Source of the DNA: an uncultured Clostridia bacterium | GTDB lineage: Bacteria; Bacillota; Clostridia; Christensenellales; UBA3700 | Direction of reading: 5' to 3' | DNA length: 64,000 bases | Assembly (NCBI GenBank): GCA_947037025.1 | Contig: CAMQSU010000005.1 | Location: 6,353 to 70,352, forward strand | In this document: positions 1 to 64,000 of the stretch, in pieces | Layout of the letters: every line of letters begins with the position of its first letter | Position numbering within the stretch: the stretch's first letter is position 1 | Notes under the pieces: generated by a model | Seen by the model: only the letters and a program-made list of their open reading frames with translations | Database searches by the model: none | Told to the model about the DNA's origin: nothing | Position numbers and translations under genes: made by a program

Positions 1-2
1 AA

Positions 3-845
3 ATGTTTACTGATCTTGTAAATAAGGCTGACGAATATGATGAAGATATACATTACGAGTTTATCGTTGTTAATGGCAATACTGTAAACGGCGAGAATAA
101 TGGTGAATTGATGAAGAGTGCAGTGACTTTCATTGATAGCTTTAAGATTCCTTGGGCTATTACTTTGGGTGCGAGCGATATTGACGGAACAGATAGCAAA
201 ACAGATATTATGAAAATCCTTAAAGACTCTAAATACGGAATCATGAGCGAAGCTACATACATGGATAAGACGGGTAATGATGCAACGTATATGGTTGATG
301 TATTTAACGACAAAGATACTTTTATTACTTCGCTATACTTTGTAGATACAACTGTAGAATGCTCAGATAAGCTAGTAGAGTGGTATACTAATACTGTTAA
401 ATCTTATGGCTATGAATATGGAAATAAAGATGGTGATAATGTTAATTCAGTAATATTTATGCACACAGCCCTGTCTAATCATAAGCAGAAGGTTACAGAT
501 GATAATGATGTCATTGATCCTGAAGATGTTGTTACTGTTTGGGAAAATAGTAGTAACTTTTCAAAAGCAATCATTAGCTTAAAAAGCACTATCGGAGTTT
601 TTGTAGCTCGTGATACACTTAACTCAAATTCTCATACTGTAAATAATATTAAATGGGAGTTTTCAAAGTCTTTATACTTGCCAAATGGGGATATTAAATC
701 ACAAGATTTTATCACTCAAGCACGCAATACTGGTGGTACAAAACTAGCTTTAGCATCAAGTTCTTATATTTCGACTTCGCAAAAAAGATTAACTGCTAGC
801 GATTATTTTGAGAAAGTAGAAAATAGATATTCATTTAATAAATAA
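3..845 (+). CDS. hypothetical protein, C-terminal fragment (gene starts left of the window)
   Basis: The frame is open from the window edge for 280 codons, with a stop at 843-845 and a hairpin terminator about 30 nt downstream. I recognise no family with confidence; there is only a weak metallophosphoesterase-like look (VIFMH block). Confidence 0.5.
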   Translation: MFTDLVNKADEYDEDIHYEFIVVNGNTVNGENNGELMKSAVTFIDSFKIPWAITLGASDIDGTDSKTDIMKILKDSKYGIMSEATYMDKTGNDATYMVDVFNDKDTFITSLYFVDTTVECSDKLVEWYTNTVKSYGYEYGNKDGDNVNSVIFMHTALSNHKQKVTDDNDVIDPEDVVTVWENSSNFSKAIISLKSTIGVFVARDTLNSNSHTVNNIKWEFSKSLYLPNGDIKSQDFITQARNTGGTKLALASSSYISTSQKRLTASDYFEKVENRYSFNK

Positions 846-876
846 TTGATACTTAGAAAACAACTGAATATTAACA

Positions 877-913
877 ATCTCCGCTACGATTTTTAGTAGC
901 GGAGATTTGAGTT
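877..913 (+). terminator. rho-independent terminator
   Basis: Stem atctccgctac (877-887) pairs with gtagcggagat (896-906) around an 8-nt loop, followed by T-rich tttgagttt. Confidence 0.75.
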
Positions 914-1069
914 TAAAGCTATACTTTTGATGCGAATGTATACGAAAAGCTGACAAATTTTAAGTATCATCTATAAAATAAAATAATTTAATATATGTAT
1001 GTGAAAAGCTGATAAATATTTAAATTTATCATTATAATAAATTAGCATTTTAATACAAAAAGTTATTAA

Positions 1070-1125
1070 AAATAAAATAGCACTTCGCATTTTTTATAAA
1101 ATACAAAGTGCTATTATTTTTATTT
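1070..1125 (-). terminator. possible terminator of the minus-strand glycosyltransferase gene
   Basis: Arms atagcactt (1078-1086) and aagtgctat (1106-1114) have A/T runs on both sides. The loop is long (19 nt), so confidence is only moderate. Confidence 0.45.
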
Positions 1126-1130
1126 TTAAT

Positions 1131-2264
1131 TTAGTTATCAAGCTCGTTATCTTTAATTGCTTCAACAAACATTTCCTCGATCATTTTGATGCATTTTTCC
1201 AGTTTGAATTGCTTAGAAAATTCTAAGTATTTTGCTGTTAATTCAGCCTTCTCATTTTCATGCTCGATGAAGTAGTCAATTTTGCTAGCAAGGTGTGCAG
1301 AGTTGCCGCATTCAAATAAGCTACGATCATCTAGTGCAAATTGTTTTGTAGCAGAAGCAGGGCTGTTAGATATAACAGGTATTAGTCCGCAAGCGATAGC
1401 TTCAAGGCAAGATATTGCCTCAATCTCAACATCTGCTGAGTGCACATATAAGTCGCTGTATTGCAATATTTTAATTAACTCCGTCTGTGTGTAAAAACCA
1501 AAAATTGGCGGCACTGGAAGTTTTTTTGATAATGCTTTATAGTGATTTGCCTTAGGGCCTTTTCCGGCAAAGATTAGTTGGATTTTGTCTTTGTATTTAC
1601 TTTTATCAACAGCGTTGATTAAAACGTCTTGACACTTTTCGCTGCTAAGTCTGCCAACCATAGAGATGATGATTTTATCCTTTAGATCGGCAGGGGTTTG
1701 CTTAGGCGCAGGCTTGAATGATTTTTCAATGCCATTGCTGACAACATGCAGCTTCCCTTTGTAGTGATTACGTCTAAGTTCGCTCGCTATAAATTCGCTA
1801 GGGCAATGAATGTGTTTAACATCATTATAAAACCTTACTCTAAAAAAGCGGTATACCCAAGCAATTGCAATATTGCACTTATGCAGCCCAGTGTTATATG
1901 TTACATTCTCCGGTTGAACATGGAAAGCGGCAGTATAAGGCTTGCCAAGTTTCCTTGCGATTTTAAGGCCAACTTTAGAAAGCTTAAAGGGCATTAAAAA
2001 ATGCACAATATCGCATTCGCTAATTGCTTCTGTGAGAATGCTTTTTACCGGTTTACCAAAAGCCATACCTTGACGGTGTGCTAACTTTGATGCGATAGGT
2101 ATATATCTCTCTGGGACGATGTAAAGATTTTTGGCAGGTTTACCAGTCGTTACAATCTTGATTTCGTGACCATTTTCGTGCAGATATTGGGCGAACCTTA
2201 TTGTAGATATCGTCGTCCCGTTATTTTCGCTATTAAATTGGTCAAGTACTAATAATATTTTCAT
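1131..2264 (-). CDS. glycosyltransferase, GT4 / group 1 family (lipid or cell-envelope glycosyltransferase type)
   Basis: This 377-aa ORF starts MKILLVLDQFNSENNGTT and has the C-terminal EAISCLEAIACGLIPV block typical of GT-B fold GT4 enzymes. A GGAG RBS sits upstream of the ATG on the minus strand. Confidence 0.8.
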   Translation of the reverse strand: MKILLVLDQFNSENNGTTISTIRFAQYLHENGHEIKIVTTGKPAKNLYIVPERYIPIASKLAHRQGMAFGKPVKSILTEAISECDIVHFLMPFKLSKVGLKIARKLGKPYTAAFHVQPENVTYNTGLHKCNIAIAWVYRFFRVRFYNDVKHIHCPSEFIASELRRNHYKGKLHVVSNGIEKSFKPAPKQTPADLKDKIIISMVGRLSSEKCQDVLINAVDKSKYKDKIQLIFAGKGPKANHYKALSKKLPVPPIFGFYTQTELIKILQYSDLYVHSADVEIEAISCLEAIACGLIPVISNSPASATKQFALDDRSLFECGNSAHLASKIDYFIEHENEKAELTAKYLEFSKQFKLEKCIKMIEEMFVEAIKDNELDN

Positions 2265-2454
2265 AAAACTCCAGTTTGTGCGTATTACAAATCATGAAAG
2301 TGTTTTAGACGCAATAATAGTATTTCCGCATAGCTTGCCACGCAAGCCAAATAAGAAATAGTACATCTAAATTCAATGTATGTAATACAATTATTAATTA
2401 AGCATAAGAACATTATACATTATTTGTGCAAAATTTGCAAGAGATATCATATTG

Positions 2455-2477
2455 TATAGTGTAAACTTTACACTATA
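2455..2477. promoter_or_regulatory. 23-bp perfect palindrome, candidate operator upstream of nagB
   Basis: The sequence is tatagtgtaaa-c-tttacactata, ending 22 bp upstream of the nagB -35 element. No regulator gene is adjacent. Confidence 0.4.
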
Positions 2478-2499
2478 GTACACAATTTACAATATATTA

Positions 2500-2528
2500 T
2501 TGACTTTTGCGGCATAATGTAATATAAT
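2500..2528 (+). promoter_or_regulatory. sigma-A type promoter of nagB
   Basis: TTGACT (2500-2505), 17-nt spacer, TATAAT (2523-2528), 27 nt upstream of the nagB ATG. Confidence 0.55.
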
Positions 2529-2555
2529 AACAATATAAATTTAGGGAGGTATTAT

Positions 2556-3278
2556 ATGAAAGTTATAGTAGTTAAAAATTCAAATGAAATAGCGAGCGAG
2601 GCTCTTAAAGTTATGCTTGAAACAGTTAAGTCTAATAGCAAAGCTGTAATCGGTCTTGCAACGGGGTCTAGTCCAATCGGTCTTTACGAAAGTATGATTG
2701 CCGACCATGTGAATAGCGGAACTTCTTATGCAGATATTCGCACAGTTAACCTTGACGAATATGTAGGTCTTGACGAAAAATCAGAGCAGAGTTACATATA
2801 TTTTATGAATGACAATCTTTTTAAGAGTGTTAATTTAAATAAAAACAACATCAATTTGCCTAACGGAATGAATGCCGATATGCAAGTGGAGTGCGATAAT
2901 TACACTGCATTGTTAAATAGCATGCCACAAGATATTCAACTTCTAGGTATTGGCGCAAATGGTCACATTGGTTTCAACGAGCCAGGGACTTCATTTGATA
3001 GCACTACTCATATCGTAGAGTTAGAAGAAGGAACAAGAATTGATAATGCAAGATTTTTTAATAGCCTTGATGAGGTTCCTAAGTTTGCAATCACAATGGG
3101 AATTGCAAATATTATGAATGCTAAAAAGATTTTAGTTGTTGCTAATGGCAAGAACAAAGCTAAGGCTGTATTTGAAATGGTGAAGGGGCAAGTTAGCGAA
3201 AACTGTCCTGCAAGCATTCTACAAAAGCATAAAGACGTTGTGTTAGTTATAGACGAGTCTGCAGCATCATTGTTATAA
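2556..3278 (+). CDS. nagB: glucosamine-6-phosphate deaminase
   Basis: The 240-aa product carries GLATGSSP, NLDEYVGL and GIGANGHIGFNEPG signature blocks. A GGGAGG RBS is present. Confidence 0.92.
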   Translation: MKVIVVKNSNEIASEALKVMLETVKSNSKAVIGLATGSSPIGLYESMIADHVNSGTSYADIRTVNLDEYVGLDEKSEQSYIYFMNDNLFKSVNLNKNNINLPNGMNADMQVECDNYTALLNSMPQDIQLLGIGANGHIGFNEPGTSFDSTTHIVELEEGTRIDNARFFNSLDEVPKFAITMGIANIMNAKKILVVANGKNKAKAVFEMVKGQVSENCPASILQKHKDVVLVIDESAASLL

Positions 3279-3362
3279 TATAATCATTTTAAAATGTTGC
3301 GATGCGATGTTTTAATTTAATATTGAATATTGCAAAATAAAATTAACTCATAATCTATAATT

Positions 3363-3400
3363 AAGCCCCTATTTTGCGAGATCGCAAGATAGGAGCTTTT
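3363..3400 (+). terminator. rho-independent terminator after nagB
   Basis: Hairpin ctattttgcga (3368-3378) / tcgcaagatag (3381-3391) with one mismatch, extended by gcccc/ggagc and followed by ttttt. Confidence 0.7.
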
Positions 3401-3546
3401 TATGTAATAATATCAATAATTATAATAATTAATTGAAATATGAGTAAATAACTATACAAAACACTAAAATTTGAAGCATATCAAGTTGTTAATTTGAATT
3501 TTATATGAGAAAAGAGTTAAGATGAAAAATTTGAGGGAGGGTTATT

Positions 3547-4389
3547 ATGGAAGGTATAAGGACGATAAAGGATAAGCCAAGGCTGATTATTTATGCATTA
3601 GAGCTGTTGATGACGGTGTTTGCAACAGTATATTTGATACTAGCACTAGCAGGAATTACTATGCCAAATGTGCCGAAAGGGTCAATGATAGCATCGGGAA
3701 TTGTAACATTTTTTTTAGGAATAGGATTCATTATATTTGAAAGATTGATTAGGCAAAAGCTGCCATTAATGTTGCACATAATTTATACGGTTTATTTTTA
3801 CCTTTCTAATGTGATAGGTAGTTGCCTTGGCGTGTTTAGATACTCTATTGATCCTTTTACATGGAGGGGGGAAATGATTTCCGACTTCGGGTGGTTTGAT
3901 AAAGTTATGCACTCAATACTAGGTTATGTACTATGCATTTTCGCAATATATTTAGCAATCAAAACTAGCACATGGAACAAAAGTATTTTAGGTGATGTGC
4001 TAATAATATTTGCTGTTAGTATGGCGCTAGCAGCACTTTGGGAGATATATGAGTTCTCTACTGACTCTGTGTTATCAGGTCAAGATATGCAGCGTGGGCC
4101 GTGGTTATTAGATACAATGGTGGATATGACATTGCACTTGATATTTACTTTAGTATTTATCATGCAATACCTAATATCAAGGTATACAAAGTTTTCTTTA
4201 GGAATAACCTTTATGGCGAAAAACTTAGCGACTGGCGAGCGAATACAGCGCAAAAATCATGATAAAAAATCCACTCAAAATATAAAAGCGGAACAGCCTA
4301 ATGTGGATGAGTTATCAGAAAAGCCACAAGGCGAACAGGTTGATAATGATATCATTAATCAATATGAAACTAGCGAAAATATCGACTAA
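3547..4389 (+). CDS. multi-pass membrane protein, DUF2238 / YjdF-like, with hydrophilic C-terminal tail
   Basis: The 280-aa product has several hydrophobic spans. The blocks FDKVMHSILGYVL and ALWEIYEF...GQDMQRG...DTMVDM resemble, from memory, the E. coli YjdF pattern (YDRLVHF..., LYELIEW...QGD.WD.QKDM). A GAGGGAGG RBS is present. Confidence 0.5.
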   Translation: MEGIRTIKDKPRLIIYALELLMTVFATVYLILALAGITMPNVPKGSMIASGIVTFFLGIGFIIFERLIRQKLPLMLHIIYTVYFYLSNVIGSCLGVFRYSIDPFTWRGEMISDFGWFDKVMHSILGYVLCIFAIYLAIKTSTWNKSILGDVLIIFAVSMALAALWEIYEFSTDSVLSGQDMQRGPWLLDTMVDMTLHLIFTLVFIMQYLISRYTKFSLGITFMAKNLATGERIQRKNHDKKSTQNIKAEQPNVDELSEKPQGEQVDNDIINQYETSENID

Positions 4390-4506
4390 AATAGTTGCAA
4401 TATATGATTTATAATATTAATTGTATAAATAAATATTAAATACAACTTAAACATATCTTAAATAATCAATTAAAAGGAGATGCTTGGCACCAGCTGAGTC
4501 TAAATT

Positions 4507-5874
4507 ATGTTAAACGATGATAGAATAAATAAAATCGGCAAATCATTTGCAAAATTTGTGTCATTAAATATTCTTAGTATGCTTGCTATGTCATTTTATA
4601 TTTTAGCTGATACAATATTTGTTGCAAACATTCCAGATATAGGAGCGGACTGCTTGACAGCACTGCAATTAGTGCTGCCATTCTTTAGCTTGCTTAATGG
4701 AGTTGGAGTGTTGCTCGGTGTCGGTGGTGCTACACTTTATTCGGTTGCTAAAGGTGCTGGTGATGATGAGCGTGCAAATAGAATATTTACGCAAGTCATG
4801 ATTATCGGCGGTGTGTTAGGTGCATTATTTACTATTTTAGGACTAACGATACCTACTCAAATTGTATCTATGCTAGGCGCTAAAGGTGAGATTGTCGCAC
4901 TTGCGGTAACATACCTAAAGGCTCTGTCTATATGCAATTTGCCATTTGTTGTAAATCATATTATGCTTGCATTTGTCAGAAACGATAACGCACCACGACT
5001 TGCTATGACAGCAGTAGTGGTCAGTAGTCTATTTAATGTACTACTAGATTGGATACTAATATTTCCTTGTGGATTAGGTATTTTTGGTGCAAGTTTTGCG
5101 ACAGGGCTAGCGTCAGTGGTATCACTGATTATTATGTCATGGCACTTTATACGTCGCAAAAATAACTTTAGATTTCAGCGTCCATCATTCCACTTTAAAG
5201 ATATAAGGTTCACGCTTGCAGCGGGATTTCCATCAATGCTAGCAGAGCTTTCTAACGGAATAGTAATATTGGTATTTAATATGCTTATCTTAAAAATAGG
5301 CGGAGAAAACGGTGGCATTGCAATAAACGCATATAGCGTGACAGCTAATTTAGCATTGATTGCTATGTTTACATTTAACGGAATTTCTCAAGGAACGCAA
5401 CCGCTATTTAGTATCAATTATGGTGCAGGAAAGAAAGATAATATAAGGAAAATTATGCTATATGGGTGTGCAACTGCATTAGGAATGGCAACATTGTACT
5501 ATGTGTCGTTTTTCCTTGGTCGTGATGGATTAATCAAGCTGTTTAACAATGCTGGGTCTGTTGAGATGGCAGAGATTGCAAGAGAGGCGATAGTCTTATA
5601 TAACATCGCATATTTTGCAGCAGCACTTAATATAGTGGCAACAGCTTTATTTGCTACTAACGGTAAGCCGATGTTTAGCTTCATAATATCTATACTTCGA
5701 GGTTTAGCATTGCCGCTTGGTTTAGCGTTCCTATTATCAAGCACGTTAGAGCTAAAAGGGATTTGGCTTACAATGCCGATTGCAGAGTTTATAACACTAT
5801 TTGTATCTATAATATTACTTGTAATTCATCAATTAAAAGATAGGAAAGATAGGAGGGTAGAATGTCAAGATTAA
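4507..5874 (+). CDS. MATE family efflux transporter
   Basis: The 455-aa product has about 12 hydrophobic segments and the N-terminal pattern FVSLNILSMLAMSFYILADTIFVA typical of MATE/NorM-like pumps. No strong SD is visible before the ATG. Confidence 0.85.
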   Translation: MLNDDRINKIGKSFAKFVSLNILSMLAMSFYILADTIFVANIPDIGADCLTALQLVLPFFSLLNGVGVLLGVGGATLYSVAKGAGDDERANRIFTQVMIIGGVLGALFTILGLTIPTQIVSMLGAKGEIVALAVTYLKALSICNLPFVVNHIMLAFVRNDNAPRLAMTAVVVSSLFNVLLDWILIFPCGLGIFGASFATGLASVVSLIIMSWHFIRRKNNFRFQRPSFHFKDIRFTLAAGFPSMLAELSNGIVILVFNMLILKIGGENGGIAINAYSVTANLALIAMFTFNGISQGTQPLFSINYGAGKKDNIRKIMLYGCATALGMATLYYVSFFLGRDGLIKLFNNAGSVEMAEIAREAIVLYNIAYFAAALNIVATALFATNGKPMFSFIISILRGLALPLGLAFLLSSTLELKGIWLTMPIAEFITLFVSIILLVIHQLKDRKDRRVECQD

Positions 5875-6518
5875 ATATTGTTAATGGTATGGCAATGCTA
5901 AGCTATATTAAGGAATTTAAGATAGATTTAGGTGGAGATGTAGTTCCATTTAATGAGTGTATGTGCGAAGGATTTGTGACAGCGGACATATTTGGGGCGG
6001 AGTTTGAGCTTGCAAGATGTACAACTCACGGAGTAGGAATTGAGGAATATGAAGATATTGTCATCAATTATTTGCACCCGTTATTTTCGGAAGATTATGA
6101 CGAGCTACACTTGTTTTTCGACGAGGATATGTTCTGTCAAATCAACCTAATAACATTGCTTGCATACCTTGATATGACTGAATATGAAGGTAAGATAGCG
6201 CTTCATATAATAGATAACTCATTTGCTGAGTTAAATGTAGTTGAATTAAAATCTCAAAGCTTTTTTGTTGTATACAAACAGTTATTAATTGAAAAAAAAG
6301 TCCCAGAAATTGTTTTACCAGAATTAATGTCTGATGCGGTAATAAAATATTTGGATTACTCTAGTGACAATAGCGAAATCGTTCAATATATACTAGAAAA
6401 TATTGATGTTGATGAGAATACATTGCTAGATATGCTTTTTTCTAGGTTTGGCAGTTACGGCTTAGGTGACACACAACTTCAAAAGCAAATAGACTTAGTT
6501 AAAAATAGAAATTGGTAA
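5862..6518 (+). CDS. hypothetical acidic protein, possibly DUF1835-like
   Basis: This 218-aa ORF overlaps the MATE gene's 3' end by 13 nt. The blocks LNIVNG near the N-terminus and LHLFFDEDMFCQINLITLLAYL resemble the DUF1835 pattern. This is a by-eye call only. Confidence 0.45.
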   Translation: MSRLNIVNGMAMLSYIKEFKIDLGGDVVPFNECMCEGFVTADIFGAEFELARCTTHGVGIEEYEDIVINYLHPLFSEDYDELHLFFDEDMFCQINLITLLAYLDMTEYEGKIALHIIDNSFAELNVVELKSQSFFVVYKQLLIEKKVPEIVLPELMSDAVIKYLDYSSDNSEIVQYILENIDVDENTLLDMLFSRFGSYGLGDTQLQKQIDLVKNRNW

Positions 6519-6813
6519 ATTGTTAAATATCAAAATAAGTTGAATATTTAGTTCAATTTTTAACTTATTTTCAAATAAGTTTATATAAAACTGACAACAT
6601 TACATGTTATGCGTCATTAAACGCCAAATACTTACTGTCGAAATATGATATAATCTGGATAATTAGTGGTTATATTAAACATAATTTTTGAATAAATTGA
6701 CACTAATAATAGAATGAAATAGCAAATATTTTCATTTATTGACATATTATGACGTTAATTATTGGAGTTTTACAAAAATTATATTTATTTTTTAATAAAA
6801 ACAAATAAAAACC

Positions 6814-6841
6814 TTGCATTCTCGCCAAAATATGTTATAAT
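6814..6841 (+). promoter_or_regulatory. extended -10 promoter of spo0A
   Basis: TTGCAT (6814-6819), 16-nt spacer, TGtTATAAT (6833-6841). An AGGGGG RBS precedes the ATG at 6873. Confidence 0.5.
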
Positions 6842-6872
6842 AATTATGTTATTTAACCGATAGGGGGTTTTT

Positions 6873-7691
6873 ATGAGCAAAATCAAATTATTAATCGTAG
6901 ATTGTGATGTTGAAAATGGTGGACGTAGTGCAAAAGAATTAAGTAGTGATTTTATTGAAGTAATCGGTATTGCTACTGATGGTCAAGAATGTCTTGAGAT
7001 GATGAAGACGCGTGATATTGATGTAATATTGACTGAGTTAGTTCTTCCAATGTATGACGGATATGCGATTCTTGAAGCTGCAGCAGCAGGCGTGGACATG
7101 CCAAAGATTCCAAAGATTTTTGTTATGTCTAAGCTTATGGGTGAGGGGTATATTAATAAGGCTATGAAATTAGGTGCTTCTTATTATTTCTTTAAGCCTT
7201 GTAATTATTCGTATGTTAGCACTATTATGAAAAATGCAATGGAAAAAGATCCGTTTGCTGAGTATTTAAATGAAGGACAAGGCGATGTAAAAGGTTCATT
7301 AGGCGTTGAGGGCATGAAGACTATGAATACTCGTAATCATCACCCAATAGAGGAGAAAATAGCTAAAATATTTATCTCTGTTGGCATACCAGCACACATA
7401 AAAGGCTATCAATTTTTGAGGTCTGCAATCAAGCTTGTAGTAGCAAAACCGGAGATGATTAACAGCATCACAAAGCAGTTATATCCTGGTGTTGCAGAAA
7501 TATATAATACTAGCGCAAGCAAAGTTGAAAGGGCAATCAGACACGCAATAGAAGTTGCTTGGAATAGAGGAAAATTAGATAATATTAACAGGCTTTTTGG
7601 CTTCAAGATTTATAGTGCAAACGAGAAACCTACTAACGGTGAGTTTATAGCATTAGTAGCGGATAAACTAATGGTAGATAGTACATATTGA
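6873..7691 (+). CDS. spo0A: sporulation master regulator Spo0A (atypical receiver domain)
   Basis: The C-terminal domain carries the Spo0A-specific blocks GIPAHIKGYQFLRSAI, SKVERAIRHAIEVAWNRG and KPTNGEFIALVADKL. The N-terminal CheY-like receiver has Glu55 at the phospho-acceptor position (see findings). Confidence 0.9.
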   Translation: MSKIKLLIVDCDVENGGRSAKELSSDFIEVIGIATDGQECLEMMKTRDIDVILTELVLPMYDGYAILEAAAAGVDMPKIPKIFVMSKLMGEGYINKAMKLGASYYFFKPCNYSYVSTIMKNAMEKDPFAEYLNEGQGDVKGSLGVEGMKTMNTRNHHPIEEKIAKIFISVGIPAHIKGYQFLRSAIKLVVAKPEMINSITKQLYPGVAEIYNTSASKVERAIRHAIEVAWNRGKLDNINRLFGFKIYSANEKPTNGEFIALVADKLMVDSTY

Positions 7692-7808
7692 CAGTGAAAA
7701 ATAATAAGTTTATCAGGAAATATAATTATATTGCAGGCTAATCGTATAATATATTGAGTAATATATCTATATTAATTAAAGTGCAAATGATAATTTTTTA
7801 TATTACAT

Positions 7809-7850
7809 AATAGCTAGCATTTAATAGTAATGCTAGCTATTTGTCTGCTT
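7809..7850 (+). terminator. terminator after spo0A
   Basis: Stem aatagctagcat (7809-7820) / atgctagctatt (7830-7841), followed by a weak T tract (tgtctgctt). Confidence 0.6.
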
Positions 7851-8056
7851 ACGATTGGAGAAAAAAAGTATTTTTTTGGCTAAACTTATTTGCAAGTTTA
7901 GCAATAGTTTGGCATTTTTTGTGATAAATTTATGATGTATATAGTGAATTGGGTAAAAATTACATGTTTTTTTTACAAATATGCTTAAACCTATTGACAT
8001 TTTCTCATAAGTATTATAATATGATTGAAAAATGAGAGTATTGGAGGGTATATTTA

Positions 8057-8641
8057 ATGCCAATTTACAGAAAGTGTCCTAGATGCGAGTTGAATTACAT
8101 TTTGCACGAAAAAGATTATTGTGATGTTTGCCTTTTGGAATTAAAGGGCGTTGATATTCACGCTGCTGATGTTGATGATTCGCTATGTCCAGGGTGTCAT
8201 GAAATTTATCTTGAACCGGGCGAAGTGATGTGTTCTGCCTGTGCGCTAAAAGCACGCGGAGCTAAAGCAAAGGCAGAAGTGGAAGAGGACGAAGTGGAGC
8301 CAGGAAGCCGCCTTGCGAATATGACTGAGGAAGAGGATTGGGATGCTGATGCAGATTCGACTTTTGATACACCATCAGTCATTGATGATACTGAATCCTT
8401 CGTTGATGACGGCGACTATGAAGACGAAGATTATGAAGACGAAGATTATGATGAAGAAGCTAATGAAATCCTTGAAGAAGGCGCAGTAGTAGAAGTCGAT
8501 GATTTTGAGGAAGTGTTACTAGGTCTTGATGACTTAGATGATGATGACTTAGACGATGATGATTTTGACGAAGATGAGCTTGAAATGGATTTAGATGATT
8601 TAGGCAGTGAGCTTGGATTAGATGAGGAAGATTACAAATAA
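8057..8641 (+). CDS. double zinc-ribbon protein with long polyacidic C-terminal tail
   Basis: The 194-aa product has two CxxC-x11-CxxC units (C7/C10/C22/C25 and C44/C47/C59/C62) followed by about 120 residues dominated by D/E. A GGAGGG RBS is present and a strong terminator lies downstream. Confidence 0.6.
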   Translation: MPIYRKCPRCELNYILHEKDYCDVCLLELKGVDIHAADVDDSLCPGCHEIYLEPGEVMCSACALKARGAKAKAEVEEDEVEPGSRLANMTEEEDWDADADSTFDTPSVIDDTESFVDDGDYEDEDYEDEDYDEEANEILEEGAVVEVDDFEEVLLGLDDLDDDDLDDDDFDEDELEMDLDDLGSELGLDEEDYK

Positions 8642-8698
8642 TCATTATTTCAAAATGCTTTAATTAATTTTAGCAAGAAGTAAAAAATAATATAACAA

Positions 8699-8738
8699 AT
8701 ACACCTAACGGCAAATTGCGTTAGGTGTATTTTTTTTA
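8699..8738 (+). terminator. rho-independent terminator
   Basis: Stem acacctaacg (8701-8710) / cgttaggtgt (8719-8728) followed by a T8 run. Confidence 0.85.
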
Positions 8739-8898
8739 AGCAGTAGACCTGCAGCGAGGAAAAAATAATATTACGTAATGCACAATCATGTAAGGATAAT
8801 ATTTTATTAATATAATATAATACATGAGTTAAGTATAATATCTATATATCTAGTTAATAATACGTTATATAGAATATTTATCTATATATGGAGGCATT

Positions 8899-9153
8899 AT
8901 GACTAAGTTAGATATCGCAAAAAAAAGAGTTGAGTTGTTACAAGGTAGATTTATCAAGTTTAAGATAAATGAGGGACGAAATAGGTTTTCGTTTTACGAA
9001 GGGAGCATTGACCAACTACACCCAAACATTTTCACGGTAAAAACTGTAATGTACGGCAATGAGAGGACATTATCCTTCACATATGTGGAAGTATTGTCAA
9101 AAATAGTAAAATTTTACCCAATCGAAGAAAAATCTCAAGACATTTTGTCATAA
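8899..9153 (+). CDS. veg: Veg family protein (DUF1021)
   Basis: The 84-aa product has the pattern L.GR.IKFKINEGRNRFSFYEGSI...P.IF.V......ER.LSFTY.E.L, which matches B. subtilis Veg as I recall it. A GGAGG RBS is present. Confidence 0.8.
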   Translation: MTKLDIAKKRVELLQGRFIKFKINEGRNRFSFYEGSIDQLHPNIFTVKTVMYGNERTLSFTYVEVLSKIVKFYPIEEKSQDILS

Positions 9154-9242
9154 TAACCTAATTCCTCTAATATATTTAAAGAGATAATGCAGGGCGGAAG
9201 GTGTTGCTAATGCTCGCACTAATATTTATTTTTGGAGGCAAG

Positions 9243-10766
9243 ATGATGGAGAATGAGTTAGATTTCTTAGAAATGAAAAATGAGTCTGTGGTAAAGTATG
9301 GTAAGACATCTGCAACTGCGCAATGTAATATTGACAGTTCAGCAAAAGGTGGTGTATCTAAGCTGCTATCGGTAACAAGTAGCGTTGCAAGTGCAAGCGT
9401 TGAGAGAGCTGGTGATGTATGCAAAGTAACAGCTACGCTAAATTGCAAGGTTATATTTGTAAACCATGATGGCGAAATGGATAGCTATGACTATTTAAGT
9501 GAGTTTTCTACAATGGTATCTGGCGATGTGAAAGTTGCAGATAGCATGGTTCAAATGTGGGCAATGTGCAATGTGCTTGATGTTGACAGTAGCGTACGAG
9601 GTGATTTGATTGCAGTGCAGTCAGTTATTAGTATTGAAGTAGTGGGCGTATGTGCTACTACTTGCAAGTGCATAGCAAATACTGATGAGGATACTCTTGT
9701 AAAGACAGAGAGCGTTCCATGTCAGCTTGCTACAATCCTTCGTGATACTTTCAGTATTGATGAGGACTATGAGAGCGGTGCGGATATTGAAAAGATTTTA
9801 TTCTTTGATTCATCATGTATCGTAACAGGCACTCAGGCAAATGAGGGCAAGGCAATGGTTAGCGGAACATTATGCTCAACAGTTGTGTACATGGCTGATG
9901 GCAAACTTTGCTCTAAATCGTTCAACATTCCATTCGCTGAGGAAATTGCAATGGCAGGAATGTGCGAGTGTGATAAGCTAGCTGTTTCCGTTATGGTGTC
10001 AGATAGCAAAATTGTTATCAGTGGAGTTGAGGGGGATAATGTATTATGTCTTCAGTTTGAGCTTGTATGTAATGGTATTTGTTACATTACAGAGTCACAA
10101 ACAGTTATTCTTGATATGTACTCACCAAACCATAAGTTAGAGATGGAGTATTGTGAGAGTAATTACAATGAGTATCTAGGACAAACATCACTATCTGATA
10201 AGATTATCGGCAGTGCGGAACTTGCAGAAGACATTGCACCAGCACATAAAATCCTTGCAACTACAATTAGTAGGCAAGTTGTCGCAAATACATATATTGA
10301 TAACGGCATGATGATGGTAGAAGGTCTGCTTGCGTGCAACGTGATTTATGAGGATGCAAACGGCGATTGCTGCTCTATCATGGTAGAGCTTCCTTACAGC
10401 TTGCAGTTTGACGGTGCAAGTTACGATGAGAGTGCTAGCTATATCTGTGAGAGCATGATTGAGCAGCTTTACTCTAAAATTAAGCGTGACCGTGAAATAG
10501 AAGTTACTGCAATGATCAGTTTATATGTAATGTGTGATAAGCCAATGACTACTAAATGCGTATGCAATTATGCTAAGGGGGAGGAGATTTGTGCGGAAGA
10601 ATATGGAATGAGCATATATCACTCTACTGAAGGCGAGAGCTTGTGGGATATTGCTAAAGTCATGAACGCGCCAATGCATGAGCTTGCAAGACAGAACGCA
10701 AACTTAGAGGACGGCTCACGTGGTCAAAATGTGGTATATTACAGACAGCTTAAAAAGTCTGTATAA
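9243..10766 (+). CDS. SPOCS (DUF3794) repeat protein with C-terminal LysM domain, SipL/SpoVID-like spore-coat morphogenetic protein
   Basis: The size and architecture resemble C. difficile SipL: repeated beta-rich Cys-containing modules and a C-terminal LysM-like block (YHSTEGESLWDIAKVMNAPMHELARQN). I moved the start to the ATG at 9243/9246, behind GGAGG (9234-9238), rather than the track start at 9201. Confidence 0.65.
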   Translation: MMENELDFLEMKNESVVKYGKTSATAQCNIDSSAKGGVSKLLSVTSSVASASVERAGDVCKVTATLNCKVIFVNHDGEMDSYDYLSEFSTMVSGDVKVADSMVQMWAMCNVLDVDSSVRGDLIAVQSVISIEVVGVCATTCKCIANTDEDTLVKTESVPCQLATILRDTFSIDEDYESGADIEKILFFDSSCIVTGTQANEGKAMVSGTLCSTVVYMADGKLCSKSFNIPFAEEIAMAGMCECDKLAVSVMVSDSKIVISGVEGDNVLCLQFELVCNGICYITESQTVILDMYSPNHKLEMEYCESNYNEYLGQTSLSDKIIGSAELAEDIAPAHKILATTISRQVVANTYIDNGMMMVEGLLACNVIYEDANGDCCSIMVELPYSLQFDGASYDESASYICESMIEQLYSKIKRDREIEVTAMISLYVMCDKPMTTKCVCNYAKGEEICAEEYGMSIYHSTEGESLWDIAKVMNAPMHELARQNANLEDGSRGQNVVYYRQLKKSV

Positions 10767-10865
10767 TGTAATCTTATAAAGTATTTAGTATTGTAACAAG
10801 TCATGCGATTTAGCAATTAAGTTTGCAGCAAATAAATAATAGTGCTTATAATAAGTGCACAACTA

Positions 10866-10911
10866 TATATAGAAGGCGATAGGCTGTTTTGCTTATCGCC
10901 TTCTATTTTTT
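10866..10911 (+). terminator. rho-independent terminator (left copy of a 46-bp repeat)
   Basis: A 13-bp perfect stem atagaaggcgata / tatcgccttctat is followed by a T run. The same element recurs at 15258-15304. Confidence 0.8.
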
Positions 10912-11198
10912 CATGGTATGTTTTCTATTTGTAGGCAAGTTGCGATTTATTATTTATTAACGTTGCTGATTATCGGCAAAAAGTCACTTATTATACAAAT
11001 TAACCAAACAGCGTATAATGATACATGTCAGACGGTTTATTTTCAAAGCATTACCACTTAATGCAAAATAGTGACCACATAACGCAAGCCTATTGACAAA
11101 TATTGAATATCATGATACTTTAGAAGTATATATATAAATGTCAAATTATGTCGAATACAGCTGCAAAAAACCTAAAAGCAAAACATATGGAGGAAAAT

Positions 11199-13157
11199 AT
11201 GAGATTATCAAAGATTTTTAAGTCAATATTTATTACATTTGTAATAGTAATGTTAGGCTGCGTGGGCTTAGTTGCTTGTGCACAGCCTGTGCGAGAAAAT
11301 ATTACTATTACATTCTTGGCTAATTGTGATGATGGTGCTTTCGCATTTCAAGAAACCAATGGTATAGATTTTAGATTGGATTACAATCAGTTTGTAAGGG
11401 ATGGATATGCCTTTAAGGGATGGAACTCATCAATAGCAAATGCAAATTTAGGCAAAGTCGAATATGAGGACACTGTCTATTGTTATATGGATGCAGATGT
11501 AACATTATTTGCAGTGTGGGAAAAGATTGAGGCATTAGAGTATTCGTTTAATCAATTTTCAAAGACAGCAAAAATAACAGAAGCATCAAAATCTATCAAA
11601 AAGATTTCTGTTCCTACAACTGTTAAGGATGAATTAGGTGTCACTTATACTGTTACGAGTATAGGTGATGAAGCATTTATGTTGAATTATGCATTGGAAA
11701 CATTGATATTTGAAGAAGATAGTCAGCTAAAGTCAATCGGCAATAATGCATTTTATCAATGCGGAAGTTTGAAGGTTTTAAGATTGCCAAATTCGATTGT
11801 AAGTATAGGAAATAGTGCATTTAGTGGCTGTCGCGAACTTGTAAGGATGACTATACCTTATGGTGTTAAAGAGATCAATAACGGTGTTTTTTTTGAATGT
11901 AATAGTCTTTCAAGTATAATAATATCTAACAGCGTGACAGCAATTGGCGATAGTGCATTTCAGTATTGCACGGCACTAAAAGAGATAATAATACCTGACA
12001 GCGTGATAGCAATTGACTACAATGCATTTCGGGATTGCACGGCACTGGAAAATATAATAATACCTGACAGCGTGATAGCAATTGGCTACAATGCATTTCG
12101 GGATTGCACGGCACTGGAAAATATAATAATGCCTAATAGCCTGAAAGCAATTGAAGATACTACATTTCAGGGTTGCGTAGCACTAACAGAAATAACAATC
12201 CCGAATACAGTGACAACAATTGGTTCGAATGCCTTTAATGATTGCAGCGAACTAATAAGTATAACAATCCCAAATAGTGTAGCTAGTCTAAAAATAGATG
12301 ACTATAGAAGGTCATTATTTGATGGCTGTATCAAGCTTGAAGCTATAAATGTAGACGAAGGAAATCTTAATTATTCAAGTATCGATGGCGTACTATTTAA
12401 TAAAAATAAAGAAATTTTAGTCTCTTATCCGCAAGGAAAGCTTAGCGTAAATTATGTTGTACCTAGTAGTACGGAAACGATCAAAATGTTTGCATTTTCT
12501 GGCAACACCGGACTTAGACATATAAAAACGCCTAGTACTCTTAAGTATATTCAAAGTTATGCATTTGCAGACTGTCTATTACTTTATGAAGTAATAATAG
12601 CAGAGGGTTTGTTAAGTTTAGGAGACAATATTTTTGACGGCTGCATCGAACTTACAAGTATATCACTTCCTGCTACTCTTAAGTATATTCAAAGTTATGC
12701 ATTTGCAGGATGCACTAAATTGGAGGGCATACATGTCGCAGAAGGCAATTCGAAATATGCAAGCATAGATGGTGTACTATTTAATCACGATAAAACGGAG
12801 TTAATCACTTATCCACAAGGCAAAAAAACGAGCACTTATGTTGTTCCAAATAGTGTGATAAAAATTAGAAAAAATGCATTTTCCAAATGCGACTTAGTGA
12901 CTAAAATTGTTTTTCAAGATGGAGGGACAACAATTGATTCAAACGCTTTCAATGGTTGCACTGGTTTAACTAGTATAATTATACCGGCAAGTGTGACTTA
13001 TATAGGAGAATACGCATTCAAGGGTTGTGATAGCATGAACAATATCTATATGGTAAAAGAAAACAGCAATGGGATGATATTGGAAAATGGATGGAATGAT
13101 TATAGTGAATACGAAGACGGAGGAAGGATTGATGTTACGTGGGGCTATAAAGCATAA
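11199..13157 (+). CDS. surface lipoprotein with Listeria-Bacteroides repeat and BspA-type leucine-rich repeats (copy 1)
   Basis: The signal peptide ends in the lipobox LVAC. A GYAFKGWN Flg_new-type module follows, then many roughly 23-aa repeats of the form I.IP.SV..IG..AF..C..L. I set the start at the ATG at 11199, behind GGAGGAAAAT. Confidence 0.8.
   Translation: MRLSKIFKSIFITFVIVMLGCVGLVACAQPVRENITITFLANCDDGAFAFQETNGIDFRLDYNQFVRDGYAFKGWNSSIANANLGKVEYEDTVYCYMDADVTLFAVWEKIEALEYSFNQFSKTAKITEASKSIKKISVPTTVKDELGVTYTVTSIGDEAFMLNYALETLIFEEDSQLKSIGNNAFYQCGSLKVLRLPNSIVSIGNSAFSGCRELVRMTIPYGVKEINNGVFFECNSLSSIIISNSVTAIGDSAFQYCTALKEIIIPDSVIAIDYNAFRDCTALENIIIPDSVIAIGYNAFRDCTALENIIMPNSLKAIEDTTFQGCVALTEITIPNTVTTIGSNAFNDCSELISITIPNSVASLKIDDYRRSLFDGCIKLEAINVDEGNLNYSSIDGVLFNKNKEILVSYPQGKLSVNYVVPSSTETIKMFAFSGNTGLRHIKTPSTLKYIQSYAFADCLLLYEVIIAEGLLSLGDNIFDGCIELTSISLPATLKYIQSYAFAGCTKLEGIHVAEGNSKYASIDGVLFNHDKTELITYPQGKKTSTYVVPNSVIKIRKNAFSKCDLVTKIVFQDGGTTIDSNAFNGCTGLTSIIIPASVTYIGEYAFKGCDSMNNIYMVKENSNGMILENGWNDYSEYEDGGRIDVTWGYKA
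11985..12122 (+). repeat. near-perfect 69-bp tandem duplication inside LRR gene 1
   Basis: Two adjacent 69-bp units differ at one base (gactac versus ggctac). They encode IIIPDSVIAI(D/G)YNAFRDCTALEN twice. Confidence 0.9.
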
Positions 13158-13250
13158 AAGATATTTACTAGCAGTTTAGTAAATTAATAAAAAAATGAAA
13201 ACAAGATTTTTAGCTTTTTATTGCAAAAAGCTACTGATAAGGAGGAAAAT

Positions 13251-15197
13251 ATGCGTAGATCTAAAGTGATTAAAATATTATTTATCGGATTAATGACTGT
13301 TTTGTTATGCTGTGCCTGTTTGGTAGCATGTTCAGGACAGGTCACTACTTATACAATTACATTTATGGCTAATGGTGGTGAGGGCACTGTTGAACCGCAA
13401 GTGGCAGAAGGCTCTATACGCTTGAACGTAAATGTATTCGAAAACGACGGGTATGCTTTTATGGGGTGGAATACATCAGAAGAAAATGCGAATTTGAACA
13501 TAGTACAATATGAGGACAATGCCAATGTTATTACAGATAAAGATCTAACATTACATGCAGTGTGGGAAGAAATTGTAGCGTTAGAGTATTCGTTTAACCT
13601 AGAGTCAAAGACAGCTAGGATAACTTCAGCATCAAACCTTATCAAAAACATTTCTGTTCCTACAACTGTTAAGGACAGTTCTGGTGTTGACTATACTGTT
13701 ACAAGTATAGAGGATAAAGTGTTTTATGAAAATGCTAAATTACAGTCATTGGTATTTGAAGAAGATAGTCAGTTAAAGTCAATTGGAAACAATGCATTTG
13801 GGTCATGTGTAAATTTGACAAGCATTGATATTCCTAAAAACGTAAGGGAGATAGGCGATCAAGCATTTAATAGATGTTATGGTCTTACCAGCATAACACT
13901 ACCTACAAGTATGTCAAATATTGGGGACAGTGCATTTTTCGAATGTACTTCGCTTGCAAGTATAACTTTTCCTAACGATATGAGTGTAATTAGCAGATTC
14001 TTATTTTATGGTTGCAGCAAACTTACATCTATAGTGATTTCTGATGATGTGAGAACAATTGGCGACAGTGCATTTAATGGTTGTGGCTTTGAAAGTATAG
14101 TGATTCCTAGTGGTGTAACCAATATCGAGAAATATTATGCTAATACTTCTATATTTGAAAATTGCATTAACCTTGAGAGTATAAATGTCGAGAAAGACAA
14201 TCCCAATTATTCAAGTATCGATGGTGTGCTATTTAATAAAAGTAAAGATACTTTAATCGCATATCCATTTGGGAAGCATATTGATAACTATGTTATACCT
14301 AATAATGTTATTAATATCGAATGGAATTCATTTTATGGTATCAACGTGGTAAAAACCGTGACAATTCCAGCTAGTCTTACAGTAATTACAGCGTCTGGGT
14401 TTTCTCATTTCACAGGACTTACTAGTATAATAATACCCAATACGGTGAAAACAATTGAATCTTATGCATTTTCAGGTTGCATCGGACTTACTAGTATAAC
14501 AATACCCGATAGTGTGACATCAGTTGAATATCATGCATTTACTAACTGCACCGGACTAACTAGCGTTAAAATGTCAAAGAGTGTTTTAAGTATTGAACGT
14601 TATACATTTTATGAGTGCAGTGCGCTAACAGATATCATAATACCTGATGGTGTAAGGACAATTGAAGATGGTGGATTTTTAGGTTGCACAAGACTTGAGA
14701 CTGTAATAATACCTGATAGTGTGAGCTATATTGACCGTGGTGCATTTTTCTTATGCGCTTCGCTTACAAGTATAAAAGTGGATAGTGGCAATCCAAATTA
14801 TGCAAGTATAGATGGAGTATTATTTGATGATGAAAAAAAGAACTTAATAGAATATCCTAGTGGAAAATCAAATGATACATATATTATTCCATCGGGTGTG
14901 AAAACAATTGGATCTTCTGCATTTAATGATTGCACAAGCCTAACTAGTATAACAATAGCCGATAGTGTAACAAGTATCGAAGATTCTGCATTTAGGGACT
15001 GCACAGCCCTTACTAGCATAACAATACCAAGTAGCGTGACAAGTATCGGAGATGATGCATTTTGGGGTTGCAATAACTTATCTAATATATATATGATTAG
15101 AGAGAGTAGTGAAGGTATGAAATTATCTGATGATTGGAATAGTTATAAACGGGGTGAAGGCGGAGTGATTAACACTGTATGGGGATATAAAGGATAA
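13251..15197 (+). CDS. surface lipoprotein with Listeria-Bacteroides repeat and BspA-type leucine-rich repeats (copy 2)
   Basis: This is a paralogue of the upstream gene. It has the same AGGAGGAAAATATG start context, LVAC lipobox, GYAFMGWN module, shared block ALEYSFN...ISVPTTVKD...EEDSQLKSIGNNAF, and C-terminal WGYK(A/G). Confidence 0.8.
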   Translation: MRRSKVIKILFIGLMTVLLCCACLVACSGQVTTYTITFMANGGEGTVEPQVAEGSIRLNVNVFENDGYAFMGWNTSEENANLNIVQYEDNANVITDKDLTLHAVWEEIVALEYSFNLESKTARITSASNLIKNISVPTTVKDSSGVDYTVTSIEDKVFYENAKLQSLVFEEDSQLKSIGNNAFGSCVNLTSIDIPKNVREIGDQAFNRCYGLTSITLPTSMSNIGDSAFFECTSLASITFPNDMSVISRFLFYGCSKLTSIVISDDVRTIGDSAFNGCGFESIVIPSGVTNIEKYYANTSIFENCINLESINVEKDNPNYSSIDGVLFNKSKDTLIAYPFGKHIDNYVIPNNVINIEWNSFYGINVVKTVTIPASLTVITASGFSHFTGLTSIIIPNTVKTIESYAFSGCIGLTSITIPDSVTSVEYHAFTNCTGLTSVKMSKSVLSIERYTFYECSALTDIIIPDGVRTIEDGGFLGCTRLETVIIPDSVSYIDRGAFFLCASLTSIKVDSGNPNYASIDGVLFDDEKKNLIEYPSGKSNDTYIIPSGVKTIGSSAFNDCTSLTSITIADSVTSIEDSAFRDCTALTSITIPSSVTSIGDDAFWGCNNLSNIYMIRESSEGMKLSDDWNSYKRGEGGVINTVWGYKG

Positions 15198-15257
15198 TCC
15201 ACTCGAAACAATAATATCAGAAACAAGGAGCCTGCACTAATTTATTTGTTAAATAAG

Positions 15258-15304
15258 TATATAGAAGGAGATAGGCTGTTTTGCTTATCGCCTTCTATTT
15301 TTTT
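15258..15304 (+). terminator. rho-independent terminator (right copy of the 46-bp repeat)
   Basis: The sequence is the same as 10866-10911 apart from one base in the 5' stem arm (atagaaggagata), followed by a T run. Confidence 0.75.
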
Positions 15305-15492
15305 AGTGAAAGTTTTAGTGGCAGGACTGCAACTAAAAAGATATAAAACAATGCACCTATATTGAAATCAATTAACTATATAATAAGTGTAGATATGTAA
15401 TTATAATAAGTGCTTATTAATATGTATAAAACTTGCTATAAAATTATAACAATATTGTCACAATTTTAGCAAAGAATTTACTATAAAATGAA

Positions 15493-15521
15493 TTGCAATT
15501 TTGCCATTAATAAGGTATAAT
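15493..15521 (+). promoter_or_regulatory. sigma-A type promoter abutting the ispE start codon
   Basis: TTGCAA (15493-15498), 17-nt spacer, TATAAT (15516-15521). The in-frame ATG at 15528 begins 7 nt after the -10 hexamer. Confidence 0.5.
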
Positions 15522-15527
15522 AATGAA

Positions 15528-16379
15528 ATGGGCGAATTAATTAATAAACTAAAAGTTAGAGTCAATGCAAAGGTTAATCTTACGCTAGATGTGCTAGGCA
15601 CGTATGGCGAAGGCTTTCACGAGCTTGATAGCATTATGGCATCGGTAGGAATCTTTGATATAGTCGAGTGCGAAAAATCTGACGACGTCAAGGTAATAAT
15701 GGATGGCAAAGTGCAAGGCGCGCGTAACACGGCATACAAGGCGTGGGATATTTGTCGCACTGAGTACGGGATTGGCGGATTGAATATTTCAATCACTAAG
15801 GGCATACCTTTTCAGGCGGGGCTTGGCGGATCATCCGCTGATGCTAGTGCTGTACTATATTGCATCGGCAAAATTTACGGCTTGACAGATGAGCAGCTTT
15901 TAACAGTTGCAAGGCGTGTCGGCAGTGATGTAGCGTTCATGCTAAAAGGCGGCGTTATGAGGTGCGGCGGAAAAGGGGACGATTTGACAGCGTTGCCATT
16001 TCATGATTATGCGCTACTCATTGTCAAAGGCAGTAGCGGCACAAATACTGGTGAGGTGTTTAGGATGTTTGATTGTCATAAACAAATTTCTGATAATACG
16101 GCAAGATATGTTAGCGGGATAGAAAGTAAGGCGGATAGGCTTGACTCAATCGCAAACGGATTGCAGCACGCAGGGGTCATGTGCAATAAGGATGTATCAA
16201 TGGCAATATCGACACTTAGTGAATTTAGCAGTGTAGTTAGCATGACAGGATCAGGGGCGGGCGTGTTTGCAATTTTACCTAATTTTGAATGTGCAAATGA
16301 TATTGCAAGCGAGCTAAAGAGTAGATTTACTTTTGTTAAAGCATGCAAAGTTCTTGATTATGGTATAAAAGAAATATGA
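15528..16379 (+). CDS. ispE: 4-diphosphocytidyl-2-C-methyl-D-erythritol kinase
   Basis: The GHMP-kinase pattern is present: KVNLTLDV near the N-terminus and IPFQAGLGGSSADASAVL. I set the start at the ATG at 15528, not the track's TTG at 15501. Confidence 0.85.
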   Translation: MGELINKLKVRVNAKVNLTLDVLGTYGEGFHELDSIMASVGIFDIVECEKSDDVKVIMDGKVQGARNTAYKAWDICRTEYGIGGLNISITKGIPFQAGLGGSSADASAVLYCIGKIYGLTDEQLLTVARRVGSDVAFMLKGGVMRCGGKGDDLTALPFHDYALLIVKGSSGTNTGEVFRMFDCHKQISDNTARYVSGIESKADRLDSIANGLQHAGVMCNKDVSMAISTLSEFSSVVSMTGSGAGVFAILPNFECANDIASELKSRFTFVKACKVLDYGIKEI

Positions 16380-16405
16380 TATTACAATAAATATAAGTAA
16401 AATGC

Positions 16406-16434
16406 TTGCTTAATTGTTTTTAATGTTATATAAT
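16406..16434 (+). promoter_or_regulatory. sigma-A type promoter of the SCIFF operon
   Basis: TTGCTT (16406-16411), 17-nt spacer, TATAAT (16429-16434). Confidence 0.5.
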
Positions 16435-16464
16435 ATAGTATAAAATACTGGAGGATTGTGTATT

Positions 16465-16638
16465 ATGAAACATATTAACACTATTGTAGCATCTGGAATG
16501 AAGAAAACAGGAAACATCGGATGTGGTGAATGTCAGTCAAGTTGTCAGTCTGCATGTAAGACAAGCTGTACTGTTGGAAACCAGTCATGCAAGCACCAAG
16601 GCGAGAGAGTAAACACTACTGCTAAACCACTTATCTAA
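16465..16638 (+). CDS. scfA: SCIFF six-cysteine ranthipeptide precursor
   Basis: The core GCGECQSSCQSACKTSCTVGNQSC is the hallmark SCIFF motif. I set the start at the ATG at 16465, 10 nt after GGAGG (16450-16454). The stop overlaps the maturase ATG (TAATG). Confidence 0.9.
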   Translation: MKHINTIVASGMKKTGNIGCGECQSSCQSACKTSCTVGNQSCKHQGERVNTTAKPLI

Positions 16639-17996
16639 TGATACATTCATTTAGATACAATCATAAAGGTAGAGATTTACATTTCATCTTTGATGTTGAG
16701 AGCGGTAGCCTGCATAATGTTGATAGGTCTTGCTATATCATTTCTAAGAGTTTGTACGGAAAGCTAGATTCGGCTGAAAAGTCAGAGCTAGATGGCATGG
16801 ACAAACAGCTTATATGTGAGATTACAGCGGAGCTTAAACAGCTTGAGGGCGAGGGCGGTATTAACTGCGCTAACTATTGCGACTCAGGAGATAAGCAGAT
16901 AGGCGAGATTAAAGCGTTATGCTTACATATCTGTCATGACTGCAACCTTCGATGCAAATATTGTTTTGCTGATGAAGGTACATATCATTCAAAGATACGT
17001 GAGTATATGTCATTTGAAGTAGGACAAAAAGCAATCGATTTCCTTATCGCAAATAGCGGCAAGCGAAAGAGTTTAGAAGTTGACTTTTTTGGCGGCGAGC
17101 CGCTAATGAATTTAGGTGTTGTTAAAAGCATTGTCGAGTATGCAAAAGCTGAAGCTAGCAAGCATGGCAAAGAGTTTAACTTCACAATGACAACTAATTG
17201 CGTGCTACTGACTGACGAAAATATTAAATGGCTTAATGAGGAAATGTATAACGTTGTATTATCTATAGACGGGCGTGAGCTCGTGCATGATAACTTAAGG
17301 CGAACAATCAATGGCAAAGGCTCGCAGTCTTTAGTCCTTGCAAATGCTAAAAAGTTTCGTGAAGTTAGAGGTGATAAGTCATATTATGTGAGAGGTACAT
17401 TTACCGCACATAACTTGGACTTTGCAGCCGATGTGCTTTACCTTAGAGATCAAGGTTTTGACCAAATAAGTGTTGAGCCAGTAGTGTTGCCAGAGGATAG
17501 TCCAATGGCACTAAGGGCAGAGCATTTACCTGCAATTGCTAAGGAATACGAAAAGTTAGCGGCGGAGTATCTTGAGTCAAGAAGTCATGGCAAGTGGTTC
17601 AATTTTTTCCACTTCATGATGGATCTTGATGGTGGGCCGTGCGTGAAGAAACGTATTACAGGCTGCGGGGCTGGATGTGAGTATCTATCAGTTACTCCAT
17701 ACGGCGATATCTATCCTTGTCATCAGTTCTCTGAGGAGAAAGGTTACAAGCTAGGTAGTGTGGTTACGGGCGAGTTCGGATTAGATATTTCTAAAAAGTT
17801 CGCTAAAAATACAGTCTTTAACAAACCTGACTGCATGGTCTGTCCTGCTAAATATTATTGCAGTGGCGGTTGCTGTGCTAACAACACTCACTTCGTGGGT
17901 GATATGTCAAACCCTTATGCGATTAGTTGTGAAATGATGAGGAAACGATTCGAACTATCACTAGCTATTGCAGGAATTGAACGCAGTTTAGTTTAA
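16638..17996 (+). CDS. scfB: radical SAM/SPASM thioether-forming SCIFF maturase
   Basis: The 452-aa product has the CHDCNLRCKYC radical-SAM CxxxCxxC motif and C-terminal SPASM cysteine clusters (CGAGCEYLSV...YPCHQF and CMVCPAKYYCSGGCCANN). It lies immediately downstream of the SCIFF peptide gene. Confidence 0.9.
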   Translation: MIHSFRYNHKGRDLHFIFDVESGSLHNVDRSCYIISKSLYGKLDSAEKSELDGMDKQLICEITAELKQLEGEGGINCANYCDSGDKQIGEIKALCLHICHDCNLRCKYCFADEGTYHSKIREYMSFEVGQKAIDFLIANSGKRKSLEVDFFGGEPLMNLGVVKSIVEYAKAEASKHGKEFNFTMTTNCVLLTDENIKWLNEEMYNVVLSIDGRELVHDNLRRTINGKGSQSLVLANAKKFREVRGDKSYYVRGTFTAHNLDFAADVLYLRDQGFDQISVEPVVLPEDSPMALRAEHLPAIAKEYEKLAAEYLESRSHGKWFNFFHFMMDLDGGPCVKKRITGCGAGCEYLSVTPYGDIYPCHQFSEEKGYKLGSVVTGEFGLDISKKFAKNTVFNKPDCMVCPAKYYCSGGCCANNTHFVGDMSNPYAISCEMMRKRFELSLAIAGIERSLV

Positions 17997-18124
17997 GGTT
18001 TAGATGTATATACATATTGTTATTAATTTTTTATGCTAATTAATTTTTTTGTATCCATTTAGGTTGATATAAAAAGTGAAGTAAGTATATAATTGTTGAA
18101 TAAGTTGTTACGAGGAGGCAAATT

Positions 18125-19768
18125 GTGGAAACAAAGGAAAATAGAAGAAAAAACACAAAAAAGAAATCTCATGGCATGTCAAAGACGTTAAGTATCGTCA
18201 TTTTGGTAGTCATATTTATTTCGCTTGTGTTAGGCGGAGTTTTCGCTTTCGTTTCACTAGATAATGGTGAATTGGGAGTGTACAACTATAACGCATACGC
18301 TAATAATATTAAGTTAGGTCTTGATGTTAAAGGTGGTGTGTACGCAGTATTTGATGTAGATAAAGAGGACTATATAGATGATAAATATGTAGGTGATCCA
18401 GATAATTTGGACGCTTCATTTGATGCGGCAGTAGATGGTACTGTTTCTCGTCTAACTGATTTGCTTTTCAGCAAAGGTTATACAGAGGCACTGGTAACTA
18501 CTTCTGGCACGAGTGCGGATAAAAAAATCCGTGTAGAAGTTCCGGACGTTGATGATCCTGATGAAATATTTAAGTTGATTTCTAAGCCAGCAACACTTGC
18601 GATGTATGAGGTTGCCGATGATGACGGTGATGGTGTTATGGAGAAGGTTGATCCTGATTCTGACCCACTTGTTGACGGTACACATATCGAGCTTGCAAAT
18701 GTTGGACAACAGGAAGGTAAATTCGTAATTCAGCTAAAGTTTAATACCGAAGGTACTAAAGCTTTTGCTGATGCGACTACTGCACTTTCTGGCAAAAATC
18801 TAGGTATTTACCTTGACGGAGAGCTAATCATGTCTCCAACAGTTAATGATCCTATCACTAACGGCGAGGCTGTTATTGAGGGTGAATATACTTATGAGCA
18901 AGCTTATGAGTATGCTGTTAAAATTCAGTCAGGTGCATTGCAAGTTAAACTAACAATGGACTCGTCAAGTGTTATATCAGCATCATTAGGTGATAATGCG
19001 TTGAAGCAAGGTCTAATTGCGGGTGGAGTAGGTCTACTACTAATCATCATGCTTTTATGTTACAGATACAGACTTCTAGGTGTTGCAGCAAGTATTTCAT
19101 TGATATTCTTCGCTCTAACTTACCTATTCTTCTTATCAATATTCCCTTGGGTTCAGTTGACACTTCCAGGTATTGCAGGTATTTTGCTTGCAATCGGTAT
19201 GGCGGTCGATGCCAATGTCATTATATTCGAGCGTATCCGCGAGCTATTCGCAGGCAACAATATGCGTGACATAAAGAGCAGTATTAATGAAGGATTCAAG
19301 AACTCTTTATCAGCAATCATGGATGGTAATGTTACAACTATCATCGGTGCTGTCGTTCTTATCTTTGTTGCAACTGCTACAATTAAAGGTTTCGCAATCA
19401 CACTTCTAATCGGTATTATAATCTCTCTTATTAGCTCATTGGTTTTCACGAGACTTGTTATTAAGTGCTTTACTGCAATTAATTCAAACTCTACTAAACT
19501 ATATGGTCTTGATATTAAAGAGGTTGATTACCACATTGATTACAAGAATGACGGAAGCGAGGAGCCATTTAGATTATTCAAAAAGAAATCAAAAACTTCT
19601 CTTGCTTATGCAACAGGAGTAATAGATGCAGAAGTATCTGATGAAATGGAAGTAATTAATGAATTACAACCTGCCTCTAATGTTCAAGTAATGGCGGATG
19701 CTAGTGTAATTGAAGATGATCAAAATAATGATCCAGATGATGATAAAACAACGGAGGTACAAGCATAA
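18125..19768 (+). CDS. secD: protein translocase subunit SecD (with acidic C-terminal extension)
   Basis: A GTG start follows GAGGAGG. The product has an N-terminal TM segment, a periplasmic-type domain, and C-terminal TM bundle blocks GIAGILLAIGMAVDANVIIFERIRE. Confidence 0.9.
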   Translation: METKENRRKNTKKKSHGMSKTLSIVILVVIFISLVLGGVFAFVSLDNGELGVYNYNAYANNIKLGLDVKGGVYAVFDVDKEDYIDDKYVGDPDNLDASFDAAVDGTVSRLTDLLFSKGYTEALVTTSGTSADKKIRVEVPDVDDPDEIFKLISKPATLAMYEVADDDGDGVMEKVDPDSDPLVDGTHIELANVGQQEGKFVIQLKFNTEGTKAFADATTALSGKNLGIYLDGELIMSPTVNDPITNGEAVIEGEYTYEQAYEYAVKIQSGALQVKLTMDSSSVISASLGDNALKQGLIAGGVGLLLIIMLLCYRYRLLGVAASISLIFFALTYLFFLSIFPWVQLTLPGIAGILLAIGMAVDANVIIFERIRELFAGNNMRDIKSSINEGFKNSLSAIMDGNVTTIIGAVVLIFVATATIKGFAITLLIGIIISLISSLVFTRLVIKCFTAINSNSTKLYGLDIKEVDYHIDYKNDGSEEPFRLFKKKSKTSLAYATGVIDAEVSDEMEVINELQPASNVQVMADASVIEDDQNNDPDDDKTTEVQA

Positions 19769-20823
19769 TGAAGAATATTAAAATGAACCTTGCGGGTACT
19801 AAAATTGTAGAGAAATGGAAGATTTGGTTTTTAATCCCAATAACTATTATATTGATAGCGTTAGTGTCATTCGGAATTTATGCAGGCATAAATGGCGATG
19901 CAGCTAAGGGACTAAATATTGGTATCGACTTTACTGGCGGTAACATAATAACACTTAATTACACTGCAGATATAGATGATGCAACTTACAAATCTCATCT
20001 TGAGAAAATTGACGATGTATTAGCAAATTATGATACATCAGCAAGTCTTAATCAAAAAGCTGGTGCTAAGGGAATCATTATAAGATACCCACTACTTGCT
20101 AATGATGATGTTGCAACTCGTGATGCTGTAGAAGCTGATATTGAAAAAGCTTTTTCAGGAGAGCTTGCGACGAACACTGAGGGAGAACCAGATGTACTGG
20201 TAGAATATATCGGACCTAATGCAAGCTCAACACTTGTTTTAACTGCATTCTTATCAGTACTTATATCTACATTATTAATCTTGCTATATATTATTGCTAG
20301 GTTTAGAAATGTGTTTACAGGTTTCTCAGCAGTTATCGCACTTATCCATGATGTACTTATGGTATTGTGCTTGACAACTATATTCAATATTCAGATTAAC
20401 TCGTCATTTATTGCGGCTATTATTACAGTTATCGCCTATTCTATCAATAACACAATTGTATTATTTGATAGAGTGAGAGAAAACTACAAAGCATTGCCAC
20501 TAGGTGCACCAATTAATCATAATTATATAGTTAATAAGTCTATATCTCAAACTTTATCAAGAAGTATGATTACGACTATTACAACAATGGCAGCAATCGT
20601 TATTTTTGCTATAATCGGTGTTTCAGCAATACGTGAGTTTGCACTTCCAGTAATCTTCGGACTTATTGCTGGTACATTCTCATCAGTATTCCTAGCTCCA
20701 TCAATGTACTCGCAAATGCGTGCTCTTGATGAAAAGATCAAAGTTTCACAAAAATTAAATGGCGGTAAACGCAAAAAGACTTTGAAAAAAAGCAAAGTTA
20801 AAGATAATAGCCAAGTTAGCTAA
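19768..20823 (+). CDS. secF: protein translocase subunit SecF
   Basis: The ATG overlaps the secD stop (ATAATG). Blocks GIDFTGGN and IAYSINNTIVLFDRVREN are present, and the C-terminal tail is Lys-rich. Confidence 0.9.
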   Translation: MKNIKMNLAGTKIVEKWKIWFLIPITIILIALVSFGIYAGINGDAAKGLNIGIDFTGGNIITLNYTADIDDATYKSHLEKIDDVLANYDTSASLNQKAGAKGIIIRYPLLANDDVATRDAVEADIEKAFSGELATNTEGEPDVLVEYIGPNASSTLVLTAFLSVLISTLLILLYIIARFRNVFTGFSAVIALIHDVLMVLCLTTIFNIQINSSFIAAIITVIAYSINNTIVLFDRVRENYKALPLGAPINHNYIVNKSISQTLSRSMITTITTMAAIVIFAIIGVSAIREFALPVIFGLIAGTFSSVFLAPSMYSQMRALDEKIKVSQKLNGGKRKKTLKKSKVKDNSQVS

Positions 20824-20862
20824 TTAGATAATTTGAGCTCCTTGCTTAAAACAACAATTACA

Positions 20863-20900
20863 AATATGCGACTGAGTATACTCAGTCGCATATTTTATTT
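20863..20900 (+). terminator. rho-independent terminator after secF
   Basis: A 30-bp perfect inverted repeat atatgcgactgagta / tactcagtcgcatat is followed by ttttattt. Confidence 0.85.
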
Positions 20901-20948
20901 GTAATAGCAAGGTTAAAAATATAATACAGTAAATTTACTAATTGCCAT

Positions 20949-20977
20949 TGAAAAAACTTATAAAATAGTGTATAATA
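20949..20977 (+). promoter_or_regulatory. sigma-A type promoter of recJ-relA operon
   Basis: TTGAAA (20949-20954), 17-nt spacer ending in TAGTG, TATAAT (20972-20977). Confidence 0.5.
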
Positions 20978-21123
20978 AGATGTATACTAATTATAATAAA
21001 TTTGCACAAGCCAGCATGACATGCGGCGAGATTGTAGCAAGTAAATTGCAACGGCGATATGACGCATTAGCTAAATTAATTAAGCTAGCACTTTTGCAAG
21101 CCTGCAGTTAGTTAGGAGAGATT

Positions 21124-23493
21124 ATGGACTATTTAATCAAAAGAAAGCAAGTCGATCAAAAATTAATCGAAAAAGTAGCAGAGGAGAGCGGTATATCAAA
21201 TGATATGGCGGAGATTCTTTGTATGCGTGATATAACAAACAAACAAGAAATCGAAGAATTTATAACACCGAATGTTTCGCAGCTAACGCCAGTATTAAAC
21301 TATACAGGAATGTTAGAAGCACGAGATAGGATTCGAAAAGCGATTGAAAATGATGAAATAATTCTTATTTACGGAGATTATGATTGTGATGGAGTTTGTG
21401 CAGCATCAATATTATATCTGTTTTTGCAATCTGCGGGAGCAACAGTGCATTACTTTGTTCCTCACAGAAAAAATGATGGCTATGGACTAAGCAAAAGGAC
21501 TATTGAGCATATTGCGGAGGAGTATTTGCCTGATTTAGTAATCACTGTCGACTGCGGCATTTCATCTCATGAGGAGATTACTTACGGCATTAATGAATTA
21601 GGATTAGAATTTATCGTAACCGACCATCATGAGCCGCCAGATAACCTACCTGAGTGTATTACTATTGACCCTAAAGTTCAGATGAGTGATGATACTTTCA
21701 ACGAACTTTGCGGTGCGGGTATAGCGCTTAGACTTTGCGAGGCGATAGGCGGCATGAAGGCATTAATGTATTATATTGATTTAGCGTGTATTGGCACAAT
21801 TGCGGATATCGTTCCGCTTACCTGCGATAATAGAATCATTGTAAGCTACGGAATGCAAATAATAAATAGCCGCGCTAGAATGAACACTAAACTGCTATTA
21901 GAAAGTTCAAGTATTATGGAAGGAACTAATGTAACAAGCACTGATATTGCGTTTAGAGTAGTTCCTAAAATTAATGCAATTGGTAGACTTTCAGACCCTA
22001 TGAAATCTGTTGCGATGCTTACAGATAGCGACTATTTTTTTGTGAAACACTTAGTTGAGGGCGCGACAAAAAACAATACAGATAGACAACAATTAACGGA
22101 GGATTTAACCGCCGATGCACTTATTTCGTTAGAAGATTTTGACCTGATAAATAACAAGATTATAGTATTATATAATGACAAGTGGGAAGCTGGAGTATTA
22201 GGAATAGCTTGCTCAAGACTAGTAAGCATCTTTCATCGTCCTGTAATTCTTTTAACTGCAATCGGCGATGTCTATAAAGGCTCTTGCAGAAGTATTGAGG
22301 GCGTGAATTTATATGAGTGTTTGAAAGCTACGAGCGGATATTTAAGCTCATTCGGTGGTCATAAAATGGCGTGTGGATTAAGTGTTTCTAAGGAAAATAT
22401 CGATTCATTTATTTTCGCAATTAATGAGTATATGCGATTAGCAGACAATCAATTATTTTTGCCATATAATGTTTATGATTTGCAAAAGTCAGAAAGTGAA
22501 GTGACTTTGCAGCTTACTGATGAGCTTGATAAATTAGAGCCATTCGGGAGTAGTAACCCTGTTCCGTCATTCAAAATACATAACTGGTCATGTGATTTTT
22601 CAAGAATCACTACAACAAAACATGTCAAAAGCAAACTTAATGATCAGTTTGAGCTAGTATATTTTGGCGGATATAAGGTTATGTCAGCATTAAATGATGC
22701 GCATAATAGTGATATTGTAGCGGAGATTTCTAGCAAGATTTTTGGCAATCGCAAGTATGTTCAAGGATTAGTCAGAAGCACACAAGCAAACATGAGCGAG
22801 TATGAAGGTGATGAAGATTATCTTGCAATTAAATACGCTTATAATGCAAAGTACGATGATGAAACAATATTCGACATCAATTATTTGCCGCAAGAAGATG
22901 TGGCAAGTGTCAGCAAAAACAAGCTGTTCGGCACGCTGTTTATAGCAAGCTGCACTAGCACATATAACAAGTATAGGCAGCTATTAAAGGATACTATTGT
23001 CCGTGAGGATATTCGCAATTTGAGTGAAGAAAACCCATATAATAGACTGATTTTGGATATGGATATTAGCAGCAATGTTGTATATTATAGTGATATTGTT
23101 TTTCTTGATGAACCGATAACTTTAGGAGTCATTGACTATTACAAGTTAAACAAAAATGTTCATATTCACTTTGCAAATGATAGCAAATGGACGGATGGCA
23201 CTGCACGAGTTGCAAAGTCATTCCCTGATGTTAGCGGAATGCGTGATGTGTTTATGCAGGTCAAAGACATACTTGATAAAAATCAAAAGATAACAAACCT
23301 AGCAGAGCTTTATAACATATACAAGCAAAAGATTGCGGATAATATTATCATATATTATATAGCAATGTTCGTATTTTTCGAGCTTAAGCTTATCAAGGTA
23401 AACGGCGGATTTTTGCAGGTTGATAAAACGGTCCGCACAAGCTTAGATAGCAGCATTATATACACAAAAATTAGAGAGGTAACAAATGGATAA
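21124..23493 (+). CDS. recJ: single-stranded-DNA-specific exonuclease RecJ
   Basis: The 789-aa product has DHH-family motifs IYGDYDCDGVCAA, VITVDCG and VTDHH, followed by a DHHA1-like region GGHKMACGL. Confidence 0.9.
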   Translation: MDYLIKRKQVDQKLIEKVAEESGISNDMAEILCMRDITNKQEIEEFITPNVSQLTPVLNYTGMLEARDRIRKAIENDEIILIYGDYDCDGVCAASILYLFLQSAGATVHYFVPHRKNDGYGLSKRTIEHIAEEYLPDLVITVDCGISSHEEITYGINELGLEFIVTDHHEPPDNLPECITIDPKVQMSDDTFNELCGAGIALRLCEAIGGMKALMYYIDLACIGTIADIVPLTCDNRIIVSYGMQIINSRARMNTKLLLESSSIMEGTNVTSTDIAFRVVPKINAIGRLSDPMKSVAMLTDSDYFFVKHLVEGATKNNTDRQQLTEDLTADALISLEDFDLINNKIIVLYNDKWEAGVLGIACSRLVSIFHRPVILLTAIGDVYKGSCRSIEGVNLYECLKATSGYLSSFGGHKMACGLSVSKENIDSFIFAINEYMRLADNQLFLPYNVYDLQKSESEVTLQLTDELDKLEPFGSSNPVPSFKIHNWSCDFSRITTTKHVKSKLNDQFELVYFGGYKVMSALNDAHNSDIVAEISSKIFGNRKYVQGLVRSTQANMSEYEGDEDYLAIKYAYNAKYDDETIFDINYLPQEDVASVSKNKLFGTLFIASCTSTYNKYRQLLKDTIVREDIRNLSEENPYNRLILDMDISSNVVYYSDIVFLDEPITLGVIDYYKLNKNVHIHFANDSKWTDGTARVAKSFPDVSGMRDVFMQVKDILDKNQKITNLAELYNIYKQKIADNIIIYYIAMFVFFELKLIKVNGGFLQVDKTVRTSLDSSIIYTKIREVTNG

Positions 23494-25630
23494 CAGAATG
23501 CTTGACAAAATGAAATCTCAATATCCAGAGAATCAATATGAAAAACTTTGCGAAGCATATGAATTTGCAGAGCATGCTCATGCGGGACAGCTGCGACAAT
23601 CGGGAGAGGACTATATAATCCATCCATGTGCAGTCAGCGAGATAATGATAGATTTAGGGCTAGATTATGAAACAATCATGGCCGCCTTTTTGCATGACGT
23701 TATAGAGGACACCCCATGCACGGCAGCGGAGCTTGAAGGAAAGTTTGGCAAGACAGTAGTAATGCTTGTACTTGGCGTTACTAAGCTTGATAGAGTGCAG
23801 TTTAAGTCAAAGGAAGATGAGCAAGCAGAAAACTTGCGCAAGATGTTATTTGCTATGAGTGATGACATACGAGTTATTATTATAAAGCTATGTGATAGGC
23901 TGCATAATATGCGTACGTTATCTTTTAAAACACCTGAAAAGCAAGTAATGACATCTCAAGAAACGCTAGATATTTATGCTCCAATAGCGGGAAGACTCGG
24001 CATGGGAACGATAAAAGGTGAGCTTGAAGATTTATCAATGAGATATATCGCCACTGATGAATACTATGCACTTGTAGAAAAAGTTGCTGCGAAAAAAGTG
24101 GAAAGACAAGAATTTGTAGCTAAAGTTGTATGTGAGATTAACGCAAGACTTAAGGAAATGAATATTGATAGTGAGGTTAACGGCAGACCAAAACATTTTT
24201 ACAGCATATACAAAAAAATAAAGTCAGGCAAGGAGTTTGACCAAATTTATGACCTAATCGCAGTAAGAATTGTTGTGGAAAATATCAAAGATTGTTATGC
24301 AGTGCTAGGAGTTATCCATACTATGTGGAAGCCACTGCCAGGCAGATTTAAAGACTATATTGCAATGCCAAAACAAAATAAATATCAATCCTTGCACACT
24401 ACAGTAATATCAAATTACGGCTCACCGTTTGAAATTCAAATAAGAACATCAGAAATGCATGCGATAGCAGAGTTCGGCGTTGCCGCGCACTGGAAGTATA
24501 AAGAAGGCGTTTTTGAAGGGAATCGTGATGTAGTTGATGATAGAGTTCAATGGCTGAGAAGCGTCATGGAAGTTCAGAAAGACCTTAAAGACAATGCAGA
24601 GTTTTTGCGATCGTTGAAGCTTGACTTGTACCCCGATGAGGTATTTGTATTGACACCAAAAGGTGATGTTGTTAGCTTGCCGCAAGGTGCTACTGGCGTA
24701 GATTTTGCATATTATGTGCATTCTGCAGTCGGTAATAAATGTGTAGGAATTAAGATGGATGGCAAAATTGTTCCGCTTAATACTAGGCTTACAAACAACA
24801 CAATAATAGAGGTTATTACATCAAATAACTCTAAAGGGCCAAGCCGTGACTGGTTAAAATTTGTAGTTACACCATCAGCAAGAAACAAAATAAGGACATT
24901 CTTCAAAAAGGAAATGCGTGAGGATAATATAAAACGTGGACGAGAAATGCTTGAGCGAGAGGCTAAGCATCGCAGTTACAATCTATCCGACCTGATCGCA
25001 AATGAAGAGTGGACACGCTACATGAAAACAAGATATTCACTAACTGATATGGATGATGTATATGCAGAGGTAGGCTACGGAAATTTCACTACTAACAAGA
25101 TACTGTTAAAGCTGATTGATTTTTTCAAAAAGACTATTGAAACTACTCCGTCAGTAATAGAAGTGACTAAGAACCATGACCCAAAAAGCAAGACAAATAG
25201 CGGCATATTAATACGCGGATTTGATGATTTTTTAATCAGATTATCTCATTGTTGCAATCCTGTCCCGGGTGATAAAATTATTGGTTATGTATCAAGAGGA
25301 CGAGGTGTATCCGTCCATAGAGCGGACTGTCCAAACATGAAAAATGTAGAGTTGGAGCGAATAATTGAGGCAACATGGCCAGAGCATTTGCAGTCAAAAT
25401 TCTCCGCAAATCTAGAGATTATCGGTACAAATAGAAGTCATTTTCTGCTTGATATTACAACGCTGTTTGCTAATAATAAAAAGCCGATAAATAAGGTAAA
25501 TGCACGAATCGAGAACGAACTAACTGCTATTGTAAGCATTGGTGTAGAGATTGGTGGCGTGGAAGAATTAGAAGAATTAATCCGTAAAATAAACGGTATA
25601 GATGGGGTGTCAAATGTATATAGAGTATAA
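23486..25630 (+). CDS. relA: bifunctional (p)ppGpp synthetase/hydrolase Rel
   Basis: The 714-aa product has an HD hydrolase block (HPCAVSEI...LHDVIEDT), a synthetase block (YSIYKKI...QIRTSEMH), and TGS and ACT-like C-terminal regions. The gene overlaps the recJ end by 8 nt. Confidence 0.92.
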   Translation: MDNRMLDKMKSQYPENQYEKLCEAYEFAEHAHAGQLRQSGEDYIIHPCAVSEIMIDLGLDYETIMAAFLHDVIEDTPCTAAELEGKFGKTVVMLVLGVTKLDRVQFKSKEDEQAENLRKMLFAMSDDIRVIIIKLCDRLHNMRTLSFKTPEKQVMTSQETLDIYAPIAGRLGMGTIKGELEDLSMRYIATDEYYALVEKVAAKKVERQEFVAKVVCEINARLKEMNIDSEVNGRPKHFYSIYKKIKSGKEFDQIYDLIAVRIVVENIKDCYAVLGVIHTMWKPLPGRFKDYIAMPKQNKYQSLHTTVISNYGSPFEIQIRTSEMHAIAEFGVAAHWKYKEGVFEGNRDVVDDRVQWLRSVMEVQKDLKDNAEFLRSLKLDLYPDEVFVLTPKGDVVSLPQGATGVDFAYYVHSAVGNKCVGIKMDGKIVPLNTRLTNNTIIEVITSNNSKGPSRDWLKFVVTPSARNKIRTFFKKEMREDNIKRGREMLEREAKHRSYNLSDLIANEEWTRYMKTRYSLTDMDDVYAEVGYGNFTTNKILLKLIDFFKKTIETTPSVIEVTKNHDPKSKTNSGILIRGFDDFLIRLSHCCNPVPGDKIIGYVSRGRGVSVHRADCPNMKNVELERIIEATWPEHLQSKFSANLEIIGTNRSHFLLDITTLFANNKKPINKVNARIENELTAIVSIGVEIGGVEELEELIRKINGIDGVSNVYRV

Positions 25631-26240
25631 TGATTACAAAATTCAAATAATAAAGAATGGTCCATTGCAAAATAATAGTTATGTAATAATAAAAGGCACG
25701 GATGCAGTTATAATTGATCCAGCAAGCAAAGTATGCAGTACAGAAATTGCAAGGCAAGGATTAACGGTACAAGCAGTGCTGTTAACTCACGGACATTTTG
25801 ACCATATAAAAGGTGTGGCACCATTTTTAAGTAGCGGAGTAAGCGTGTATATCCATGAGGCAGATAATGCAAAATGCAATGGCAATTTCATGAGTGAAAG
25901 GCTTACGCAGTTCAGGATTGAGCCATTTGATGCAACTGATTTTGTAGATGATGATGAGGTGTTAGAGCTTATAGGGCTTGAGATAAAAGTCATGCATACG
26001 CCAGGACATTCTTCAGGAAGTGTTTGCTATATTTTAGGTGATATAATCTTTAGTGGCGACACGATTTTTGAGCAGTCGTACGGCAGATATGATTTTGAAG
26101 ATGGCAGCCTAAGTCAGCTTAAAAATTCGATAATTGGCAAAGTTTTTGAGCTAGAAGGCGACTACCGTATACTAACTGGACACGGCGAGGATACAACGCT
26201 AAGTAATGAGCGAAAAGGCAATATGATATTATGGAGTTAA
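25614..26240 (+). CDS. MBL-fold metallo-hydrolase
   Basis: The LTHGHFDH metal-binding motif and HTPGHSSGS are present. I prefer the ATG at 25614 (GGGGTG upstream) over the track start at 25602. Confidence 0.8.
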   Translation: MYIEYNDYKIQIIKNGPLQNNSYVIIKGTDAVIIDPASKVCSTEIARQGLTVQAVLLTHGHFDHIKGVAPFLSSGVSVYIHEADNAKCNGNFMSERLTQFRIEPFDATDFVDDDEVLELIGLEIKVMHTPGHSSGSVCYILGDIIFSGDTIFEQSYGRYDFEDGSLSQLKNSIIGKVFELEGDYRILTGHGEDTTLSNERKGNMILWS

Positions 26241-27667
26241 AACTTACAACTAACAGCACATTCGAGATGGATTTTATGGACATTATAAGGCTTTTCTCAC
26301 CTCATATTGAAGTTTGCGAGCAAGGATTGCCTTGTGATATAGAGATAAAATGCTGTGAAAACGCAGGCAAAATAACAGATTATTCAACTTATAATAACGC
26401 AAAAATCACTATTAAAAGCGGTGAATACATCGCTTGCGAAAATCTAGACATAACAGGACTTTCTGATATCAAGTCAAAAAGCGAGTTAAAGCGTCTATCA
26501 AAAGTAATGCTATATGATTATATTGCAAGTATTACAGGTATAACGTTGCCGTACGGTTCGCTAACAGGCATACGCCCGACAAAGCTTTATCATGAGAGGC
26601 AGGCAGATAATGGCGATGCTTATGAATATTTCACTAATTTTTTAAGAGTGAGCAAGGAGTCCACTGATTTGATTAGCAATATTTGCGAAAATCAGCAAGG
26701 GATTTATTCGCTAGATGAGAGTGAAGTGGATTTTTTTGTAAACATACCGATATGTGTTAGTAGGTGCAGTTATTGCTCATTTATTGCAGCAGAACTTGGC
26801 AAAATTAAGCACTGGGTAGCACCGTATGTAGCGCAGCTTATTCGTGAGATAGAAAGAGCGAAAAAGCTTGTCAATCAAAGCAGCTATAAAGTACGCAGCA
26901 TATATGTTGGCGGAGGAACGCCTACAAGTTTATCAGAGAAAGATTTTAGGCGAGTTATCAGTTCGCTTGCTTCAATCGAGTGTGATGAGTTTACAGTTGA
27001 GGCGGGTAGACCTGATACAATATCGCGTGAGAAACTTGACACAATGCGTGATTCTGGAGTTACTAGAATAAGTATAAATCCACAGTCATTTAATGATAAC
27101 ACATTAGATAGTGTTGGTCGCGGTCACTCATCGCAAATGATATATGATGTATACAAAATGGCGAGAGAATACACCTTTGATATCAATATGGATTTGATTG
27201 CAATGCTACCTGATGAGAGTTTGCAAGATTTTAAATATTCTGTTGATGAGGCGGTGAAACTTGCACCTGATAATATCACGGTGCATACACTTGCAATCAA
27301 AAAAGGCAGCAAATTAAAGCTTGCAAGTTATGATAATAACGGCGATGATTTGGCGGCAAGTATGGTTGATTATTCAAGAGCTGCTATAGAGTCTGCAGGA
27401 TACAAGCCATATTACATGTATAAGCAAAAGTATATGAGCGGAAACTTGGACAATACTGGCTACATGAAAGAAGGCAAGGCGTGCATATACAATATAGATA
27501 TCATGGAGGAAACTCACACCGTAATTGCATGCGGTGCTGGGGGGATATCTAAAAGAGTTTTTCATAGCGAAGGAAGGATTGAGAGGCTTGCAAACCCAAA
27601 AGGAATGGATGTATATATGGAAAGAGAAGAAAAGATTGATGTAGATAAAAACAAGTTTTTCGGATAA
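26231..27667 (+). CDS. hemZ: HemN/HemZ-family radical SAM protein (coproporphyrinogen dehydrogenase-like)
   Basis: The 478-aa product has the radical-SAM motif CVSRCSYCSF and the GGGTPT block. The position after relA and the MBL hydrolase is a common arrangement in Clostridia as I recall. Confidence 0.7.
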   Translation: MELKLTTNSTFEMDFMDIIRLFSPHIEVCEQGLPCDIEIKCCENAGKITDYSTYNNAKITIKSGEYIACENLDITGLSDIKSKSELKRLSKVMLYDYIASITGITLPYGSLTGIRPTKLYHERQADNGDAYEYFTNFLRVSKESTDLISNICENQQGIYSLDESEVDFFVNIPICVSRCSYCSFIAAELGKIKHWVAPYVAQLIREIERAKKLVNQSSYKVRSIYVGGGTPTSLSEKDFRRVISSLASIECDEFTVEAGRPDTISREKLDTMRDSGVTRISINPQSFNDNTLDSVGRGHSSQMIYDVYKMAREYTFDINMDLIAMLPDESLQDFKYSVDEAVKLAPDNITVHTLAIKKGSKLKLASYDNNGDDLAASMVDYSRAAIESAGYKPYYMYKQKYMSGNLDNTGYMKEGKACIYNIDIMEETHTVIACGAGGISKRVFHSEGRIERLANPKGMDVYMEREEKIDVDKNKFFG

Positions 27668-27743
27668 TTTGTTAAGCTAAGTGAAATAATACATGATTTT
27701 ACTGTAGAAAAACAAAAAAACAATATAAATTTTTAAAAAGTAG

Positions 27744-27772
27744 TTTACATAATCGAATTTATGTGGTAAAAT
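27744..27772 (+). promoter_or_regulatory. extended -10 promoter of rpsO
   Basis: TTTACA (27744-27749), 17-nt spacer containing TGTG, TAAAAT (27767-27772). Confidence 0.55.
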
Positions 27773-27861
27773 ACAAATGTACCTATTACTATGTTTGTAA
27801 TTCTCCAATTGCTTACATGGTTTTAAGGAATAAATAAACTATCTTAAAGGAGATAAAAACA

Positions 27862-28128
27862 ATGGATACTAACATGACAAAACAACAAATTATTGAAGCA
27901 TTTGCTCAAAATGAAGGAGACACAGGTTCTCCAGAAGTTCAAATCGCATTACTTACAGCTCGTATTGAGTCATTAAAGGCACACTTCGCTATGCACAAGA
28001 AAGATCACCATAGCCGTCGTGGTCTATTACAAATGGTTGGCAAAAGAAGGAAACTTCTTAACTACCTAAAGAATACTGAAATCGAGAGATACAGAGCGAT
28101 ACTTATCAAATTAGAGCTAAGAAAATAA
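27862..28128 (+). CDS. rpsO: 30S ribosomal protein S15
   Basis: The 88-aa product carries [17 protein letters not shown]...[21 protein letters not shown]. An AGGAG RBS is present. Confidence 0.93.
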
Positions 28129-28140
28129 CAATTAAATAAA

Positions 28141-28180
28141 TTGACCCGAATATTTTATGTTCGGGTTAATTTTTTATTTT
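28141..28180 (+). terminator. rho-independent terminator after rpsO
   Basis: Stem acccgaa / ttcgggt with flanking pairs, followed by a T-rich run (aattttttatttt). Confidence 0.85.
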
Positions 28181-28219
28181 AGCAAATATTAATAAAAATA
28201 GTAAGTTAGGAGGGATATT

Positions 28220-30376
28220 ATGAAAAACAGAAAAATTTACAAAATGGTAATTGGCGGCAATGAAGTGGAGATAGAAACTGGTGCTTATTGTGGACAAACT
28301 AACGGAACATGTCTTGTTAAATGTGGCGAAACTGTAGTAATGGTAAACGTTACAATGTCAAAATCTCCTAGAGATGGAATTGATTTTTTCCCATTAGGCG
28401 TTGACTATGAGGAAAAAATGTATTCAGTAGGCAGAATACCTGGGGGATTCAAAAAAAGAGAAGCGCGCCCAAGCGATAAAGGGATACTCGTATGCCGTCT
28501 TATTGACCGCCCACTAAGACCACTTTTTCCTAAAGGGTTTTACAATGATGTATCAGTAGTAGCAACCTGTCTATCTATCGAGCAAGATTTTCCACCAGAA
28601 GTGTATGTAATGATAGGTAGTTCAGTAGCATTATCAATATCTGATATACCTTTTGCGGGTCCTACGGGTTCTGTTGTTGTTGGATATGTAAACGGTGAAT
28701 ACGTTATAAATCCTAATCAAGAGCAACGAGATTTAAGCAAACTTCACTTAAACTTAAGCGGAACAAAAGACGCTATACTTATGGTAGAGGCTGGTTGTAA
28801 TGAGATTTCTGAATCAGAAATGATAGCAGCAATCTTGTTTGGTCATGAAGAAATCAAGCGTATCGTTGCATTTATTGAAAGCATACAAGAAGAGATTGGA
28901 AAGACTAAAATCATTCCTAATATCTATTCTGCTGGCCCTGAAATATACAAAGCAGTTAGAGAATATGCTGATGATTTGATTGATGTAACCCTTAATGAGT
29001 TTGATAGACAAGCCCGTCAACAGCTAGAAGAAGCTTTTGAAGCTGATGTATTTGCTCACTTTTCCGACATATATCCAGGATGTAAAAAAGATATTGCTAA
29101 CGTTTTATACAAAATGAAAAAACAGAAAATCCGTGCTAAAATATTGAACAGCGGCATCCGTCCTGACGGCAGAAGTGAAACAGAGATAAGGCATATTTGG
29201 TGTGAGCATGGTATTCTTCCTAGAGTGCACGGAAGCGCAGTATTTACACGTGGTCAAACGCAAGTACTTAACATTGCAACATTAGGAACAATCGGCGAAG
29301 TTCAAAAGCTAGAAGGTCTTGATAATGAAGTTTGCAAAAGATATATGCATCACTATAATTTCCCTGGATATAGCGTTGGTGAGGCTAAACCATCTCGTAG
29401 TCCAGGCCGTCGTGAGATTGGTCATGGAGCACTTGCAGAGCGTGCACTAGAACCAGTTCTACCTAATGAAATTGCATTTCCATATACTATCCGTACGGTA
29501 AGTGAGGTAATGAGTTCTAACGGGTCTTCATCAATGGCAAGTGTATGCGGAAGCTCACTGTCACTGATGGATGCAGGAGTGCCTATCAAGTCACCAGTAG
29601 CAGGTGTTGCTATGGGGCTTATCAGTAACGAGGATAAATCAATTATCAAAGTGCTTACTGATATTCAAGGGCTCGAGGACTTTTTAGGAGACATGGATTT
29701 TAAGGTAGCAGGAACAGCGGCAGGCATCACAGCAATCCAAATGGATATAAAGATTAAAGGTATAAATGAAGAAATTTTACGCAAAGCTCTTGAGCAAGCG
29801 CGTGTGGGTAGACTAGAGATCTTAGGAAAGATGAACGAAGTTTTATCTAAAGCAAATACTAAGTTATCTAAGTACGCACCTAAGATTATTTCTTTTGATA
29901 TTGACCCTGATAAAATCCGTGATGTTATCGGCAGTGGTGGTAAAGTTATTAACAAAATCATTGAAGATACTGGAGTTAAAATTGACATTAATGAAACAGG
30001 AACAGTATTTATCGCGTGTATTGATTACGACAAAGCAGAGCTTGCCAAAGAGATCATTATGTCAATTGTAAAAGTTGCTGAAGTGGGAGAAATTATACAG
30101 GGCAAAGTAGTAAGACTTATGGACTTTGGTGTATTCGTTAATATCTCTCATGGTAAAGATGGAATGGTTCACATATCTAAACTATCTGATGATAGAATTG
30201 AAGCGGTGACGGAAGTTGTTAATCAAGATGATTTAGTTAAGGTAGAGGTTATTAAAGTTGACGAGAAAGGCAGAGTTGACCTTAAGCTTATAGAAGTTGT
30301 TGAGCGTAGTGGTATCATATCAGAGCCGCCAGCAAAGAGCGAGCCAAAGCAATTTGGCAGAGCACCAAGAAGGTAA
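28220..30376 (+). CDS. pnp: polyribonucleotide nucleotidyltransferase (PNPase)
   Basis: The 718-aa product has two RNase PH-like domains, then KH (GSGGKVINKIIEDTG) and S1 (GKVVRLMDFGVFV) domains. Confidence 0.95.
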   Translation: MKNRKIYKMVIGGNEVEIETGAYCGQTNGTCLVKCGETVVMVNVTMSKSPRDGIDFFPLGVDYEEKMYSVGRIPGGFKKREARPSDKGILVCRLIDRPLRPLFPKGFYNDVSVVATCLSIEQDFPPEVYVMIGSSVALSISDIPFAGPTGSVVVGYVNGEYVINPNQEQRDLSKLHLNLSGTKDAILMVEAGCNEISESEMIAAILFGHEEIKRIVAFIESIQEEIGKTKIIPNIYSAGPEIYKAVREYADDLIDVTLNEFDRQARQQLEEAFEADVFAHFSDIYPGCKKDIANVLYKMKKQKIRAKILNSGIRPDGRSETEIRHIWCEHGILPRVHGSAVFTRGQTQVLNIATLGTIGEVQKLEGLDNEVCKRYMHHYNFPGYSVGEAKPSRSPGRREIGHGALAERALEPVLPNEIAFPYTIRTVSEVMSSNGSSSMASVCGSSLSLMDAGVPIKSPVAGVAMGLISNEDKSIIKVLTDIQGLEDFLGDMDFKVAGTAAGITAIQMDIKIKGINEEILRKALEQARVGRLEILGKMNEVLSKANTKLSKYAPKIISFDIDPDKIRDVIGSGGKVINKIIEDTGVKIDINETGTVFIACIDYDKAELAKEIIMSIVKVAEVGEIIQGKVVRLMDFGVFVNISHGKDGMVHISKLSDDRIEAVTEVVNQDDLVKVEVIKVDEKGRVDLKLIEVVERSGIISEPPAKSEPKQFGRAPRR

Positions 30377-30418
30377 CTTATATTTAGCGCAAAAACAATC
30401 ATAAATTGCAAATAAAAC

Positions 30419-30452
30419 AAATGAGGTAAGCGATAAGCTTACCTCATTTTAT
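30419..30452 (+). terminator. rho-independent terminator after pnp
   Basis: A 12-bp stem aatgaggtaagc (30420-30431) / gcttacctcatt (30437-30448), followed by ttat. Confidence 0.85.
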
Positions 30453-30897
30453 ATGCGCAAAATAAAAATAATTAATCTTATTTAACGGTAATTATATAGC
30501 AATTATTATGCTGCATATTGCTGCAAAAAATACTATAATTAATCAAAGCATTTGTGCTAAATTAATAGTATAATATTTATTATATTTAAGGTCATAATTA
30601 TACTGCAAAATGCACGATAATATATACCGTTTTTAATTGCAAAACGCACATAATTTCAACTAGTTGATTATGCATCAATTTTAGTTTCAAAAATCAAAAC
30701 AAAATTAATTACTTTATCTATAAATTAATAATAAAAATTTATCACTTTTACAGGTTATAATTATAATTAAATTATATTAAAATATTGTAATAATAATTAT
30801 TATATTTACTGCGTTAATAACGCAAAATTATTTACGCATAATTGTATAATAATTAGTTGGTAAAAGTCTAATAAAAATACACTAAAAGTGATTTAAT

Positions 30898-31602
30898 TTA
30901 GTACCTGATAACATCACTAACTTTTGCACAGTTAATAGCATTATCGGCGTAGTATTTGAGTATGTTCGGCAGTGCTTTTGCAGTGCAGTCTGTCGGGTGC
31001 ATAAGTATTAAGTCGCCTGCCTTAACATCTTTTGTTGCGCGTTTATAAATTAAATCGGCATTTTTATCACGCCAATCGATAGTATCACGGCTCCACATTA
31101 TTGTTTTGTATCCAAGACTTTCGCTAGCCTCAAGAGTAGCATCATTAAATGCACCTGATGGTGGAGCAAATAGATTAGTTTTAACTCCTATTTTTTGCTC
31201 AATTAAACTTTGCGTAACACTTATTTCACGAAGGTTTTGCTCTAGATTTAGTTTGTCTTGATCTTTGTGCAGGTAACCATGATTTGCAATCTCATGACCG
31301 CGAGAGTGAATTTCTTTTAGCATAGCATCGTTTTTTGCGACCCAGCTTCCACCAAAAAAGAAGGTGGTTTTAACATTGTACTTGTCAAGAGTATCTAGCA
31401 TTGACGGCAAGTACTCATCACCCCAATAAACGTTTATCATTAAGCTTACGTTATTGTTTAAAGGATTTCCGTTATATATTGGCTTTGCGCTCGTGCTAGC
31501 TGTGGTAGCTGCTGGATTTGAAAAGAAAACTAGTAGCGAAAGGCTCACTAACACTAGTGATAATACGATATTGCTGATAATATAAGTTTTTTTCATGCTC
31601 AC
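30898..31602 (-). CDS. polysaccharide deacetylase (NodB homology domain), PdaB/YlxY-like
   Basis: The 234-aa product has an N-terminal TM/signal segment and the blocks TFFFGGSW, ANHGYLHKD and LMHP. A GAGGTGAG RBS is present on the minus strand. Confidence 0.85.
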   Translation of the reverse strand: MSMKKTYIISNIVLSLVLVSLSLLVFFSNPAATTASTSAKPIYNGNPLNNNVSLMINVYWGDEYLPSMLDTLDKYNVKTTFFFGGSWVAKNDAMLKEIHSRGHEIANHGYLHKDQDKLNLEQNLREISVTQSLIEQKIGVKTNLFAPPSGAFNDATLEASESLGYKTIMWSRDTIDWRDKNADLIYKRATKDVKAGDLILMHPTDCTAKALPNILKYYADNAINCAKVSDVIRY

Positions 31603-31923
31603 CTCTATTATAATGTATGAATAAAAGTGAGAAAATAAACCATAATTTAGACAAAGTAGTCAAAATATGTATAAGCTATTAGATTATAATTAAAATTATT
31701 AGCAAATTCTGCCCAAAGTCTTTACTTTGCGCGTGAAAAGTTATATAATATATAGGTATAAATATGTTTAATTATGAATTGTACCTAAATCAAGCACAAA
31801 ATGCTATAAATAATTTATATTTAATTTAAGTATTAAGTGTAAATGCGTATTAGATGATTAAATTTAGCAACAATTGCATATATGGATAGATTGGCGTCAA
31901 GTGACGCAATATAAGGAGATAGA

Positions 31924-33189
31924 ATGATAAATTCAATAATTAGATTAGATAATGGACTAAAGGTTGTCCACAAAAAAATGCCAGGGCTTAGGTCTGTTGC
32001 AATGTGCGTTATGACAGCAGTCGGCAGTAGTGATGAAAGTGAAATCAATAACGGTATTTCACATTTCATCGAGCATATGATGTTTAAGGGTACGGCTAAG
32101 CGTACGTCATTTGATATCGTGTCAGAGGTTGCAGGACTTGGTGCACAAATTAACGCATTCACATCAAAGCAATCAACTTGTTACTATATTGTTACAGTTG
32201 ATGATTATATTGAAGACTGTGCAGATATCTTAAGTGACTTTTATTTCAATTCAACATTTGCAGCGGAAGAGATGGAAAAAGAAAAAGGAGTAGTATTAGA
32301 AGAAATAGCAATGAGTACGGATACTCCAGATGATTTTTGCCTTGAGAATTTAACATCACTTTTCTACAAAGGCAGCTCGCTAGGACAAACTATCTTAGGC
32401 CCACCAGAGAATATAAAAAAGTTTAATCCAAAAATGTTGCATGACTATGTAGATAACATGTACTGCGCTGATAATACTGTTGTTTGCTTTGCCGGCAATA
32501 TTGAGCAAGATAGAGCAATTGATTTAGCAAACAAATATTTTGCAAGCAATTTCAAAAACTCAGCTTGCGGCAAAACTTCTGCAGCATTTCATCAAGTTAA
32601 AAGTGACAGCATAACTGTTGTCAAGGATTTAGAGCAAGCGAACATCGCATTTGCATTCCCAAGTTTTGAGCTAGGCAGCAAATATGAAATGGCGAATATG
32701 CTAATGAGTACAATTTTCGGTTCTGGCATGAGTTCAAGACTTTTTCAGGAAATAAGAGAGCGTAACGGATTAGCATATAATGTTTTCTCATATCCATCGT
32801 CATTTATAAACAACGGAGATTTCTCGATCTATCTAGGAACAAACCCAAACACTAGCATGAAAGCGATTCAATCAGTTAGGAAGGAAATTTTGGAAGTTAA
32901 AAAGAACGGCTTTACAGCAGACGAGATTGAAAGATGCAAAAGGCAGCTAAAAGGCGGATATGTATTATCACAGGAGAGTAATTCATCAGTGATGCGTATG
33001 CTATCAAGATTTGCGTTATTCCTTGATAAACCATTTGATTTAGAGGAGCGTATTGAAGCTATCGAAAAAGTTACCAATGATGAGTTAGTTGAAGTATGCA
33101 AGCACGTGTTTGATATGGATAAAGTTGTAGCGAGTTATTTAGGCAAAGCGCCATCATTTGACCCGCTAGCAGTAATTAAAGGATGCTAA
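31924..33189 (+). CDS. M16 family zinc peptidase (insulinase-like)
   Basis: The 421-aa product has the inverted zinc motif HFIEHMMFKGT. An AAGGAG RBS is present. Confidence 0.85.
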   Translation: MINSIIRLDNGLKVVHKKMPGLRSVAMCVMTAVGSSDESEINNGISHFIEHMMFKGTAKRTSFDIVSEVAGLGAQINAFTSKQSTCYYIVTVDDYIEDCADILSDFYFNSTFAAEEMEKEKGVVLEEIAMSTDTPDDFCLENLTSLFYKGSSLGQTILGPPENIKKFNPKMLHDYVDNMYCADNTVVCFAGNIEQDRAIDLANKYFASNFKNSACGKTSAAFHQVKSDSITVVKDLEQANIAFAFPSFELGSKYEMANMLMSTIFGSGMSSRLFQEIRERNGLAYNVFSYPSSFINNGDFSIYLGTNPNTSMKAIQSVRKEILEVKKNGFTADEIERCKRQLKGGYVLSQESNSSVMRMLSRFALFLDKPFDLEERIEAIEKVTNDELVEVCKHVFDMDKVVASYLGKAPSFDPLAVIKGC

Positions 33190-33191
33190 CA

Positions 33192-33614
33192 ATGGATAAA
33201 GTAAAAGATGATAACAAAATTGCTGATATCGGTCAAGATTTTGACAAGATGGATAAGCTTGATAAAATATTTGCAATGCAAAAGGCATTTGACGAGGATT
33301 TAATTCGAAACAGGCATTTAGAGGATATTAAACCAGAGCAGTGGATACAAAAGCAAACACTTGCAATGATTAGTGAGCTTGCGGAGTTATTAGATGAGGT
33401 TAATTTTAAGTGGTGGAAGAATGAAAAGCCACTTAATGAAAAAGCCATCCGAGAGGAGATAATAGATATTCTACATTTTTTTACAGGAATGTGCTTAAGG
33501 ATGGGAATGACAAGTCAAGATGTGTTTGATATATATATGCAAAAAAACAAAGAAAACTTTGATAGACAGTATGGCAAGTCGGAAAAGACAGGTTATGAAT
33601 TAGATAAAAAGTAA
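33192..33614 (+). CDS. dimeric all-alpha dUTPase / NTP pyrophosphohydrolase family protein
   Basis: About 140 aa. The blocks ISELAELLDE..FKWWK and EEIIDILHFF resemble the dimeric dUTPase family. The start is ambiguous between 33183 and 33192. Confidence 0.65.
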   Translation: MDKVKDDNKIADIGQDFDKMDKLDKIFAMQKAFDEDLIRNRHLEDIKPEQWIQKQTLAMISELAELLDEVNFKWWKNEKPLNEKAIREEIIDILHFFTGMCLRMGMTSQDVFDIYMQKNKENFDRQYGKSEKTGYELDKK

Positions 33615-33669
33615 AGATTTATGCTGTAAAGAGTAAACAATTTAGATAGCAGCAGTAGTTGGAGGACAA

Positions 33670-36600
33670 ATGAAAAAAAGCGAAAAAGGAAAATATGATC
33701 ATTTTATAGAAGGCGGAATAATACTGGGGATAGGCATTGTAATGATGCTAATATTGTTTGGTGCATTTGGCGGAGTAGGGTTGATTATAACCAATTTCTT
33801 CATAGGAGTATTTGGCTACACGATTTATGCATTTGTAATTATGTTTAACTTAGTAGGCGTACTAATAATGCTAAAAGTTAAAGCACCTAAAATCAGTTTA
33901 ATCAGAATAATCGGAATAGCAGTATTTGCAATAATGATAATAGGATTAACGCATATAATCAGTTCTGCTGATTTATCTAAGGCGGGATACGGAAAATATA
34001 TTTCTGGATGTTATGTCAATCATGACACGGCTGGCGGAGTAATCGCAGCCATCTTTACTTATCCAATTATGGCAATCAATTATTATTTTGCAATAGTATT
34101 GGTAGCCTTACTTGCGATAGTGAGCAGTGGAGTAGTAGTATTCCACGGAACTATTGAGGAAGTTATTGCAGGCAGATCAAAGAAGACAAAACATGCAGAG
34201 CCGCAAGATATAGATTCTTTATATGACACTGAGTATATGCAAACTGGAAACGGTCTAAATATCGGTGAAATGAGAGAGGACACTCCAAAGGCTACAGGCA
34301 GAAAGCGTGATAAAGTTGCACCAGAGCCGGACAGCTACCTAAGTTTAGACGAGTTGTCGGAAGTTAGGGCAAGGGAGCAGTATGCAAGAGATAATAATAT
34401 AATTTCGAAAGAATTGCCGCAAGAGCCAGACACTTCATTCAGAAGCAAGGCAATGGGGATATTTAAGAAAGAAGTGCCAGTACAAGAGTCAGCTCCACAA
34501 GAGCCAGCAATGGAAGGAAGTTTCGGTGATGCGGTAGACGTTTTATACGGTAAAAGTGTGCGTGACCAAGCAATATTGACTATGCGTACGAGTACTTATG
34601 ATGAAGCTGACCTAAAGAGTTACTCAAATGATTACAGACTTGAAAAGCTTAGGCGTAGACTTAGCGGTGAGGACAACAATGTACTAGCTGACAATGCGGA
34701 AGAAAGCCTTGAGCAATTTGATGTAGTGATAGAAGATGTTACTAATAGTTATAAAGTAACTGGTATGAGCGAAGATATTAATGATATAAATAATTCTATT
34801 GATAGCGGAGTGATAAATGCGGAGAGAGATAATTCATTCAATAACGAAAGTTTAAATAATTCTCGTGACAATTCACTTGGCGGCATTGCAAATAATTCTC
34901 GTGACAATTCACTTGGCGGAAGTAGCAATGTTGGATTTGCATCAAGCAAAGCTAATGGAGAGCCAGATTTCTTCAAGGTGGAAAAAATCGAGATTACTAA
35001 AGATATACCTACAAGCACTCCAGAAGTTAACAGTGCACTAGCCGCAAGACTTGCAAAGCATAAGGCAAAGCAAAACAACAATACACCGCAAGCAACTCCA
35101 AACCCACCAGCTACTGTATATGAAGAGTCAGGTGATTTCACCGATATTCTTAGAAAGCAAAGAGAAGCTAGAGAGGCGGAGAGCAGAAACCAGTTATTGC
35201 AAAGACATAATGTAGAGCAAGCACCTAACACTGATTTAAGAGAAAGAATAGCACGCAGTGATAAAGGCGGCTCACATCAAGTGGGGACGGGAGTTAAGTT
35301 CGGCGGAATAATGGAGGGCAGCACGCCACCATTGCAGCGACTTGACTCATTAAAGCCAATAGATATTCCAAAGATAGAAGAGGAGAAAAAAGCGGCGGTT
35401 AAGCGTCGGCCAAAACTTGCAAAATACAAATTCCCTCCACTGTCATTACTTGAGGATTATAAGTCAAATGAGGATGGAAATGAGGACTTTGCACTAAAGC
35501 AGACAGTGCTTGAGGAAATGTTCTCAAACTTTGGTATTGATGCAAAAGTTATGAATATCATCAAAGGCCCAACATTCTCAAGAATGGAGCTAATGATGCC
35601 AAGAGGAATCTCAGTAAACAAGATAGCAAACCTTAGCAACGACATTGCGATGTGCCTTGAAGTTGATAGTGTTAGATGTCAGATACCTATTCCTGGAAAG
35701 AATTTATTTGGAGTAGAAGTTCCTAATAAAGTTCGTGGAATGGTAGGACTTAAGCAAGTTATAAAGAGTAACGAGTTTGCAAACCCTAAGCACAGTGTAA
35801 CATTTGCACTAGGACAGGATTGTGACGGAAATAATTACGTAGCGGATCTTGCAAAAATGCCTCACTTGCTGATAGCGGGTGCGACAGGAGCAGGTAAATC
35901 GGTGTGTATAAATTCACTAATTTGTTCTATGGTCTACAAGTACACGCCGCAGCAACTTAGACTATTGCTAGTTGACCCTAAGCATGTTGAGCTAAACATG
36001 TACAACGGCATCCCTCATCTACTTATCCCGACAACAGTTTGTGATAAGGATAAAGCGTTAAATCTACTAGATTGGGCGATTGAGGAGATGGAGTTAAGGT
36101 ATACTACATTTGCACAAAGCAGAGTTCAAAACATCGGCGATTACAACAAAATTCCTGATCTAAAGCAAGAGGATATTCTTCCACACATCGCAATCATTAT
36201 TGATGAGGTGGGCGACCTTATGACGTATGTTAAAAAGGAGCTTGAGGAAAGGATTGTTAGACTTACTCAAAAAGCTAGAGCGGCAGGAATATGCCTGATA
36301 CTAGCAACTCAAAGACCGTCAGTTGATGTCATCACAGGAATAATTAAAGCTAACTTACCATCACGAATTGCTTTTGCAGTTCCGTCATATGCGGATAGTA
36401 AAACAATCATCGATGCTGCAGGCGCGGAGAAGCTTTTAAGAAATGGCGATATGCTATTTTCAGAGAGTTCATCACCAGTCCCAGTGAGGGTGCAGGGAAC
36501 ATTTATCAGCGGACAGGAAGTAAATGCAATATGCGATTATATAAGGGATAACAACGAAGCTTATTTTGACCCAGAAGTTGAAAATATGATCATGAACGAA

Positions 36601-36885
36601 AAGCCAAACGGAGCGAATGCTTCAGGAACATCGTTTAGCAATACGGGTAATACAAGTTCTGATGAAGATGATATGTTTGTCAAAGCACTTAATTATTTTG
36701 TGCACACTAAAAAGGTGAGCATAACTAATATACAGCGTAGGTTTGGCGTAGGCTTCCCTAGGGCGGCAAGGATAGTTGATCTAATGGAAGATAAAGGCTA
36801 TATTGTTGCAAAAGATAATAAGAAAGAAATCGCTATTAGTGTAGAGGATTTCACTAAATTATATGGAGATAGAATAATTGAATAA
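33670..36885 (+). CDS. ftsK: DNA translocase FtsK/SpoIIIE
   Basis: The 1071-aa product has N-terminal TM segments, a long low-complexity linker, a motor domain (LLIAGATGAGKSVCIN Walker A, IIIDEVGDLM) and a C-terminal winged-helix gamma domain (QRRFGVGFPRAARIVDLMEDKG). Confidence 0.92.
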   Translation: MKKSEKGKYDHFIEGGIILGIGIVMMLILFGAFGGVGLIITNFFIGVFGYTIYAFVIMFNLVGVLIMLKVKAPKISLIRIIGIAVFAIMIIGLTHIISSADLSKAGYGKYISGCYVNHDTAGGVIAAIFTYPIMAINYYFAIVLVALLAIVSSGVVVFHGTIEEVIAGRSKKTKHAEPQDIDSLYDTEYMQTGNGLNIGEMREDTPKATGRKRDKVAPEPDSYLSLDELSEVRAREQYARDNNIISKELPQEPDTSFRSKAMGIFKKEVPVQESAPQEPAMEGSFGDAVDVLYGKSVRDQAILTMRTSTYDEADLKSYSNDYRLEKLRRRLSGEDNNVLADNAEESLEQFDVVIEDVTNSYKVTGMSEDINDINNSIDSGVINAERDNSFNNESLNNSRDNSLGGIANNSRDNSLGGSSNVGFASSKANGEPDFFKVEKIEITKDIPTSTPEVNSALAARLAKHKAKQNNNTPQATPNPPATVYEESGDFTDILRKQREAREAESRNQLLQRHNVEQAPNTDLRERIARSDKGGSHQVGTGVKFGGIMEGSTPPLQRLDSLKPIDIPKIEEEKKAAVKRRPKLAKYKFPPLSLLEDYKSNEDGNEDFALKQTVLEEMFSNFGIDAKVMNIIKGPTFSRMELMMPRGISVNKIANLSNDIAMCLEVDSVRCQIPIPGKNLFGVEVPNKVRGMVGLKQVIKSNEFANPKHSVTFALGQDCDGNNYVADLAKMPHLLIAGATGAGKSVCINSLICSMVYKYTPQQLRLLLVDPKHVELNMYNGIPHLLIPTTVCDKDKALNLLDWAIEEMELRYTTFAQSRVQNIGDYNKIPDLKQEDILPHIAIIIDEVGDLMTYVKKELEERIVRLTQKARAAGICLILATQRPSVDVITGIIKANLPSRIAFAVPSYADSKTIIDAAGAEKLLRNGDMLFSESSSPVPVRVQGTFISGQEVNAICDYIRDNNEAYFDPEVENMIMNEKPNGANASGTSFSNTGNTSSDEDDMFVKALNYFVHTKKVSITNIQRRFGVGFPRAARIVDLMEDKGYIVAKDNKKEIAISVEDFTKLYGDRIIE
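34855..34926 (+). repeat. 36-bp tandem duplication in the FtsK linker
   Basis: aataattctcgtgacaattcacttggcgg occurs at 34855 and again at 34891, encoding NNSRDNSLGG twice. Confidence 0.85.
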
Positions 36886-38200
36886 AATAGGTGTAATATC
36901 GCTTGGTTGTGATAAAAACAGAGTGGATACGGAGCATATGTTAGCATTTTTACAAAAAGATGGCTACACATTCACAGGCGACCCGTCCGATGCGGATATA
37001 ATTGTAATAAACACTTGTGCTTTTATAGAAAGTGCAAAAAAAGAGTCAGTAGATACAATCCTTGAGATGTCAGAGCATAAAACGACAGGCAAGTGTAAAT
37101 GTCTAATCGTATCCGGCTGTTTAACGCAAAGGTATATGGATGAGCTAAAAGATGACCTTACGGAAGTGGATATTTTTCTAGGTACGGCAGGGTATAAAGA
37201 TTTGCCAGAACTTCTTGCTAAGTTTAATGGCGAGCGAGTAGCTGTCGCAAATGACCTTAATAAGCGAGAGGAATTTAATGGTGAAAGAGTTTTAACAACT
37301 CCTTATCACTATGCTTATGTTAAGATTGCAGAGGGCTGTGACAACAATTGCACATACTGCGCGATACCAGCAATAAGAGGCGCGTATACATCAAGGAAAA
37401 TCGAGGATATCACAAGCGAAGTTCAAGGACTTATAACTAGTTATGGTGTTAAGGAATTAAATATTGTAGCGCAGGATATAACAAGATATGGTGAGGACAT
37501 TTACGGCGAAATAAAGCTTATTGAGCTACTAGATGAACTGTCAAAACTAAACGTTAAATGGATAAGACTTTTGTATTGTTATCCAGAGCTTGTAACAGAT
37601 AGATTGCTAGAGTACATTGCATCAAATCCTAAAATAGTCAAGTATATTGATATCCCAATGCAGCATGCATCAAGCAGAGTTTTAAAACGAATGAACAGGC
37701 ACATAACTCACGAGCAATTAGTATCACTTATTGAAAGAGTTAGATGCATTTGCCCAGATATGGCAATCCGGACTACATTCATTGTAGGGTTCCCTGACGA
37801 GAGCGAACAAGACTTTGCAACACTTGCAAAATTTATCCAAGATAGCAAGTTTGATAAATGCGGATTCTTTGCGTATTCAAGGGAAGAAGGCACACCGGCA
37901 TATAATTTGGATGGTCAGTTAGATGAGCAAATAAAGGCTGATAGAGTGGAAAAGCTTTATGCGATTCAAGAGGGCATAATGGCGGAAAAGTGCAAAGCTA
38001 TGATAGGCAAAGTTGTAGAGGTCATATATGAAGATATAGACTATGACAATGAGTGTTTTATAGGTAGAACAAAAACAGATGCACCAGAGATTGATGGAGT
38101 AGTATACTTTACATCAGCAGACCCGCTAGACATCGGAGAGATATATTCAGTGACAATTTTGAGCACAAATGGTGTTGATTTAATAGGAGAAAAATTATGA
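36878..38200 (+). CDS. rimO: ribosomal protein S12 methylthiotransferase RimO
   Basis: The start is a TTG. The product begins NKIGVISLGCDKN, carries the radical-SAM motif CDNNCTYCAIP, and has a C-terminal TRAM-like region. The position after ftsK and before pgsA is typical. Confidence 0.85.
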   Translation: MNKIGVISLGCDKNRVDTEHMLAFLQKDGYTFTGDPSDADIIVINTCAFIESAKKESVDTILEMSEHKTTGKCKCLIVSGCLTQRYMDELKDDLTEVDIFLGTAGYKDLPELLAKFNGERVAVANDLNKREEFNGERVLTTPYHYAYVKIAEGCDNNCTYCAIPAIRGAYTSRKIEDITSEVQGLITSYGVKELNIVAQDITRYGEDIYGEIKLIELLDELSKLNVKWIRLLYCYPELVTDRLLEYIASNPKIVKYIDIPMQHASSRVLKRMNRHITHEQLVSLIERVRCICPDMAIRTTFIVGFPDESEQDFATLAKFIQDSKFDKCGFFAYSREEGTPAYNLDGQLDEQIKADRVEKLYAIQEGIMAEKCKAMIGKVVEVIYEDIDYDNECFIGRTKTDAPEIDGVVYFTSADPLDIGEIYSVTILSTNGVDLIGEKL

Positions 38201-38997
38201 ATTTACCTACAAAAATAACCTTAGCAAGAATTGGTTTAGTACCAGTAATAATTGCATTATTCTGTTTGAAGGAAGTGTTCCCGTATTATTATGTACCAAT
38301 GACACTTTTATACATATTAACATCATGCACTGATGCGGTAGATGGATACCTTGCGCGCAAGCACAATATGGTAACTGATTTAGGAAAGTTTTTAGACCCG
38401 ATAGCGGATAAGATTCTTGTTGTTACAGGACTAATAATCTTGCTAGATATGAATTTTATAATACCGGGAACGGATAAGTTATTTCCTGTCATGCCACCGT
38501 ACGGCGGCGTAATTGGTGTCATTGCAATACTTGCAAGAGAATTTATTATCGGAGTATTAAGACAGATGGCAGCAGCAAAAGGTGTAGTACTTGCAGCAGA
38601 TAACTGGGGCAAGGCAAAGACAGTCGTAACACTTATATTTATCCCAATGCTAATGTTTGTACCGCTTATCAATGTAGATATTGCTGGTGTAATGTGGACA
38701 GGAATAGTATTCTTATTCTTAGGATGGGCACTATTTGCAGTCGCAACATTGATGACGCTTTTTTCAGGACTTAATTACATTATCAAAAACAAGCATGTAT
38801 TTGAGGAAATTAAAGGTATGTCTAAAGGTGACGTTGATACTAAAATTATCGATGGTAATTTAGTTGATAGTGAAAGCAGTAATACAATAGATGCTAGCAG
38901 CGCAATAGACAATATAGATATCAATATACATAATAATATAGATAATAATAAAGATGTTGATGCTAAAATGCAAGTTTTAAGCAGTGACAAGGAGTAG
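38197..38997 (+). CDS. pgsA: CDP-diacylglycerol--glycerol-3-phosphate 3-phosphatidyltransferase (with C-terminal extension)
   Basis: The CDP-alcohol phosphatidyltransferase motif DAVDGYLARK...G.FLDPIADK is present. ATGA overlap with the rimO stop. An extra roughly 70-aa hydrophilic tail follows the last TM. Confidence 0.88.
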   Translation: MNLPTKITLARIGLVPVIIALFCLKEVFPYYYVPMTLLYILTSCTDAVDGYLARKHNMVTDLGKFLDPIADKILVVTGLIILLDMNFIIPGTDKLFPVMPPYGGVIGVIAILAREFIIGVLRQMAAAKGVVLAADNWGKAKTVVTLIFIPMLMFVPLINVDIAGVMWTGIVFLFLGWALFAVATLMTLFSGLNYIIKNKHVFEEIKGMSKGDVDTKIIDGNLVDSESSNTIDASSAIDNIDINIHNNIDNNKDVDAKMQVLSSDKE

Positions 38998-39003
38998 ATA
39001 TAT

Positions 39004-39717
39004 ATGGGTAATAAGGAGTTTGTCTACGCATGCACATTACGCACATTCGGACTAAGCCTAGATAGATTTAATGTGATTTGTATCGGGCTTGCAAGTGACG
39101 ATATCTCAATTAAGTTTGAGGAAACTGACTTAGTAGGCAGGATATTTATATCAAAATCAACAGTAGATAGTATAGCACTAGAGGATGTTCTTGCAAAGAT
39201 AACATTAAGATTAGAAGATTATATTTTTGCAGATAGTGACAAGGATTTAAGTAAATGCCTAGTCGCAGCTTTAAAGCGAGAGAGTGACATGGTCGCAGTT
39301 GCAGAGTCGATAACGGGCGGATTAATTTGCTCAAACATATGCAACATAAGCGGAGCTAGCGATGTTTTTTATGAAGGTATTATCAGCTACAACAGCGGCG
39401 CTAAATTAAGGCGATTGCATGTGCCAGCAACTGTTATAGATGAGTATACATCCGTATCAAGCCAAACATGCGAGGCAATGCTAAAAGGGTTGCTAGCAAA
39501 CAAAGAGGTGAAGTACGGCATGGCAACAACAGGCTATGCAGATCACAAAGATTCTACTAAAGAGGGTGTGGCATTCATAGGCTATGGGTCAATTAACGAC
39601 ATGAAAATTGATAAAGTTGAGTATGAAGGAACACGCAACAGCATACGTGCAAAAGTTGCTAACCATACAATGTTTAAGTTACTAAAATTGATAGAATTCA
39701 ATACGAGAAATTATTGA
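39004..39717 (+). CDS. cinA: CinA-family protein, PncC (NMN amidohydrolase) domain only
   Basis: The block AVAESITGGLI....N.SGASDVF..GI.SY matches the CinA C-terminal domain. At 237 aa the product lacks the N-terminal MoCF-type domain. An AAGGAG RBS is present. Confidence 0.8.
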   Translation: MGNKEFVYACTLRTFGLSLDRFNVICIGLASDDISIKFEETDLVGRIFISKSTVDSIALEDVLAKITLRLEDYIFADSDKDLSKCLVAALKRESDMVAVAESITGGLICSNICNISGASDVFYEGIISYNSGAKLRRLHVPATVIDEYTSVSSQTCEAMLKGLLANKEVKYGMATTGYADHKDSTKEGVAFIGYGSINDMKIDKVEYEGTRNSIRAKVANHTMFKLLKLIEFNTRNY

Positions 39718-39734
39718 AATCATAAGGAGAAATT

Positions 39735-40772
39735 ATGGCAGAGAAAAAATCTAAGGTGATGAATATCCCTACAAATGATGAGGAAAAAGTAAAATTTATT
39801 GACGATGCGATCAAAAAAATTACTGAGGTATACGGACAAGGCAGCATAATGAAGCTTGGCGAGAATGACGTAGTACCAATAGATGTTATCCCTACTGATT
39901 GCTTAACACTTGATGTAGCGCTAGGAGTTGGCGGCTTGCCACGCGGTAGAATAGTTGAAGTATATGGCCCAGAGTCATCAGGTAAAACTACTGTTGCATT
40001 GCACGTAGTAGCATCAGCACAAAAGCGAGGCGGAACTTGCGCATTTATAGATGCCGAGCATGCATTAGACCCAGTTTATGCGGAAAATCTAGGTGTTAAC
40101 ATTAAGGATTTATATGTATCACAGCCAGATAATGGTGAGCAAGCACTAAGCATTTGTGAAACATTAGTAAGATCAGGAAGTATGGATGTTATCGTTATTG
40201 ACTCTGTTGCAGCACTAACTCCAAAGGCGGAGATTGATGGTGAAATGGGCGAGGCAGTAGTCGGATTACAAGCAAGACTAATGTCGCAAGCATTAAGAAA
40301 ACTTACAGGAATTATCAACAAATCAAGAACGGTTGTTATATTTATCAATCAGCTTAGAGAAAAAATTGGTGTTATGTACGGAAGTCCAGAGGTTACTGCA
40401 GGAGGAAAAGCGCTTAAATTTTACTCTAGTGTCAGGATTGATGTCAGAAGGGGTGAGGCGCTTAAAGTCGGCAGTGATGATATCAGAGGTAACAAAACAA
40501 AAGCTAAAATTGTTAAAAACAAGCTAGCGCCACCATTCAGGGTTGCGGAGTTTGAAATTATATACGGAAAGGGTATTTCTAAAAACGGCTGCCTTGTAGA
40601 TGTTGCAAGTGATAACAAGATTATTGTCAAAAGCGGATCATGGTATAGCTATATGGATAACAAAATCGGTCAAGGAAAAGAGCGAGTTGTTGAGTACTTA
40701 GATAAGAACCCTGACATATCAACAGAGATATATGATAAGGTTATGGCGGAAATAAAGAACAAAGACAAGTAA
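39735..40772 (+). CDS. recA: recombinase RecA
   Basis: [16 protein letters not shown]alker [19 protein letters not shown] and [25 protein letters not shown] are all present. Confidence 0.97.
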
Positions 40773-40931
40773 TATCAAGCATACTTGTAAATTTAATCAA
40801 TTAAATTTACTAAATGCATTGACAATAAGACAATTTTAAAGTATTATTATTATGTAGGATAATGAAAAGTATGCGAACGGGACGTTATTCTGCATTATTA
40901 TATTAAATTTAGAAATTATAGGAGGTATCAA

Positions 40932-42545
40932 ATGTTAAGCAGAAATGTTATTGATACTTTGCTTGGTAATGTAAGTGCTGGTATAGTGGCAGTTATAGTT
41001 GTTGTGTCCGTGCTAATAGCAGTAGCTATTGCAGTAGGAGTGACTATATTTTTTATTCGTAGAAGCTATGCGCAAAAAGTCGGCAATGCGAAAGTTGCAG
41101 CAGACAAAATAGTAGAAGACGGTAAATCGGAAGCTAAAGCACTTAGAAAAGAAGCATTACAGGAAGCAAAGGAAGAACAACGCAGAATGCGTAACGAGTT
41201 TGAGAGAGAATCCAAGGAAAGGCGTGGAGAAATCCAAAAAGCGGAGGAGCGCGTTTTACAAAGAGACGAGCTACTTACAAAGAAAGAAACTTTACTCGAC
41301 AAGAAAATGGACTCATCTGATGAGTACAAAAAATCTTTAGAGGAAAAGGAAAAACTAATCGATAAACAGCAGGAAGACCTAAAAGAATCTCATAACAGAA
41401 TTTTATCTGAGCTTGAGAGAGTTGCGGGAATGTCTACTGAGCAAGCGAAAGCACAGCTTATCGAGGAGTTGCTAGTAACAGTCAGAAAAGATGCAGGCGT
41501 TATGGCTAAAGAAATTGAAAACACTGCAAAAGAAGAAGCGGAGAAAAAGGCGAAGAATATTATTGGCGCAGCAATACAGAAATGTGCAGCTGACCATGCA
41601 GCCGAGGTTACGGTATCAATCGTAACGCTTCCGAATGACGAAATGAAAGGAAGACTTATCGGTAGAGTGGGTCGAAATATCAGAGCACTTGAAAATGCTA
41701 CAGGTATCGATTTAATTATTGATGATACACCAGATATCGTTACATTGTCAGGATTTGACCCAATGCGTCGTGAGATAGCAAAGCAGACAATCGAAAGACT
41801 TGTATCAGATGGTCGTATCCACCCAGCACGTATTGAAGAAACTGTTGAGAAAGTTCGTCGTGAGTTAGATGTTCAGATAAAAGAAACTGGCGAGAATGCA
41901 GCATTTGATGCAAATGTACATGGGGTGCACCCAGAGTTACTAAAAATATTAGGTAAGTTAAAATTCCGTACAAGCTACGGACAAAATGTACTTAATCACT
42001 CACTAGAGGTATCTTACCTTGCAGGAGTAATAGCAGCGGAACTTGGTGCAGATGTTAAAGTCGCAAAACGAGCAGGACTACTTCACGATATAGGAAAAGC
42101 TGTCGATCATGAGGTCGAGGGTACACATATCCAGATCGGTGTAGACTTAGCTAAAAAGTATAAAGAAAATCGTGCAGTAATTCACGCAATCGAGGCTCAT
42201 CATAACGACGTGCAGCCTGAGACTTTAGAGGCTGTAATAGTGCAGGCAGCCGATTCTATTTCTGGTGCAAGACCAGGAGCTAGAAGAGAATCACTAGAAA
42301 ATTACGTTAAACGCTTAGAAAAATTGGAAGGTCTAGCAAACTCGTTCGCAGGAGTAGAGCAATCATATGCAATTCAAGCAGGTAGAGAGATAAGAGTAAT
42401 AGTTAAACCAGAACAGGTTGACGATGGCTCAACAATCTTCCTAGCTAAAGAAATAGCAGAAAAAGTTGAGGCGGAGCTTGAGTATCCGGGTCAAATTAAG
42501 ATTAGTGTTATCCGTGAGACACGTAGTGTTGATTACGCTAAGTAA
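40932..42545 (+). CDS. rny: ribonuclease Y
   Basis: The product has an N-terminal TM helix, a coiled-coil region, a KH domain ([11 protein letters not shown]) and an HD domain (LLHDIGKA...HH). Confidence 0.95.
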
Positions 42546-42608
42546 TAGTATTACTTAGATAATTAATTATACAAATCATGAATTTTCAATTAATTAAATA
42601 TATTAAAT

Positions 42609-42641
42609 ATAGCCGCAAGCTTACTAGCGGCTATTTTTTTA
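42609..42641 (+). terminator. rho-independent terminator after rny
   Basis: Stem atagccgc (42609-42616) / gcggctat (42627-42634) followed by a T7 run. Confidence 0.85.
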
Positions 42642-42947
42642 TGAAAATTTTATTGTAAAAATGAGGATGTAATCGGTTTTAGCAAACAATATCATATATA
42701 TGTATGGCAGTTTTAACTGCAATTTGGGGTATATTTGATGCATTCCGTGCTAGTTATTGATAAATAAAGATGAATTATTAAATGGATATGCTAAGTGTTA
42801 CCAAGTATACATGTTAACTCTTTGCAGTTGCGTGGAAGATAGTTTTGCTAATATCCCCAAATATATGTTAGTCGGCAAAGCAAAGACATTCACAAAAAGC
42901 CAGTCGCTACATATTTGCAAATAATATATGTTATTGTCGCAAAATGT

Positions 42948-43146
42948 ATATCCACTTTGTGTGCTTTATCATTCAATTGTAATCCACATGATGTGGATTA
43001 TATGCACATATAAGCAGATATTACGGCAAATTAAAGCAATTATCCACAATATGATGATATTGCAAAGAGTTATATCCACAAATTGAGGATTTTTATTTTT
43101 CTGTATTATGATGGAGTATACAGTATATCCACAATATGTGGATATA
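42948..43146. promoter_or_regulatory. cluster of DnaA-box-like sites (TTATCCACA family)
   Basis: The sites are 42948-56 atatccact, 42980-88 taatccaca, 42992-43000 tgtggatta, 43040-48 ttatccaca (a perfect match), 43072-80 atatccaca, 43125-33 atatccaca and 43137-45 tgtggatat. Two pairs form 9-3-9 palindromes. Confidence 0.6.
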
Positions 43147-43202
43147 CTTTTGCATATTGCTTAATATTAACAATATGGCGTTTTACCTGAGTGCTATATA
43201 TA

Positions 43203-43231
43203 TTGACTAATTATATTATATAGTGTATAAT
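43203..43231 (+). promoter_or_regulatory. consensus sigma-A promoter abutting the rarA start codon
   Basis: TTGACT (43203-43208), 17-nt spacer ending in TAGTG, TATAAT (43226-43231). The in-frame ATG at 43238 begins 7 nt after the -10. Confidence 0.6.
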
Positions 43232-43237
43232 TATGTC

Positions 43238-44536
43238 ATGGATGATTTATTTGATGTAATGGGCAATAGTAGTAGGCTTGCACCGCTAGCGGAGAGAATG
43301 CGACCTAATAGTATAGATGACTTTGTAGGTCAGTCGCATATAGTTGGTGTAGGCAAATTGCTTAGGCGGGCTATAGCAACTGATAGTTTGGGCAGCTGTA
43401 TTTTTTATGGTAGACCGGGATGCGGCAAAACTACACTAGCTAATATAATAGCTAATACAACGCAGTCAAGTTTTGTTAAGATAAACGCTGTATCATCAGG
43501 AGTAGCTGACGCTAAAAAGATTATAGAGGAAGCAAAAGATAGACTAAAGATGTATGGTAAAAAGACATATTTGTTACTTGACGAGTGTCACAGATGGAAT
43601 AAGGCGCAATCTGATTGTGTCCTATCTGCAATTGAGGAAGGATATATTATATTTATCGGTTCAACAACGGAGAACCCTTTTATTTCTATGACAAAAGCGA
43701 TAGTATCAAGGTGTAGAATATTCGAGTTCAAAAATCTAGGTGATGAGGATATCCGCATAGCACTTGATCGTGCACTTGCCGACAACAAAAACGGATTAGG
43801 CAATTACGATGTTCAGATAGATGATAAGGCGATGTCGCACTTTATATGGGCAGCTGATGGCGACCTTAGGACGGCATATAATGCACTTGAGCTTGCAGTA
43901 TTATCAACAAAGCCAAACCAAGACGGATTAATTCATGTGACAACGTTAATTTCGGAGGAGTCTATTCAAAAGAAGTCTCTATCAATTGACGAGTCAATGT
44001 ATTACGATATGCTAAGTGCTTTTTGCAAAAGCCTAAGGGGTAGCGACTCTGACGGCGCGCTTTATTGGTCAACAAGGTTGATTGATGCGGGCTGTGACCC
44101 AATGCTAATATGTCGCAGGCTGTTAGTTCATAGTGCAGAAGATGTAGGCATGGCTGACCCAAATGCACAATTAATGGCAACTTCTGCGATGTTTGCAATG
44201 AAGAATATAGGAATGCCAGAAGGTAGAATCCCTCTTGCAAATTCAATAATTTATGTATGCGAAGCTAGCAAATCTAACAGTGTATACATGGCAATATCTG
44301 CAGCACAAGAAGCGGTTAGTAATGTTAAAGATGATGTTGTGCCGTTGCACCTTCGTGATGTAAATTACAAGGTGGAGCAAGTTAAAGGATACAAATATCC
44401 ACATGACTTTGGCGGATATGTTGTGCAAGATTATTTGCCTGATAAGCTAAATGGAGTGACGTTTTACAAACCATTAAACAATGGATATGAGAGTAAATTA
44501 ATTAGAGCAAAAGAAATAAAAGCAAACAAAGGCTAA
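43238..44536 (+). CDS. rarA: replication-associated recombination protein A (RarA/MgsA AAA+ ATPase)
   Basis: LAERMRP...DDFVGQ.H, Walker A GRPGCGKTTLA, LLDECHRWNK and C-terminal blocks GSDSDGALYW, VGMADP and YKYPHD are present. I set the start at the ATG at 43238 rather than the GTG at 43223. Confidence 0.9.
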   Translation: MDDLFDVMGNSSRLAPLAERMRPNSIDDFVGQSHIVGVGKLLRRAIATDSLGSCIFYGRPGCGKTTLANIIANTTQSSFVKINAVSSGVADAKKIIEEAKDRLKMYGKKTYLLLDECHRWNKAQSDCVLSAIEEGYIIFIGSTTENPFISMTKAIVSRCRIFEFKNLGDEDIRIALDRALADNKNGLGNYDVQIDDKAMSHFIWAADGDLRTAYNALELAVLSTKPNQDGLIHVTTLISEESIQKKSLSIDESMYYDMLSAFCKSLRGSDSDGALYWSTRLIDAGCDPMLICRRLLVHSAEDVGMADPNAQLMATSAMFAMKNIGMPEGRIPLANSIIYVCEASKSNSVYMAISAAQEAVSNVKDDVVPLHLRDVNYKVEQVKGYKYPHDFGGYVVQDYLPDKLNGVTFYKPLNNGYESKLIRAKEIKANKG

Positions 44537-44585
44537 GTTGCGAAAAAATTGTTGCAAATTACTTGTAACAATATAGGAGATATCT

Positions 44586-45500
44586 ATGTTTGAGATAAGA
44601 GGCTTAACAAAACAATATCGTGGATCTACAGTATGTGCGGTAGATAATTTGAATTTAATTTTAAATGCAGGCGAAGTTGTAGGGTTTTTAGGTGCGAACG
44701 GAGCAGGAAAAACTACTGCAATAAAGTGTGCAACAGGAGTATTGCCGTTTGCAGAAGGTGACATAATTATTGACGGAATTAGCATAGTTAAAGACCCTGT
44801 CGAGGCAAAAAAAAGAATAGGATATGTAGCGGATAATTATGCCGTATATGACAAGCTTACAGGTAGACAGTATATAAACTTTTTATCCGACGTGTACGAT
44901 GTCGGCTTAGATGATAGGACGGCAAGGCTTGATAATTTTGCAAAGAGATTTGATCTAACTGATAAACTAGACAATCCAATCAAGTCATATTCACACGGAA
45001 TGAAACAAAAAATTTCAATAATTGGTGCGCTAATCCATAACCCTAAAGTCTGGATCCTTGACGAGCCATTAACGGGACTTGACCCACAATCCGCTCACGA
45101 GTTAAAGATGCTAATGCGAGAGCATTGCGAGAAGGGAAATGTAGTGTTTTTCTCATCACATATATTAGAAGTTGTGGAAAAGTTATGTGATAGAGTAGCC
45201 ATTGTTAAGGGCGGAAAATTAGTTGCAGTATTTGATATTGACGAGATGAAGGAAAGGAAAAACGACATAAGTCTAGAGGACTTCTTCCTAGAGATTGTCG
45301 GCAAAGATTCGGATAATGAGCTGCAGCTTAATGAAGGCGAAACAGTAAACGATAATTCAGATATATCAATCGATGCAACATGTGATAACAATGAGAAAGA
45401 TTTATCAACAGCTACAATATATATTGACGAAGCAGAGGATAAAAGTGTTGAAATAAGTTCTGATAATGCAGATAATTCTAGCGATGAGCTATCGATGTAG
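44586..45500 (+). CDS. ABC transporter ATP-binding protein (ABC-2 type) with acidic C-terminal tail
   Basis: Walker A GANGAGKTT, signature-like YSHGMKQK, and Walker B WILDEP are present. An AGGAG RBS is present. The last roughly 65 residues are D/E/N/S-rich. Confidence 0.9.
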   Translation: MFEIRGLTKQYRGSTVCAVDNLNLILNAGEVVGFLGANGAGKTTAIKCATGVLPFAEGDIIIDGISIVKDPVEAKKRIGYVADNYAVYDKLTGRQYINFLSDVYDVGLDDRTARLDNFAKRFDLTDKLDNPIKSYSHGMKQKISIIGALIHNPKVWILDEPLTGLDPQSAHELKMLMREHCEKGNVVFFSSHILEVVEKLCDRVAIVKGGKLVAVFDIDEMKERKNDISLEDFFLEIVGKDSDNELQLNEGETVNDNSDISIDATCDNNEKDLSTATIYIDEAEDKSVEISSDNADNSSDELSM

Positions 45501-45513
45501 TTAAGGGGGGAAT

Positions 45514-47148
45514 GTGAATAATTTATCAACCTTAGTGAGGCTAAATGTCAGGATAATGTTAACGCCTAGCAAGCGTAGTACAAAAGGGCGAGAGATGGCA
45601 ATGCGGTTTCTGTGCCTTATAGTATTAATACCAACAGCGATATTTATCGCGCTCGGAATAGTAGTAATTGCTGCAATTGTACCAAACGCACTACCACAGC
45701 TACTTAGCATGGTAATAATGACCGTTCAAGGTATGATTGTTGTATTTGGTGCAGCTCAGTATGTGTCTATGCTTTTCTTCTCAAAAGACTCGGAAATGCT
45801 AATGGCAATGCCAATTAAGCCTCAAACAGTCTTTTTATCAAAATTCATAACTGTATATTTATCCTACTTGCTAGTAGCATTTACATTGCAATTCCCTGCA
45901 ACAATAGCACTAGGGGTGGTATCTGGCGCTGGAGCTGCGTACTATATAATCGGACTATTTGCAGTGCTATTTACGCCGGCAATCCCATTGCTGATAATTT
46001 CAATATTAGCAATTCCGCTAGCATACATAGCAGGGTACTTTAGGCGAAACAACTTAGCCGGAACAATCAGTGCAATAATAGCATTTTCAGTAACATTCGG
46101 CGGGTATTTGTATCTTGTAATGTCGGTTATTCCGGGCGTTATGGGTGCTGGTGCAGTAGATCCTGAATTAATTCTGCAGTCGCTTGACATTGTTTCTAAA
46201 ATAATATATCCTAACTTATTTCTAGCTAGTGCAATGTTAGGTTCGGGCGTTTCAATCGTTACAAACTTAGCGATATATTTAGCAATAATAATATCCGCAT
46301 TTGTGCTAACAACGGCAATGTCAGCCTACCTTTACAAAAATTTATCAACAAGATTTTTGGAAGTTGGAGTGTTAGAAAAAGTTAAAGTTAAAAGCAACGT
46401 TAAAACTTCTTCGGTTGTTGCATTAATAAAGCGTGATGTAAAATGCACGCTAAGTGAAGCGGCTCTATCATTTAATTATTTAATAGGTTTAATCTTTATT
46501 CCAGTCATGGTGATAGTGTCTAATTTGTCAAGTATTACAGGTGAAGTGGAAGTAATAGGCAAGCAAACGTCATTAGTAATAAGCGCGCTGATATCAATAT
46601 TAATGATGACATCAACAAATTATTGGGCGATATTTGCCTACTCGAGAGAGGGTAAAAATATCGGTCTACTAAAGATGATGCCAGTATCAAGTATGGGCAT
46701 AATAAAGTCAAAAACAATCGTATCAGATGCATATAACGCGGTTATAGTTGCGGTATGTGTAATAATATTATTAGCGTTAGGTCTAAACTGGCTAGGGGCG
46801 ATATTATACATGATCTCGGCAATGCTAATTAATATGGGCATAGGATCATTCCAAATGCAGCGAGATTTGAAATCACCAAGACTAAACTGGAATAACTTAA
46901 AAGAGCTGATGCGAAACAATTTATCAAGTCTATTCGGAGTGTTATTTGCATTGCCGATATTACTAGTATCAATAACAACAGTAGTTTTCACAGTAGGAAC
47001 GCTTACAGGCGTGAGCGAGACTAATGTTTCATATTTAATATCAGTTGCAGCATTTGTGCCAGCTTTGATTGCGGGATTAATTTATTTCGCAGTGTTTAGA
47101 TATGGCAAGGCAAAAAAAGCTGCTGAGCTCTATAAAAATATTGAGTAG
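45514..47148 (+). CDS. polytopic membrane protein, putative permease partner of the ABC ATPase
   Basis: A GTG start follows AGGGGGG, 13 nt after the ATPase stop. The 544-aa product has at least 10 hydrophobic spans. No specific family was recognised by eye. Confidence 0.65.
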   Translation: MNNLSTLVRLNVRIMLTPSKRSTKGREMAMRFLCLIVLIPTAIFIALGIVVIAAIVPNALPQLLSMVIMTVQGMIVVFGAAQYVSMLFFSKDSEMLMAMPIKPQTVFLSKFITVYLSYLLVAFTLQFPATIALGVVSGAGAAYYIIGLFAVLFTPAIPLLIISILAIPLAYIAGYFRRNNLAGTISAIIAFSVTFGGYLYLVMSVIPGVMGAGAVDPELILQSLDIVSKIIYPNLFLASAMLGSGVSIVTNLAIYLAIIISAFVLTTAMSAYLYKNLSTRFLEVGVLEKVKVKSNVKTSSVVALIKRDVKCTLSEAALSFNYLIGLIFIPVMVIVSNLSSITGEVEVIGKQTSLVISALISILMMTSTNYWAIFAYSREGKNIGLLKMMPVSSMGIIKSKTIVSDAYNAVIVAVCVIILLALGLNWLGAILYMISAMLINMGIGSFQMQRDLKSPRLNWNNLKELMRNNLSSLFGVLFALPILLVSITTVVFTVGTLTGVSETNVSYLISVAAFVPALIAGLIYFAVFRYGKAKKAAELYKNIE

Positions 47149-47237
47149 AAAACAAAGTTAACAGACAAATAAAGCAATAAATAATCATTTCAATTTAACA
47201 GAATAAACATACTAAAGAAAGTAATAAAGGAGAATTA

Positions 47238-47654
47238 ATGAATAGAGTAATGTCATTAGACTTAGGAGATGTTAGAATAGGCGTGGCAATGAGCGACCTT
47301 TTAAAGATAATTGCAAATGGCTATGAAACATATAAAAAAGTAGGCGGGGACAAGGATATAGCGTATATAACAGCATTAGCAGTGGCTAATGAGGTGGATA
47401 CAATCGTTATAGGATTGCCAATCAACATGGACGGAACGAGCGGAGTTAGAGTAGAGAAAACTTATGCTTTTGCAGACAAATTGCGAGAGCAAACTCAAGC
47501 AAAGATAGTGTTTCAAGATGAGAGATTGACGACAGTCAGTGCGGAGAGAATGCTAATTGAAGGGAATGTTAGACGTGATAAACGCAAGACAGTGATTGAC
47601 AAAATAGCCGCAACAATCATATTACAGCAGTACTTAGATACAGTTAGATTTTAA
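47238..47654 (+). CDS. ruvX: Holliday junction resolvase-like nuclease RuvX (YqgF)
   Basis: The 138-aa product has LDLGDVRIGVAMSD at the N-terminus and DERLTT...A. An AAGGAG RBS is present. Confidence 0.9.
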   Translation: MNRVMSLDLGDVRIGVAMSDLLKIIANGYETYKKVGGDKDIAYITALAVANEVDTIVIGLPINMDGTSGVRVEKTYAFADKLREQTQAKIVFQDERLTTVSAERMLIEGNVRRDKRKTVIDKIAATIILQQYLDTVRF

Positions 47655-47804
47655 CAAACATGCATAAATGTAATAATTATGCGAATAATTAGCAAAAGTG
47701 ATAAGAAATTAAAGTAAAATATATGTTTATATTCAAATTTCTATTGACTTTATTTACTTTTTATAATATCATTATAATATCAAATCAACAGGAGGTCATG
47801 AAAA

Positions 47805-48224
47805 ATGGCAGAGTTAGATCAAGAGATGGAAATGGATGTGGATGTAATCACATTATTAGATATGAACAACAATGATGTTGATTTTTATCATGTAGCAACA
47901 ATAGATTATGAAGATAAATGGTATGTATTTTTACAGCCAGTAAAGCCTATCGATGGAATCGGTGAGGATGAAGTTATTATATATGAGCTAGGACTGGACG
48001 ACGAAGGAGACGATAAGTTTATCCCAATCGAGAATGACGAGCTATTAGATAAGATATTCCAAGAGTATGTAAGCCAATCTGAATCAGATGAAGAGAGTGG
48101 CGACGATTGCGGTTGTGATGACGGCGGATGCGGCGACGGTGGTTGCGGTTGTGGTGACGGCGGCAGCAAAGAAGAAAAGAAATCTTCATGCGGTGGCAAT
48201 TGCGGATGTGGAGATAAGAAGTAA
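47805..48224 (+). CDS. DUF1292 (YrzB-like) protein with Cys/Gly-rich C-terminal tail
   Basis: The N-terminal roughly 95 aa follow the DUF1292 pattern (ITLLD..N..V.FYHVATIDYEDKWYVFLQP...DEVIIYEL......FIPIENDELLDKIFQEY). The position directly after ruvX matches B. subtilis yrrK-yrzB. The tail has 8 Cys in the last 41 aa. Confidence 0.75.
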   Translation: MAELDQEMEMDVDVITLLDMNNNDVDFYHVATIDYEDKWYVFLQPVKPIDGIGEDEVIIYELGLDDEGDDKFIPIENDELLDKIFQEYVSQSESDEESGDDCGCDDGGCGDGGCGCGDGGSKEEKKSSCGGNCGCGDKK

Positions 48225-48278
48225 TTAACAATTTTGTGTAGACAACACTCTACAATAAGGTTGTAATTTCGATAATAA

Positions 48279-48310
48279 AAGGAGCGAGTAGCGATACTCA
48301 CTCCTTTTTG
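48279..48310 (+). terminator. rho-independent terminator
   Basis: Stem aaaggagcgagta / tactcactccttt with one mismatch, followed by tttt. Confidence 0.75.
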
Positions 48311-48581
48311 CATGAAAACAGCAGATTGATTGTGTCCAATCATGTTAAAATCCATATATCAGCAAAAGCAACGTAGAAAATAATAATAATGATAATTTTT
48401 ATAATCTTGAATGATGATATATTAAGGATATAAAAAATTTAATATTATAATAAAATACTTTTAATATTATAATATATATATAGTGGTGGTGAATAAGCAG
48501 TATTACCGCATGATAAAACACTCGTTATTAATTGACAAAAATGCAAAAAAGTGATATTCTTAAAAAGTATATGGAGGCAAG

Positions 48582-49517
48582 ATGTCTAAAAAGAATAATT
48601 ATGAAGAAAAAGATGTAAAAGCAAAAATTGATTCATTTATGCCAGATAAGGCAACTGATGATCCAAAGCAGATACTTAAAAGTGACAAAAAGATATTTAG
48701 TTCAGTATTTATTTCGATAATAACATTAATGATTATCGGGTGGTTTATCAGCGTCATAATCGGGTTTGTAGAAGGCCCTGTGGAGGGTGTGAGAGCGCTC
48801 TTTATTGGAAGTATAGCAACAAGCGTAATATTGTTGCTAACAACGTTAATTATATCAATGGCGCACAATATGTCAAGAACTACAAAAGCGACGATGATAA
48901 TGTGTCAAAAGATATTAGAGTATGAGGAAGAAGATAAAAAGAAGTTAAGTGAAAATGCTGATATAAATAATGCTAGCGAAGTAATGAGTAACGCATCAAA
49001 TTCACCAATAAATAAAGTTATTAATGCAAGCAATAATAACTTGCAAAACCAAAATAATACAATGTCAAATAATGCAAATCAACAAATGGATAATAATCAA
49101 AATATGAATAATAACCAAAACAACACAATGTCAAATAATGCAAATCAACAAATGGATAATAACCAAAACATGAATAATAATCAAAACAACACAAGTCAAA
49201 ATTTCGACAACCAAAGCTATCAAAACCCAGCAAGCGAAAATTTTGAAAATGGAAATATGACAAATGAAAACAACAACAATTTGCCGGAAAATTATATAAA
49301 TGAAAATAACGTTAATAATAGTTATAGTAGTCAAAATCAGGGCGAAGATTGTAACAATTATGATCAAAATTATAACTATTCAGATTATAATCAAGGGGAG
49401 TATCGTGGCGATTACAATGGCTATGAGCAAGCTAGCGGCGAGCAGTATAATAATGAGCATCAAGAAGAAAACGGCAATAATTATAGAGTAAACAATAATA
49501 ATCAAGAAAGAAACTAA
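48582..49517 (+). CDS. membrane protein with long Asn/Gln-rich low-complexity C-terminal domain
   Basis: A GGAGG RBS is present. The product has two hydrophobic helices (IFSSVFISIITLMIIGWFISVIIGFV and ALFIGSIATSVILLLTTLIISMA) followed by about 190 residues dominated by N and Q. Confidence 0.6.
   Translation: MSKKNNYEEKDVKAKIDSFMPDKATDDPKQILKSDKKIFSSVFISIITLMIIGWFISVIIGFVEGPVEGVRALFIGSIATSVILLLTTLIISMAHNMSRTTKATMIMCQKILEYEEEDKKKLSENADINNASEVMSNASNSPINKVINASNNNLQNQNNTMSNNANQQMDNNQNMNNNQNNTMSNNANQQMDNNQNMNNNQNNTSQNFDNQSYQNPASENFENGNMTNENNNNLPENYINENNVNNSYSSQNQGEDCNNYDQNYNYSDYNQGEYRGDYNGYEQASGEQYNNEHQEENGNNYRVNNNNQERN
49059..49202 (+). repeat. 66-bp tandem repeat (two full units plus a partial third)
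   Basis: Units start at 49059 and 49125 (acaatgtcaaataatgcaaatcaacaaatggataataa...), each encoding TMSNNANQQMDNNQNMNNNQNN. A partial third copy starts at 49191. Confidence 0.85.
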
Positions 49518-49603
49518 TTAGCAAATAGAATTAAAGCGGCTAAAAACAACGTTACTAAAATTTTACATGTAAAATTATAGTAATATTTATGAATAATCTA
49601 TGT

Positions 49604-49636
49604 AATGACTTAGGGAAGCCTAAGTCATTTCTATTC
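49604..49636 (+). terminator. terminator after the N/Q-rich protein gene
   Basis: An 11-bp stem aatgacttagg / cctaagtcatt with a GAAG loop. The T tract is weak (tctattc). Confidence 0.7.
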
Positions 49637-49694
49637 AATTTGCTTGTCAATACGCAACAAAAGCATAGATTTTCTATTATATATATTAATTTAT

Positions 49695-49723
49695 TTGACA
49701 CACACGCGTTATTAGTGTATAAT
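49695..49723 (+). promoter_or_regulatory. consensus sigma-A promoter of rpoBC
   Basis: TTGACA (49695-49700), 17-nt spacer ending in TAGTG, TATAAT (49718-49723). A leader of about 130 nt contains two hairpins. Confidence 0.6.
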
Positions 49724-49855
49724 CAAATATTGTAGTATGCGAAATTTCGGCATTTATAGTGCTTAGGGGTTTCGCAGTATGTTTTCTTGTATAAATTGCC
49801 TAATTAGGCGGCTATACAAAATTATTATTTAGATTAATCGGAAGGAGAGTGCAAT

Positions 49856-52800
49856 ATGTCGAATATTCACAAAGTTAATTATGGTAACGTAGAGAGAAAG
49901 TCTTTTAGCAAAGTAGCTGAAACTCTTGAAATACCGTATTTTATCGCTTTGCAAAAGGATTCTTACAAAGATTTCATTGAGCATGGTATCAAGAAAGTCC
50001 TAAAGGATTCTTCTCCTATTTGCGATCACGCAGGTAGGATGGAACTTCATTTCTTAGACTCATATTTTGAGGATAAGCCAAAATACTCTATCAAAGAGTG
50101 CAAGGACAGAGACGCAACTTATGCGGTGCCTCTGAAAGTGAAAGTTCGTCTTATTAAAAAAGACGCGGATAATAACCCAGTAATCACTGATACTGAAGTG
50201 TTTATGGGCGATTTCCCTCTAATGACTGATAGCGGATCATTTATCATCAATGGTGCGGAGCGAGTAATCGTATCGCAGCTAGTTCGTTCACCAGGTATTT
50301 ACTGCGGTAAGTCTGTTGACAAGAATGGTATTGATAGATTTGAGACAACAGTTATACCTAGCCGTGGAGCATGGCTTGAATTTAAGCAAGATGTTAATGA
50401 CATTTTATACGTATCTGTTGACAGAAAGCGTAAGATGCCAGCGACTACTCTTATGCGTGCTCTGGGATTCGGAACTAACAGTGACCTAATTGAGTTATTT
50501 GGTGAGAGCCCAATGCTTGCCGCAACAATCAAGAAAGACTCGACTAACGGATGTGATGACGCTAAAATTGAGCTTTACAAAAAGCTAAAGACTGGCGAGG
50601 TTGCAACTATAGAGGGTATTAATACACTAATCAACAACACTCTTTACGATCCAAAAAGATATGACACTCAACGTGTAGGTAGATACAAGTTTAACAGAAA
50701 GCTTAGTATTGCAGCACGAATTACAGGATACACTGCAGCGGCTGATGTTATCAGTCCTGACGGTGAGATTTTCGCATCAAAAGGCGATGTAATCCTAGCA
50801 GAAGTTGCAAAGAATATCCAGAATGCAGCAATCAACGAAGTATTACTAGTTAATGCAAACGGTGATGGCGGAACTACAAAGATAATCGGTAACAAGAATG
50901 TTGATATCGAGGCTTTTGTTGGCGTTAGCCGAGATGAGCTTGGAATCAACGAGATGGTTTACTACCCAGTACTAGAGCAGCTTATGAAAGACTTCTCTGG
51001 TGATGAGCTTATCGAGCAAATAAAGTTAAACGCTAAAAACTTAGTGGTATTGCATGTAACACTTGATGATGTTATTGCAACAATGTGTTATAGTTTATCA
51101 CATAACTTCGGCTTCGGAACTGTAGACAATATCGATCACTTAGCAAACAGACGTGTACGTGCTGTCGGCGAGCTTTTGAGAAACCAATTACGTATCGGAC
51201 TTGTTAGACTTGACAAGGTTATTAAAGAGCGTATGAGTGTTACTCAAGATGATGGCGAGCAAACTGCACAATCTTACATAAACATTAAACCTGTGACAAG
51301 CGTAATCAAGGAGTTCTTCTGTTCTTCTCAGCTATCACAGTTCATGGATCACCATAACCCAATCGCGGAGCTAGCTCATAAGAGAAGGCTTTCAGCACTA
51401 GGACCTGGTGGACTTAACAGAGAGTGTGCGGGTTTCGAAGTTCGTGACGTGCATCACTCACACTATGGTAGAATGTGTCCGATAGAAACTCCCGAGGGAC
51501 AGAACATCGGATTGATATCTTCACTTGCAACATTTGCACGTGTAAACGAATACGGATTTATCGAGGCGCCTTACCGCAAAGTTGATAAGTCTAACGAAGA
51601 TAAGCACATCGTAACTCATGATGTACATTATTTGCAAGCTGATGAAGAGGATAAATACGTAATAGCACAAGCAAGTGTTGCGCTAAATCCGGATGGTTCT
51701 TTTGCAAGCAAGCGTGCGGTATGCCGTATCCGTGAGGATATCCGTGAAACTGAAAGTTCTAGAGTTGATTATATCGACGTTAGTCCAAAGCAGTTGGTAT
51801 CAGTAGCAGCAGCGCTTATCCCATTCCTTGAGAATGACGATACATCACGTGCACTGATGGGTTCAAACATGCAGAGGCAGGCAGTGCCTCTAATCAAAAC
51901 AGATTCACCAATTATAGGTACTGGTATTGAGCACCGTATCGCACTTGATAGTGGCGCATGTCATGTATCAAAGCGTGATGGTGAAGTAAGTTATGTTGAT
52001 GGAACTCGCATCGTTGTCACTGGTGATGATGGTATTAATGATGAGTTTATCATGCGTAAGTTTGAGCGTTCAAATCAAAGCACATGCGTAAATCAACGCC
52101 CAATAGTTAATGTTGGACAACGAGTTAGCCGTGGCGAGATAATCGCTGATGGTCCAGCAACTTCTAAGGGAGAGCTAGCACTAGGTAAAAACATTCTTAT
52201 CGGCTTCATGTCATGGGAAGGTTACAACTATGAGGATGCGATTCTAATTAGTGAGGACTTAGTTAAAGATGATATATTCACTTCAATCCATATTGAGGAG
52301 TATGTAATCGAATCTCGTGATAGCAGATTAGGTGCGGAGCAAATCACTCGTGATATCCCTAACTTAAGTGATGATATGATTAAAAACCTTGATGAGGAAG
52401 GAATTATCCAAGTGGGTAGTGAAGTTCGCTCACAAGATATATTAGTTGGTAAAGTTACACCAAAGGGCGAGGCGGATCCTACTCCAGAGGAGAGGTTACT
52501 TCGTGCAATGTTCGGTGAGAAATCTCGTGATGTTCGCGATACTTCTCTAAGACTTGATAACGGACAACATGGCGTAGTAGTAGATGTTAAAGTCTTTACT
52601 CGTGCAAATAAAGATGAGTTATCTCCAGGCGTTAAAATGAAAGTTGTAGTATACGTTGCACAAAAACGTAAGCTAGGCGTAGGAGATAAGATGGCGGGTC
52701 GTCACGGAAATAAGGGTGTAGTATCAAGGGTTTTACCTAAAGAAGATATGCCATTTATGGAAGACGGAACACCACTTCAAATAGTTCTTAATCCACTAGG

Positions 52801-53746
52801 AGTTCCTTCACGTATGAATATCGGACAGGTACTTGAGGTGCATTTGGGTTATGTTGCTAAGCTACTTGGCTGGAAGATTGAAACTCCAGTATTTGATGGC
52901 GCATCAGAGCATGACATTAAAGAATTACTTGAGGAAAACAGCCTTGACGTTGACGGAAAGCTACAGCTTTACGATGGAAGAACAGGCGAAAAATTTGAAA
53001 ACCGCGTAACAGTAGGTTACATGTATATGCTAAAACTTATCCATCTAGTTGATGATAAAATCCATGCACGTGCAACAGGTTCATACTCACTAATCACTCA
53101 ACAACCACTAGGCGGAAAAGCCCAGTTCGGTGGACAGAGATTCGGAGAGATGGAGGTTTGGGCACTAGAGGCATACGGTGCATCACGTATCTTGCAGGAG
53201 ATTCTGACAGTTAAGTCGGATGACGTTGAAGGTAGAACTAATATTTATAACGCAATCGTTAGCGGAAATCCTATCTGTGAGCCAGGAATACCTGAGTCTT
53301 TCAAGGTACTTATCCGTGAGTTCAGGTCACTATGTCTTGATGTTCGTGCTCTTAACGAGAACCGCGATGAAATCAGCCTAGATACATATAGCGCTAAGCT
53401 AAATATGCGTCAAGAAGTTGATAATCGTGAGCTTAAAGAGGTTTCAATCGGCTTTGCTGAAGGAAGTGAGGAGCTTGACATATTCGGTAGCGACGTTTCT
53501 GATGACTTTGCGTCAATGGGAGACGATGCCGCAGATGAGGATATCTTCGGTTTCACAATGGAATCAGACGAAGCAGATGATAGTGATTTTGATGGTAGCG
53601 AGTTGTTCGACATTGGTTCAAGCGATGACGCTTCAGCTAATGACGAAGCTGCTGAGAATGATGATATCTTCGGTATCAATGATACTGAAACTGATACTGA
53701 TGCTAGCGCTGAGTTAGTTATCAATTTAGACTCAGATAATGAGTAA
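49856..53746 (+). CDS. rpoB: DNA-directed RNA polymerase subunit beta (with 121-aa acidic C-terminal tail)
   Basis: The 1296-aa product has canonical blocks throughout, for example [50 protein letters not shown] and [18 protein letters not shown]. Confidence 0.97.
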
Positions 53747-53760
53747 TTGGAGGTTAAGTA

Positions 53761-56700
53761 ATGTTCGAGTTAAATAACTTTAGTTCAATACAAATAGGTG
53801 TAGCCTCTCCAGAGAAAATTCGTGAGTGGTCTAAGGGCGAAGTAGTTAATGGCGAAACTATTAATTACAGAACTCAAAAACCTGAAAAAGGCGGTCTTTT
53901 CTGTGAGATTATCTTCGGACCTATCCGCAGTGGCGAGTGTAGTTGCGGCAGATACAAAAAGAAGTATACAGGCACAGTCTGTGATAAATGTGGCGTTCTA
54001 GTTACTGATAGTAAAGTACGTCGTGAGCGTATGGGACATATCGAGCTAGCTGCACCAGTATCACATATTTGGTACTATAAAGGTGCACCTAGTGCAATCG
54101 CAATGTGTCTTGACGTAGCCGTTAAAGAGCTTGACGATGTATTATATCTTAATAAATTTATCGTAATTGATCCAGGTAAAACTGAGTTTACATATAAGCA
54201 AGTAATCAACGATGAGCTATACCGTGAGGCGGTAGCAGAGTATGGCCGTAACAGCTTTAAGGCTGCTATGGGAGCTGCCGCAGTTAAAGAGCTTTTAGCT
54301 GTAATCGACCTTGATGCAGAGTCAGAAAAGTTGAAGAAAAATGTTGCTGTTTTTGAAGGTGCGAAAAAGCTTAAAGCTGCTAAAAGACTTGATTTTATCG
54401 AGTCATTTAGACTAAGCGGAAACCGCCCTGAGTGGATGGTACTTGATGTAATTCCAGTAATCCCACCAGAAATCAGACCAATGGTACCACTAGATGGTGG
54501 TAGATATGCGGCATCTGATCTTAACGATTTATATCGTAGAGTAATCAACCGTAACAAACGTTTGAAAAAGCATATCGAGCAGGGCGCTCCAGATCTAGTT
54601 GTTCGTAACGAGAAAAGAATGCTTCAAGAAGCAGTCGATGCGTTATTTGATAATGGCCGTCGCGGCAAAGCAACTACAGGTCCAGGTGGGCGTGAGCTTA
54701 AATCATTAACAGGCATGCTAAAAGGTAAACAAGGACGTTTCCGTCAAAACCTTTTAGGTAAGCGTGTTGATTATTCAGGCCGTTCTGTTATCGTCGTTGG
54801 TCCAGAGCTTAAAATGTATCAATGTGGACTACCTAAGGAGATGGCTTTAGAGCTTTTCAAACCTTTCGTAATCAAAAAATTAGTAGAGTACAATCACTGC
54901 GCAAACATCCGTGTTGCTCGTAAATTCGTTATGAAAGCGACAACAGCAGTATGGAATATTTTAGAGGACGTAATCAAGGACCATCCAGTTCTTTTAAACC
55001 GTGCTCCGACTTTGCATAGACTTGGTATCCAAGCCTTTGAACCTATCCTTGTAGAAGGTCGTGCTATTAAACTTCATCCACTTGCTTGTGGTGCGTTCAA
55101 TGCCGATTTCGATGGAGATCAAATGGCGGTACATGTACCACTAAGTTTAGAGGCACAAGCTGAGGCAAGATTCCTAATGCTTGCAACAAACAATATCCTA
55201 AAACTTTCTGATGGTAATCCTATCGTTGCCCCTTCACAGGATATGGTAATAGGAGCATACTACTTATCTATTGACAGAAATGCACTAGTTAAGAAAGAGG
55301 ATAATACTATTGAGGAAGTTGAGGCAAGTCAGTATTTTGCACGTATCAAAGAGGGCGAAAATTTAAAGCTTAGAGCTTTCAAAAGTTTTAACGAAGCATT
55401 GATGGCATATCAGCTAAAAGAAATTGGTCTTCAAGATATCGTTTCAATCCGTCGTGAGATGAATGTTGAAATTGATGTATACGGAACAAAAATCAACAAG
55501 CTTTATTCAAAAAATATTATCTCAACAGTAGGTAGATTTATCTTTAACGAAGCGATTCCACAGGATTTAGCATTCACTAAGAGATATGATCAAAATAAGG
55601 ATATCTGTACGGACGAGACAAGCAGCGATTATAACAATCCGCTACTTAACTTAGACCTTGAGATAGACTTCCTTGTAGGCAAAAATCAGCTATCAAGAAT
55701 AGTTGAAAATTGTTTCAAATACAAGGGCGCTACAGAAACTGCAACAGTACTAGATAAAATCAAATCATTAGGATTCAAGTATTCAACTATCGGTGCAATA
55801 ACAACATCAGTATTTGATATGCACATTCCAGATGAGAAGTATGTTATCGTTGCTGATGCGGAGAAGAAAATTCTTGAAATCGAGAAGAAGCACCGTCGTG
55901 GTCTTCTAACTGAGAATGATAGATATAATCAAGTAATTGATACATGGACAAAGGCAAAGGACGAGGTTAATAACCTGCTAGAAGGCGGCGCATTAGGCAA
56001 GTTCAACCCAATATACATGATGGCGGATTCTGGTGCCCGTGGTAGCATGAGACAGATAGCGCAGTTATGTGGTATGCGTGGACTAGTAGCAAATACAGCA
56101 GGTAAAACAGTAGAGCTTCCAATCAAGTCAAACTACCGTGAGGGATTATCAGTACTAGAGTACTTTACATCTTCGCATGGTGGACGAAAAGGTCTTGCGG
56201 ATACAGCACTAAAAACAGCGAACTCAGGATACCTAACACGTAGATTAGTTGACGTTGCACAAGATTGTATTATTAATGAAGAAGATTGTTTAGATACAAA
56301 GGGCTTTATCGTTACTGCAATAATGGCAGCCGATAGTAGCAAGCCACTTGAGCCTATCAATGACAGAATCAGAGGTCGTATATGTATGGATGATATCGTA
56401 CACCCAGAAACGGGCGAGATAATTATCCCAGCAAATAGCATGCTTACTAAAGATGAAGCAATAGAAGTTGAGGCTGCAGGCGTTAAGTCAGTACGTATCA
56501 GAAGTATGCTATCATGTAGATCAAAGCACGGCGTATGTGCAAAGTGTTATGGTGCTAATATGGCATCAAACAACATTGTTAAAATCGGTGAGGCCGTCGG
56601 CGTAATCGCAGCACAGTCAATCGGTGAGCCAGGAACTCAGCTTACAATGAGAACGTTCCATACCGGTGGTATCGCAACAGCTGATGATATTACACAAGGT

Positions 56701-57621
56701 CTACCACGTGTCGAGGAGCTTTTTGAGGTTCGCCGTCCAGGTGGAGAGGCAATACTATCAGAGATTGATGGTAGCGTATATCATGACAAAGAGAAACGAG
56801 TTATCACTATTACTATGAGTAATGGCGAAACTAAAGAATACAAGTATAATCACGGCCAAAAAGTTACTGTTGAAAATGGTGACAAGGTCGAAGCGGGCAC
56901 ACCACTTACAAAAGGTAGTGTATTCCCACAAGATATGCTAAGAACTCGTGGAGTTAAGGGTGTTCAGGACTACCTAATTAAGGAAGTTCAGTCAGCATAC
57001 CGTACATCAGGTGTTCAAATCAATGATAAGCATACAGAGATTATCATTCGTCAAATGCTAAGAAAAGTTCGTATAGAAACTCAGGGCGACACTGATATGT
57101 TGACTGGTGATTTATACAATATCTTCAAATATGAGGATAACAATGAAAAAGCTCTTGTAGCTGGTGGCGCGCCAGCAACGGCTAAGCGTACACTACTAGG
57201 AATTACTAAAGCATCACTTGCTACAGATTCATTCCTATCAGCAGCATCATTCCAGGAAACTGCAAAGGTTCTAACGAATGCGGCTATCAAAAACAAGACA
57301 GATTACCTTGTAGGACTAAAAGAGAATGTACTACTAGGCAAAGTTATCCCAGCAGGAACTGGTATGAAATGTTACCAAAATGTAGATGCAACTTTTGTTG
57401 ATGGTCTTGACCTTAACATTAATGAGTCTGATGAGTACATTGATTATGAGGGACTAGATTTGGAGCAAGGCGAAACTTCACAAGAAGATGTAGCAAGCTA
57501 TATTAAAGAGATGGGCGACATAGAAACTTCAGCATTTGCAGGTTTAACTGTTGCAGAAGAGGAAAAAGCCGTTACTTCTTTAGATGAATTATTCTCATTC
57601 GGAAACAAAGAAAAAGAGTAA
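53761..57621 (+). CDS. rpoC: DNA-directed RNA polymerase subunit beta-prime (with 78-aa acidic C-terminal tail)
   Basis: The 1286-aa product has the zinc-binding CSCGRYKK...CDKCGV block, the catalytic [12 protein letters not shown] block, and the trigger-loop region [16 protein letters not shown]. Confidence 0.97.
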
Positions 57622-57734
57622 TTAAAACAAGCTTTAATAACCAATTGTTATATTATGCACTTCAGAAATAACAAACAGTTATAAAAGGTAGCTGCAAAAG
57701 ATGTGGCAAAAAACAAAAGTTAACAAAATTTAAT

Positions 57735-57838
57735 AAATCTATTGTGAGTTACAGGAGGGATCGGACCCGTTAATTGTACAGCAACCGACTTTGTGAGGTG
57801 CTAATTTCCGCAAGATTAAATCTTGGAAGATAGAGTGA
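57735..57838 (+). promoter_or_regulatory. SAM-I (S-box) riboswitch aptamer
   Basis: The conserved S-box blocks are present in order: TCTAT..GAG...GGAGGGA.CGGACCCG.....CAGCAACC......GGTGCTAATTTCCGCA......GAAGATAGA. The aptamer lies upstream of metK. Confidence 0.85.
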
Positions 57839-57851
57839 TTATATAAACTAT

Positions 57852-57884
57852 AAGACTACTATCGAAAGATGGTAGTCTTTTTGT
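57852..57884 (+). terminator. riboswitch expression-platform terminator
   Basis: A 12-bp stem aagactactatc / gatggtagtctt with a GAAA loop, followed by ttt, 30 nt before the metK ATG. Confidence 0.85.
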
Positions 57885-57914
57885 AACAAGACAATATAAA
57901 ATGGAGAAAGACAA

Positions 57915-59093
57915 ATGAATAGAAGATTTTTTACAAGTGAGAGTGTTACGGAAGGACACCCAGATAAATTATGTGATAAAGTATCAGATAGCGTATTAGA
58001 TGCAATCTATGCGCAAGATAAAATGGCGAGGGTTGCGTGCGAAACTTGCTGCAACACAGGCTTTGTAATGGTAATGGGCGAAATATCAACTACAGCAGTA
58101 GTGGATATTGCCGATGTAGTTAGAAAAGCTGTATGTGATATCGGATATGACAATAGCGAAGTAGGATTTAACGGCAACACATGCGCCGTTATGCTTAGCA
58201 TTGATAAGCAATCTCCTGATATCGCACTAGGTGTAGATAACAGTGTTGAGGTTAGAGATGGCGGGGATAAAAATGATCAAAACGGTGCAGGCGATCAAGG
58301 AATGATGTTTGGTTATGCAACTAACGAAACAGATTCACTAATGCCAATGCCAATTTATCTAGCGCACAAATTATCTGCAAAACTAACTGAAGTTAGAAAG
58401 TCAAAGCAGTTAACATACTTGCGTCCTGATGGCAAAACTCAAGTTACTATTGAGTATATTGATGACAAACCAAGCAGAGTTGATGCGGTAGTAGTATCTA
58501 CTCAGCACAGCGAGGATGTCGATTTAGAAACTATCAGACGCGACATTAAAGAGCATGTAATTATGCAGGTTATACCAGCTAATTTGATTGATGAAAATAC
58601 TAAATTCTACATTAATCCTACTGGCAGATTCGTCGTTGGCGGGCCTGCTGGCGATAGCGGTCTTACTGGACGAAAGATTATTGTTGATACTTACGGCGGA
58701 TATTGCCCTCATGGCGGTGGAGCGTTTAGCGGAAAAGACCCAACAAAAGTTGATAGGTCAGCTGCGTACATGGCAAGACACGTTTGCAAAAATATCGTAG
58801 CAAGTGGCATTGCTGATAAATGTCAGCTTGATATTGCATATGCAATCGGAGTTGCAAAACCTGTATCAGTTCAAGTAAATACTTTTGGAACAAGCAAGTA
58901 CAATAATGAGCAAATTCAATTTATTATTGACAAGGTTTTTGACCTTCGCCCATCTGCGCTAATTGAATATCTAGGACTTAGAGCTCCGGTATATGCAAAA
59001 ACATCTAATTACGGACATTTTGGCCGTGATGGATTTAGCTGGGAAGCGACAAATAAAGCAAAAGAAATCGCACAAATTGCGAAAACACTTTAA
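57915..59093 (+). CDS. metK: S-adenosylmethionine synthetase
   Basis: [46 protein letters not shown] and [16 protein letters not shown] are all present. Confidence 0.96.
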
Positions 59094-61306
59094 TGAAAAT
59101 AACAGGATCAGTAGAAAAAATAATATACAGGAATGCCGAAAACGGATATTCTGTCATACTAGTCAGTGACTCTAATATTAGTGTCACTGCTGTTGGCGTT
59201 ATGCCGCAAATTACGGAAGGCGAAACGTTAGAGCTAGAGGGCGAGTACAGCACAAATAAGAAATTTGGAGAGCAGTTCACCGTTGAAAAAGCGGTGGTAT
59301 GCCTACCTACTGGACTAGATAGCATCGCTAAGTATTTATCTAGCGGCTTGTTTCGCGGAGTCGGCATAGTTACAGCTGATAGCATTGTAGATCAGTTTGA
59401 GGAAAAGACATTTGAAATCATAGAGAAAAAGCCAATGGAACTTAAAAAAGTAAGAGGTCTTAGTGCAAAAAAAGCAATGGAAATCCATGAAACTTTTATT
59501 AGTCTAAAGGATATGCAAAATGCAATTTTAGGGCTGCAAAACTTAGAAATATCGCTCAATTTAGCACTGAAAATATACAAGGTATACGGCAGAGCAACGC
59601 TAGATACAATCAATACTAATCCATACAGACTTATAGAGGATATTGACGGTATAGGCTTTACGACAGCAGATAAAATAGCGGGCGGATTAGGTATCGCAAA
59701 GGACTCAGAGTTTAGAGTTCGAGCAGGTATTATTCATATATTAAAGCATGTTGCGGGCAGTAAAGGACATATATATTTGCCTAAGGATATGCTGCTAGCA
59801 TATGCTAATGACTTGCTTTGCATTGACTATAATACTGCAATGGAGCTGTGCGAATTGGCGTTAGATACTCTTGATATTACAGGGATAATTTCAATAGTAG
59901 AAAGAGATATTGACACGGCAGTAATGTTTTCAGCATTATATTTAACTGAGAGAAACATAGCAACAAAACTAGTCAATTTATCGCTAAATTGTTCAGAGCT
60001 ACATGTAGATATAGATAGCGACATTAAAGAGTATGAGAGATTAAATAATATTACAATGCATGAAGGACAAAAAAATGCTGTCAAGAATGCTGTTGATAAC
60101 GGCGTAAATATAATAACTGGCGGGCCGGGTACGGGCAAAACAACTATAATAAAATGTATATTATCTATCTTCAAAAACAGAAATTTATCAGTAAGTTTAT
60201 GTGCACCAACAGGGCGTGCTTCTAAGCGATTATCAGAGTCAACTGGCGAGGAAGCGAAGACAATTCATAGGCTGCTTGATTTAGATTTTAAGAGCGGAAA
60301 AGGCAAGTTTACATTTAATAGTGATAGCAAAATAGAAAGTGATGTTATCATTGTTGATGAGGTGAGTATGTGCGATGAGTATGTATTTAACGCATTGCTA
60401 TCTGCAACAAGGCGAGGCAGTAGGTTAATTTTAGTAGGAGATAAAGATCAGTTGCAGTCAGTCGGAGCGGGCAATGTTTTAGGAGATATAATCGACTTTG
60501 GCGACATTGCAATTAGTCAATTGACATACATTTACAGGCAGGAGCAGGAGAGTTTAATCATTGCAAATGCACACAGAATAAACAACGGCGAAATGCCAAT
60601 TATAAGAAACAAGGAGAGTGATTTCCTATTCAGCGAAGTTGATGGTCAGACGGAAGTATTAAAGACGGTTGTTGATATGGTATCTAAAAGAATCCCTGCA
60701 TACTTAAACATAGCTCCTCATGATGTACAAGTTTTATGCCCTATGAAAAAGCAAATCAGCGGTGTAAATAACATGAACAAGGAGCTGCAAAGTGCAGTCA
60801 ATCCAGAGAGTAAAAACAAGCCAGAGATGAAGCACCATGATATAATTTTTCGTCAAGGCGACAAAATTATTCATGTGGAAAACAACTATGATTTAGCTTG
60901 GATGAGAGGTAGCGAAGTAGGTCAAGGAGTGTATAACGGAGATATTGGATTTATCAAGCAAGTAGATAATATTGATAATACAATTGTTGTAGAGTTTGAA
61001 GACGGGAGAGTTGCAACATACACAAGGGAAAACTTTGATCAAATTAAGCTTGCGTATGCAATAACAGTGCACAAATCGCAAGGATGTGAGTTTGATGTTG
61101 TGGTAATAGTACTTATGGGCGGAATGCCTACATTACTAACCCGCAACTTGCTGTATACTGCGGTAACACGTGCTAAAAGCATGAGCGTAATTGTAGGCAG
61201 TGGCGGACATATGCAGTATATGGTTAATAATAATTATACTGCTAAAAGATACACTCTACTAACAGAAATGTTGAGAGAGGAAATGTCAAGACAGTGCAGT
61301 GATTAA
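59093..61306 (+). CDS. recD2: SF1B ATP-dependent DNA helicase RecD2
   Basis: The 737-aa product has the N-terminal G.VEKIIYRNAENGYSV pattern, HhH-like region, Walker A GGPGTGKTT, IVDEVSM, and C-terminal AITVHKSQG. The ATG overlaps the metK stop (TAATG). Confidence 0.9.
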   Translation: MKITGSVEKIIYRNAENGYSVILVSDSNISVTAVGVMPQITEGETLELEGEYSTNKKFGEQFTVEKAVVCLPTGLDSIAKYLSSGLFRGVGIVTADSIVDQFEEKTFEIIEKKPMELKKVRGLSAKKAMEIHETFISLKDMQNAILGLQNLEISLNLALKIYKVYGRATLDTINTNPYRLIEDIDGIGFTTADKIAGGLGIAKDSEFRVRAGIIHILKHVAGSKGHIYLPKDMLLAYANDLLCIDYNTAMELCELALDTLDITGIISIVERDIDTAVMFSALYLTERNIATKLVNLSLNCSELHVDIDSDIKEYERLNNITMHEGQKNAVKNAVDNGVNIITGGPGTGKTTIIKCILSIFKNRNLSVSLCAPTGRASKRLSESTGEEAKTIHRLLDLDFKSGKGKFTFNSDSKIESDVIIVDEVSMCDEYVFNALLSATRRGSRLILVGDKDQLQSVGAGNVLGDIIDFGDIAISQLTYIYRQEQESLIIANAHRINNGEMPIIRNKESDFLFSEVDGQTEVLKTVVDMVSKRIPAYLNIAPHDVQVLCPMKKQISGVNNMNKELQSAVNPESKNKPEMKHHDIIFRQGDKIIHVENNYDLAWMRGSEVGQGVYNGDIGFIKQVDNIDNTIVVEFEDGRVATYTRENFDQIKLAYAITVHKSQGCEFDVVVIVLMGGMPTLLTRNLLYTAVTRAKSMSVIVGSGGHMQYMVNNNYTAKRYTLLTEMLREEMSRQCSD

Positions 61307-61347
61307 TTAAAAAAACAATAAAAAACATGCAAATATTAGGAGATTTT

Positions 61348-62868
61348 GTGGCAGATAAAAACACATGCAAAAACAAGGAAAATAAAGCAGATATTAATAG
61401 TGGTATTATCAATGATAATGCTGCTAATTTGCCGCCTGAAAATGATTGTTTTCAATGCAGCAATATGACGCTTAAAACTGATCAACATGTGCCGCAAAAT
61501 ACTGAGCTAAATAATATGCAAAATGCAACCGAAAAAGGTAATGAAATTATCTCTGATAAAGTGATAAAAATTGCTGATAAAACTAATGAGAATAACGCAA
61601 ATAATACAGCTGCAAAAGCTGCTAAAAAACGCACGGAAAAAGTGCGAAAAATATCAAGTCGCAAAATGAGCAGACCGATTGATGTATTTATGAGCAAGTC
61701 ATATCTTGCATACCTAAATCAAGTTGCGGATGGAGAAAATATTAATAGCGAAGCTAGCATTAGGCATAGCAAGATTACGAAGGTTGAGGAGCTTCTGTCA
61801 AGCATGACAGAGGCGGAAGCAATAGCGCTTATTGAGAAATGTGAAAAGGAGAATATCCCTAAGCAAAAACTGAATATACGCATATCAGAGTATTTCAAAA
61901 ATAGCTTTATTAGTGATGTTAAACGTGGGTGCAAAAGTTTTGTTCAAGGGATATTTCCCGATGATTGCAATTGCATAATTTGCAACAAGGAAATCCCACG
62001 AGCAAGCAAGTATGGACTATGTAAAACGCATATGGAGCTAATGCCATTTAATGACCGCAAAATATGTTTGACATGCGGAATGCCTATGGAGAACGAAGCG
62101 AAATATTGCCTGAATTGTATGCACAATCATAGGAGCTTTGATATAGCAAGAAGCAGTACAGTGTATACGGGATATCCTGCAAAACTAGTCGCGCTGTTAA
62201 AGTTTCATAACTGCAAATGGCTAGCAAAATATTTTGCAGAAATTATGGCTGATACATATATTCTTAATGCGTACGATGCGGATATAATTGTGCCCGCACC
62301 ACTGTCAAAAGAGCGACAAAAAGAGCGTGGATATAACCAATCATTAGCAATTGCTAAATGCTTATCTAACAGATTGAATTTACCAATAGCAGCAAATACA
62401 GTTATTAAGCATAAGCATGTCGAGCAGCAAAGTAAGCTTACTGGACGGGAGCGTCATGATAATGTAAAAGGTGCATACAGCCTGCTGGATAAGTTGCCAG
62501 TAAAAGGCAAGAAAGTTGTAATAGTAGATGATATATTAACAACTGGCAGTACTGCAAATGAGATTGCAAGGCAGCTTAAAATTGCAGGTGCAACAGATGT
62601 ATATGTCATTGTATTTGCAACGCCGAAATTCAATGTACCGGTAGAGCAGCTAAGCAATTACGAAATTATTGACACTGCTAATTTAGGCGACTATGATATA
62701 TCGGTAGAGCATTTAACCTTTGTGAAAACGCACAATGATATCAATCAAGACAAGTCGAGCGAACGTGATGACAGTGGATGCGATAACATTAAAACTGATG
62801 TGGAAACTGCAACAAAAAGCAAATTTAACAAGTGGACAAAACGCAAAAAAGGTGATAGCAGTAGCTGA
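61348..62868 (+). CDS. comFC: ComF family protein (ComFC-type zinc ribbon plus phosphoribosyltransferase domain) with long N- and C-terminal extensions
   Basis: The core spans roughly residues 210-430 of the track ORF: C..C...C..C double zinc ribbon, PAPLSKERQKERGYNQS, and the PRT motif VVIVDDILTTGST. I prefer the GTG at 61348 behind AGGAG; the alternative ATG is at 61327. Confidence 0.8.
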   Translation: MADKNTCKNKENKADINSGIINDNAANLPPENDCFQCSNMTLKTDQHVPQNTELNNMQNATEKGNEIISDKVIKIADKTNENNANNTAAKAAKKRTEKVRKISSRKMSRPIDVFMSKSYLAYLNQVADGENINSEASIRHSKITKVEELLSSMTEAEAIALIEKCEKENIPKQKLNIRISEYFKNSFISDVKRGCKSFVQGIFPDDCNCIICNKEIPRASKYGLCKTHMELMPFNDRKICLTCGMPMENEAKYCLNCMHNHRSFDIARSSTVYTGYPAKLVALLKFHNCKWLAKYFAEIMADTYILNAYDADIIVPAPLSKERQKERGYNQSLAIAKCLSNRLNLPIAANTVIKHKHVEQQSKLTGRERHDNVKGAYSLLDKLPVKGKKVVIVDDILTTGSTANEIARQLKIAGATDVYVIVFATPKFNVPVEQLSNYEIIDTANLGDYDISVEHLTFVKTHNDINQDKSSERDDSGCDNIKTDVETATKSKFNKWTKRKKGDSSS

Positions 62869-62932
62869 CATAGCTGCTATGATAAATTTTCGACAATATA
62901 ATTGCATTAATCAGTTATCTTGTTTTTAGTTT

Positions 62933-62962
62933 ATTGACACAAACAGCTAATTAGTGTATAAT
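62933..62962 (+). promoter_or_regulatory. sigma-A type promoter of secA
   Basis: TTGACA (62933-62938), 18-nt spacer ending in TAGTG, TATAAT (62957-62962). Confidence 0.55.
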
Positions 62963-62998
62963 GTTAAATGTATAAATATTTATATTAGGAGAACTATT

Positions 62999-64000
62999 AT
63001 GGGATTATTTTCTAAACTACTTACTAGCGCTAACGAAAAAGAGATTAAGAAGCTAAATAAGCATGCGGATAATGTTGAGTTATTATCTGATGAGTATAAG
63101 GCATTAACTGACGAGCAATTAAAGGCGAAAACTATCGAGCTAAAGGCGAGATATGCTGATGGTGAAACATTAGACGAATTGCTATACGAGGCGTTTGCAA
63201 CAGTAAGAGAGGCAGGCGACCGAGTGCTTGGCATGCGACATTTCCACGTCCAGTTACTTGGCGGAATTTGCTTGCATCAAGGCAGAATTGCACAGATGAG
63301 CACAGGTGAGGGAAAGACGCTAGTTGCGACTTTGCCAGCATACCTAAATGCACTAACTGGCAACGGAATGCACGTGGTTACAGTTAATGATTACCTAGCA
63401 AAGCGTGATGCTGAGTGGATGGGTAAAATTTATAAATTTTTAGGCATGACTGTCGGAGTTATTTCTCACGGAATGAGTACGGAAGAGAAGCAAGCTGCAT
63501 ACAACTCAGATATTATTTATGCTACAAACAATGAGTTGGGATTTGATTATTTGCGTGATAACATGGTAATAGACAAAAGTCAAAAGTTGCAAAGGACTCT
63601 AAGTTTTGCGATTATTGATGAGGTAGATAGTATACTTATTGATGAGGCAAGAACGCCACTTATTATCAGCGGAGCGGGTGCTAAATCTAGTGAAGTTTAT
63701 CAGTCAGCAAATGGCTTTTCAAAAAGACTAACTGATGAAGATTTCATAATAGAAGAAAAAGAAAAAACTGTCAGATTGTCAGAGAATGGTGTAGATAAAG
63801 CGGAGAAGTATTTCAACATAGATAACTATGCAGATATAGAAAATCAGGACTTAGCGCATTTTATAAACAATGCATTAAGGGCAAACTGGATTATGAAAAA
63901 GGATGTTGATTATGTAGTTAACGATGGCGAGATAGTTATCGTTGATGAGTCTACTGGTAGGCTTATGGCAGGCAGACGATACAGCGAAGGATTGCACCAA
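62999..64000 (+). CDS. secA: preprotein translocase ATPase SecA, N-terminal 334 codons (continues past the window end)
   Basis: This ORF is not in the supplied track. I translated it by hand from the ATG at 62999 (AGGAG RBS at 62986-62990): [19 protein letters not shown]...[53 protein letters not shown]...[23 protein letters not shown]. The frame stays open to position 64000. Confidence 0.95.

Follow-up and report, generated by a model that had tools for sequence, protein, structure and literature searches.

Phosphorylation of the receiver aspartate of Spo0A is the decision point for endospore formation, and it is there that the phosphorelay of Bacillus and the orphan kinases of clostridia converge. 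In B. subtilis the phosphorylatable residue is Asp56, at the end of strand β3, and constitutive Spo0A alleles, among them sad67 and sof, are known from this species. Other regulators, such as HP1043 and GlnR, are aspartate-less or otherwise atypical. Further examples of aspartate-less receivers (ALRs), given in PMC4395418, are ChxR of Chlamydia, which has a glutamate at the acceptor position and binds DNA constitutively, RitR and FrzS; the survey reported there found Glu to be the commonest replacement (26%), with the first acidic residue of the pocket kept in 65%, the second in 29% and the lysine in 70%. The same source describes engineered Asp-to-Glu changes as phosphomimics in some regulators (NtrC D54E and others) and as insufficient on their own in Spo0A, CheY and PhoB, and its main text mentions Spo0A only as an example of such an engineered mutant. 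A full-text literature search, of incomplete coverage and hence no proof of novelty, returned no published natural Spo0A without the acceptor aspartate.

We analysed a stretch of 64,000 nucleotides (the window) that carries a spo0A orthologue at 6873..7691 on the plus strand, as are all features given below, encoding 272 aa plus stop and identified from the ORF list, the sequence, TIGR02875 and Pfam. The protein matches the NCBIfam Spo0A equivalog TIGR02875 with 229.5 bits (cut-off 200) over residues 3-269, and Pfam places a Response_reg domain (PF00072) at residues 7-112 (43 bits) and the Spo0A_C DNA-binding and transcription-activation domain (PF08769) at residues 163-266 (7359..7670; 138.5 bits). 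These scores bear out the first-pass annotation, which had recognized the C-terminal domain as that of Spo0A. The domain is intact, with many invariant columns in the alignment of homologues, matches 1fc3/1lq1 with a phmmer E-value of about 1e-36 and contains 'SKVERAIRHAIEVAW' (7518-7562), the recognition helix. By Pfam, phmmer and Foldseek, the protein has the two domains of a Spo0A, i.e. a receiver and a Spo0A_C domain with the conserved recognition helix. The AlphaFold2 model (mean pLDDT 88, about 97 in the receiver) predicts a canonical (βα)5 fold without the acceptor Asp for the REC domain (6873..7247, residues 1-125), and a low-confidence linker between the domains (7272..7340, residues 134-156; pLDDT below 50). 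In Foldseek the receiver model superposes on 1qmp_B with a TM score of 0.92 and an r.m.s.d. of 1.2 Å, and the C-terminal domain on 1lq1_D with a TM score of 0.92 (range 0.87-0.92).

In the phmmer search against PDB chains, 'DVILTELVLPMYDG' of the window protein pairs with 'DVLVLDIIMPHLDG' of B. subtilis Spo0A-N (9phz) and also with 'DILLLDIIMPHLDG' of the 1dz3/1qmp chain. Counted along the alignment, Glu55 (GAG, 7035-7037) corresponds to chain residue 55 of 1dz3/1qmp, and the entry title of 1qmp names a phosphorylated aspartate. Glu55, directly preceded by Thr54 (ACT; the two codons span 7032..7037), thus occupies the phospho-acceptor position at the end of β3. This placement rests on HMM alignment to solved receivers, about 190 homologues and the AlphaFold model, and the agreement between the HMM alignments to solved Spo0A receivers and a confident model upholds the original assignment of Glu55 to this position. 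A search for an alternative aspartate found none that could be aligned there, either by phmmer or in the AlphaFold2 model; Asp48 and Asp50 were rejected as acceptors, since both align with the N-terminal start of β3. The limits of the predicted strands (β1 4-9, β3 51-54, β4 81-86, β5 104-107) put Asp10, Glu55, Ser86 and Lys108 at C-terminal strand ends, forming the receiver pocket.

The β1-α1 loop (6900..6908) comprises Asp10 (GAT, 6900-6902), Cys11 (TGT, 6903-6905) and Asp12 (GAT, 6906-6908), which the phmmer alignment equates with Asp10, Asp11 and Asn12 of B. subtilis. Ser86 (7128..7130), at the end of β4, is the conserved Ser/Thr and is Ser or Thr in all Glu-type matches, and β5, 'YYFFK' (7182..7196), supplies Tyr104, Tyr105 at the aromatic switch position and Lys108 (AAG, 7194-7196), the pocket lysine, Tyr104 and Lys108 being invariant. 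Both the codons and the phmmer alignment agree with the earlier reading that the second acidic residue has become Cys11 while the pocket lysine is retained. The canonical acceptor and metal-site pattern is interrupted by Glu at the acceptor and Cys at the second acidic position, with only Asp10, Ser86 and Lys108 kept, and Pfam, phmmer, AlphaFold2 and Foldseek together identify an aspartate-less receiver, that is, a REC fold with a residue other than Asp at the acceptor position. Position 11 is also commonly non-acidic among the Asp-type Spo0As of related lineages, so the change at this position does not distinguish the Glu forms. A redox switch at Cys11 was rejected as a general mechanism, position 11 being Cys, Ser, Gly or Tyr within the clade to which the window protein belongs.

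Four contigs carry the identical protein; they come from no fewer than two ENA assemblies and include ERZ4740425 NODE_35, ERZ28620936 scaffold_73 and the NCBI copy. All 20 aligned members of this clade, at 47-74% identity to the window protein, share Glu55, Asp10, Asp12 and Lys108. Among the 120 best database clusters, 22 have Glu in a 'TEL' motif and 1 has Ser; the Glu clade comprises at least 22 sequence clusters with members on hundreds of contigs, and in one member, P0018, the acceptor residue is Ser and residue 10 is Glu. In the phylogeny, which consists of neighbour-joining gene trees only, the Glu clade is monophyletic in 95/100 bootstraps and joins a canonical Asp sister group in 100/100. 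With the residue invariant and the clade supported in this way, the Glu is evolutionarily fixed and not sporadic. Other Glu-type loci encode it by GAA (11) or GAG (6), and the use of both codons while Asp is one transversion away means that Glu is being maintained. Acceptor replacements are also seen outside this clade, in MAG lineages that bear the label Clostridia or Christensenellaceae and have independently exchanged the Asp for Glu, Gly, Asn or Ser, with 5-9 changes on the gene tree. What the first-pass annotation had treated as an oddity of a single gene is instead fixed across a whole clade and belongs to a recurrent loss of Asp in related lineages.

The identity of the receiver relative to that of the C-terminal domain is at or above the level in Asp-type pairs, and receiver dN to the nearest relative is 0.20, a value that serves only as a bound since synonymous sites are saturated. 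The clade has a receiver signature of its own (Asp12, Ala34, Cys40, Leu53, Thr54, Leu56, Tyr64, Phe83, Met85, Glu91 and Phe106), and Thr54 stands directly before Glu55 in 91% of its members. From these comparisons we conclude that the receiver fold, the remaining pocket (Asp10, Ser86, Tyr105, Lys108) and the DNA-binding domain are under purifying selection.

The gene order in the window is MatE, a gene for a 218-aa protein, spo0A and a zinc-ribbon gene, and an Asp-type sister (L088) has at the same locus DUF2238, MatE, a gene for a 215-aa protein (52% identical), spo0A and a zinc-ribbon acidic gene. That this locus is common to a canonical Asp-type sister spo0A argues for the window gene being the orthologue and not an extra copy; no second, canonical spo0A is present in the 64-kb window or in some 13 kb of flanking sequence, and the rightward extension of the contig contains housekeeping genes only. 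The zinc-ribbon gene with its acidic tail is conserved directly 3' of spo0A in 19 loci of the group. It and the 218-aa gene were rejected as Glu-specific partners, as both also accompany Asp-type spo0A. Two other genes of the window had been named too generously: the upstream gene described as DUF1835-like encodes the 218-aa product, which has neither DUF1835 nor any other Pfam match even at E<=5, and the PdaB-like deacetylase scores below both family cut-offs (YlxY, 203 versus 391.5 bits; PdaB, 171 versus 237.4 bits). It had further been remarked that spoIVB and recN are not next to spo0A, and indeed neither adjoins it, but the significance attached to this falls away: spoIVB adjoins spo0A at 0 non-Asp loci and is also absent from 37/54 Asp-type loci examined, so the missing adjacency is a lineage effect.

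Upstream of the window spo0A there is one perfect 0A box, TGTCGAA (6636-6642), immediately followed by an extended -10 element, TGATATAAT (6646-6654; the whole spans 6636..6654), and the motif 'TGTCGAAAnATGATATAAT' is kept in a 74%-identical relative, L082. Degenerate tandem 0A-like boxes, ATTGACA-tat-TATGACG (6738..6754), were recognized from the alignment with L082 and L085, where their aligned counterparts are the perfect tandem TTCGACAaaaTTCGACA in the former and TTCGACAaaaTTTTACA in the latter. A putative proximal sigma-A-like promoter at 6814..6841 (TTGCAT, a 16-nt spacer and TATAAT preceded by TG), which is a consensus match only, has a -10 region conserved in both L082 and L085; it is unlisted by the promoter scan because the scan requires 9 matches over the 12 hexamer positions. 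The mean number of perfect 0A boxes in the 400 nt preceding spo0A is 0.88 at non-Asp loci (n=25) and 0.70 at Asp loci (n=54), against a background of 0.066 per 400 nt, an enrichment of more than 10-fold at non-Asp loci. Over the whole window the 7 boxes found are not above chance (5.9 expected), so that the informative points are just two, the placement ahead of spo0A and the enrichment across loci. In the 19 loci, the interval from spo0A to the zinc-ribbon gene that follows it contains no 0A box. The layout of 0A boxes in the window promoter resembles that of the autoregulated spo0A promoter of B. subtilis.

With moderate confidence, we interpret the window gene as encoding an aspartate-less, phosphotransfer-independent orthologue of Spo0A that is controlled by its expression level and/or by partners. 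With the Asp missing and the metal site incomplete, His-to-Asp phosphotransfer would no longer activate the protein. Since Glu stands at the acceptor and Cys in the metal site, neither a phosphorelay nor orphan kinases are expected to activate the Glu55 protein, and the usual sporulation kinases probably do not switch it on. The remodelled receiver would constantly be in, or close to, the activated state that is competent for dimerisation, and the carboxylate of Glu55 may reach toward Ser86 and Lys108. The amount of protein made, perhaps together with binding partners, would then set Spo0A output in place of the sporulation kinases. The first-pass annotation had put forward both kinase independence and partial phosphomimicry, which are reasonable inferences and agree with what is generally seen in aspartate-less receivers (PMC4395418). 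A simple 'phosphomimic lock' is not guaranteed, because the Asp-to-Glu change alone was insufficient for constitutive activity of B. subtilis Spo0A (Green et al. 1991, as cited in PMC4395418). The invariance of Asp10, Asp12, Ser/Thr86 and Lys108 could mean that pocket chemistry or ligand binding is retained.

A receiver that still acts as a regulated switch, its signal being the binding of a protein or ligand, or some other modification, and its unliganded form inhibiting the output domain, would be in keeping with the long-term conservation and clade signature of this domain, with the invariant Asp10, Asp12 and Lys108, with the zinc-ribbon gene conserved directly 3' of spo0A in 19 loci, and with the Glu methylation and Cys-based mechanisms that PMC4395418 considers possible for ALRs. 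We think such a switch unlikely, as the zinc-ribbon gene also adjoins Asp-type spo0A and is untied to the Glu state, Cys11 is variable within the clade, and no Glu-specific partner emerged, the upstream 218-aa gene also being present in the Asp-type sister. Phosphorylation at another site, be it Glu55 (as glutamyl phosphate), Thr54, or Asp10/Asp12, appears improbable. In CheY D57N, phosphorylation is possible on the neighbouring Ser56. The frequency of Thr54 in the clade and the retention of Asp10, Asp12, Ser/Thr86 and Lys108 would suit an alternative phosphosite, as would the possibility in principle of phosphorylating Glu, but glutamyl phosphate is not known in bacterial signalling (both points from PMC4395418), Thr at the -1 position is also found in many Asp-type relatives ('TDI' motifs), and the Ser and Glu10 of P0018, together with Gly or Asn in other lineages, argue that the pocket chemistry is dispensable. 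An error at 7035-7037 or a decaying pseudogene is scarcely credible: although Asp (GAY) to Glu (GAR) takes one base change, the identical protein lies on 4 contigs of different assemblies, Glu remains invariant in the clade even at 47% identity, the reading frame is intact and receiver dN is 0.20 at saturated dS, and the rate of receiver evolution does not exceed that of Asp-type lineages. Within the reach of sequence data, this explanation is refuted; the independent contigs and clade-wide Glu exclude the sequencing error against which the first-pass annotation had cautioned, and we take Glu at the acceptor to be a true feature and no assembly error.

Whether a phosphotransfer-independent Spo0A still serves sporulation is a separate matter, and loss of sporulation, with Spo0A kept for other targets and its kinase input dropped once there was no developmental decision left to take, is compatible with the mechanism we favour; we regard such a loss as possible, if on the doubtful side. 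SpoMAG predicts most Christensenellales MAGs to be non-sporulating (PMC12536801), and the nearest named relatives, among the matches listed, are labelled Christensenellaceae, Christensenella or Clostridia MAGs. No non-Asp locus has spoIVB adjoining spo0A, and this point is weakened by the 37/54 Asp-type loci that also lack it there. Within the window, spoVS, ymxH and dpaAB were not seen at their usual syntenic places and no histidine kinase or other receiver was found in the 64 kb, while the 64 kb together with some 13 kb of flanking sequence showed no spoIVB, spoVS or sporulation sigma factor. The repeated loss of Asp in related lineages, including to Gly, Asn and Ser, points the same way. 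On the other side, the window retains a SipL protein that has a SPOCS domain and, at its C-terminus, a LysM match below threshold, as well as veg and the YlxY/PdaB-like deacetylase (below family cut-offs), and the retention of spo0A itself favours spore-formers by the rule of thumb of PMC8340488, in which spo0A presence tracks a high sporulation signature in 98.9% across 1358 gut Firmicutes genomes.

We tentatively propose that uncultured gut Clostridia whose relatives bear the labels Christensenellaceae or Clostridia MAGs have repeatedly removed phosphorylation control from Spo0A (at least 5 independent Asp changes) while retaining the protein intact and constrained, either as kinase-free sporulation or as rewiring after sporulation loss. 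A natural, conserved and recurrent Asp-less Spo0A would mean that the sporulation decision, or another process controlled by Spo0A, is taken in another way. If some of these lineages sporulate, they would possess a previously undescribed, kinase-free trigger of sporulation; if they do not, they would represent a reproducible evolutionary route by which Spo0A is rewired after the loss, and MAG surveys could not rely on the presence of spo0A to predict spore formation. As spo0A is widely used as a sporulation predictor in gut genomes and MAGs (PMC8340488, PMC12536801), an Asp-less spo0A warrants a separate flag in such surveys. The Asp-less proteins also offer a natural test of which receiver changes confer independence from phosphorylation.

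The window protein has the same two-domain architecture as the canonical Spo0A of B. subtilis, G. stearothermophilus and C. difficile, a C-terminal domain that is 54-56% identical to theirs and superposable (TM 0.87-0.92), the recognition helix 'SKVERAIRHAIEVAW' in common with them and, like them, 0A boxes upstream of its gene, and its receiver model superposes on phosphorylated Spo0A-N at 1.2 Å. It differs in having Glu for the phosphorylated Asp, Cys for the second metal-binding Asp and Asp for Asn12, and in that spoIVB and recN are not adjacent to the gene. Measured against the survey in PMC4395418, its receiver has the modal ALR pattern, with Glu at the acceptor, the first acidic residue kept, the second lost and the lysine kept. 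Engineered alleles demonstrate that phosphorylation-independent Spo0A activity is achievable via receiver changes; the engineered Asp-to-Glu forms are laboratory mutants, whereas the natural clade carries many further fixed receiver substitutions. Known ALRs are OmpR/PhoB-, NarL- or other-type regulators, unlike the Spo0A-type window protein, and in the lineages described here the ALR state arose several times within an otherwise canonical and deeply conserved developmental regulator.

The open reading frame at 6873-7691 (+) encodes 272 residues that match the Pfam families Response_reg (residues 7-112, 43 bits) and Spo0A_C (residues 163-266, 138.5 bits) and score 229.5 bits against TIGR02875, the NCBIfam Spo0A equivalog, whose curated cut-off is 200 bits. 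The C-terminal motifs by which the first-pass annotation had recognized Spo0A (HIKGY, SKVERAIRHAIEVAWNRG and KPTNGEFIA) are all found in the translation. In a phmmer search of all PDB chains, the counterpart of DVILTELVLPMYDG of the window protein is DVLVLDIIMPHLDG in 9phz (B. subtilis) and DILLLDIIMPHLDG in the 1dz3/1qmp chain, where Glu55 corresponds to residue 55 by our count along the alignment; the title of 1qmp specifies a phosphorylated aspartate. Within the N-terminal loop Asp10, Cys11 and Asp12 align with Asp10, Asp11 and Asn12 of the B. subtilis protein. The codons, read directly on the forward strand, are GAT-TGT-GAT for Asp10-Cys11-Asp12 (6900-6908), GAG for Glu55 (7035-7037) and AAG for Lys108 (7194-7196), and this reading together with the alignment bears out the earlier view that the acidic pair is Asp-Cys rather than Asp-Asp and that the pocket lysine is retained.

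An AlphaFold2 model computed from an alignment of 70 homologues has a mean pLDDT of 88 overall and of about 97 across the receiver, with receiver strands at residues 4-9, 28-34, 51-54, 81-86 and 104-107. These boundaries place Asp10, Glu55, Ser86 and Lys108 at the C-terminal strand ends, i.e. in the receiver pocket, so that the model and the PDB-chain alignments both uphold Glu55 as the residue at the acceptor position. Asp48 and Asp50, which had been named as alternative acceptors, lie at the opposite end of β3 and are ruled out. The modelled receiver superposes on 1qmp_B with a TM score of 0.92 and an r.m.s.d. of 1.2 Å, and the output domain on the DNA-bound 1lq1_D with a TM score of 0.92.

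HMM score, architecture, fold and locus all identify the gene as a Spo0A orthologue, and neither a second receiver nor a second Spo0A_C domain is encoded in the 64-kb window and the flanks fetched around it. Upstream, a 218-residue gene (5862-6518, +) begins within the end of the MatE gene (4507-5874). It had been labelled DUF1835-like, a label that is not supported, as no Pfam family matches it even at E<=5. Its counterparts are 72% identical in the homologous loci L082 and L083, 59% in L085 and 52%, as a 215-residue gene, in L088, the sister lineage with an acceptor aspartate. The L088 order (DUF2238, MatE, 215-residue gene, spo0A, zinc-ribbon acidic gene) is that of the window, L082, L083 and L085, and this shared order indicates that the change from Asp to Glu arose in place, at the ancestral spo0A locus. 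In neighbour-joining bootstraps (126 taxa, 100 replicates, pocket columns left out) the non-Asp clade of the window was monophyletic in 95 replicates, and in all 100 when joined with a small canonical Asp-Asp...Asp clade (homologue clusters P0008, P0019, P0020, P0022 and P0027).

The zinc-ribbon acidic gene directly after spo0A (8057-8641, +) encodes 194 residues, with a double zinc ribbon (KCPRCELNYI..YC.VC ... LCP.C) at the N-terminal end and a tail in which Asp/Glu make up about 40%; no Pfam family matches it above threshold, the nearest being a weak DZR hit (E 0.009). In 19 related loci a gene of this kind follows spo0A at a distance of 70-350 nt, whether the Spo0A is Asp-type or Glu/Gly-type; the intervening spacer has no 0A boxes, and the product is a candidate Spo0A-associated factor of the lineage. 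A weak double-zinc-ribbon match (DZR_2) also occurs in an unusually long ComF-family phosphoribosyltransferase protein of 513 residues (61327-62868, +), whose ComF/GntX matches start at residues 215-247, leaving some 215 N-terminal residues unmatched.

Elsewhere in the window, a pair of BspA-type leucine-rich-repeat proteins (LRR_5; 669 and 658 residues, 11148-15197, +), the second also carrying a Listeria-Bacteroides repeat, stands between the sipL-like gene and ispE; in L082/L083 and L085 sipL is followed directly by ispE, so the pair looks like an insertion specific to the window genome. Downstream of ispE are a SCIFF peptide gene (57 aa) and its radical SAM maturase (16465-17996, +), a pair conserved in the loci of relatives. 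The genes rpoB and rpoC (49856-57621, +) follow a 311-residue gene without a family match (48582-49517). A SAM (S-box) riboswitch (57736-57836, +, 57.5 bits) lies directly 5' of metK (57915-59093), and rpsL, rpsG, fusA and tuf come only after metK, recD2, comF, secA, prfB and tsaD. Usually rplJ-rplL precede rpoB, and the gene order therefore looks rearranged.

Glu55 is neither an error nor a one-off. The identical protein occurs on four contigs, including the ENA assemblies ERZ4740425 and ERZ28620936, and Glu is kept throughout the clade, which disposes of the sequencing error at 7035-7037 that the first-pass annotation had allowed for. Among the best 120 database clusters, 22 have Glu within a TEL motif and one has Ser. 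Across 20 aligned Glu clusters, which share 47-74% identity with the window protein, Glu55, Asp10, Asp12, Tyr104, Phe106 and Lys108 are invariant, with C, S, G or Y at position 11; single members of abundant Glu clusters were found on 114, 121 and 325 contigs. Where DNA was at hand, Glu is encoded by GAA in 11 loci and by GAG in 6, and as both codons are used, with Asp one transversion away, Glu has been maintained through synonymous change.

The receiver shows no decay in this clade: at 80-90% C-terminal identity, receivers of Glu-clade pairs are 59% identical, against 36% for Asp-type pairs, and receiver dN to the closest relative is 0.20, with synonymous sites saturated. The clade has a receiver signature (Asp12, Ala34, Cys40, Leu53, Thr54, Glu55, Leu56, Tyr64, Phe83, Met85, Glu91 and Phe106), and it has changed Leu115, Arg118 and in part Gly101-Ala102, which are conserved in Asp-type proteins. 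Kept are Ser/Thr86, Tyr105 and Lys108, through which receivers link their pocket to the α4-β5-α5 face, and dozens of output-domain columns are invariant across Asp and non-Asp forms. As far as sequence data go, an artefact or a pseudogene can be excluded.

Acceptor loss extends beyond this clade. A GTDB scan with one genome per species gave at least 80 spo0A loci, and the comparison of orthologues proposed earlier finds, among the matches listed, at least 16 further Glu-type loci (L013, L014, L021, L026, L027, L030, L031, L033, L037, L039, L048, L051, L058, L061, L065 and L067), together with Gly in L045, Asn in L075 ('uncultured Christensenella sp.') and Ser in L077 ('Candidatus Gallimonas intestinavium'); cluster P0018, inside the clade of the window, also has Ser. 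Several of these last four have Gln or Glu for the first acidic residue. Pocket contexts differ, with Gln-Asp-Thr...Glu in Christensenellaceae-labelled MAGs and Asp-x-x...MEV in another group; the non-Asp forms of the scan joined the window's clade in 0 of 100 replicates, and parsimony on the gene tree gives 5-9 changes between Asp and non-Asp (median 7). The acidic pair is degenerate, as had been claimed, but this is not peculiar to Glu forms: many Asp-type relatives likewise have no second acidic residue (Asp-Asn, Asp-Cys, Asp-Glu or Asp-Ser), making it a feature of the wider group. The relatives are all uncultured, labelled as Clostridia, Christensenellaceae, Christensenella or Oscillospiraceae MAGs, several from animal or human gut (goat, sheep, roe deer, yak, horse, Hadza); G+C of the window is 36.7%.

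Predicted regulatory sites are likewise retained. Within 400 nt upstream of spo0A, non-Asp loci (n=25) average 0.88 perfect 0A boxes (TGTCGAA) and Asp loci (n=54) average 0.70, over a background of 0.066 per 400 nt. In the window a perfect box (6636-6642) directly adjoins an extended -10 element, TGATATAAT (6646-6654), a combination conserved in L082, the 74%-identical relative. Some 95 nt farther downstream come degenerate tandem 0A-like boxes (6738-6754), which correspond in alignment to a perfect TTCGACAaaaTTCGACA of L082, and then a conserved sigma-A-like promoter (TTGCAT 6814-6819, TATAAT 6836-6841). This layout, in which a 0A box overlaps the distal promoter, further boxes lie between and a proximal promoter follows, is by analogy similar to the autoregulated spo0A promoter region of B. 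subtilis.

This Spo0A has lost the acceptor Asp and one metal ligand but keeps the fold, coupling residues, output domain and predicted upstream sites, and selection has fixed this state. Phosphorylation might have moved to Glu55 itself, Thr54, Asp10 or Asp12, which is unlikely because the acceptor is Ser in P0018 and Gly or Asn in other lineages. A signal other than phosphate, such as a partner, a ligand or another modification, could instead control the protein. It is also plausible that Spo0A was repurposed after loss of sporulation, which would be compatible with a phosphotransfer-independent mechanism: most Christensenellales MAGs are predicted to be non-sporulating (PMC12536801), and in the window spoIVB, spoVS, ymxH and dpaAB are missing from their usual syntenic places, spoIVB not being next to spo0A, as originally observed. 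Against this, the window keeps veg, the SipL-like gene noted at first pass, with a SPOCS domain and a weak C-terminal LysM, and a YlxY/PdaB-like deacetylase whose score falls below the cut-off; moreover, across 1358 gut Firmicutes genomes the presence of spo0A went with the sporulation signature in 98.9% (PMC8340488).

Its pocket chemistry sets the window Spo0A apart from canonical phospho-activated response regulators, and His-to-Asp phosphotransfer would be unable to activate it. We propose that the receiver, as remodelled, stays in an activated-like, dimerization-competent state or else acts as a docking module, and that output would be set by Spo0A concentration, through the putatively autoregulated promoter, and/or by partners. 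A full-text literature search of incomplete coverage returned no description of a natural Spo0A without the acceptor Asp, and such a form is probably new; it is relevant to researchers of sporulation and two-component systems, and matters for metagenomic surveys in which spo0A serves as a marker of spore formation. Judged from sequence, the protein belongs functionally with the aspartate-less receivers (ALRs). As reported in a survey of ALRs, Glu is the commonest replacement (26%), and the first acidic residue is retained in 65%, the second in only 29% and the Lys in 70% (PMC4395418), a general picture that the window protein fits in having Glu at the acceptor, the first acidic residue and Lys kept, and the second acidic residue lost. 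ChxR, with Glu at the acceptor site, binds DNA constitutively (PMC4395418), whereas Asp-to-Glu alone was reported not to suffice to make B. subtilis Spo0A constitutive (Green et al. 1991, cited in PMC4395418). In the main text of that survey Spo0A figures only as this engineered mutant whereas the window form is natural, and the additional receiver substitutions fixed in its clade may be what lets the natural Glu proteins work.

Follow-up and report, generated by a model that had tools for sequence, protein, structure and literature searches.

The spacer between rny and rarA in an uncultured clostridial genome carries a cluster of predicted DnaA boxes, arranged as five pairs in a 200-bp stretch (42948-43146). 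All positions are those of the window, that is, the whole 64-kb stretch of DNA that was analysed. We think it likely that this is a lineage-specific secondary DnaA-box cluster (DBC) outside oriC, of the same kind as the six extra DBCs of B. subtilis. An initial annotation of this DNA had compared it with the non-oriC clusters of B. subtilis, and that comparison is supported by the box consensus, by the non-origin site, by a footprint in close relatives and by the same pairs at sua5/ywlC loci. Judged by its RarA, the source organism is an uncultured Christensenellales-like member of the Clostridia.

Box content and statistics

A rescan of the sequence returned all seven box-like sites listed in the initial annotation, one perfect, five with one mismatch and one weaker. 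The perfect box TTATCCACA is at 43040-43048, the one-mismatch boxes are at 42980 (+), 42992 (-), 43072 (+), 43125 (+) and 43137 (-), and the two-mismatch box ATATCCACT is at 42948-42956. Six boxes with at most one mismatch fall inside 166 bp, and the ATCCACA core was again found six times in 162 bp (42982 to 43143).

The density was compared with 400 third-order Markov simulations of the window, in each of which the densest 200-bp cluster was scored. The simulated maximum was four boxes per 200 bp, reached in one of the 400 runs, against six in the window. The perfect 17-nt sequence ATCCACA-N3-TGTGGAT occurs twice in the window and was absent from all 400 simulations, and a Poisson estimate from the background rate gave about 2e-6 window-wide. 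The cluster is real and lies far above chance expectation. Like a DBC, it consists of several consensus or near-consensus boxes, is intergenic and exceeds chance. In the rest of the window there are 36 DnaA-box-like 9-mers with at most one mismatch, where shuffles predict about 20-23; roughly two thirds of the 36 are on the - strand, i.e. TGTGGATAA-like on the leading strand.

Paired arrangement of the boxes

The initial annotation had described two 9-3-9 palindromes, at 42980-43000 and 43125-43145, together with three single boxes. Both palindromes are present in the sequence, but the boxes are not single. When the 17-nt core palindrome was scanned with mismatches permitted, each of the three was seen to have a degenerate partner at the identical 3-bp spacing. 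The repeated unit is a 21-bp head-to-head DnaA-box pair (9-3-9) in five copies (Table 1), and a repeat finder independently returned a unit of 17-23 nt in four to five copies. The centre-to-centre distances of the pairs are 32, 60, 32 and 53 bp, three of the four being near whole helical turns. The palindrome of pair 5 extends to 12-3-12 (43122-43148). A possible tandem third box follows this pair; its equivalent is perfect in two related genomes (L321 and L322, see below), and the evidence for it within the window is weak.

Table 1. Coordinates of features in the rny-rarA region of the window.
Feature	Position	Strand	Description
rny (RNase Y), upstream neighbour	40932-42545	+	Pfam RNase_Y_N, KH and HD domains
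Probable rny intrinsic terminator	42605-42641	+	inverted repeat; stem TAGCCGC/GCGGCTA, then T7 run
Box pair 1 (weak)	42948-42968	.	ATATCCACT-ttg-TGTGCTTTA; 2 + 3 mismatches
Box pair 2	42980-43000	.	TAATCCACA-tga-TGTGGATTA; 1 + 1 mismatch; perfect 17-nt core palindrome
Box pair 3	43040-43060	.	TTATCCACA (perfect)-ata-TGATGATAT (3 mismatches)
Box pair 4	43072-43092	.	ATATCCACA-aat-TGAGGATTT; 1 + 3 mismatches
Box pair 5	43125-43145	.	ATATCCACA-ata-TGTGGATAT; 1 + 1 mismatch
Possible weak tandem third box	43149-43157	-	TTTGCATAT; 3 mismatches; 3 bp past pair 5
rarA promoter	43203-43231	+	TTGACT, 17-bp spacer, TATAAT; score 11/12
rarA/mgsA (AAA+ replication-associated recombination protein A)	43238-44536	+	Pfam MgsA_C, AAA_assoc_2 and AAA

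The half-sites as DnaA boxes

The majority consensus of 27 half-sites from four genomes (the window, L001, L321 and L322) is exactly TTATCCACA, with positions 3-9 kept in 23-27 of the 27. By this consensus the half-sites are DnaA boxes. A metagenome pattern (ATCCACA-N3-TGTGGAT, then ATCCAC 20-50 nt on), which demands three box cores, hence enriches box-dense DNA and therefore shows the architecture at DnaA targets rather than exclusivity to DnaA, matched at least 120 loci. Among the matches listed, 65 encode DnaA and 6 more YidC only, as confirmed with Pfam, and the palindrome is usually 100-700 bp upstream of the dnaA start. Locus L319 has four 9-3-9 pairs between dnaA and yidC. Gaps of 3 bp were in excess beyond the seeded pairs at the oriC loci, although this is indicative only (70 loci, reduced to 9 by an overly strict dereplication). 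As read from these matches, Firmicute dnaA-upstream regions commonly include the 9-3-9 pair as a building block.

At no fewer than four of the listed metagenome loci the 9-3-9 pair adjoins sua5/ywlC. In B. subtilis, sua5/ywlC is among the six non-oriC DBCs and is both bound and repressed by DnaA (PMC3245932). Four loci of 38-46% GC (L228:8113, L250:1119, L256:1427 and L307:6359) have 10-14 boxes per 900 bp at the sua5/ywlC 5' end, 9-3-9 pairs included.

Other pairs were seen in further settings. In an organism of 57% GC (L209:7122 and L282:2876), a perfect 9-3-9 pair with about seven boxes near it lies 60-80 bp 5' of a recQ-family helicase gene, near a parB-like gene; the recQ-family gene is a further DNA-repair gene preceded by DnaA boxes. 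Two perfect ATCCACA-N3-TGTGGAT sequences 31 bp apart occur in L280 (3696-3743) and L315 (3375-3422), on contigs encoding a DUF4055 protein, apparently a mobile-element setting. At a contig end in L304 (12340-12691), beside ABC-transporter-like genes, about nine tandem 40-bp units carry AATCCAC-N5-GTGGATT. This array looks iteron- or centromere-like and is an instance of a similar palindromic core outside the setting of DnaA boxes.

The 21-bp inverted repeats might instead be operators of another dimeric protein that recognises a half-site similar to a DnaA box by coincidence; HTH repressors and partition-type proteins are examples. We regard such an operator array as unlikely. Each of the five sites in the window is an inverted repeat with its spacer fixed at 3 bp, an arrangement classically seen with dimeric regulators; several operators of 17-21 bp per 200 bp recall phage-type operator arrays, and the L304 array, at an unrelated locus, suggests that other proteins may use a similar core. 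However, the half-site consensus is the exact 9-mer DnaA box, A/T-rich positions 1-2 included. The perfect tandem third box, 3 bp away in L321 and L322, is needless for a symmetric dimer and therefore fits monomeric 9-mer recognition better. The sites leave the rarA core promoter free and do not overlap it, no regulator or transcription-factor gene is adjacent, and the 9-3-9 pair is abundant in true dnaA-upstream regions. On viral contigs ATCCACA-N3-TGTGGAT gave 120 scattered singleton matches without clustering, taken as background. The right half-sites (TGTGGA/TGAGGA/TGATGA) are without the CGAA core of the Spo0A box TGTCGAA. Compared with their consensus sites, Spo0A, NrdR, LexA and parS were rejected as binding systems on half-site sequence or spacing. 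Identification of the sites as a DnaA-box cluster is thus favoured over another dimeric regulator by the half-site consensus, the tandem third box and the dnaA and sua5 loci.

Genomic context

The gene order around the cluster is a rimO-like gene, pgsA, cinA, recA and rny on the left, and rarA, two ABC-transporter genes, ruvX and a DUF1292 gene on the right, continuing with rpoB, rpoC, SAM riboswitch-metK, recD2 and comF. Farther upstream in the window are secDF, recJ, relA, pnp and ftsK, and the 10 kb past the right window end contain secA, prfB, tsaD, rpsL, rpsG, fusA and tuf. To the left, the scaffold breaks off some 6 kb before the window begins, and no dnaA was encountered between that end and the 10 kb on the right. 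Downstream of the cluster, at 7-35 kb, are rpoBC and the str operon. Between the DUF1292 gene and rpoB there is a 311-aa ORF (48582-49517) without a Pfam match at E <= 1e-5. The region 6873-10766 holds spo0A (Response_reg + Spo0A_C), veg and a SipL-domain gene, which suggests sporulation capacity in the Christensenellales-like host.

The window has a GC content of 36% and a GC skew that stays between +0.09 and +0.28 in all 2-kb bins; the large ORFs, with few exceptions, read along the + strand. A search of every reading frame of the window turned up no homologue of DnaA or DnaN, and a crude test (at least 4 of 5 consecutive TAR trinucleotides) turned up no DnaA-trio array in the spacer or beside any box. 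Because the skew is positive throughout, nearly all genes are on the + strand and dnaA and dnaN are missing, the cluster locus is an ordinary chromosomal region and not a replication origin. The ORF list and the all-frame homology search agree with the earlier statement that genes on both sides are on the + strand with no dnaA or dnaN nearby, and the GC skew and the missing DnaA-trio agree with the placement of the cluster away from oriC.

A functional or cryptic origin at this place is therefore exceedingly improbable. It would be suggested only by dense boxes in AT-rich intergenic DNA, whereas within the 64-kb window the skew does not change sign, both flanks of the cluster are co-oriented rather than divergent, and neither dnaA/dnaN nor a trio/DUE module accompanies the boxes. 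The cluster shares with Firmicute dnaA-upstream (oriC) arrays the same 9-3-9 pairs, often several per region (four in L319), but differs from them by being without dnaA/dnaN, skew switch and unwinding module. Like a DBC it lies outside the replication origin, with housekeeping genes in its flanks. An oriC-proximal position is typical of B. subtilis DBCs and is not obligatory, sda being an exception; here the downstream rpoBC and str operon are no more than suggestive of such a position.

The rny-rarA spacer and the rarA promoter

The spacer (42546-43237) is 692 bp long with 28% GC and contains no credible ORF. A hairpin and T-run similar to the terminator in Table 1, which was missed by a consensus scanner in the window, follow rny in L001 and L321. 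Rfam, at the gathering threshold, gave only a SAM riboswitch for the whole window; by E-value, the spacer gave only two meaningless miRNA matches (E about 1) and no known RNA. The SAM (S-box) riboswitch is at 57736-57836 (57.5 bits), 5' of metK (57915-59093). Another relative, L323, has small ORFs between rny and rarA; the window spacer was considered as a decayed copy of these, and tblastn found nothing.

The rarA start is ATG 43238, from which relatives align (MDDLFDV), and not GTG 43223 of the ORF lister. Pair 5 ends 57 bp upstream of the -35 hexamer TTGACT (43203), exactly the distance given in the initial annotation. The -10 hexamer ends 6 nt before the ATG and a Shine-Dalgarno sequence is absent; the rarA mRNA is therefore probably leaderless. 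The gap of 6 nt (occasionally 7-9) without Shine-Dalgarno sequence was seen in the window and in all three close relatives. A strict automatic test for the leaderless layout was positive for 40 loci out of 76; on visual inspection, most of the other Christensenellales loci share it. From these sequences a leaderless rarA mRNA appears conserved across this order.

Conservation in relatives

We surveyed 80 species-representative genomes with RarA 62-84% identical to that of the window, and only the closest, L001 (RarA 84%), had the cluster 5' of rarA. Additional close relatives (L321, L322, L323 and L324) were drawn from the protein database. The 9-3-9 pairs were also found in the rny-rarA spacers of L321 (RarA 85%) and L322 (82%), and no cluster was found in the spacers of L323 (77%) and L324 (78%). 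The upstream gene is likewise rny in L001, L321 and L323; the L322 contig begins inside the spacer, with rny itself outside the sequence. At RarA identities of 78% or less the cluster is absent (about 80 more distant Christensenellales loci), and it is therefore not an ancient feature of rarA regulation. Conservation upstream of rarA thus holds for the three closest relatives (RarA 82-85%) and fails for more distant ones.

The four spacers cannot be aligned with each other, and the only blocks returned by an all-versus-all short-word BLAST were the box pairs and the rarA promoter/start. A near-perfect pair is retained at least once in each of the four genomes. Counted from the rarA ATG, the boxes span -288 to -95 (window), about -520 to -355 (L001), -335 to -210 (L321) and -610 to -440 (L322). 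The box-to-promoter distance varies among the four genomes between about 60 and about 440 bp, and in the relatives the nearest box is about 190 to 390 bp upstream of the -35. As judged from these alignments, there is a clear phylogenetic footprint, confined to a genus-level clade.

In about 1.05 Mb of related Christensenellales DNA these four were the only comparably dense intergenic clusters. L006, L007 and L071 were tried as further clusters and rejected, having scattered one-mismatch boxes partly or wholly inside ORFs (in L007, inside rarA and just upstream); the other matches with 3-4 boxes were also partly or wholly within ORFs. The L322 spacer has lineage-specific tandem repeats at 30-170 and 480-520 that are absent from the window, namely three copies of about 50-60 bp (ttaatttcaatcaaggacgtgtttgg...) and a 3x 'aatacctagata' run.

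The restricted distribution could also be that of a neutral or decaying remnant, left by an old origin, a mobile element or runaway local duplication. The cluster is found in one shallow clade only, several right half-sites are degenerate, and the spacer is long, AT-rich and fast-evolving. Against this, the boxes are, besides the promoter, the sole surviving blocks in four otherwise unalignable spacers, remnants of the L323 small ORFs are absent, and there are no mobile-element genes. We consider a remnant highly improbable.

Comparison with DARS and datA

The E. coli DARS1 core, read from MG1655 (NC_000913), is TTATCCACt-N5-TGTGGATAA-N3-TGTGtATtA, in which boxes I and II face each other and box III stands in tandem with II. 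The whole layout, a convergent I/II pair and a tandem III with a 3-bp spacer, is present in L321 (TTATCCACA-att-TGTGGATAA-gtc-TGTGGATAA) and in L322 (TTTTCCACA-ata-TGTGGAAAA-cta-TGTGGATAA). In DARS the head-to-head I/II pair drives ADP dissociation (PMC6868365), and DARS1 too is upstream of a DNA-repair gene, uvrB. The cluster could then go beyond titration, with head-to-head DnaA on paired boxes promoting ADP release and regenerating ATP-DnaA; it would be a Gram-positive functional analogue of DARS that recharges DnaA beside rarA and may co-regulate it. We consider this very unlikely, both as a mechanism and as a description of the locus. Boxes I and II are 3 bp apart in all pairs, whereas DARS has 5 bp between them (PMC6868365); L001 has no third box, and that of the window is weak (3 mismatches); and the cluster has five pairs where DARS1/DARS2 have one core. 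The tandem triple (pair plus third box) also occurs at 4 ordinary dnaA-upstream loci and 5 loci elsewhere, and the geometry is therefore not diagnostic of DARS. No DARS is known in Firmicutes; according to a recent review, datA and DARS are absent from B. subtilis, and whether B. subtilis has a regulator that interconverts DnaA nucleotide states is unknown (PMC13220808). If true, the DARS-like reading would answer whether Firmicutes own a cis element with this activity.

The cluster also resembles E. coli datA, which has about five DnaA boxes outside oriC, binds DnaA and lowers initiation potential. Unlike the cluster, datA has another box arrangement and uses IHF-dependent ATP hydrolysis, and IHF is not known in Firmicutes (PMC13220808).

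Likely function of the cluster

The preferred reading, a secondary DnaA-box cluster, agrees with the B. subtilis DBCs in being an intergenic cluster of consensus or near-consensus boxes outside oriC, in a Firmicute, adjoining a promoter. Its placement is lineage-specific like theirs, and its 9-3-9 pair recurs at the sua5/ywlC loci recovered from metagenomes. It differs in that it is made entirely of head-to-head pairs, and in its neighbour. The initial annotation had not counted rarA among the described DnaA regulon, and the literature searched likewise gives no report of rarA (yrvN, mgsA) in a DnaA regulon or as a known target.

DnaA would bind the five head-to-head pairs cooperatively, with at most about 10 protomers per locus copy. 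The first-ranked consequence would be a DnaA sink or regulatory platform that sets the amount of free active initiator reaching oriC. Titration of this kind has been demonstrated with the DBCs of B. subtilis and with E. coli datA. The second-ranked consequence would be that the cluster modulates the neighbouring rarA promoter, a strong and probably leaderless one, and so ties the expression of a fork-rescue factor to the state of DnaA. Binding of DnaA in vivo, titration and control of rarA are all inferred from the sequence, and we take titration to be more likely than tight control of rarA. The variable box-promoter distance in the four genomes weakens the case for direct control at the rarA promoter; it argues against a classical promoter-proximal operator, but not against an extended DnaA oligomer that activates or represses. 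Since the promoter lies immediately before the start codon, transcription initiation is where an effect on rarA would have to act.

In B. subtilis, deletion of all six DBCs leads to early initiation, and one re-inserted DBC suppresses it (PMC3245932). Okumura et al. found that DBCs lie upstream of different genes across Bacillus species and restrain initiation (PMC3245932). As placement differs among Bacillus species, a lineage-specific cluster at a new gene is expected for this class.

Significance

Secondary DnaA-box clusters help to control initiation in bacteria without SeqA, Hda, datA or DARS, and they also let DnaA report replication status as a transcription factor. To our knowledge, almost all that is known of them comes from B. 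subtilis. The rny-rarA locus adds an example with a clean footprint, from a gut lineage of uncultured, Christensenellales-like Clostridia, a possible new DnaA target in rarA, a modulator of replication restart and recombination, and a cluster made entirely of 9-3-9 head-to-head pairs. The class is known; the cluster is new as a lineage-specific case, and what is notable is its all-paired architecture and its new neighbour gene. DnaA AAA+ filaments are normally head-to-tail, and the frequent use of the 9-3-9 pair upstream of dnaA in Firmicutes therefore merits structural and biochemical attention. If DnaA controls rarA, there would be a direct link between the state of the initiator and the capacity for fork rescue.

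Follow-up and report, generated by a model that had tools for sequence, protein, structure and literature searches.

An acidic C-terminal tail with repeated phenylalanine motifs on the RNA polymerase beta subunit of a Clostridia bacterium

We analyzed a 64,000-nucleotide stretch of DNA from an uncultured Clostridia bacterium, referred to here as the window, which contains the genes for the two large subunits of RNA polymerase (RNAP). The protein encoded by rpoB contains six Pfam Rpb2 domains, the last of which, RNA_pol_Rpb2_7, stops at residue 1166, and it matches NF001616 (the NCBIfam rpoB equivalog) with 1604.6 bits against a cut-off of 896 over residues 13-1165 and TIGR02013 with 1607 bits. 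Our data indicate that the protein is a bacterial RNAP beta subunit in which residues 1176-1296 lie outside every profile. The conserved part of the sequence, which closes with NENRDEISL, finishes at position 53380. Among the matches listed, the closest named relatives are from Clostridia, and Christensenellales-like matches have approximately 68% identity. The features of the rpoB-rpoC region are as follows:

49856..53746, + strand: rpoB coding sequence from the open reading frame (ORF) list, 1296 amino acids including the tail, with the stop codon TAA at 53744-53746
53381..53743, + strand: acidic C-terminal tail of beta, 121 residues (amino acids 1176-1296), outside the family profiles and predicted to be disordered
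53749..53763, + strand: ribosome-binding site GGAGG (53749-53753) and ATG (53761) of rpoC, read from the sequence, with the start 14 nt past the rpoB stop
53761..57621, + strand: rpoC

A first-pass annotation made from the sequence had described a 121-residue acidic tail on RpoB at 53381-53743. We recovered this tail in full, as 121 in-frame codons that run to the TAA beyond the ends of the family profiles at residues 1165 and 1166. The tail contains 41 Asp and Glu residues compared to four Lys and Arg residues, which corresponds to a net charge of -37, an acidic content of 34%, and -0.31 charges per residue, while Ser, Thr, Gly, Ala, and Asn make up 38% of it. On a charge-hydropathy plot the tail falls far into the disordered side of the boundary. 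Two AF2 runs on the last 296 amino acids gave no fold for the tail, with a mean pLDDT of 36 and 51 and block means over the tail of 37-51, in models that had low confidence overall, in which the conserved part was also poor out of context, and which therefore carry little weight on the question of disorder. The sole helical turn in these models spans three residues, the SEL of motif 3 (see below). From its composition and the lack of a predicted fold, we infer that the tail is intrinsically disordered. Such a tail would remain unseen in structural work because it is disordered. No Lys or Arg follows residue 1194, which leaves a C-terminal tryptic peptide of 102 residues that standard tryptic proteomics would miss.

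An extension of this kind might be produced by a sequencing frameshift, by misassembly, or by read-through. Other frames are also open across the tail, with ORFs of 99 aa (+ strand) and 104 aa (- strand), and an open frame alone therefore proves nothing. Against an artefact, four metagenome contigs, which come from at least two independent ENA assemblies, encode exactly the same 1296-aa protein; no same-species genome was present among the 80 loci listed from the GTDB scan. The frame is retained in relatives down to 65% identity in the face of saturated synonymous change, with a dN/dS below 0.3. The rpoB stop, the ribosome-binding site, and the rpoC start are arranged with normal operon spacing, which argues against read-through, and the base composition of the tail is native to the gene (at 0.41, GC content there is in line with the remainder of rpoB). 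The first-pass annotation had named two ways in which its reading of the tail could fail, evidence of a frameshift, or absence of the tail from all close relatives with no expression support; we found no evidence of a frameshift, and the tail is present in close relatives. The artefact reading is refuted by the assemblies, the relatives, the dN/dS values, the junction, and the base composition, and we give it practically no chance of being correct.

The tail contains four short Phe-centered motifs and two further conserved elements, the positions of which are as follows:

53429..53443, + strand: ELKEV island before motif 1, with the consensus E-L-x-E-[VI] in an alignment of 10 tails
53471..53494, + strand: motif 1, ELDIFGSD, Phe at amino acid 1210; translation checked; F-G invariant in 10 diverged tails
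53534..53557, + strand: motif 2, DEDIFGFT, Phe at amino acid 1231; translation checked; D-D-[ILM]-[FL]-[GNDS]-F in relatives
53597..53620, + strand: motif 3, SELFDIGS, Phe at amino acid 1251; translation checked; L-F-D-I kept in the subclade of 77-90% identity
53657..53680, + strand: motif 4, NDDIFGIN, Phe at amino acid 1272; translation checked; D-[IL]-F-[GDE]-I-G in relatives
53726..53743, + strand: acidic C-terminal end, LDSDNE; LDS[DE]NE or a DDKE/DDEE-type ending in relatives

All four octapeptides, which had been read as copies of a (D/E)(I/L)F(G/D) motif in the first-pass annotation, translate exactly at the coordinates given there. The distances from one motif Phe to the next are 21, 20, and 21 residues. 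When the tail was shuffled with its composition preserved, four matches to [DE][IL]F[GD] were reached once in 200,000 trials, a frequency that is not a strict probability since the pattern was set after seeing the data. The 1175-aa body of RpoB contains a single match to the same pattern. A recent tandem duplication was rejected as the origin of the motifs, with TRF giving only a 6-nt microrepeat; direct DNA repeats within the tail span 12-25 nt with 64-81% matching. Together with a motif spacing of 4-42 residues in the wider clade, these results indicate that the tail lacks tandem repeats of fixed period of the type found in the Pol II C-terminal domain (CTD). An EF-hand-like reading of one 12-residue segment was also rejected, since positions 8 and 12 misfit by eye.

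The alignment of related RpoB proteins that the first-pass annotation had proposed shows tails in relatives at 90, 88, 79, and 77% and down to 65% identity. The RpoB proteins of these relatives are 1216-1297 aa long, and all of them contain acidic tails, of 52-117 aa. In alignments of diverged tails, conserved islands stand amid otherwise drifting sequence. The order of the islands is E-L-x-E-[VI], then motif 1 as [LIV]-[DNG]-[IV]-F-G, motif 2 as D-D-[ILM]-[FL]-x-F, and motifs 3 and 4 as [DE]-[LI]-F-D-I-G or D-I-F-G-I, with the acidic end after them. Tail positions E17, L18, and E20 are invariant in the 10-sequence tail alignment. We calculated dN/dS against four relatives at which synonymous sites are saturated (dS of approximately 1 or more), and found values of 0.03-0.06 for the RpoB body and 0.20-0.29 for the tail. 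Within the tail, motif codons have a dN/dS of 0.08-0.15 compared to 0.20-0.35 for the remaining codons. Together with the assemblies and the relatives, these codon-level data indicate that the tail is translated in this frame and is held by purifying selection, most tightly at the motifs.

Across 31 dereplicated tails, [ILMV]F[GDESN] was observed 87 times compared to 18.7 +/- 4.1 times in shuffled tails, a comparison in which shared ancestry is ignored. The 92 motif instances within these tails have clear positional preferences. Asp at position -2 is 2.4 times and Leu and Ile at position -1 are 6.4 and 6.3 times as frequent as in the background, while the Phe is followed at +1 by Gly (5.5 times) or Asp and at +2 by Ile (3.7 times), Phe (1.7 times), or Leu (1.5 times). 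The resulting consensus is D-[LI]-F-[GD]-hydrophobic. Tails carry 1-5 copies of the motif, with gaps of 4-42 residues between copies. A regular spacing of about 20 residues, as reported in the first-pass annotation, holds for the window tail and its nearest relatives (P0002 and P0003) and is lost in the wider clade. A motif that is kept while spacers, tail length, and copy number drift is what is expected of a selected short linear motif, and the conserved islands, the enrichment, the dN/dS values, the disorder judged by composition, and the copy number of 1-5 agree with the operational criteria for ELM-type short linear motifs. Our data thus favor the suggestion of the first-pass annotation that the repeated motif is functional, and probably a multivalent short linear motif, because the motifs are kept while the spacers diverge in relatives. 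Overall, we are highly confident that the tail is real, selected, motif-bearing, and disordered.

These conservation data bear on two simpler readings of the tail. The tail might act as a solubility tag, an entropic bristle, or an assembly aid, with weakly conserved motifs that have no binding role. Acidic tails commonly keep large proteins soluble, and the wide variation in tail length and sequence would agree with such a role, but purifying selection at the level of the motif and preferences at individual positions would be unexpected, and we consider this reading very improbable. The Phe residues might instead serve as stickers, separated by spacers, that drive or tune RNAP condensates with basic partners (ribosomal or nucleoid proteins or polyamines, for example). 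A multivalent array of aromatic residues along a disordered chain and motifs on both large subunits (see below) would suit such a role, and bacterial RNAP condensates are discussed in the literature (PMC13060160). The high net negative charge, however, opposes self-association, and the preferences for Asp at -2, Gly at +1, and Ile at +2 suggest a defined pocket over generic stickiness. We regard condensate formation as improbable, though less so than the solubility reading.

RpoC also carries an acidic C-terminal extension, which ends with a motif that resembles those of the RpoB tail:

57424..57618, + strand: acidic C-terminal extension of RpoC, approximately 65 residues, net charge -16
57583..57603, + strand: terminal motif DELFSFG of RpoC, similar to the RpoB tail motifs; translation checked

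We found (D/E)x-hydrophobic-F-[SAD] motifs near the C-terminus of RpoC across the close clade. The RpoC ends of close relatives include SLDELFAGIG, EDDLFSLTEDEE, EEELFADDLFKVEE, and DDAFNFNIEE, and further ends of similar type are DDDMFSFDSDEE, ENIDLFADLYNKE, and ENIDIFAQEEEDLF. The RpoC tails of other Clostridia are mostly short and lack the motif.

We compared the tail and its motifs with known systems that contain short motifs or acidic segments. The beta sliding-clamp motif QL[SD]LF was rejected as a match, since among the 92 instances there is no Gln at position -4, Leu at position -3 is only 1.1 times as frequent as expected, and these positions are instead occupied by Asp, Glu, Gly, or Ala (-4) and by Asp or Gly (-3). 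Motif 1 (ELDIF) alone resembles the clamp-binding pattern, with Glu replacing Gln. The SSB tip, D-D-D-[IL]-P-F-COOH, was likewise rejected: the tail motifs are internal, contain no Pro, and place Gly or Asp after the Phe, and the chain ends in LDSDNE. The tails of SSB (with its DDDIPF tip) and of phage T7 gp2.5 both dock partner proteins and, by folding back, compete with nucleic acid for the binding surface of their own protein. They resemble the window tail in being disordered and acidic with a hydrophobic or aromatic anchor, but theirs is a single anchor at the extreme C-terminus that uses the free carboxylate, while the window tail has four internal motifs. The CTD of Pol II Rpb1 is a multivalent docking platform of tandem YSPTSPS heptads, present in 26-52 copies, that is phospho-regulated and not intrinsically acidic. 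It is similar to the window tail as a repetitive disordered tail on a large RNAP subunit that leaves near the RNA exit, and differs in that it is carried by the homologue of beta' and consists of strict heptads, whereas the tails analyzed here contain 1-5 motifs between diverged spacers and have no homology to it. In the FG and GLFG repeats of nucleoporins, hydrophobic-F-G cores are also arrayed along a disordered chain, and each Phe enters a shallow hydrophobic pocket at low affinity, with the sum providing avidity. Nucleoporin repeats are eukaryotic, with mostly uncharged or polar spacers and tens of copies, and the resemblance is one of form only. Sigma70 region 1.1 and the 'expander' of Pol I A190 are acidic and occupy the DNA cleft of the polymerase when DNA is absent. 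Like the window tail, they are acidic elements of a polymerase or tightly bound to one; unlike it, region 1.1 is a folded sigma domain and the expander is an internal loop, and both lack a repeated Phe motif.

To place the tail in a wider context, we measured tail length, as residues beyond the conserved RpoB end, in a distribution survey of 79 species-level genomes among the GTDB matches listed. In the Clostridia-type Bacillota (n=48), the median tail is 71.5 aa (25-121) with 44% acidic and 4% basic residues and a median net charge of -30. Bacilli (n=11) have a median tail of 42 aa (19-49) and a median net charge of -10, and the motif was found in 0 of 11. In other phyla (n=20), the median tail is 0 aa beyond the conserved end, and the motif was found in 0 of 20. 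Clostridia-type tails are longer (p = 7e-7) and more negative (p = 1e-6) than Bacilli tails. The motif occurs 35 times in 22 of the 48 Clostridia-type tails compared to 14.9 +/- 3.6 times in shuffles, again with shared ancestry ignored. Acidic tails are also present on the beta chains of two Clostridial RNAP structures, 7l7b (C. difficile) and 8i23 (a sigmaI open complex), each of which contains one xLF[DE] element (DDLFEE in the C. difficile tail). The statement in the first-pass annotation that such a tail is absent from known RpoB proteins therefore does not hold, since acidic tails are the norm in Bacillota and are found on the 7l7b and 8i23 beta chains. The window tail is among the longest and most clearly motif-organised of those compared.

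Searches with the tail turned up no other protein family that carries it. A word-indexed protein search with the tail alone returned 16 candidates, none of them significant, because a low-complexity tail shares too few exact words. A profile of 10 aligned tails, searched against 1.84 billion representatives in a library clustered at 50%, which hides RpoB itself, gave three matches only. Two of them are miscalled C-terminal RpoB fragments from the same clade, and the third, a 2990-aa YadA-like adhesin, was rejected as spurious, having been matched via a repeated SQLFAVG. The tail is therefore not a module common to other protein families. No description of the beta tail was found in the literature searched, and an earlier account in subscription journals is possible. 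An acidic tail seems to be ordinary for Clostridia yet unstudied, and the D-[LI]-F-[GD] array, echoed on beta', appears new in the literature searched.

The distribution of long tails can be set against that of the delta subunit (RpoE). Clostridia were reported to contain helD and to lack rpoE, except in species that are really Erysipelotrichia, while Bacilli contain delta (PMC8655204). Long beta tails thus occur where delta is reported absent, and their distribution complements that of delta. In Bacillus subtilis, the C-terminal region of delta, with a net charge of -47, lies in the main channel together with the HelD bumper, in a position incompatible with DNA (PMC7749165). The first-pass annotation had likened the tail to this C-terminus, and the likeness holds in part: the tail is acidic and appears to be a disordered polyanion, as is the delta region, and both are attached to a Bacillota RNAP. 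In composition the likeness is weak, and the organization differs. We found that the B. subtilis delta C-terminal region, checked against PDB 7f75_L, is 72% Asp and Glu, has -0.70 charges per residue, and contains 1% Ser, Thr, Gly, Ala, and Asn, and the near-pure Asp/Glu composition of the delta type (approximately 70% acidic and approximately -0.7 per residue, broken only by aliphatic or aromatic residues) is not seen in the window tail. Delta is a separate subunit that is anchored on beta' by a folded N-terminal domain, and its C-terminal region comes after a Lys tract, contains hardly any small or polar residues, and lacks a hydrophobic-F-[GD] motif. The window tail is instead fused to the C-terminus of beta, has an acidic content of 34%, and is built around its motifs. 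It directly follows the beta clamp, with no delta-type folded domain ahead of the acidic region; all Pfam and NCBIfam domains found in the protein are RpoB domains. Within the 64-kb window, a single small protein is strongly acidic, and this protein, encoded at 8057..8641, is a zinc-ribbon protein and was rejected as delta. Our data suggest that the tail may work like delta, yet it is not a member of the delta family.

These comparisons allow a reading in which the tail mimics nucleic acid by electrostatics alone, as an equivalent of the C-terminal region of delta, so that only its net negative charge counts and the hydrophobic-F motifs are incidental or merely tune compaction. The complementary distribution, the far more negative charge of Clostridia-type tails, the otherwise poor conservation of the tail sequence, and the known position of the delta C-terminal region in the main channel all speak for such a mimic. 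The motif residues, however, are clearly more constrained than the remaining tail and 4-5 times over-represented relative to composition, delta lacks such a motif, and the tail has half the charge density of delta. Since the tail is only 34% acidic and is rich in Ser, Ala, Gly, Asn, and Thr, pure nucleic-acid mimicry fits weakly, and we judge it unlikely. Selection at the level of the motif is accommodated less well by an electrostatic mimic, by condensate stickers, or by a bristle for solubility than by readings in which the motifs bind. Still, the presence of long and strongly negative beta tails where delta is reported absent lends indirect support to a functional analogy and would fit a replacement of delta by the tail. 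A place for the tail in the main channel, where it would displace nucleic acids, is supported by this complementary distribution only.

We favor a mechanism in which the tail serves as a leash on which Phe-anchored docking is combined with a polyanion. In the established architecture of RNAP, the C-terminus of beta adjoins the N-terminus and zinc-binding domain of beta' and lies close to the upstream DNA and to the site where RNA exits; beta and beta' can be fused at this junction, as in a C. difficile construct. A flexible leash would leave the core at this point, and at 121 residues it could extend to most places on the enzyme. The strong preference for an aliphatic residue before the Phe and for Gly after it suggests insertion of the Phe into a defined pocket. 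The Phe and the preceding aliphatic residue would enter a hydrophobic pocket bordered by basic residues, a following Gly or Asp would permit close approach, and several weak footholds on one acidic chain would sum to avidity. We consider it somewhat more likely than not that each motif acts through its Phe, docked in a pocket of a protein. The most likely receptor, in our view, is a surface that binds nucleic acid, on RNAP itself or on an associated factor such as HelD. In such an arrangement, the tail would be a built-in counterpart of the acidic region of delta that competes with weakly bound DNA or RNA, which would help recycling and promoter selectivity. We hold delta-like competition with nucleic acids as the outcome to be doubtful, and the mechanism as a whole, a Phe-anchored docking leash on a polyanion with delta-like competition in a delta-less lineage, is offered tentatively, at somewhat short of even confidence. 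The presence of the motif in only 22 of 48 wider Clostridia-type tails is counted against it.

The same motifs might instead recruit one or more separate soluble partners to RNAP, with the acidic spacers as a flexible, non-sticky linker. Conceivable partners include factors for elongation, termination, repair, or RNA processing, and the copies would bind several partner molecules or one oligomer, as in the case of the Pol II CTD or SSB tails. Conservation of the motif alongside variable spacers, copy number, and spacing would be explained by such recruitment, as would the similar motif near the RpoC C-terminus of the close clade, at another exit point on the enzyme. The strong Gly preference after the Phe, as in Phe-Gly motifs that insert into pockets, and an acidic content below that of true nucleic-acid mimics point the same way. 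On the other side, no candidate partner emerged, the comparison with two hub motifs of bacteria, the SSB tip and the clamp-binding motif, gave no match, nothing found in the gene neighbourhood co-varies with the RpoB tail, and about half of the wider Clostridia-type tails lack the motif. Recruitment of a soluble partner seems to us less likely than not, although such a partner comes close in likelihood to the favored receptor, a nucleic-acid-binding surface. In its fullest form, the beta array and the single copy at the C-terminus of beta' would together be a multivalent recruitment platform that brings one or more unrecognised factors to Clostridial RNAP during transcription, replacing accessory subunits such as delta, an extension that we consider speculative.

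Bacterial RNAP is usually described as a compact core that is regulated by separate factors. If either binding reading is true, a motif-bearing disordered tail would place a regulatory or docking element within the catalytic beta subunit itself, and a recruitment platform would be comparable in function, within bacteria, to the Pol II CTD or to the hub formed by the SSB tail. Acidic tails are widespread in the class, including C. difficile and many gut commensals, and the tail could explain how Clostridia manage without delta. In vitro experiments that use recombinant RNAP from Clostridia may be affected by the tail as well; in a published recombinant C. difficile RNAP construct, beta is joined to beta' via a linker.

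We found that rpoB and rpoC lie in a gene neighbourhood that lacks the usual flanking rplJ-rplL, with ruvX, a DUF1292 gene and an Asn/Gln-rich gene on the 5' side and metK on the 3' side.

47238..59093, rpoB-rpoC neighbourhood
47805..48224, +, DUF1292 protein
48582..49517, +, 311-aa Asn/Gln-rich protein

This order is conserved among relatives down to 77% RpoB identity, and DUF1292 genes also occupy the same position in the relatives' loci. The DUF1292 protein of the window ends in a Cys/Gly-rich tail, CGCDDGGCGDGGCGCGDGGSKEEKKSSCGGNCGCGDKK, which is possibly metal-binding. The Asn/Gln-rich protein matched no family in a Pfam search and is probably membrane-bound, judging by eye from a hydrophobic N-terminal stretch. 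Its C-terminal half is rich in Asn/Gln and contains two copies of a near-perfect repeat, NTMSNNANQQMDNNQNMNNNQN; in close relatives, the gene at this position varies in length and content.

In RpoC (beta', 53761..57621, +), the Rpb1_5 domain is parted into two stretches by a weak Peptidase_M23-like match of barrel-sandwich type (aa 992-1049), a pattern suggesting that the trigger-loop region carries an insertion specific to this lineage.

An acidic protein is encoded immediately 3' of spo0A.

6873..7691, +, spo0A (Spo0A_C and receiver domain)
8057..8641, +, 194-aa zinc-ribbon/acidic-tail protein
9201..10766, +, SipL/SPOCS-domain protein

Its N-terminal double zinc ribbon (CPRC..CDVC, CPGC..CSAC; Pfam DZR match under the cut-off) is followed by an extremely acidic tail of approximately 125 aa, and D/E reaches 60% in the richest 40-aa stretch. 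In composition this protein is nearer than the acidic C-terminal extension of RpoB to the C-terminal region of delta, the RNAP subunit RpoE of Bacilli. An NCBIfam search matched it to no family, and we rejected it as delta. The presence of spo0A together with the SipL/SPOCS-domain protein suggests that the source organism forms spores.
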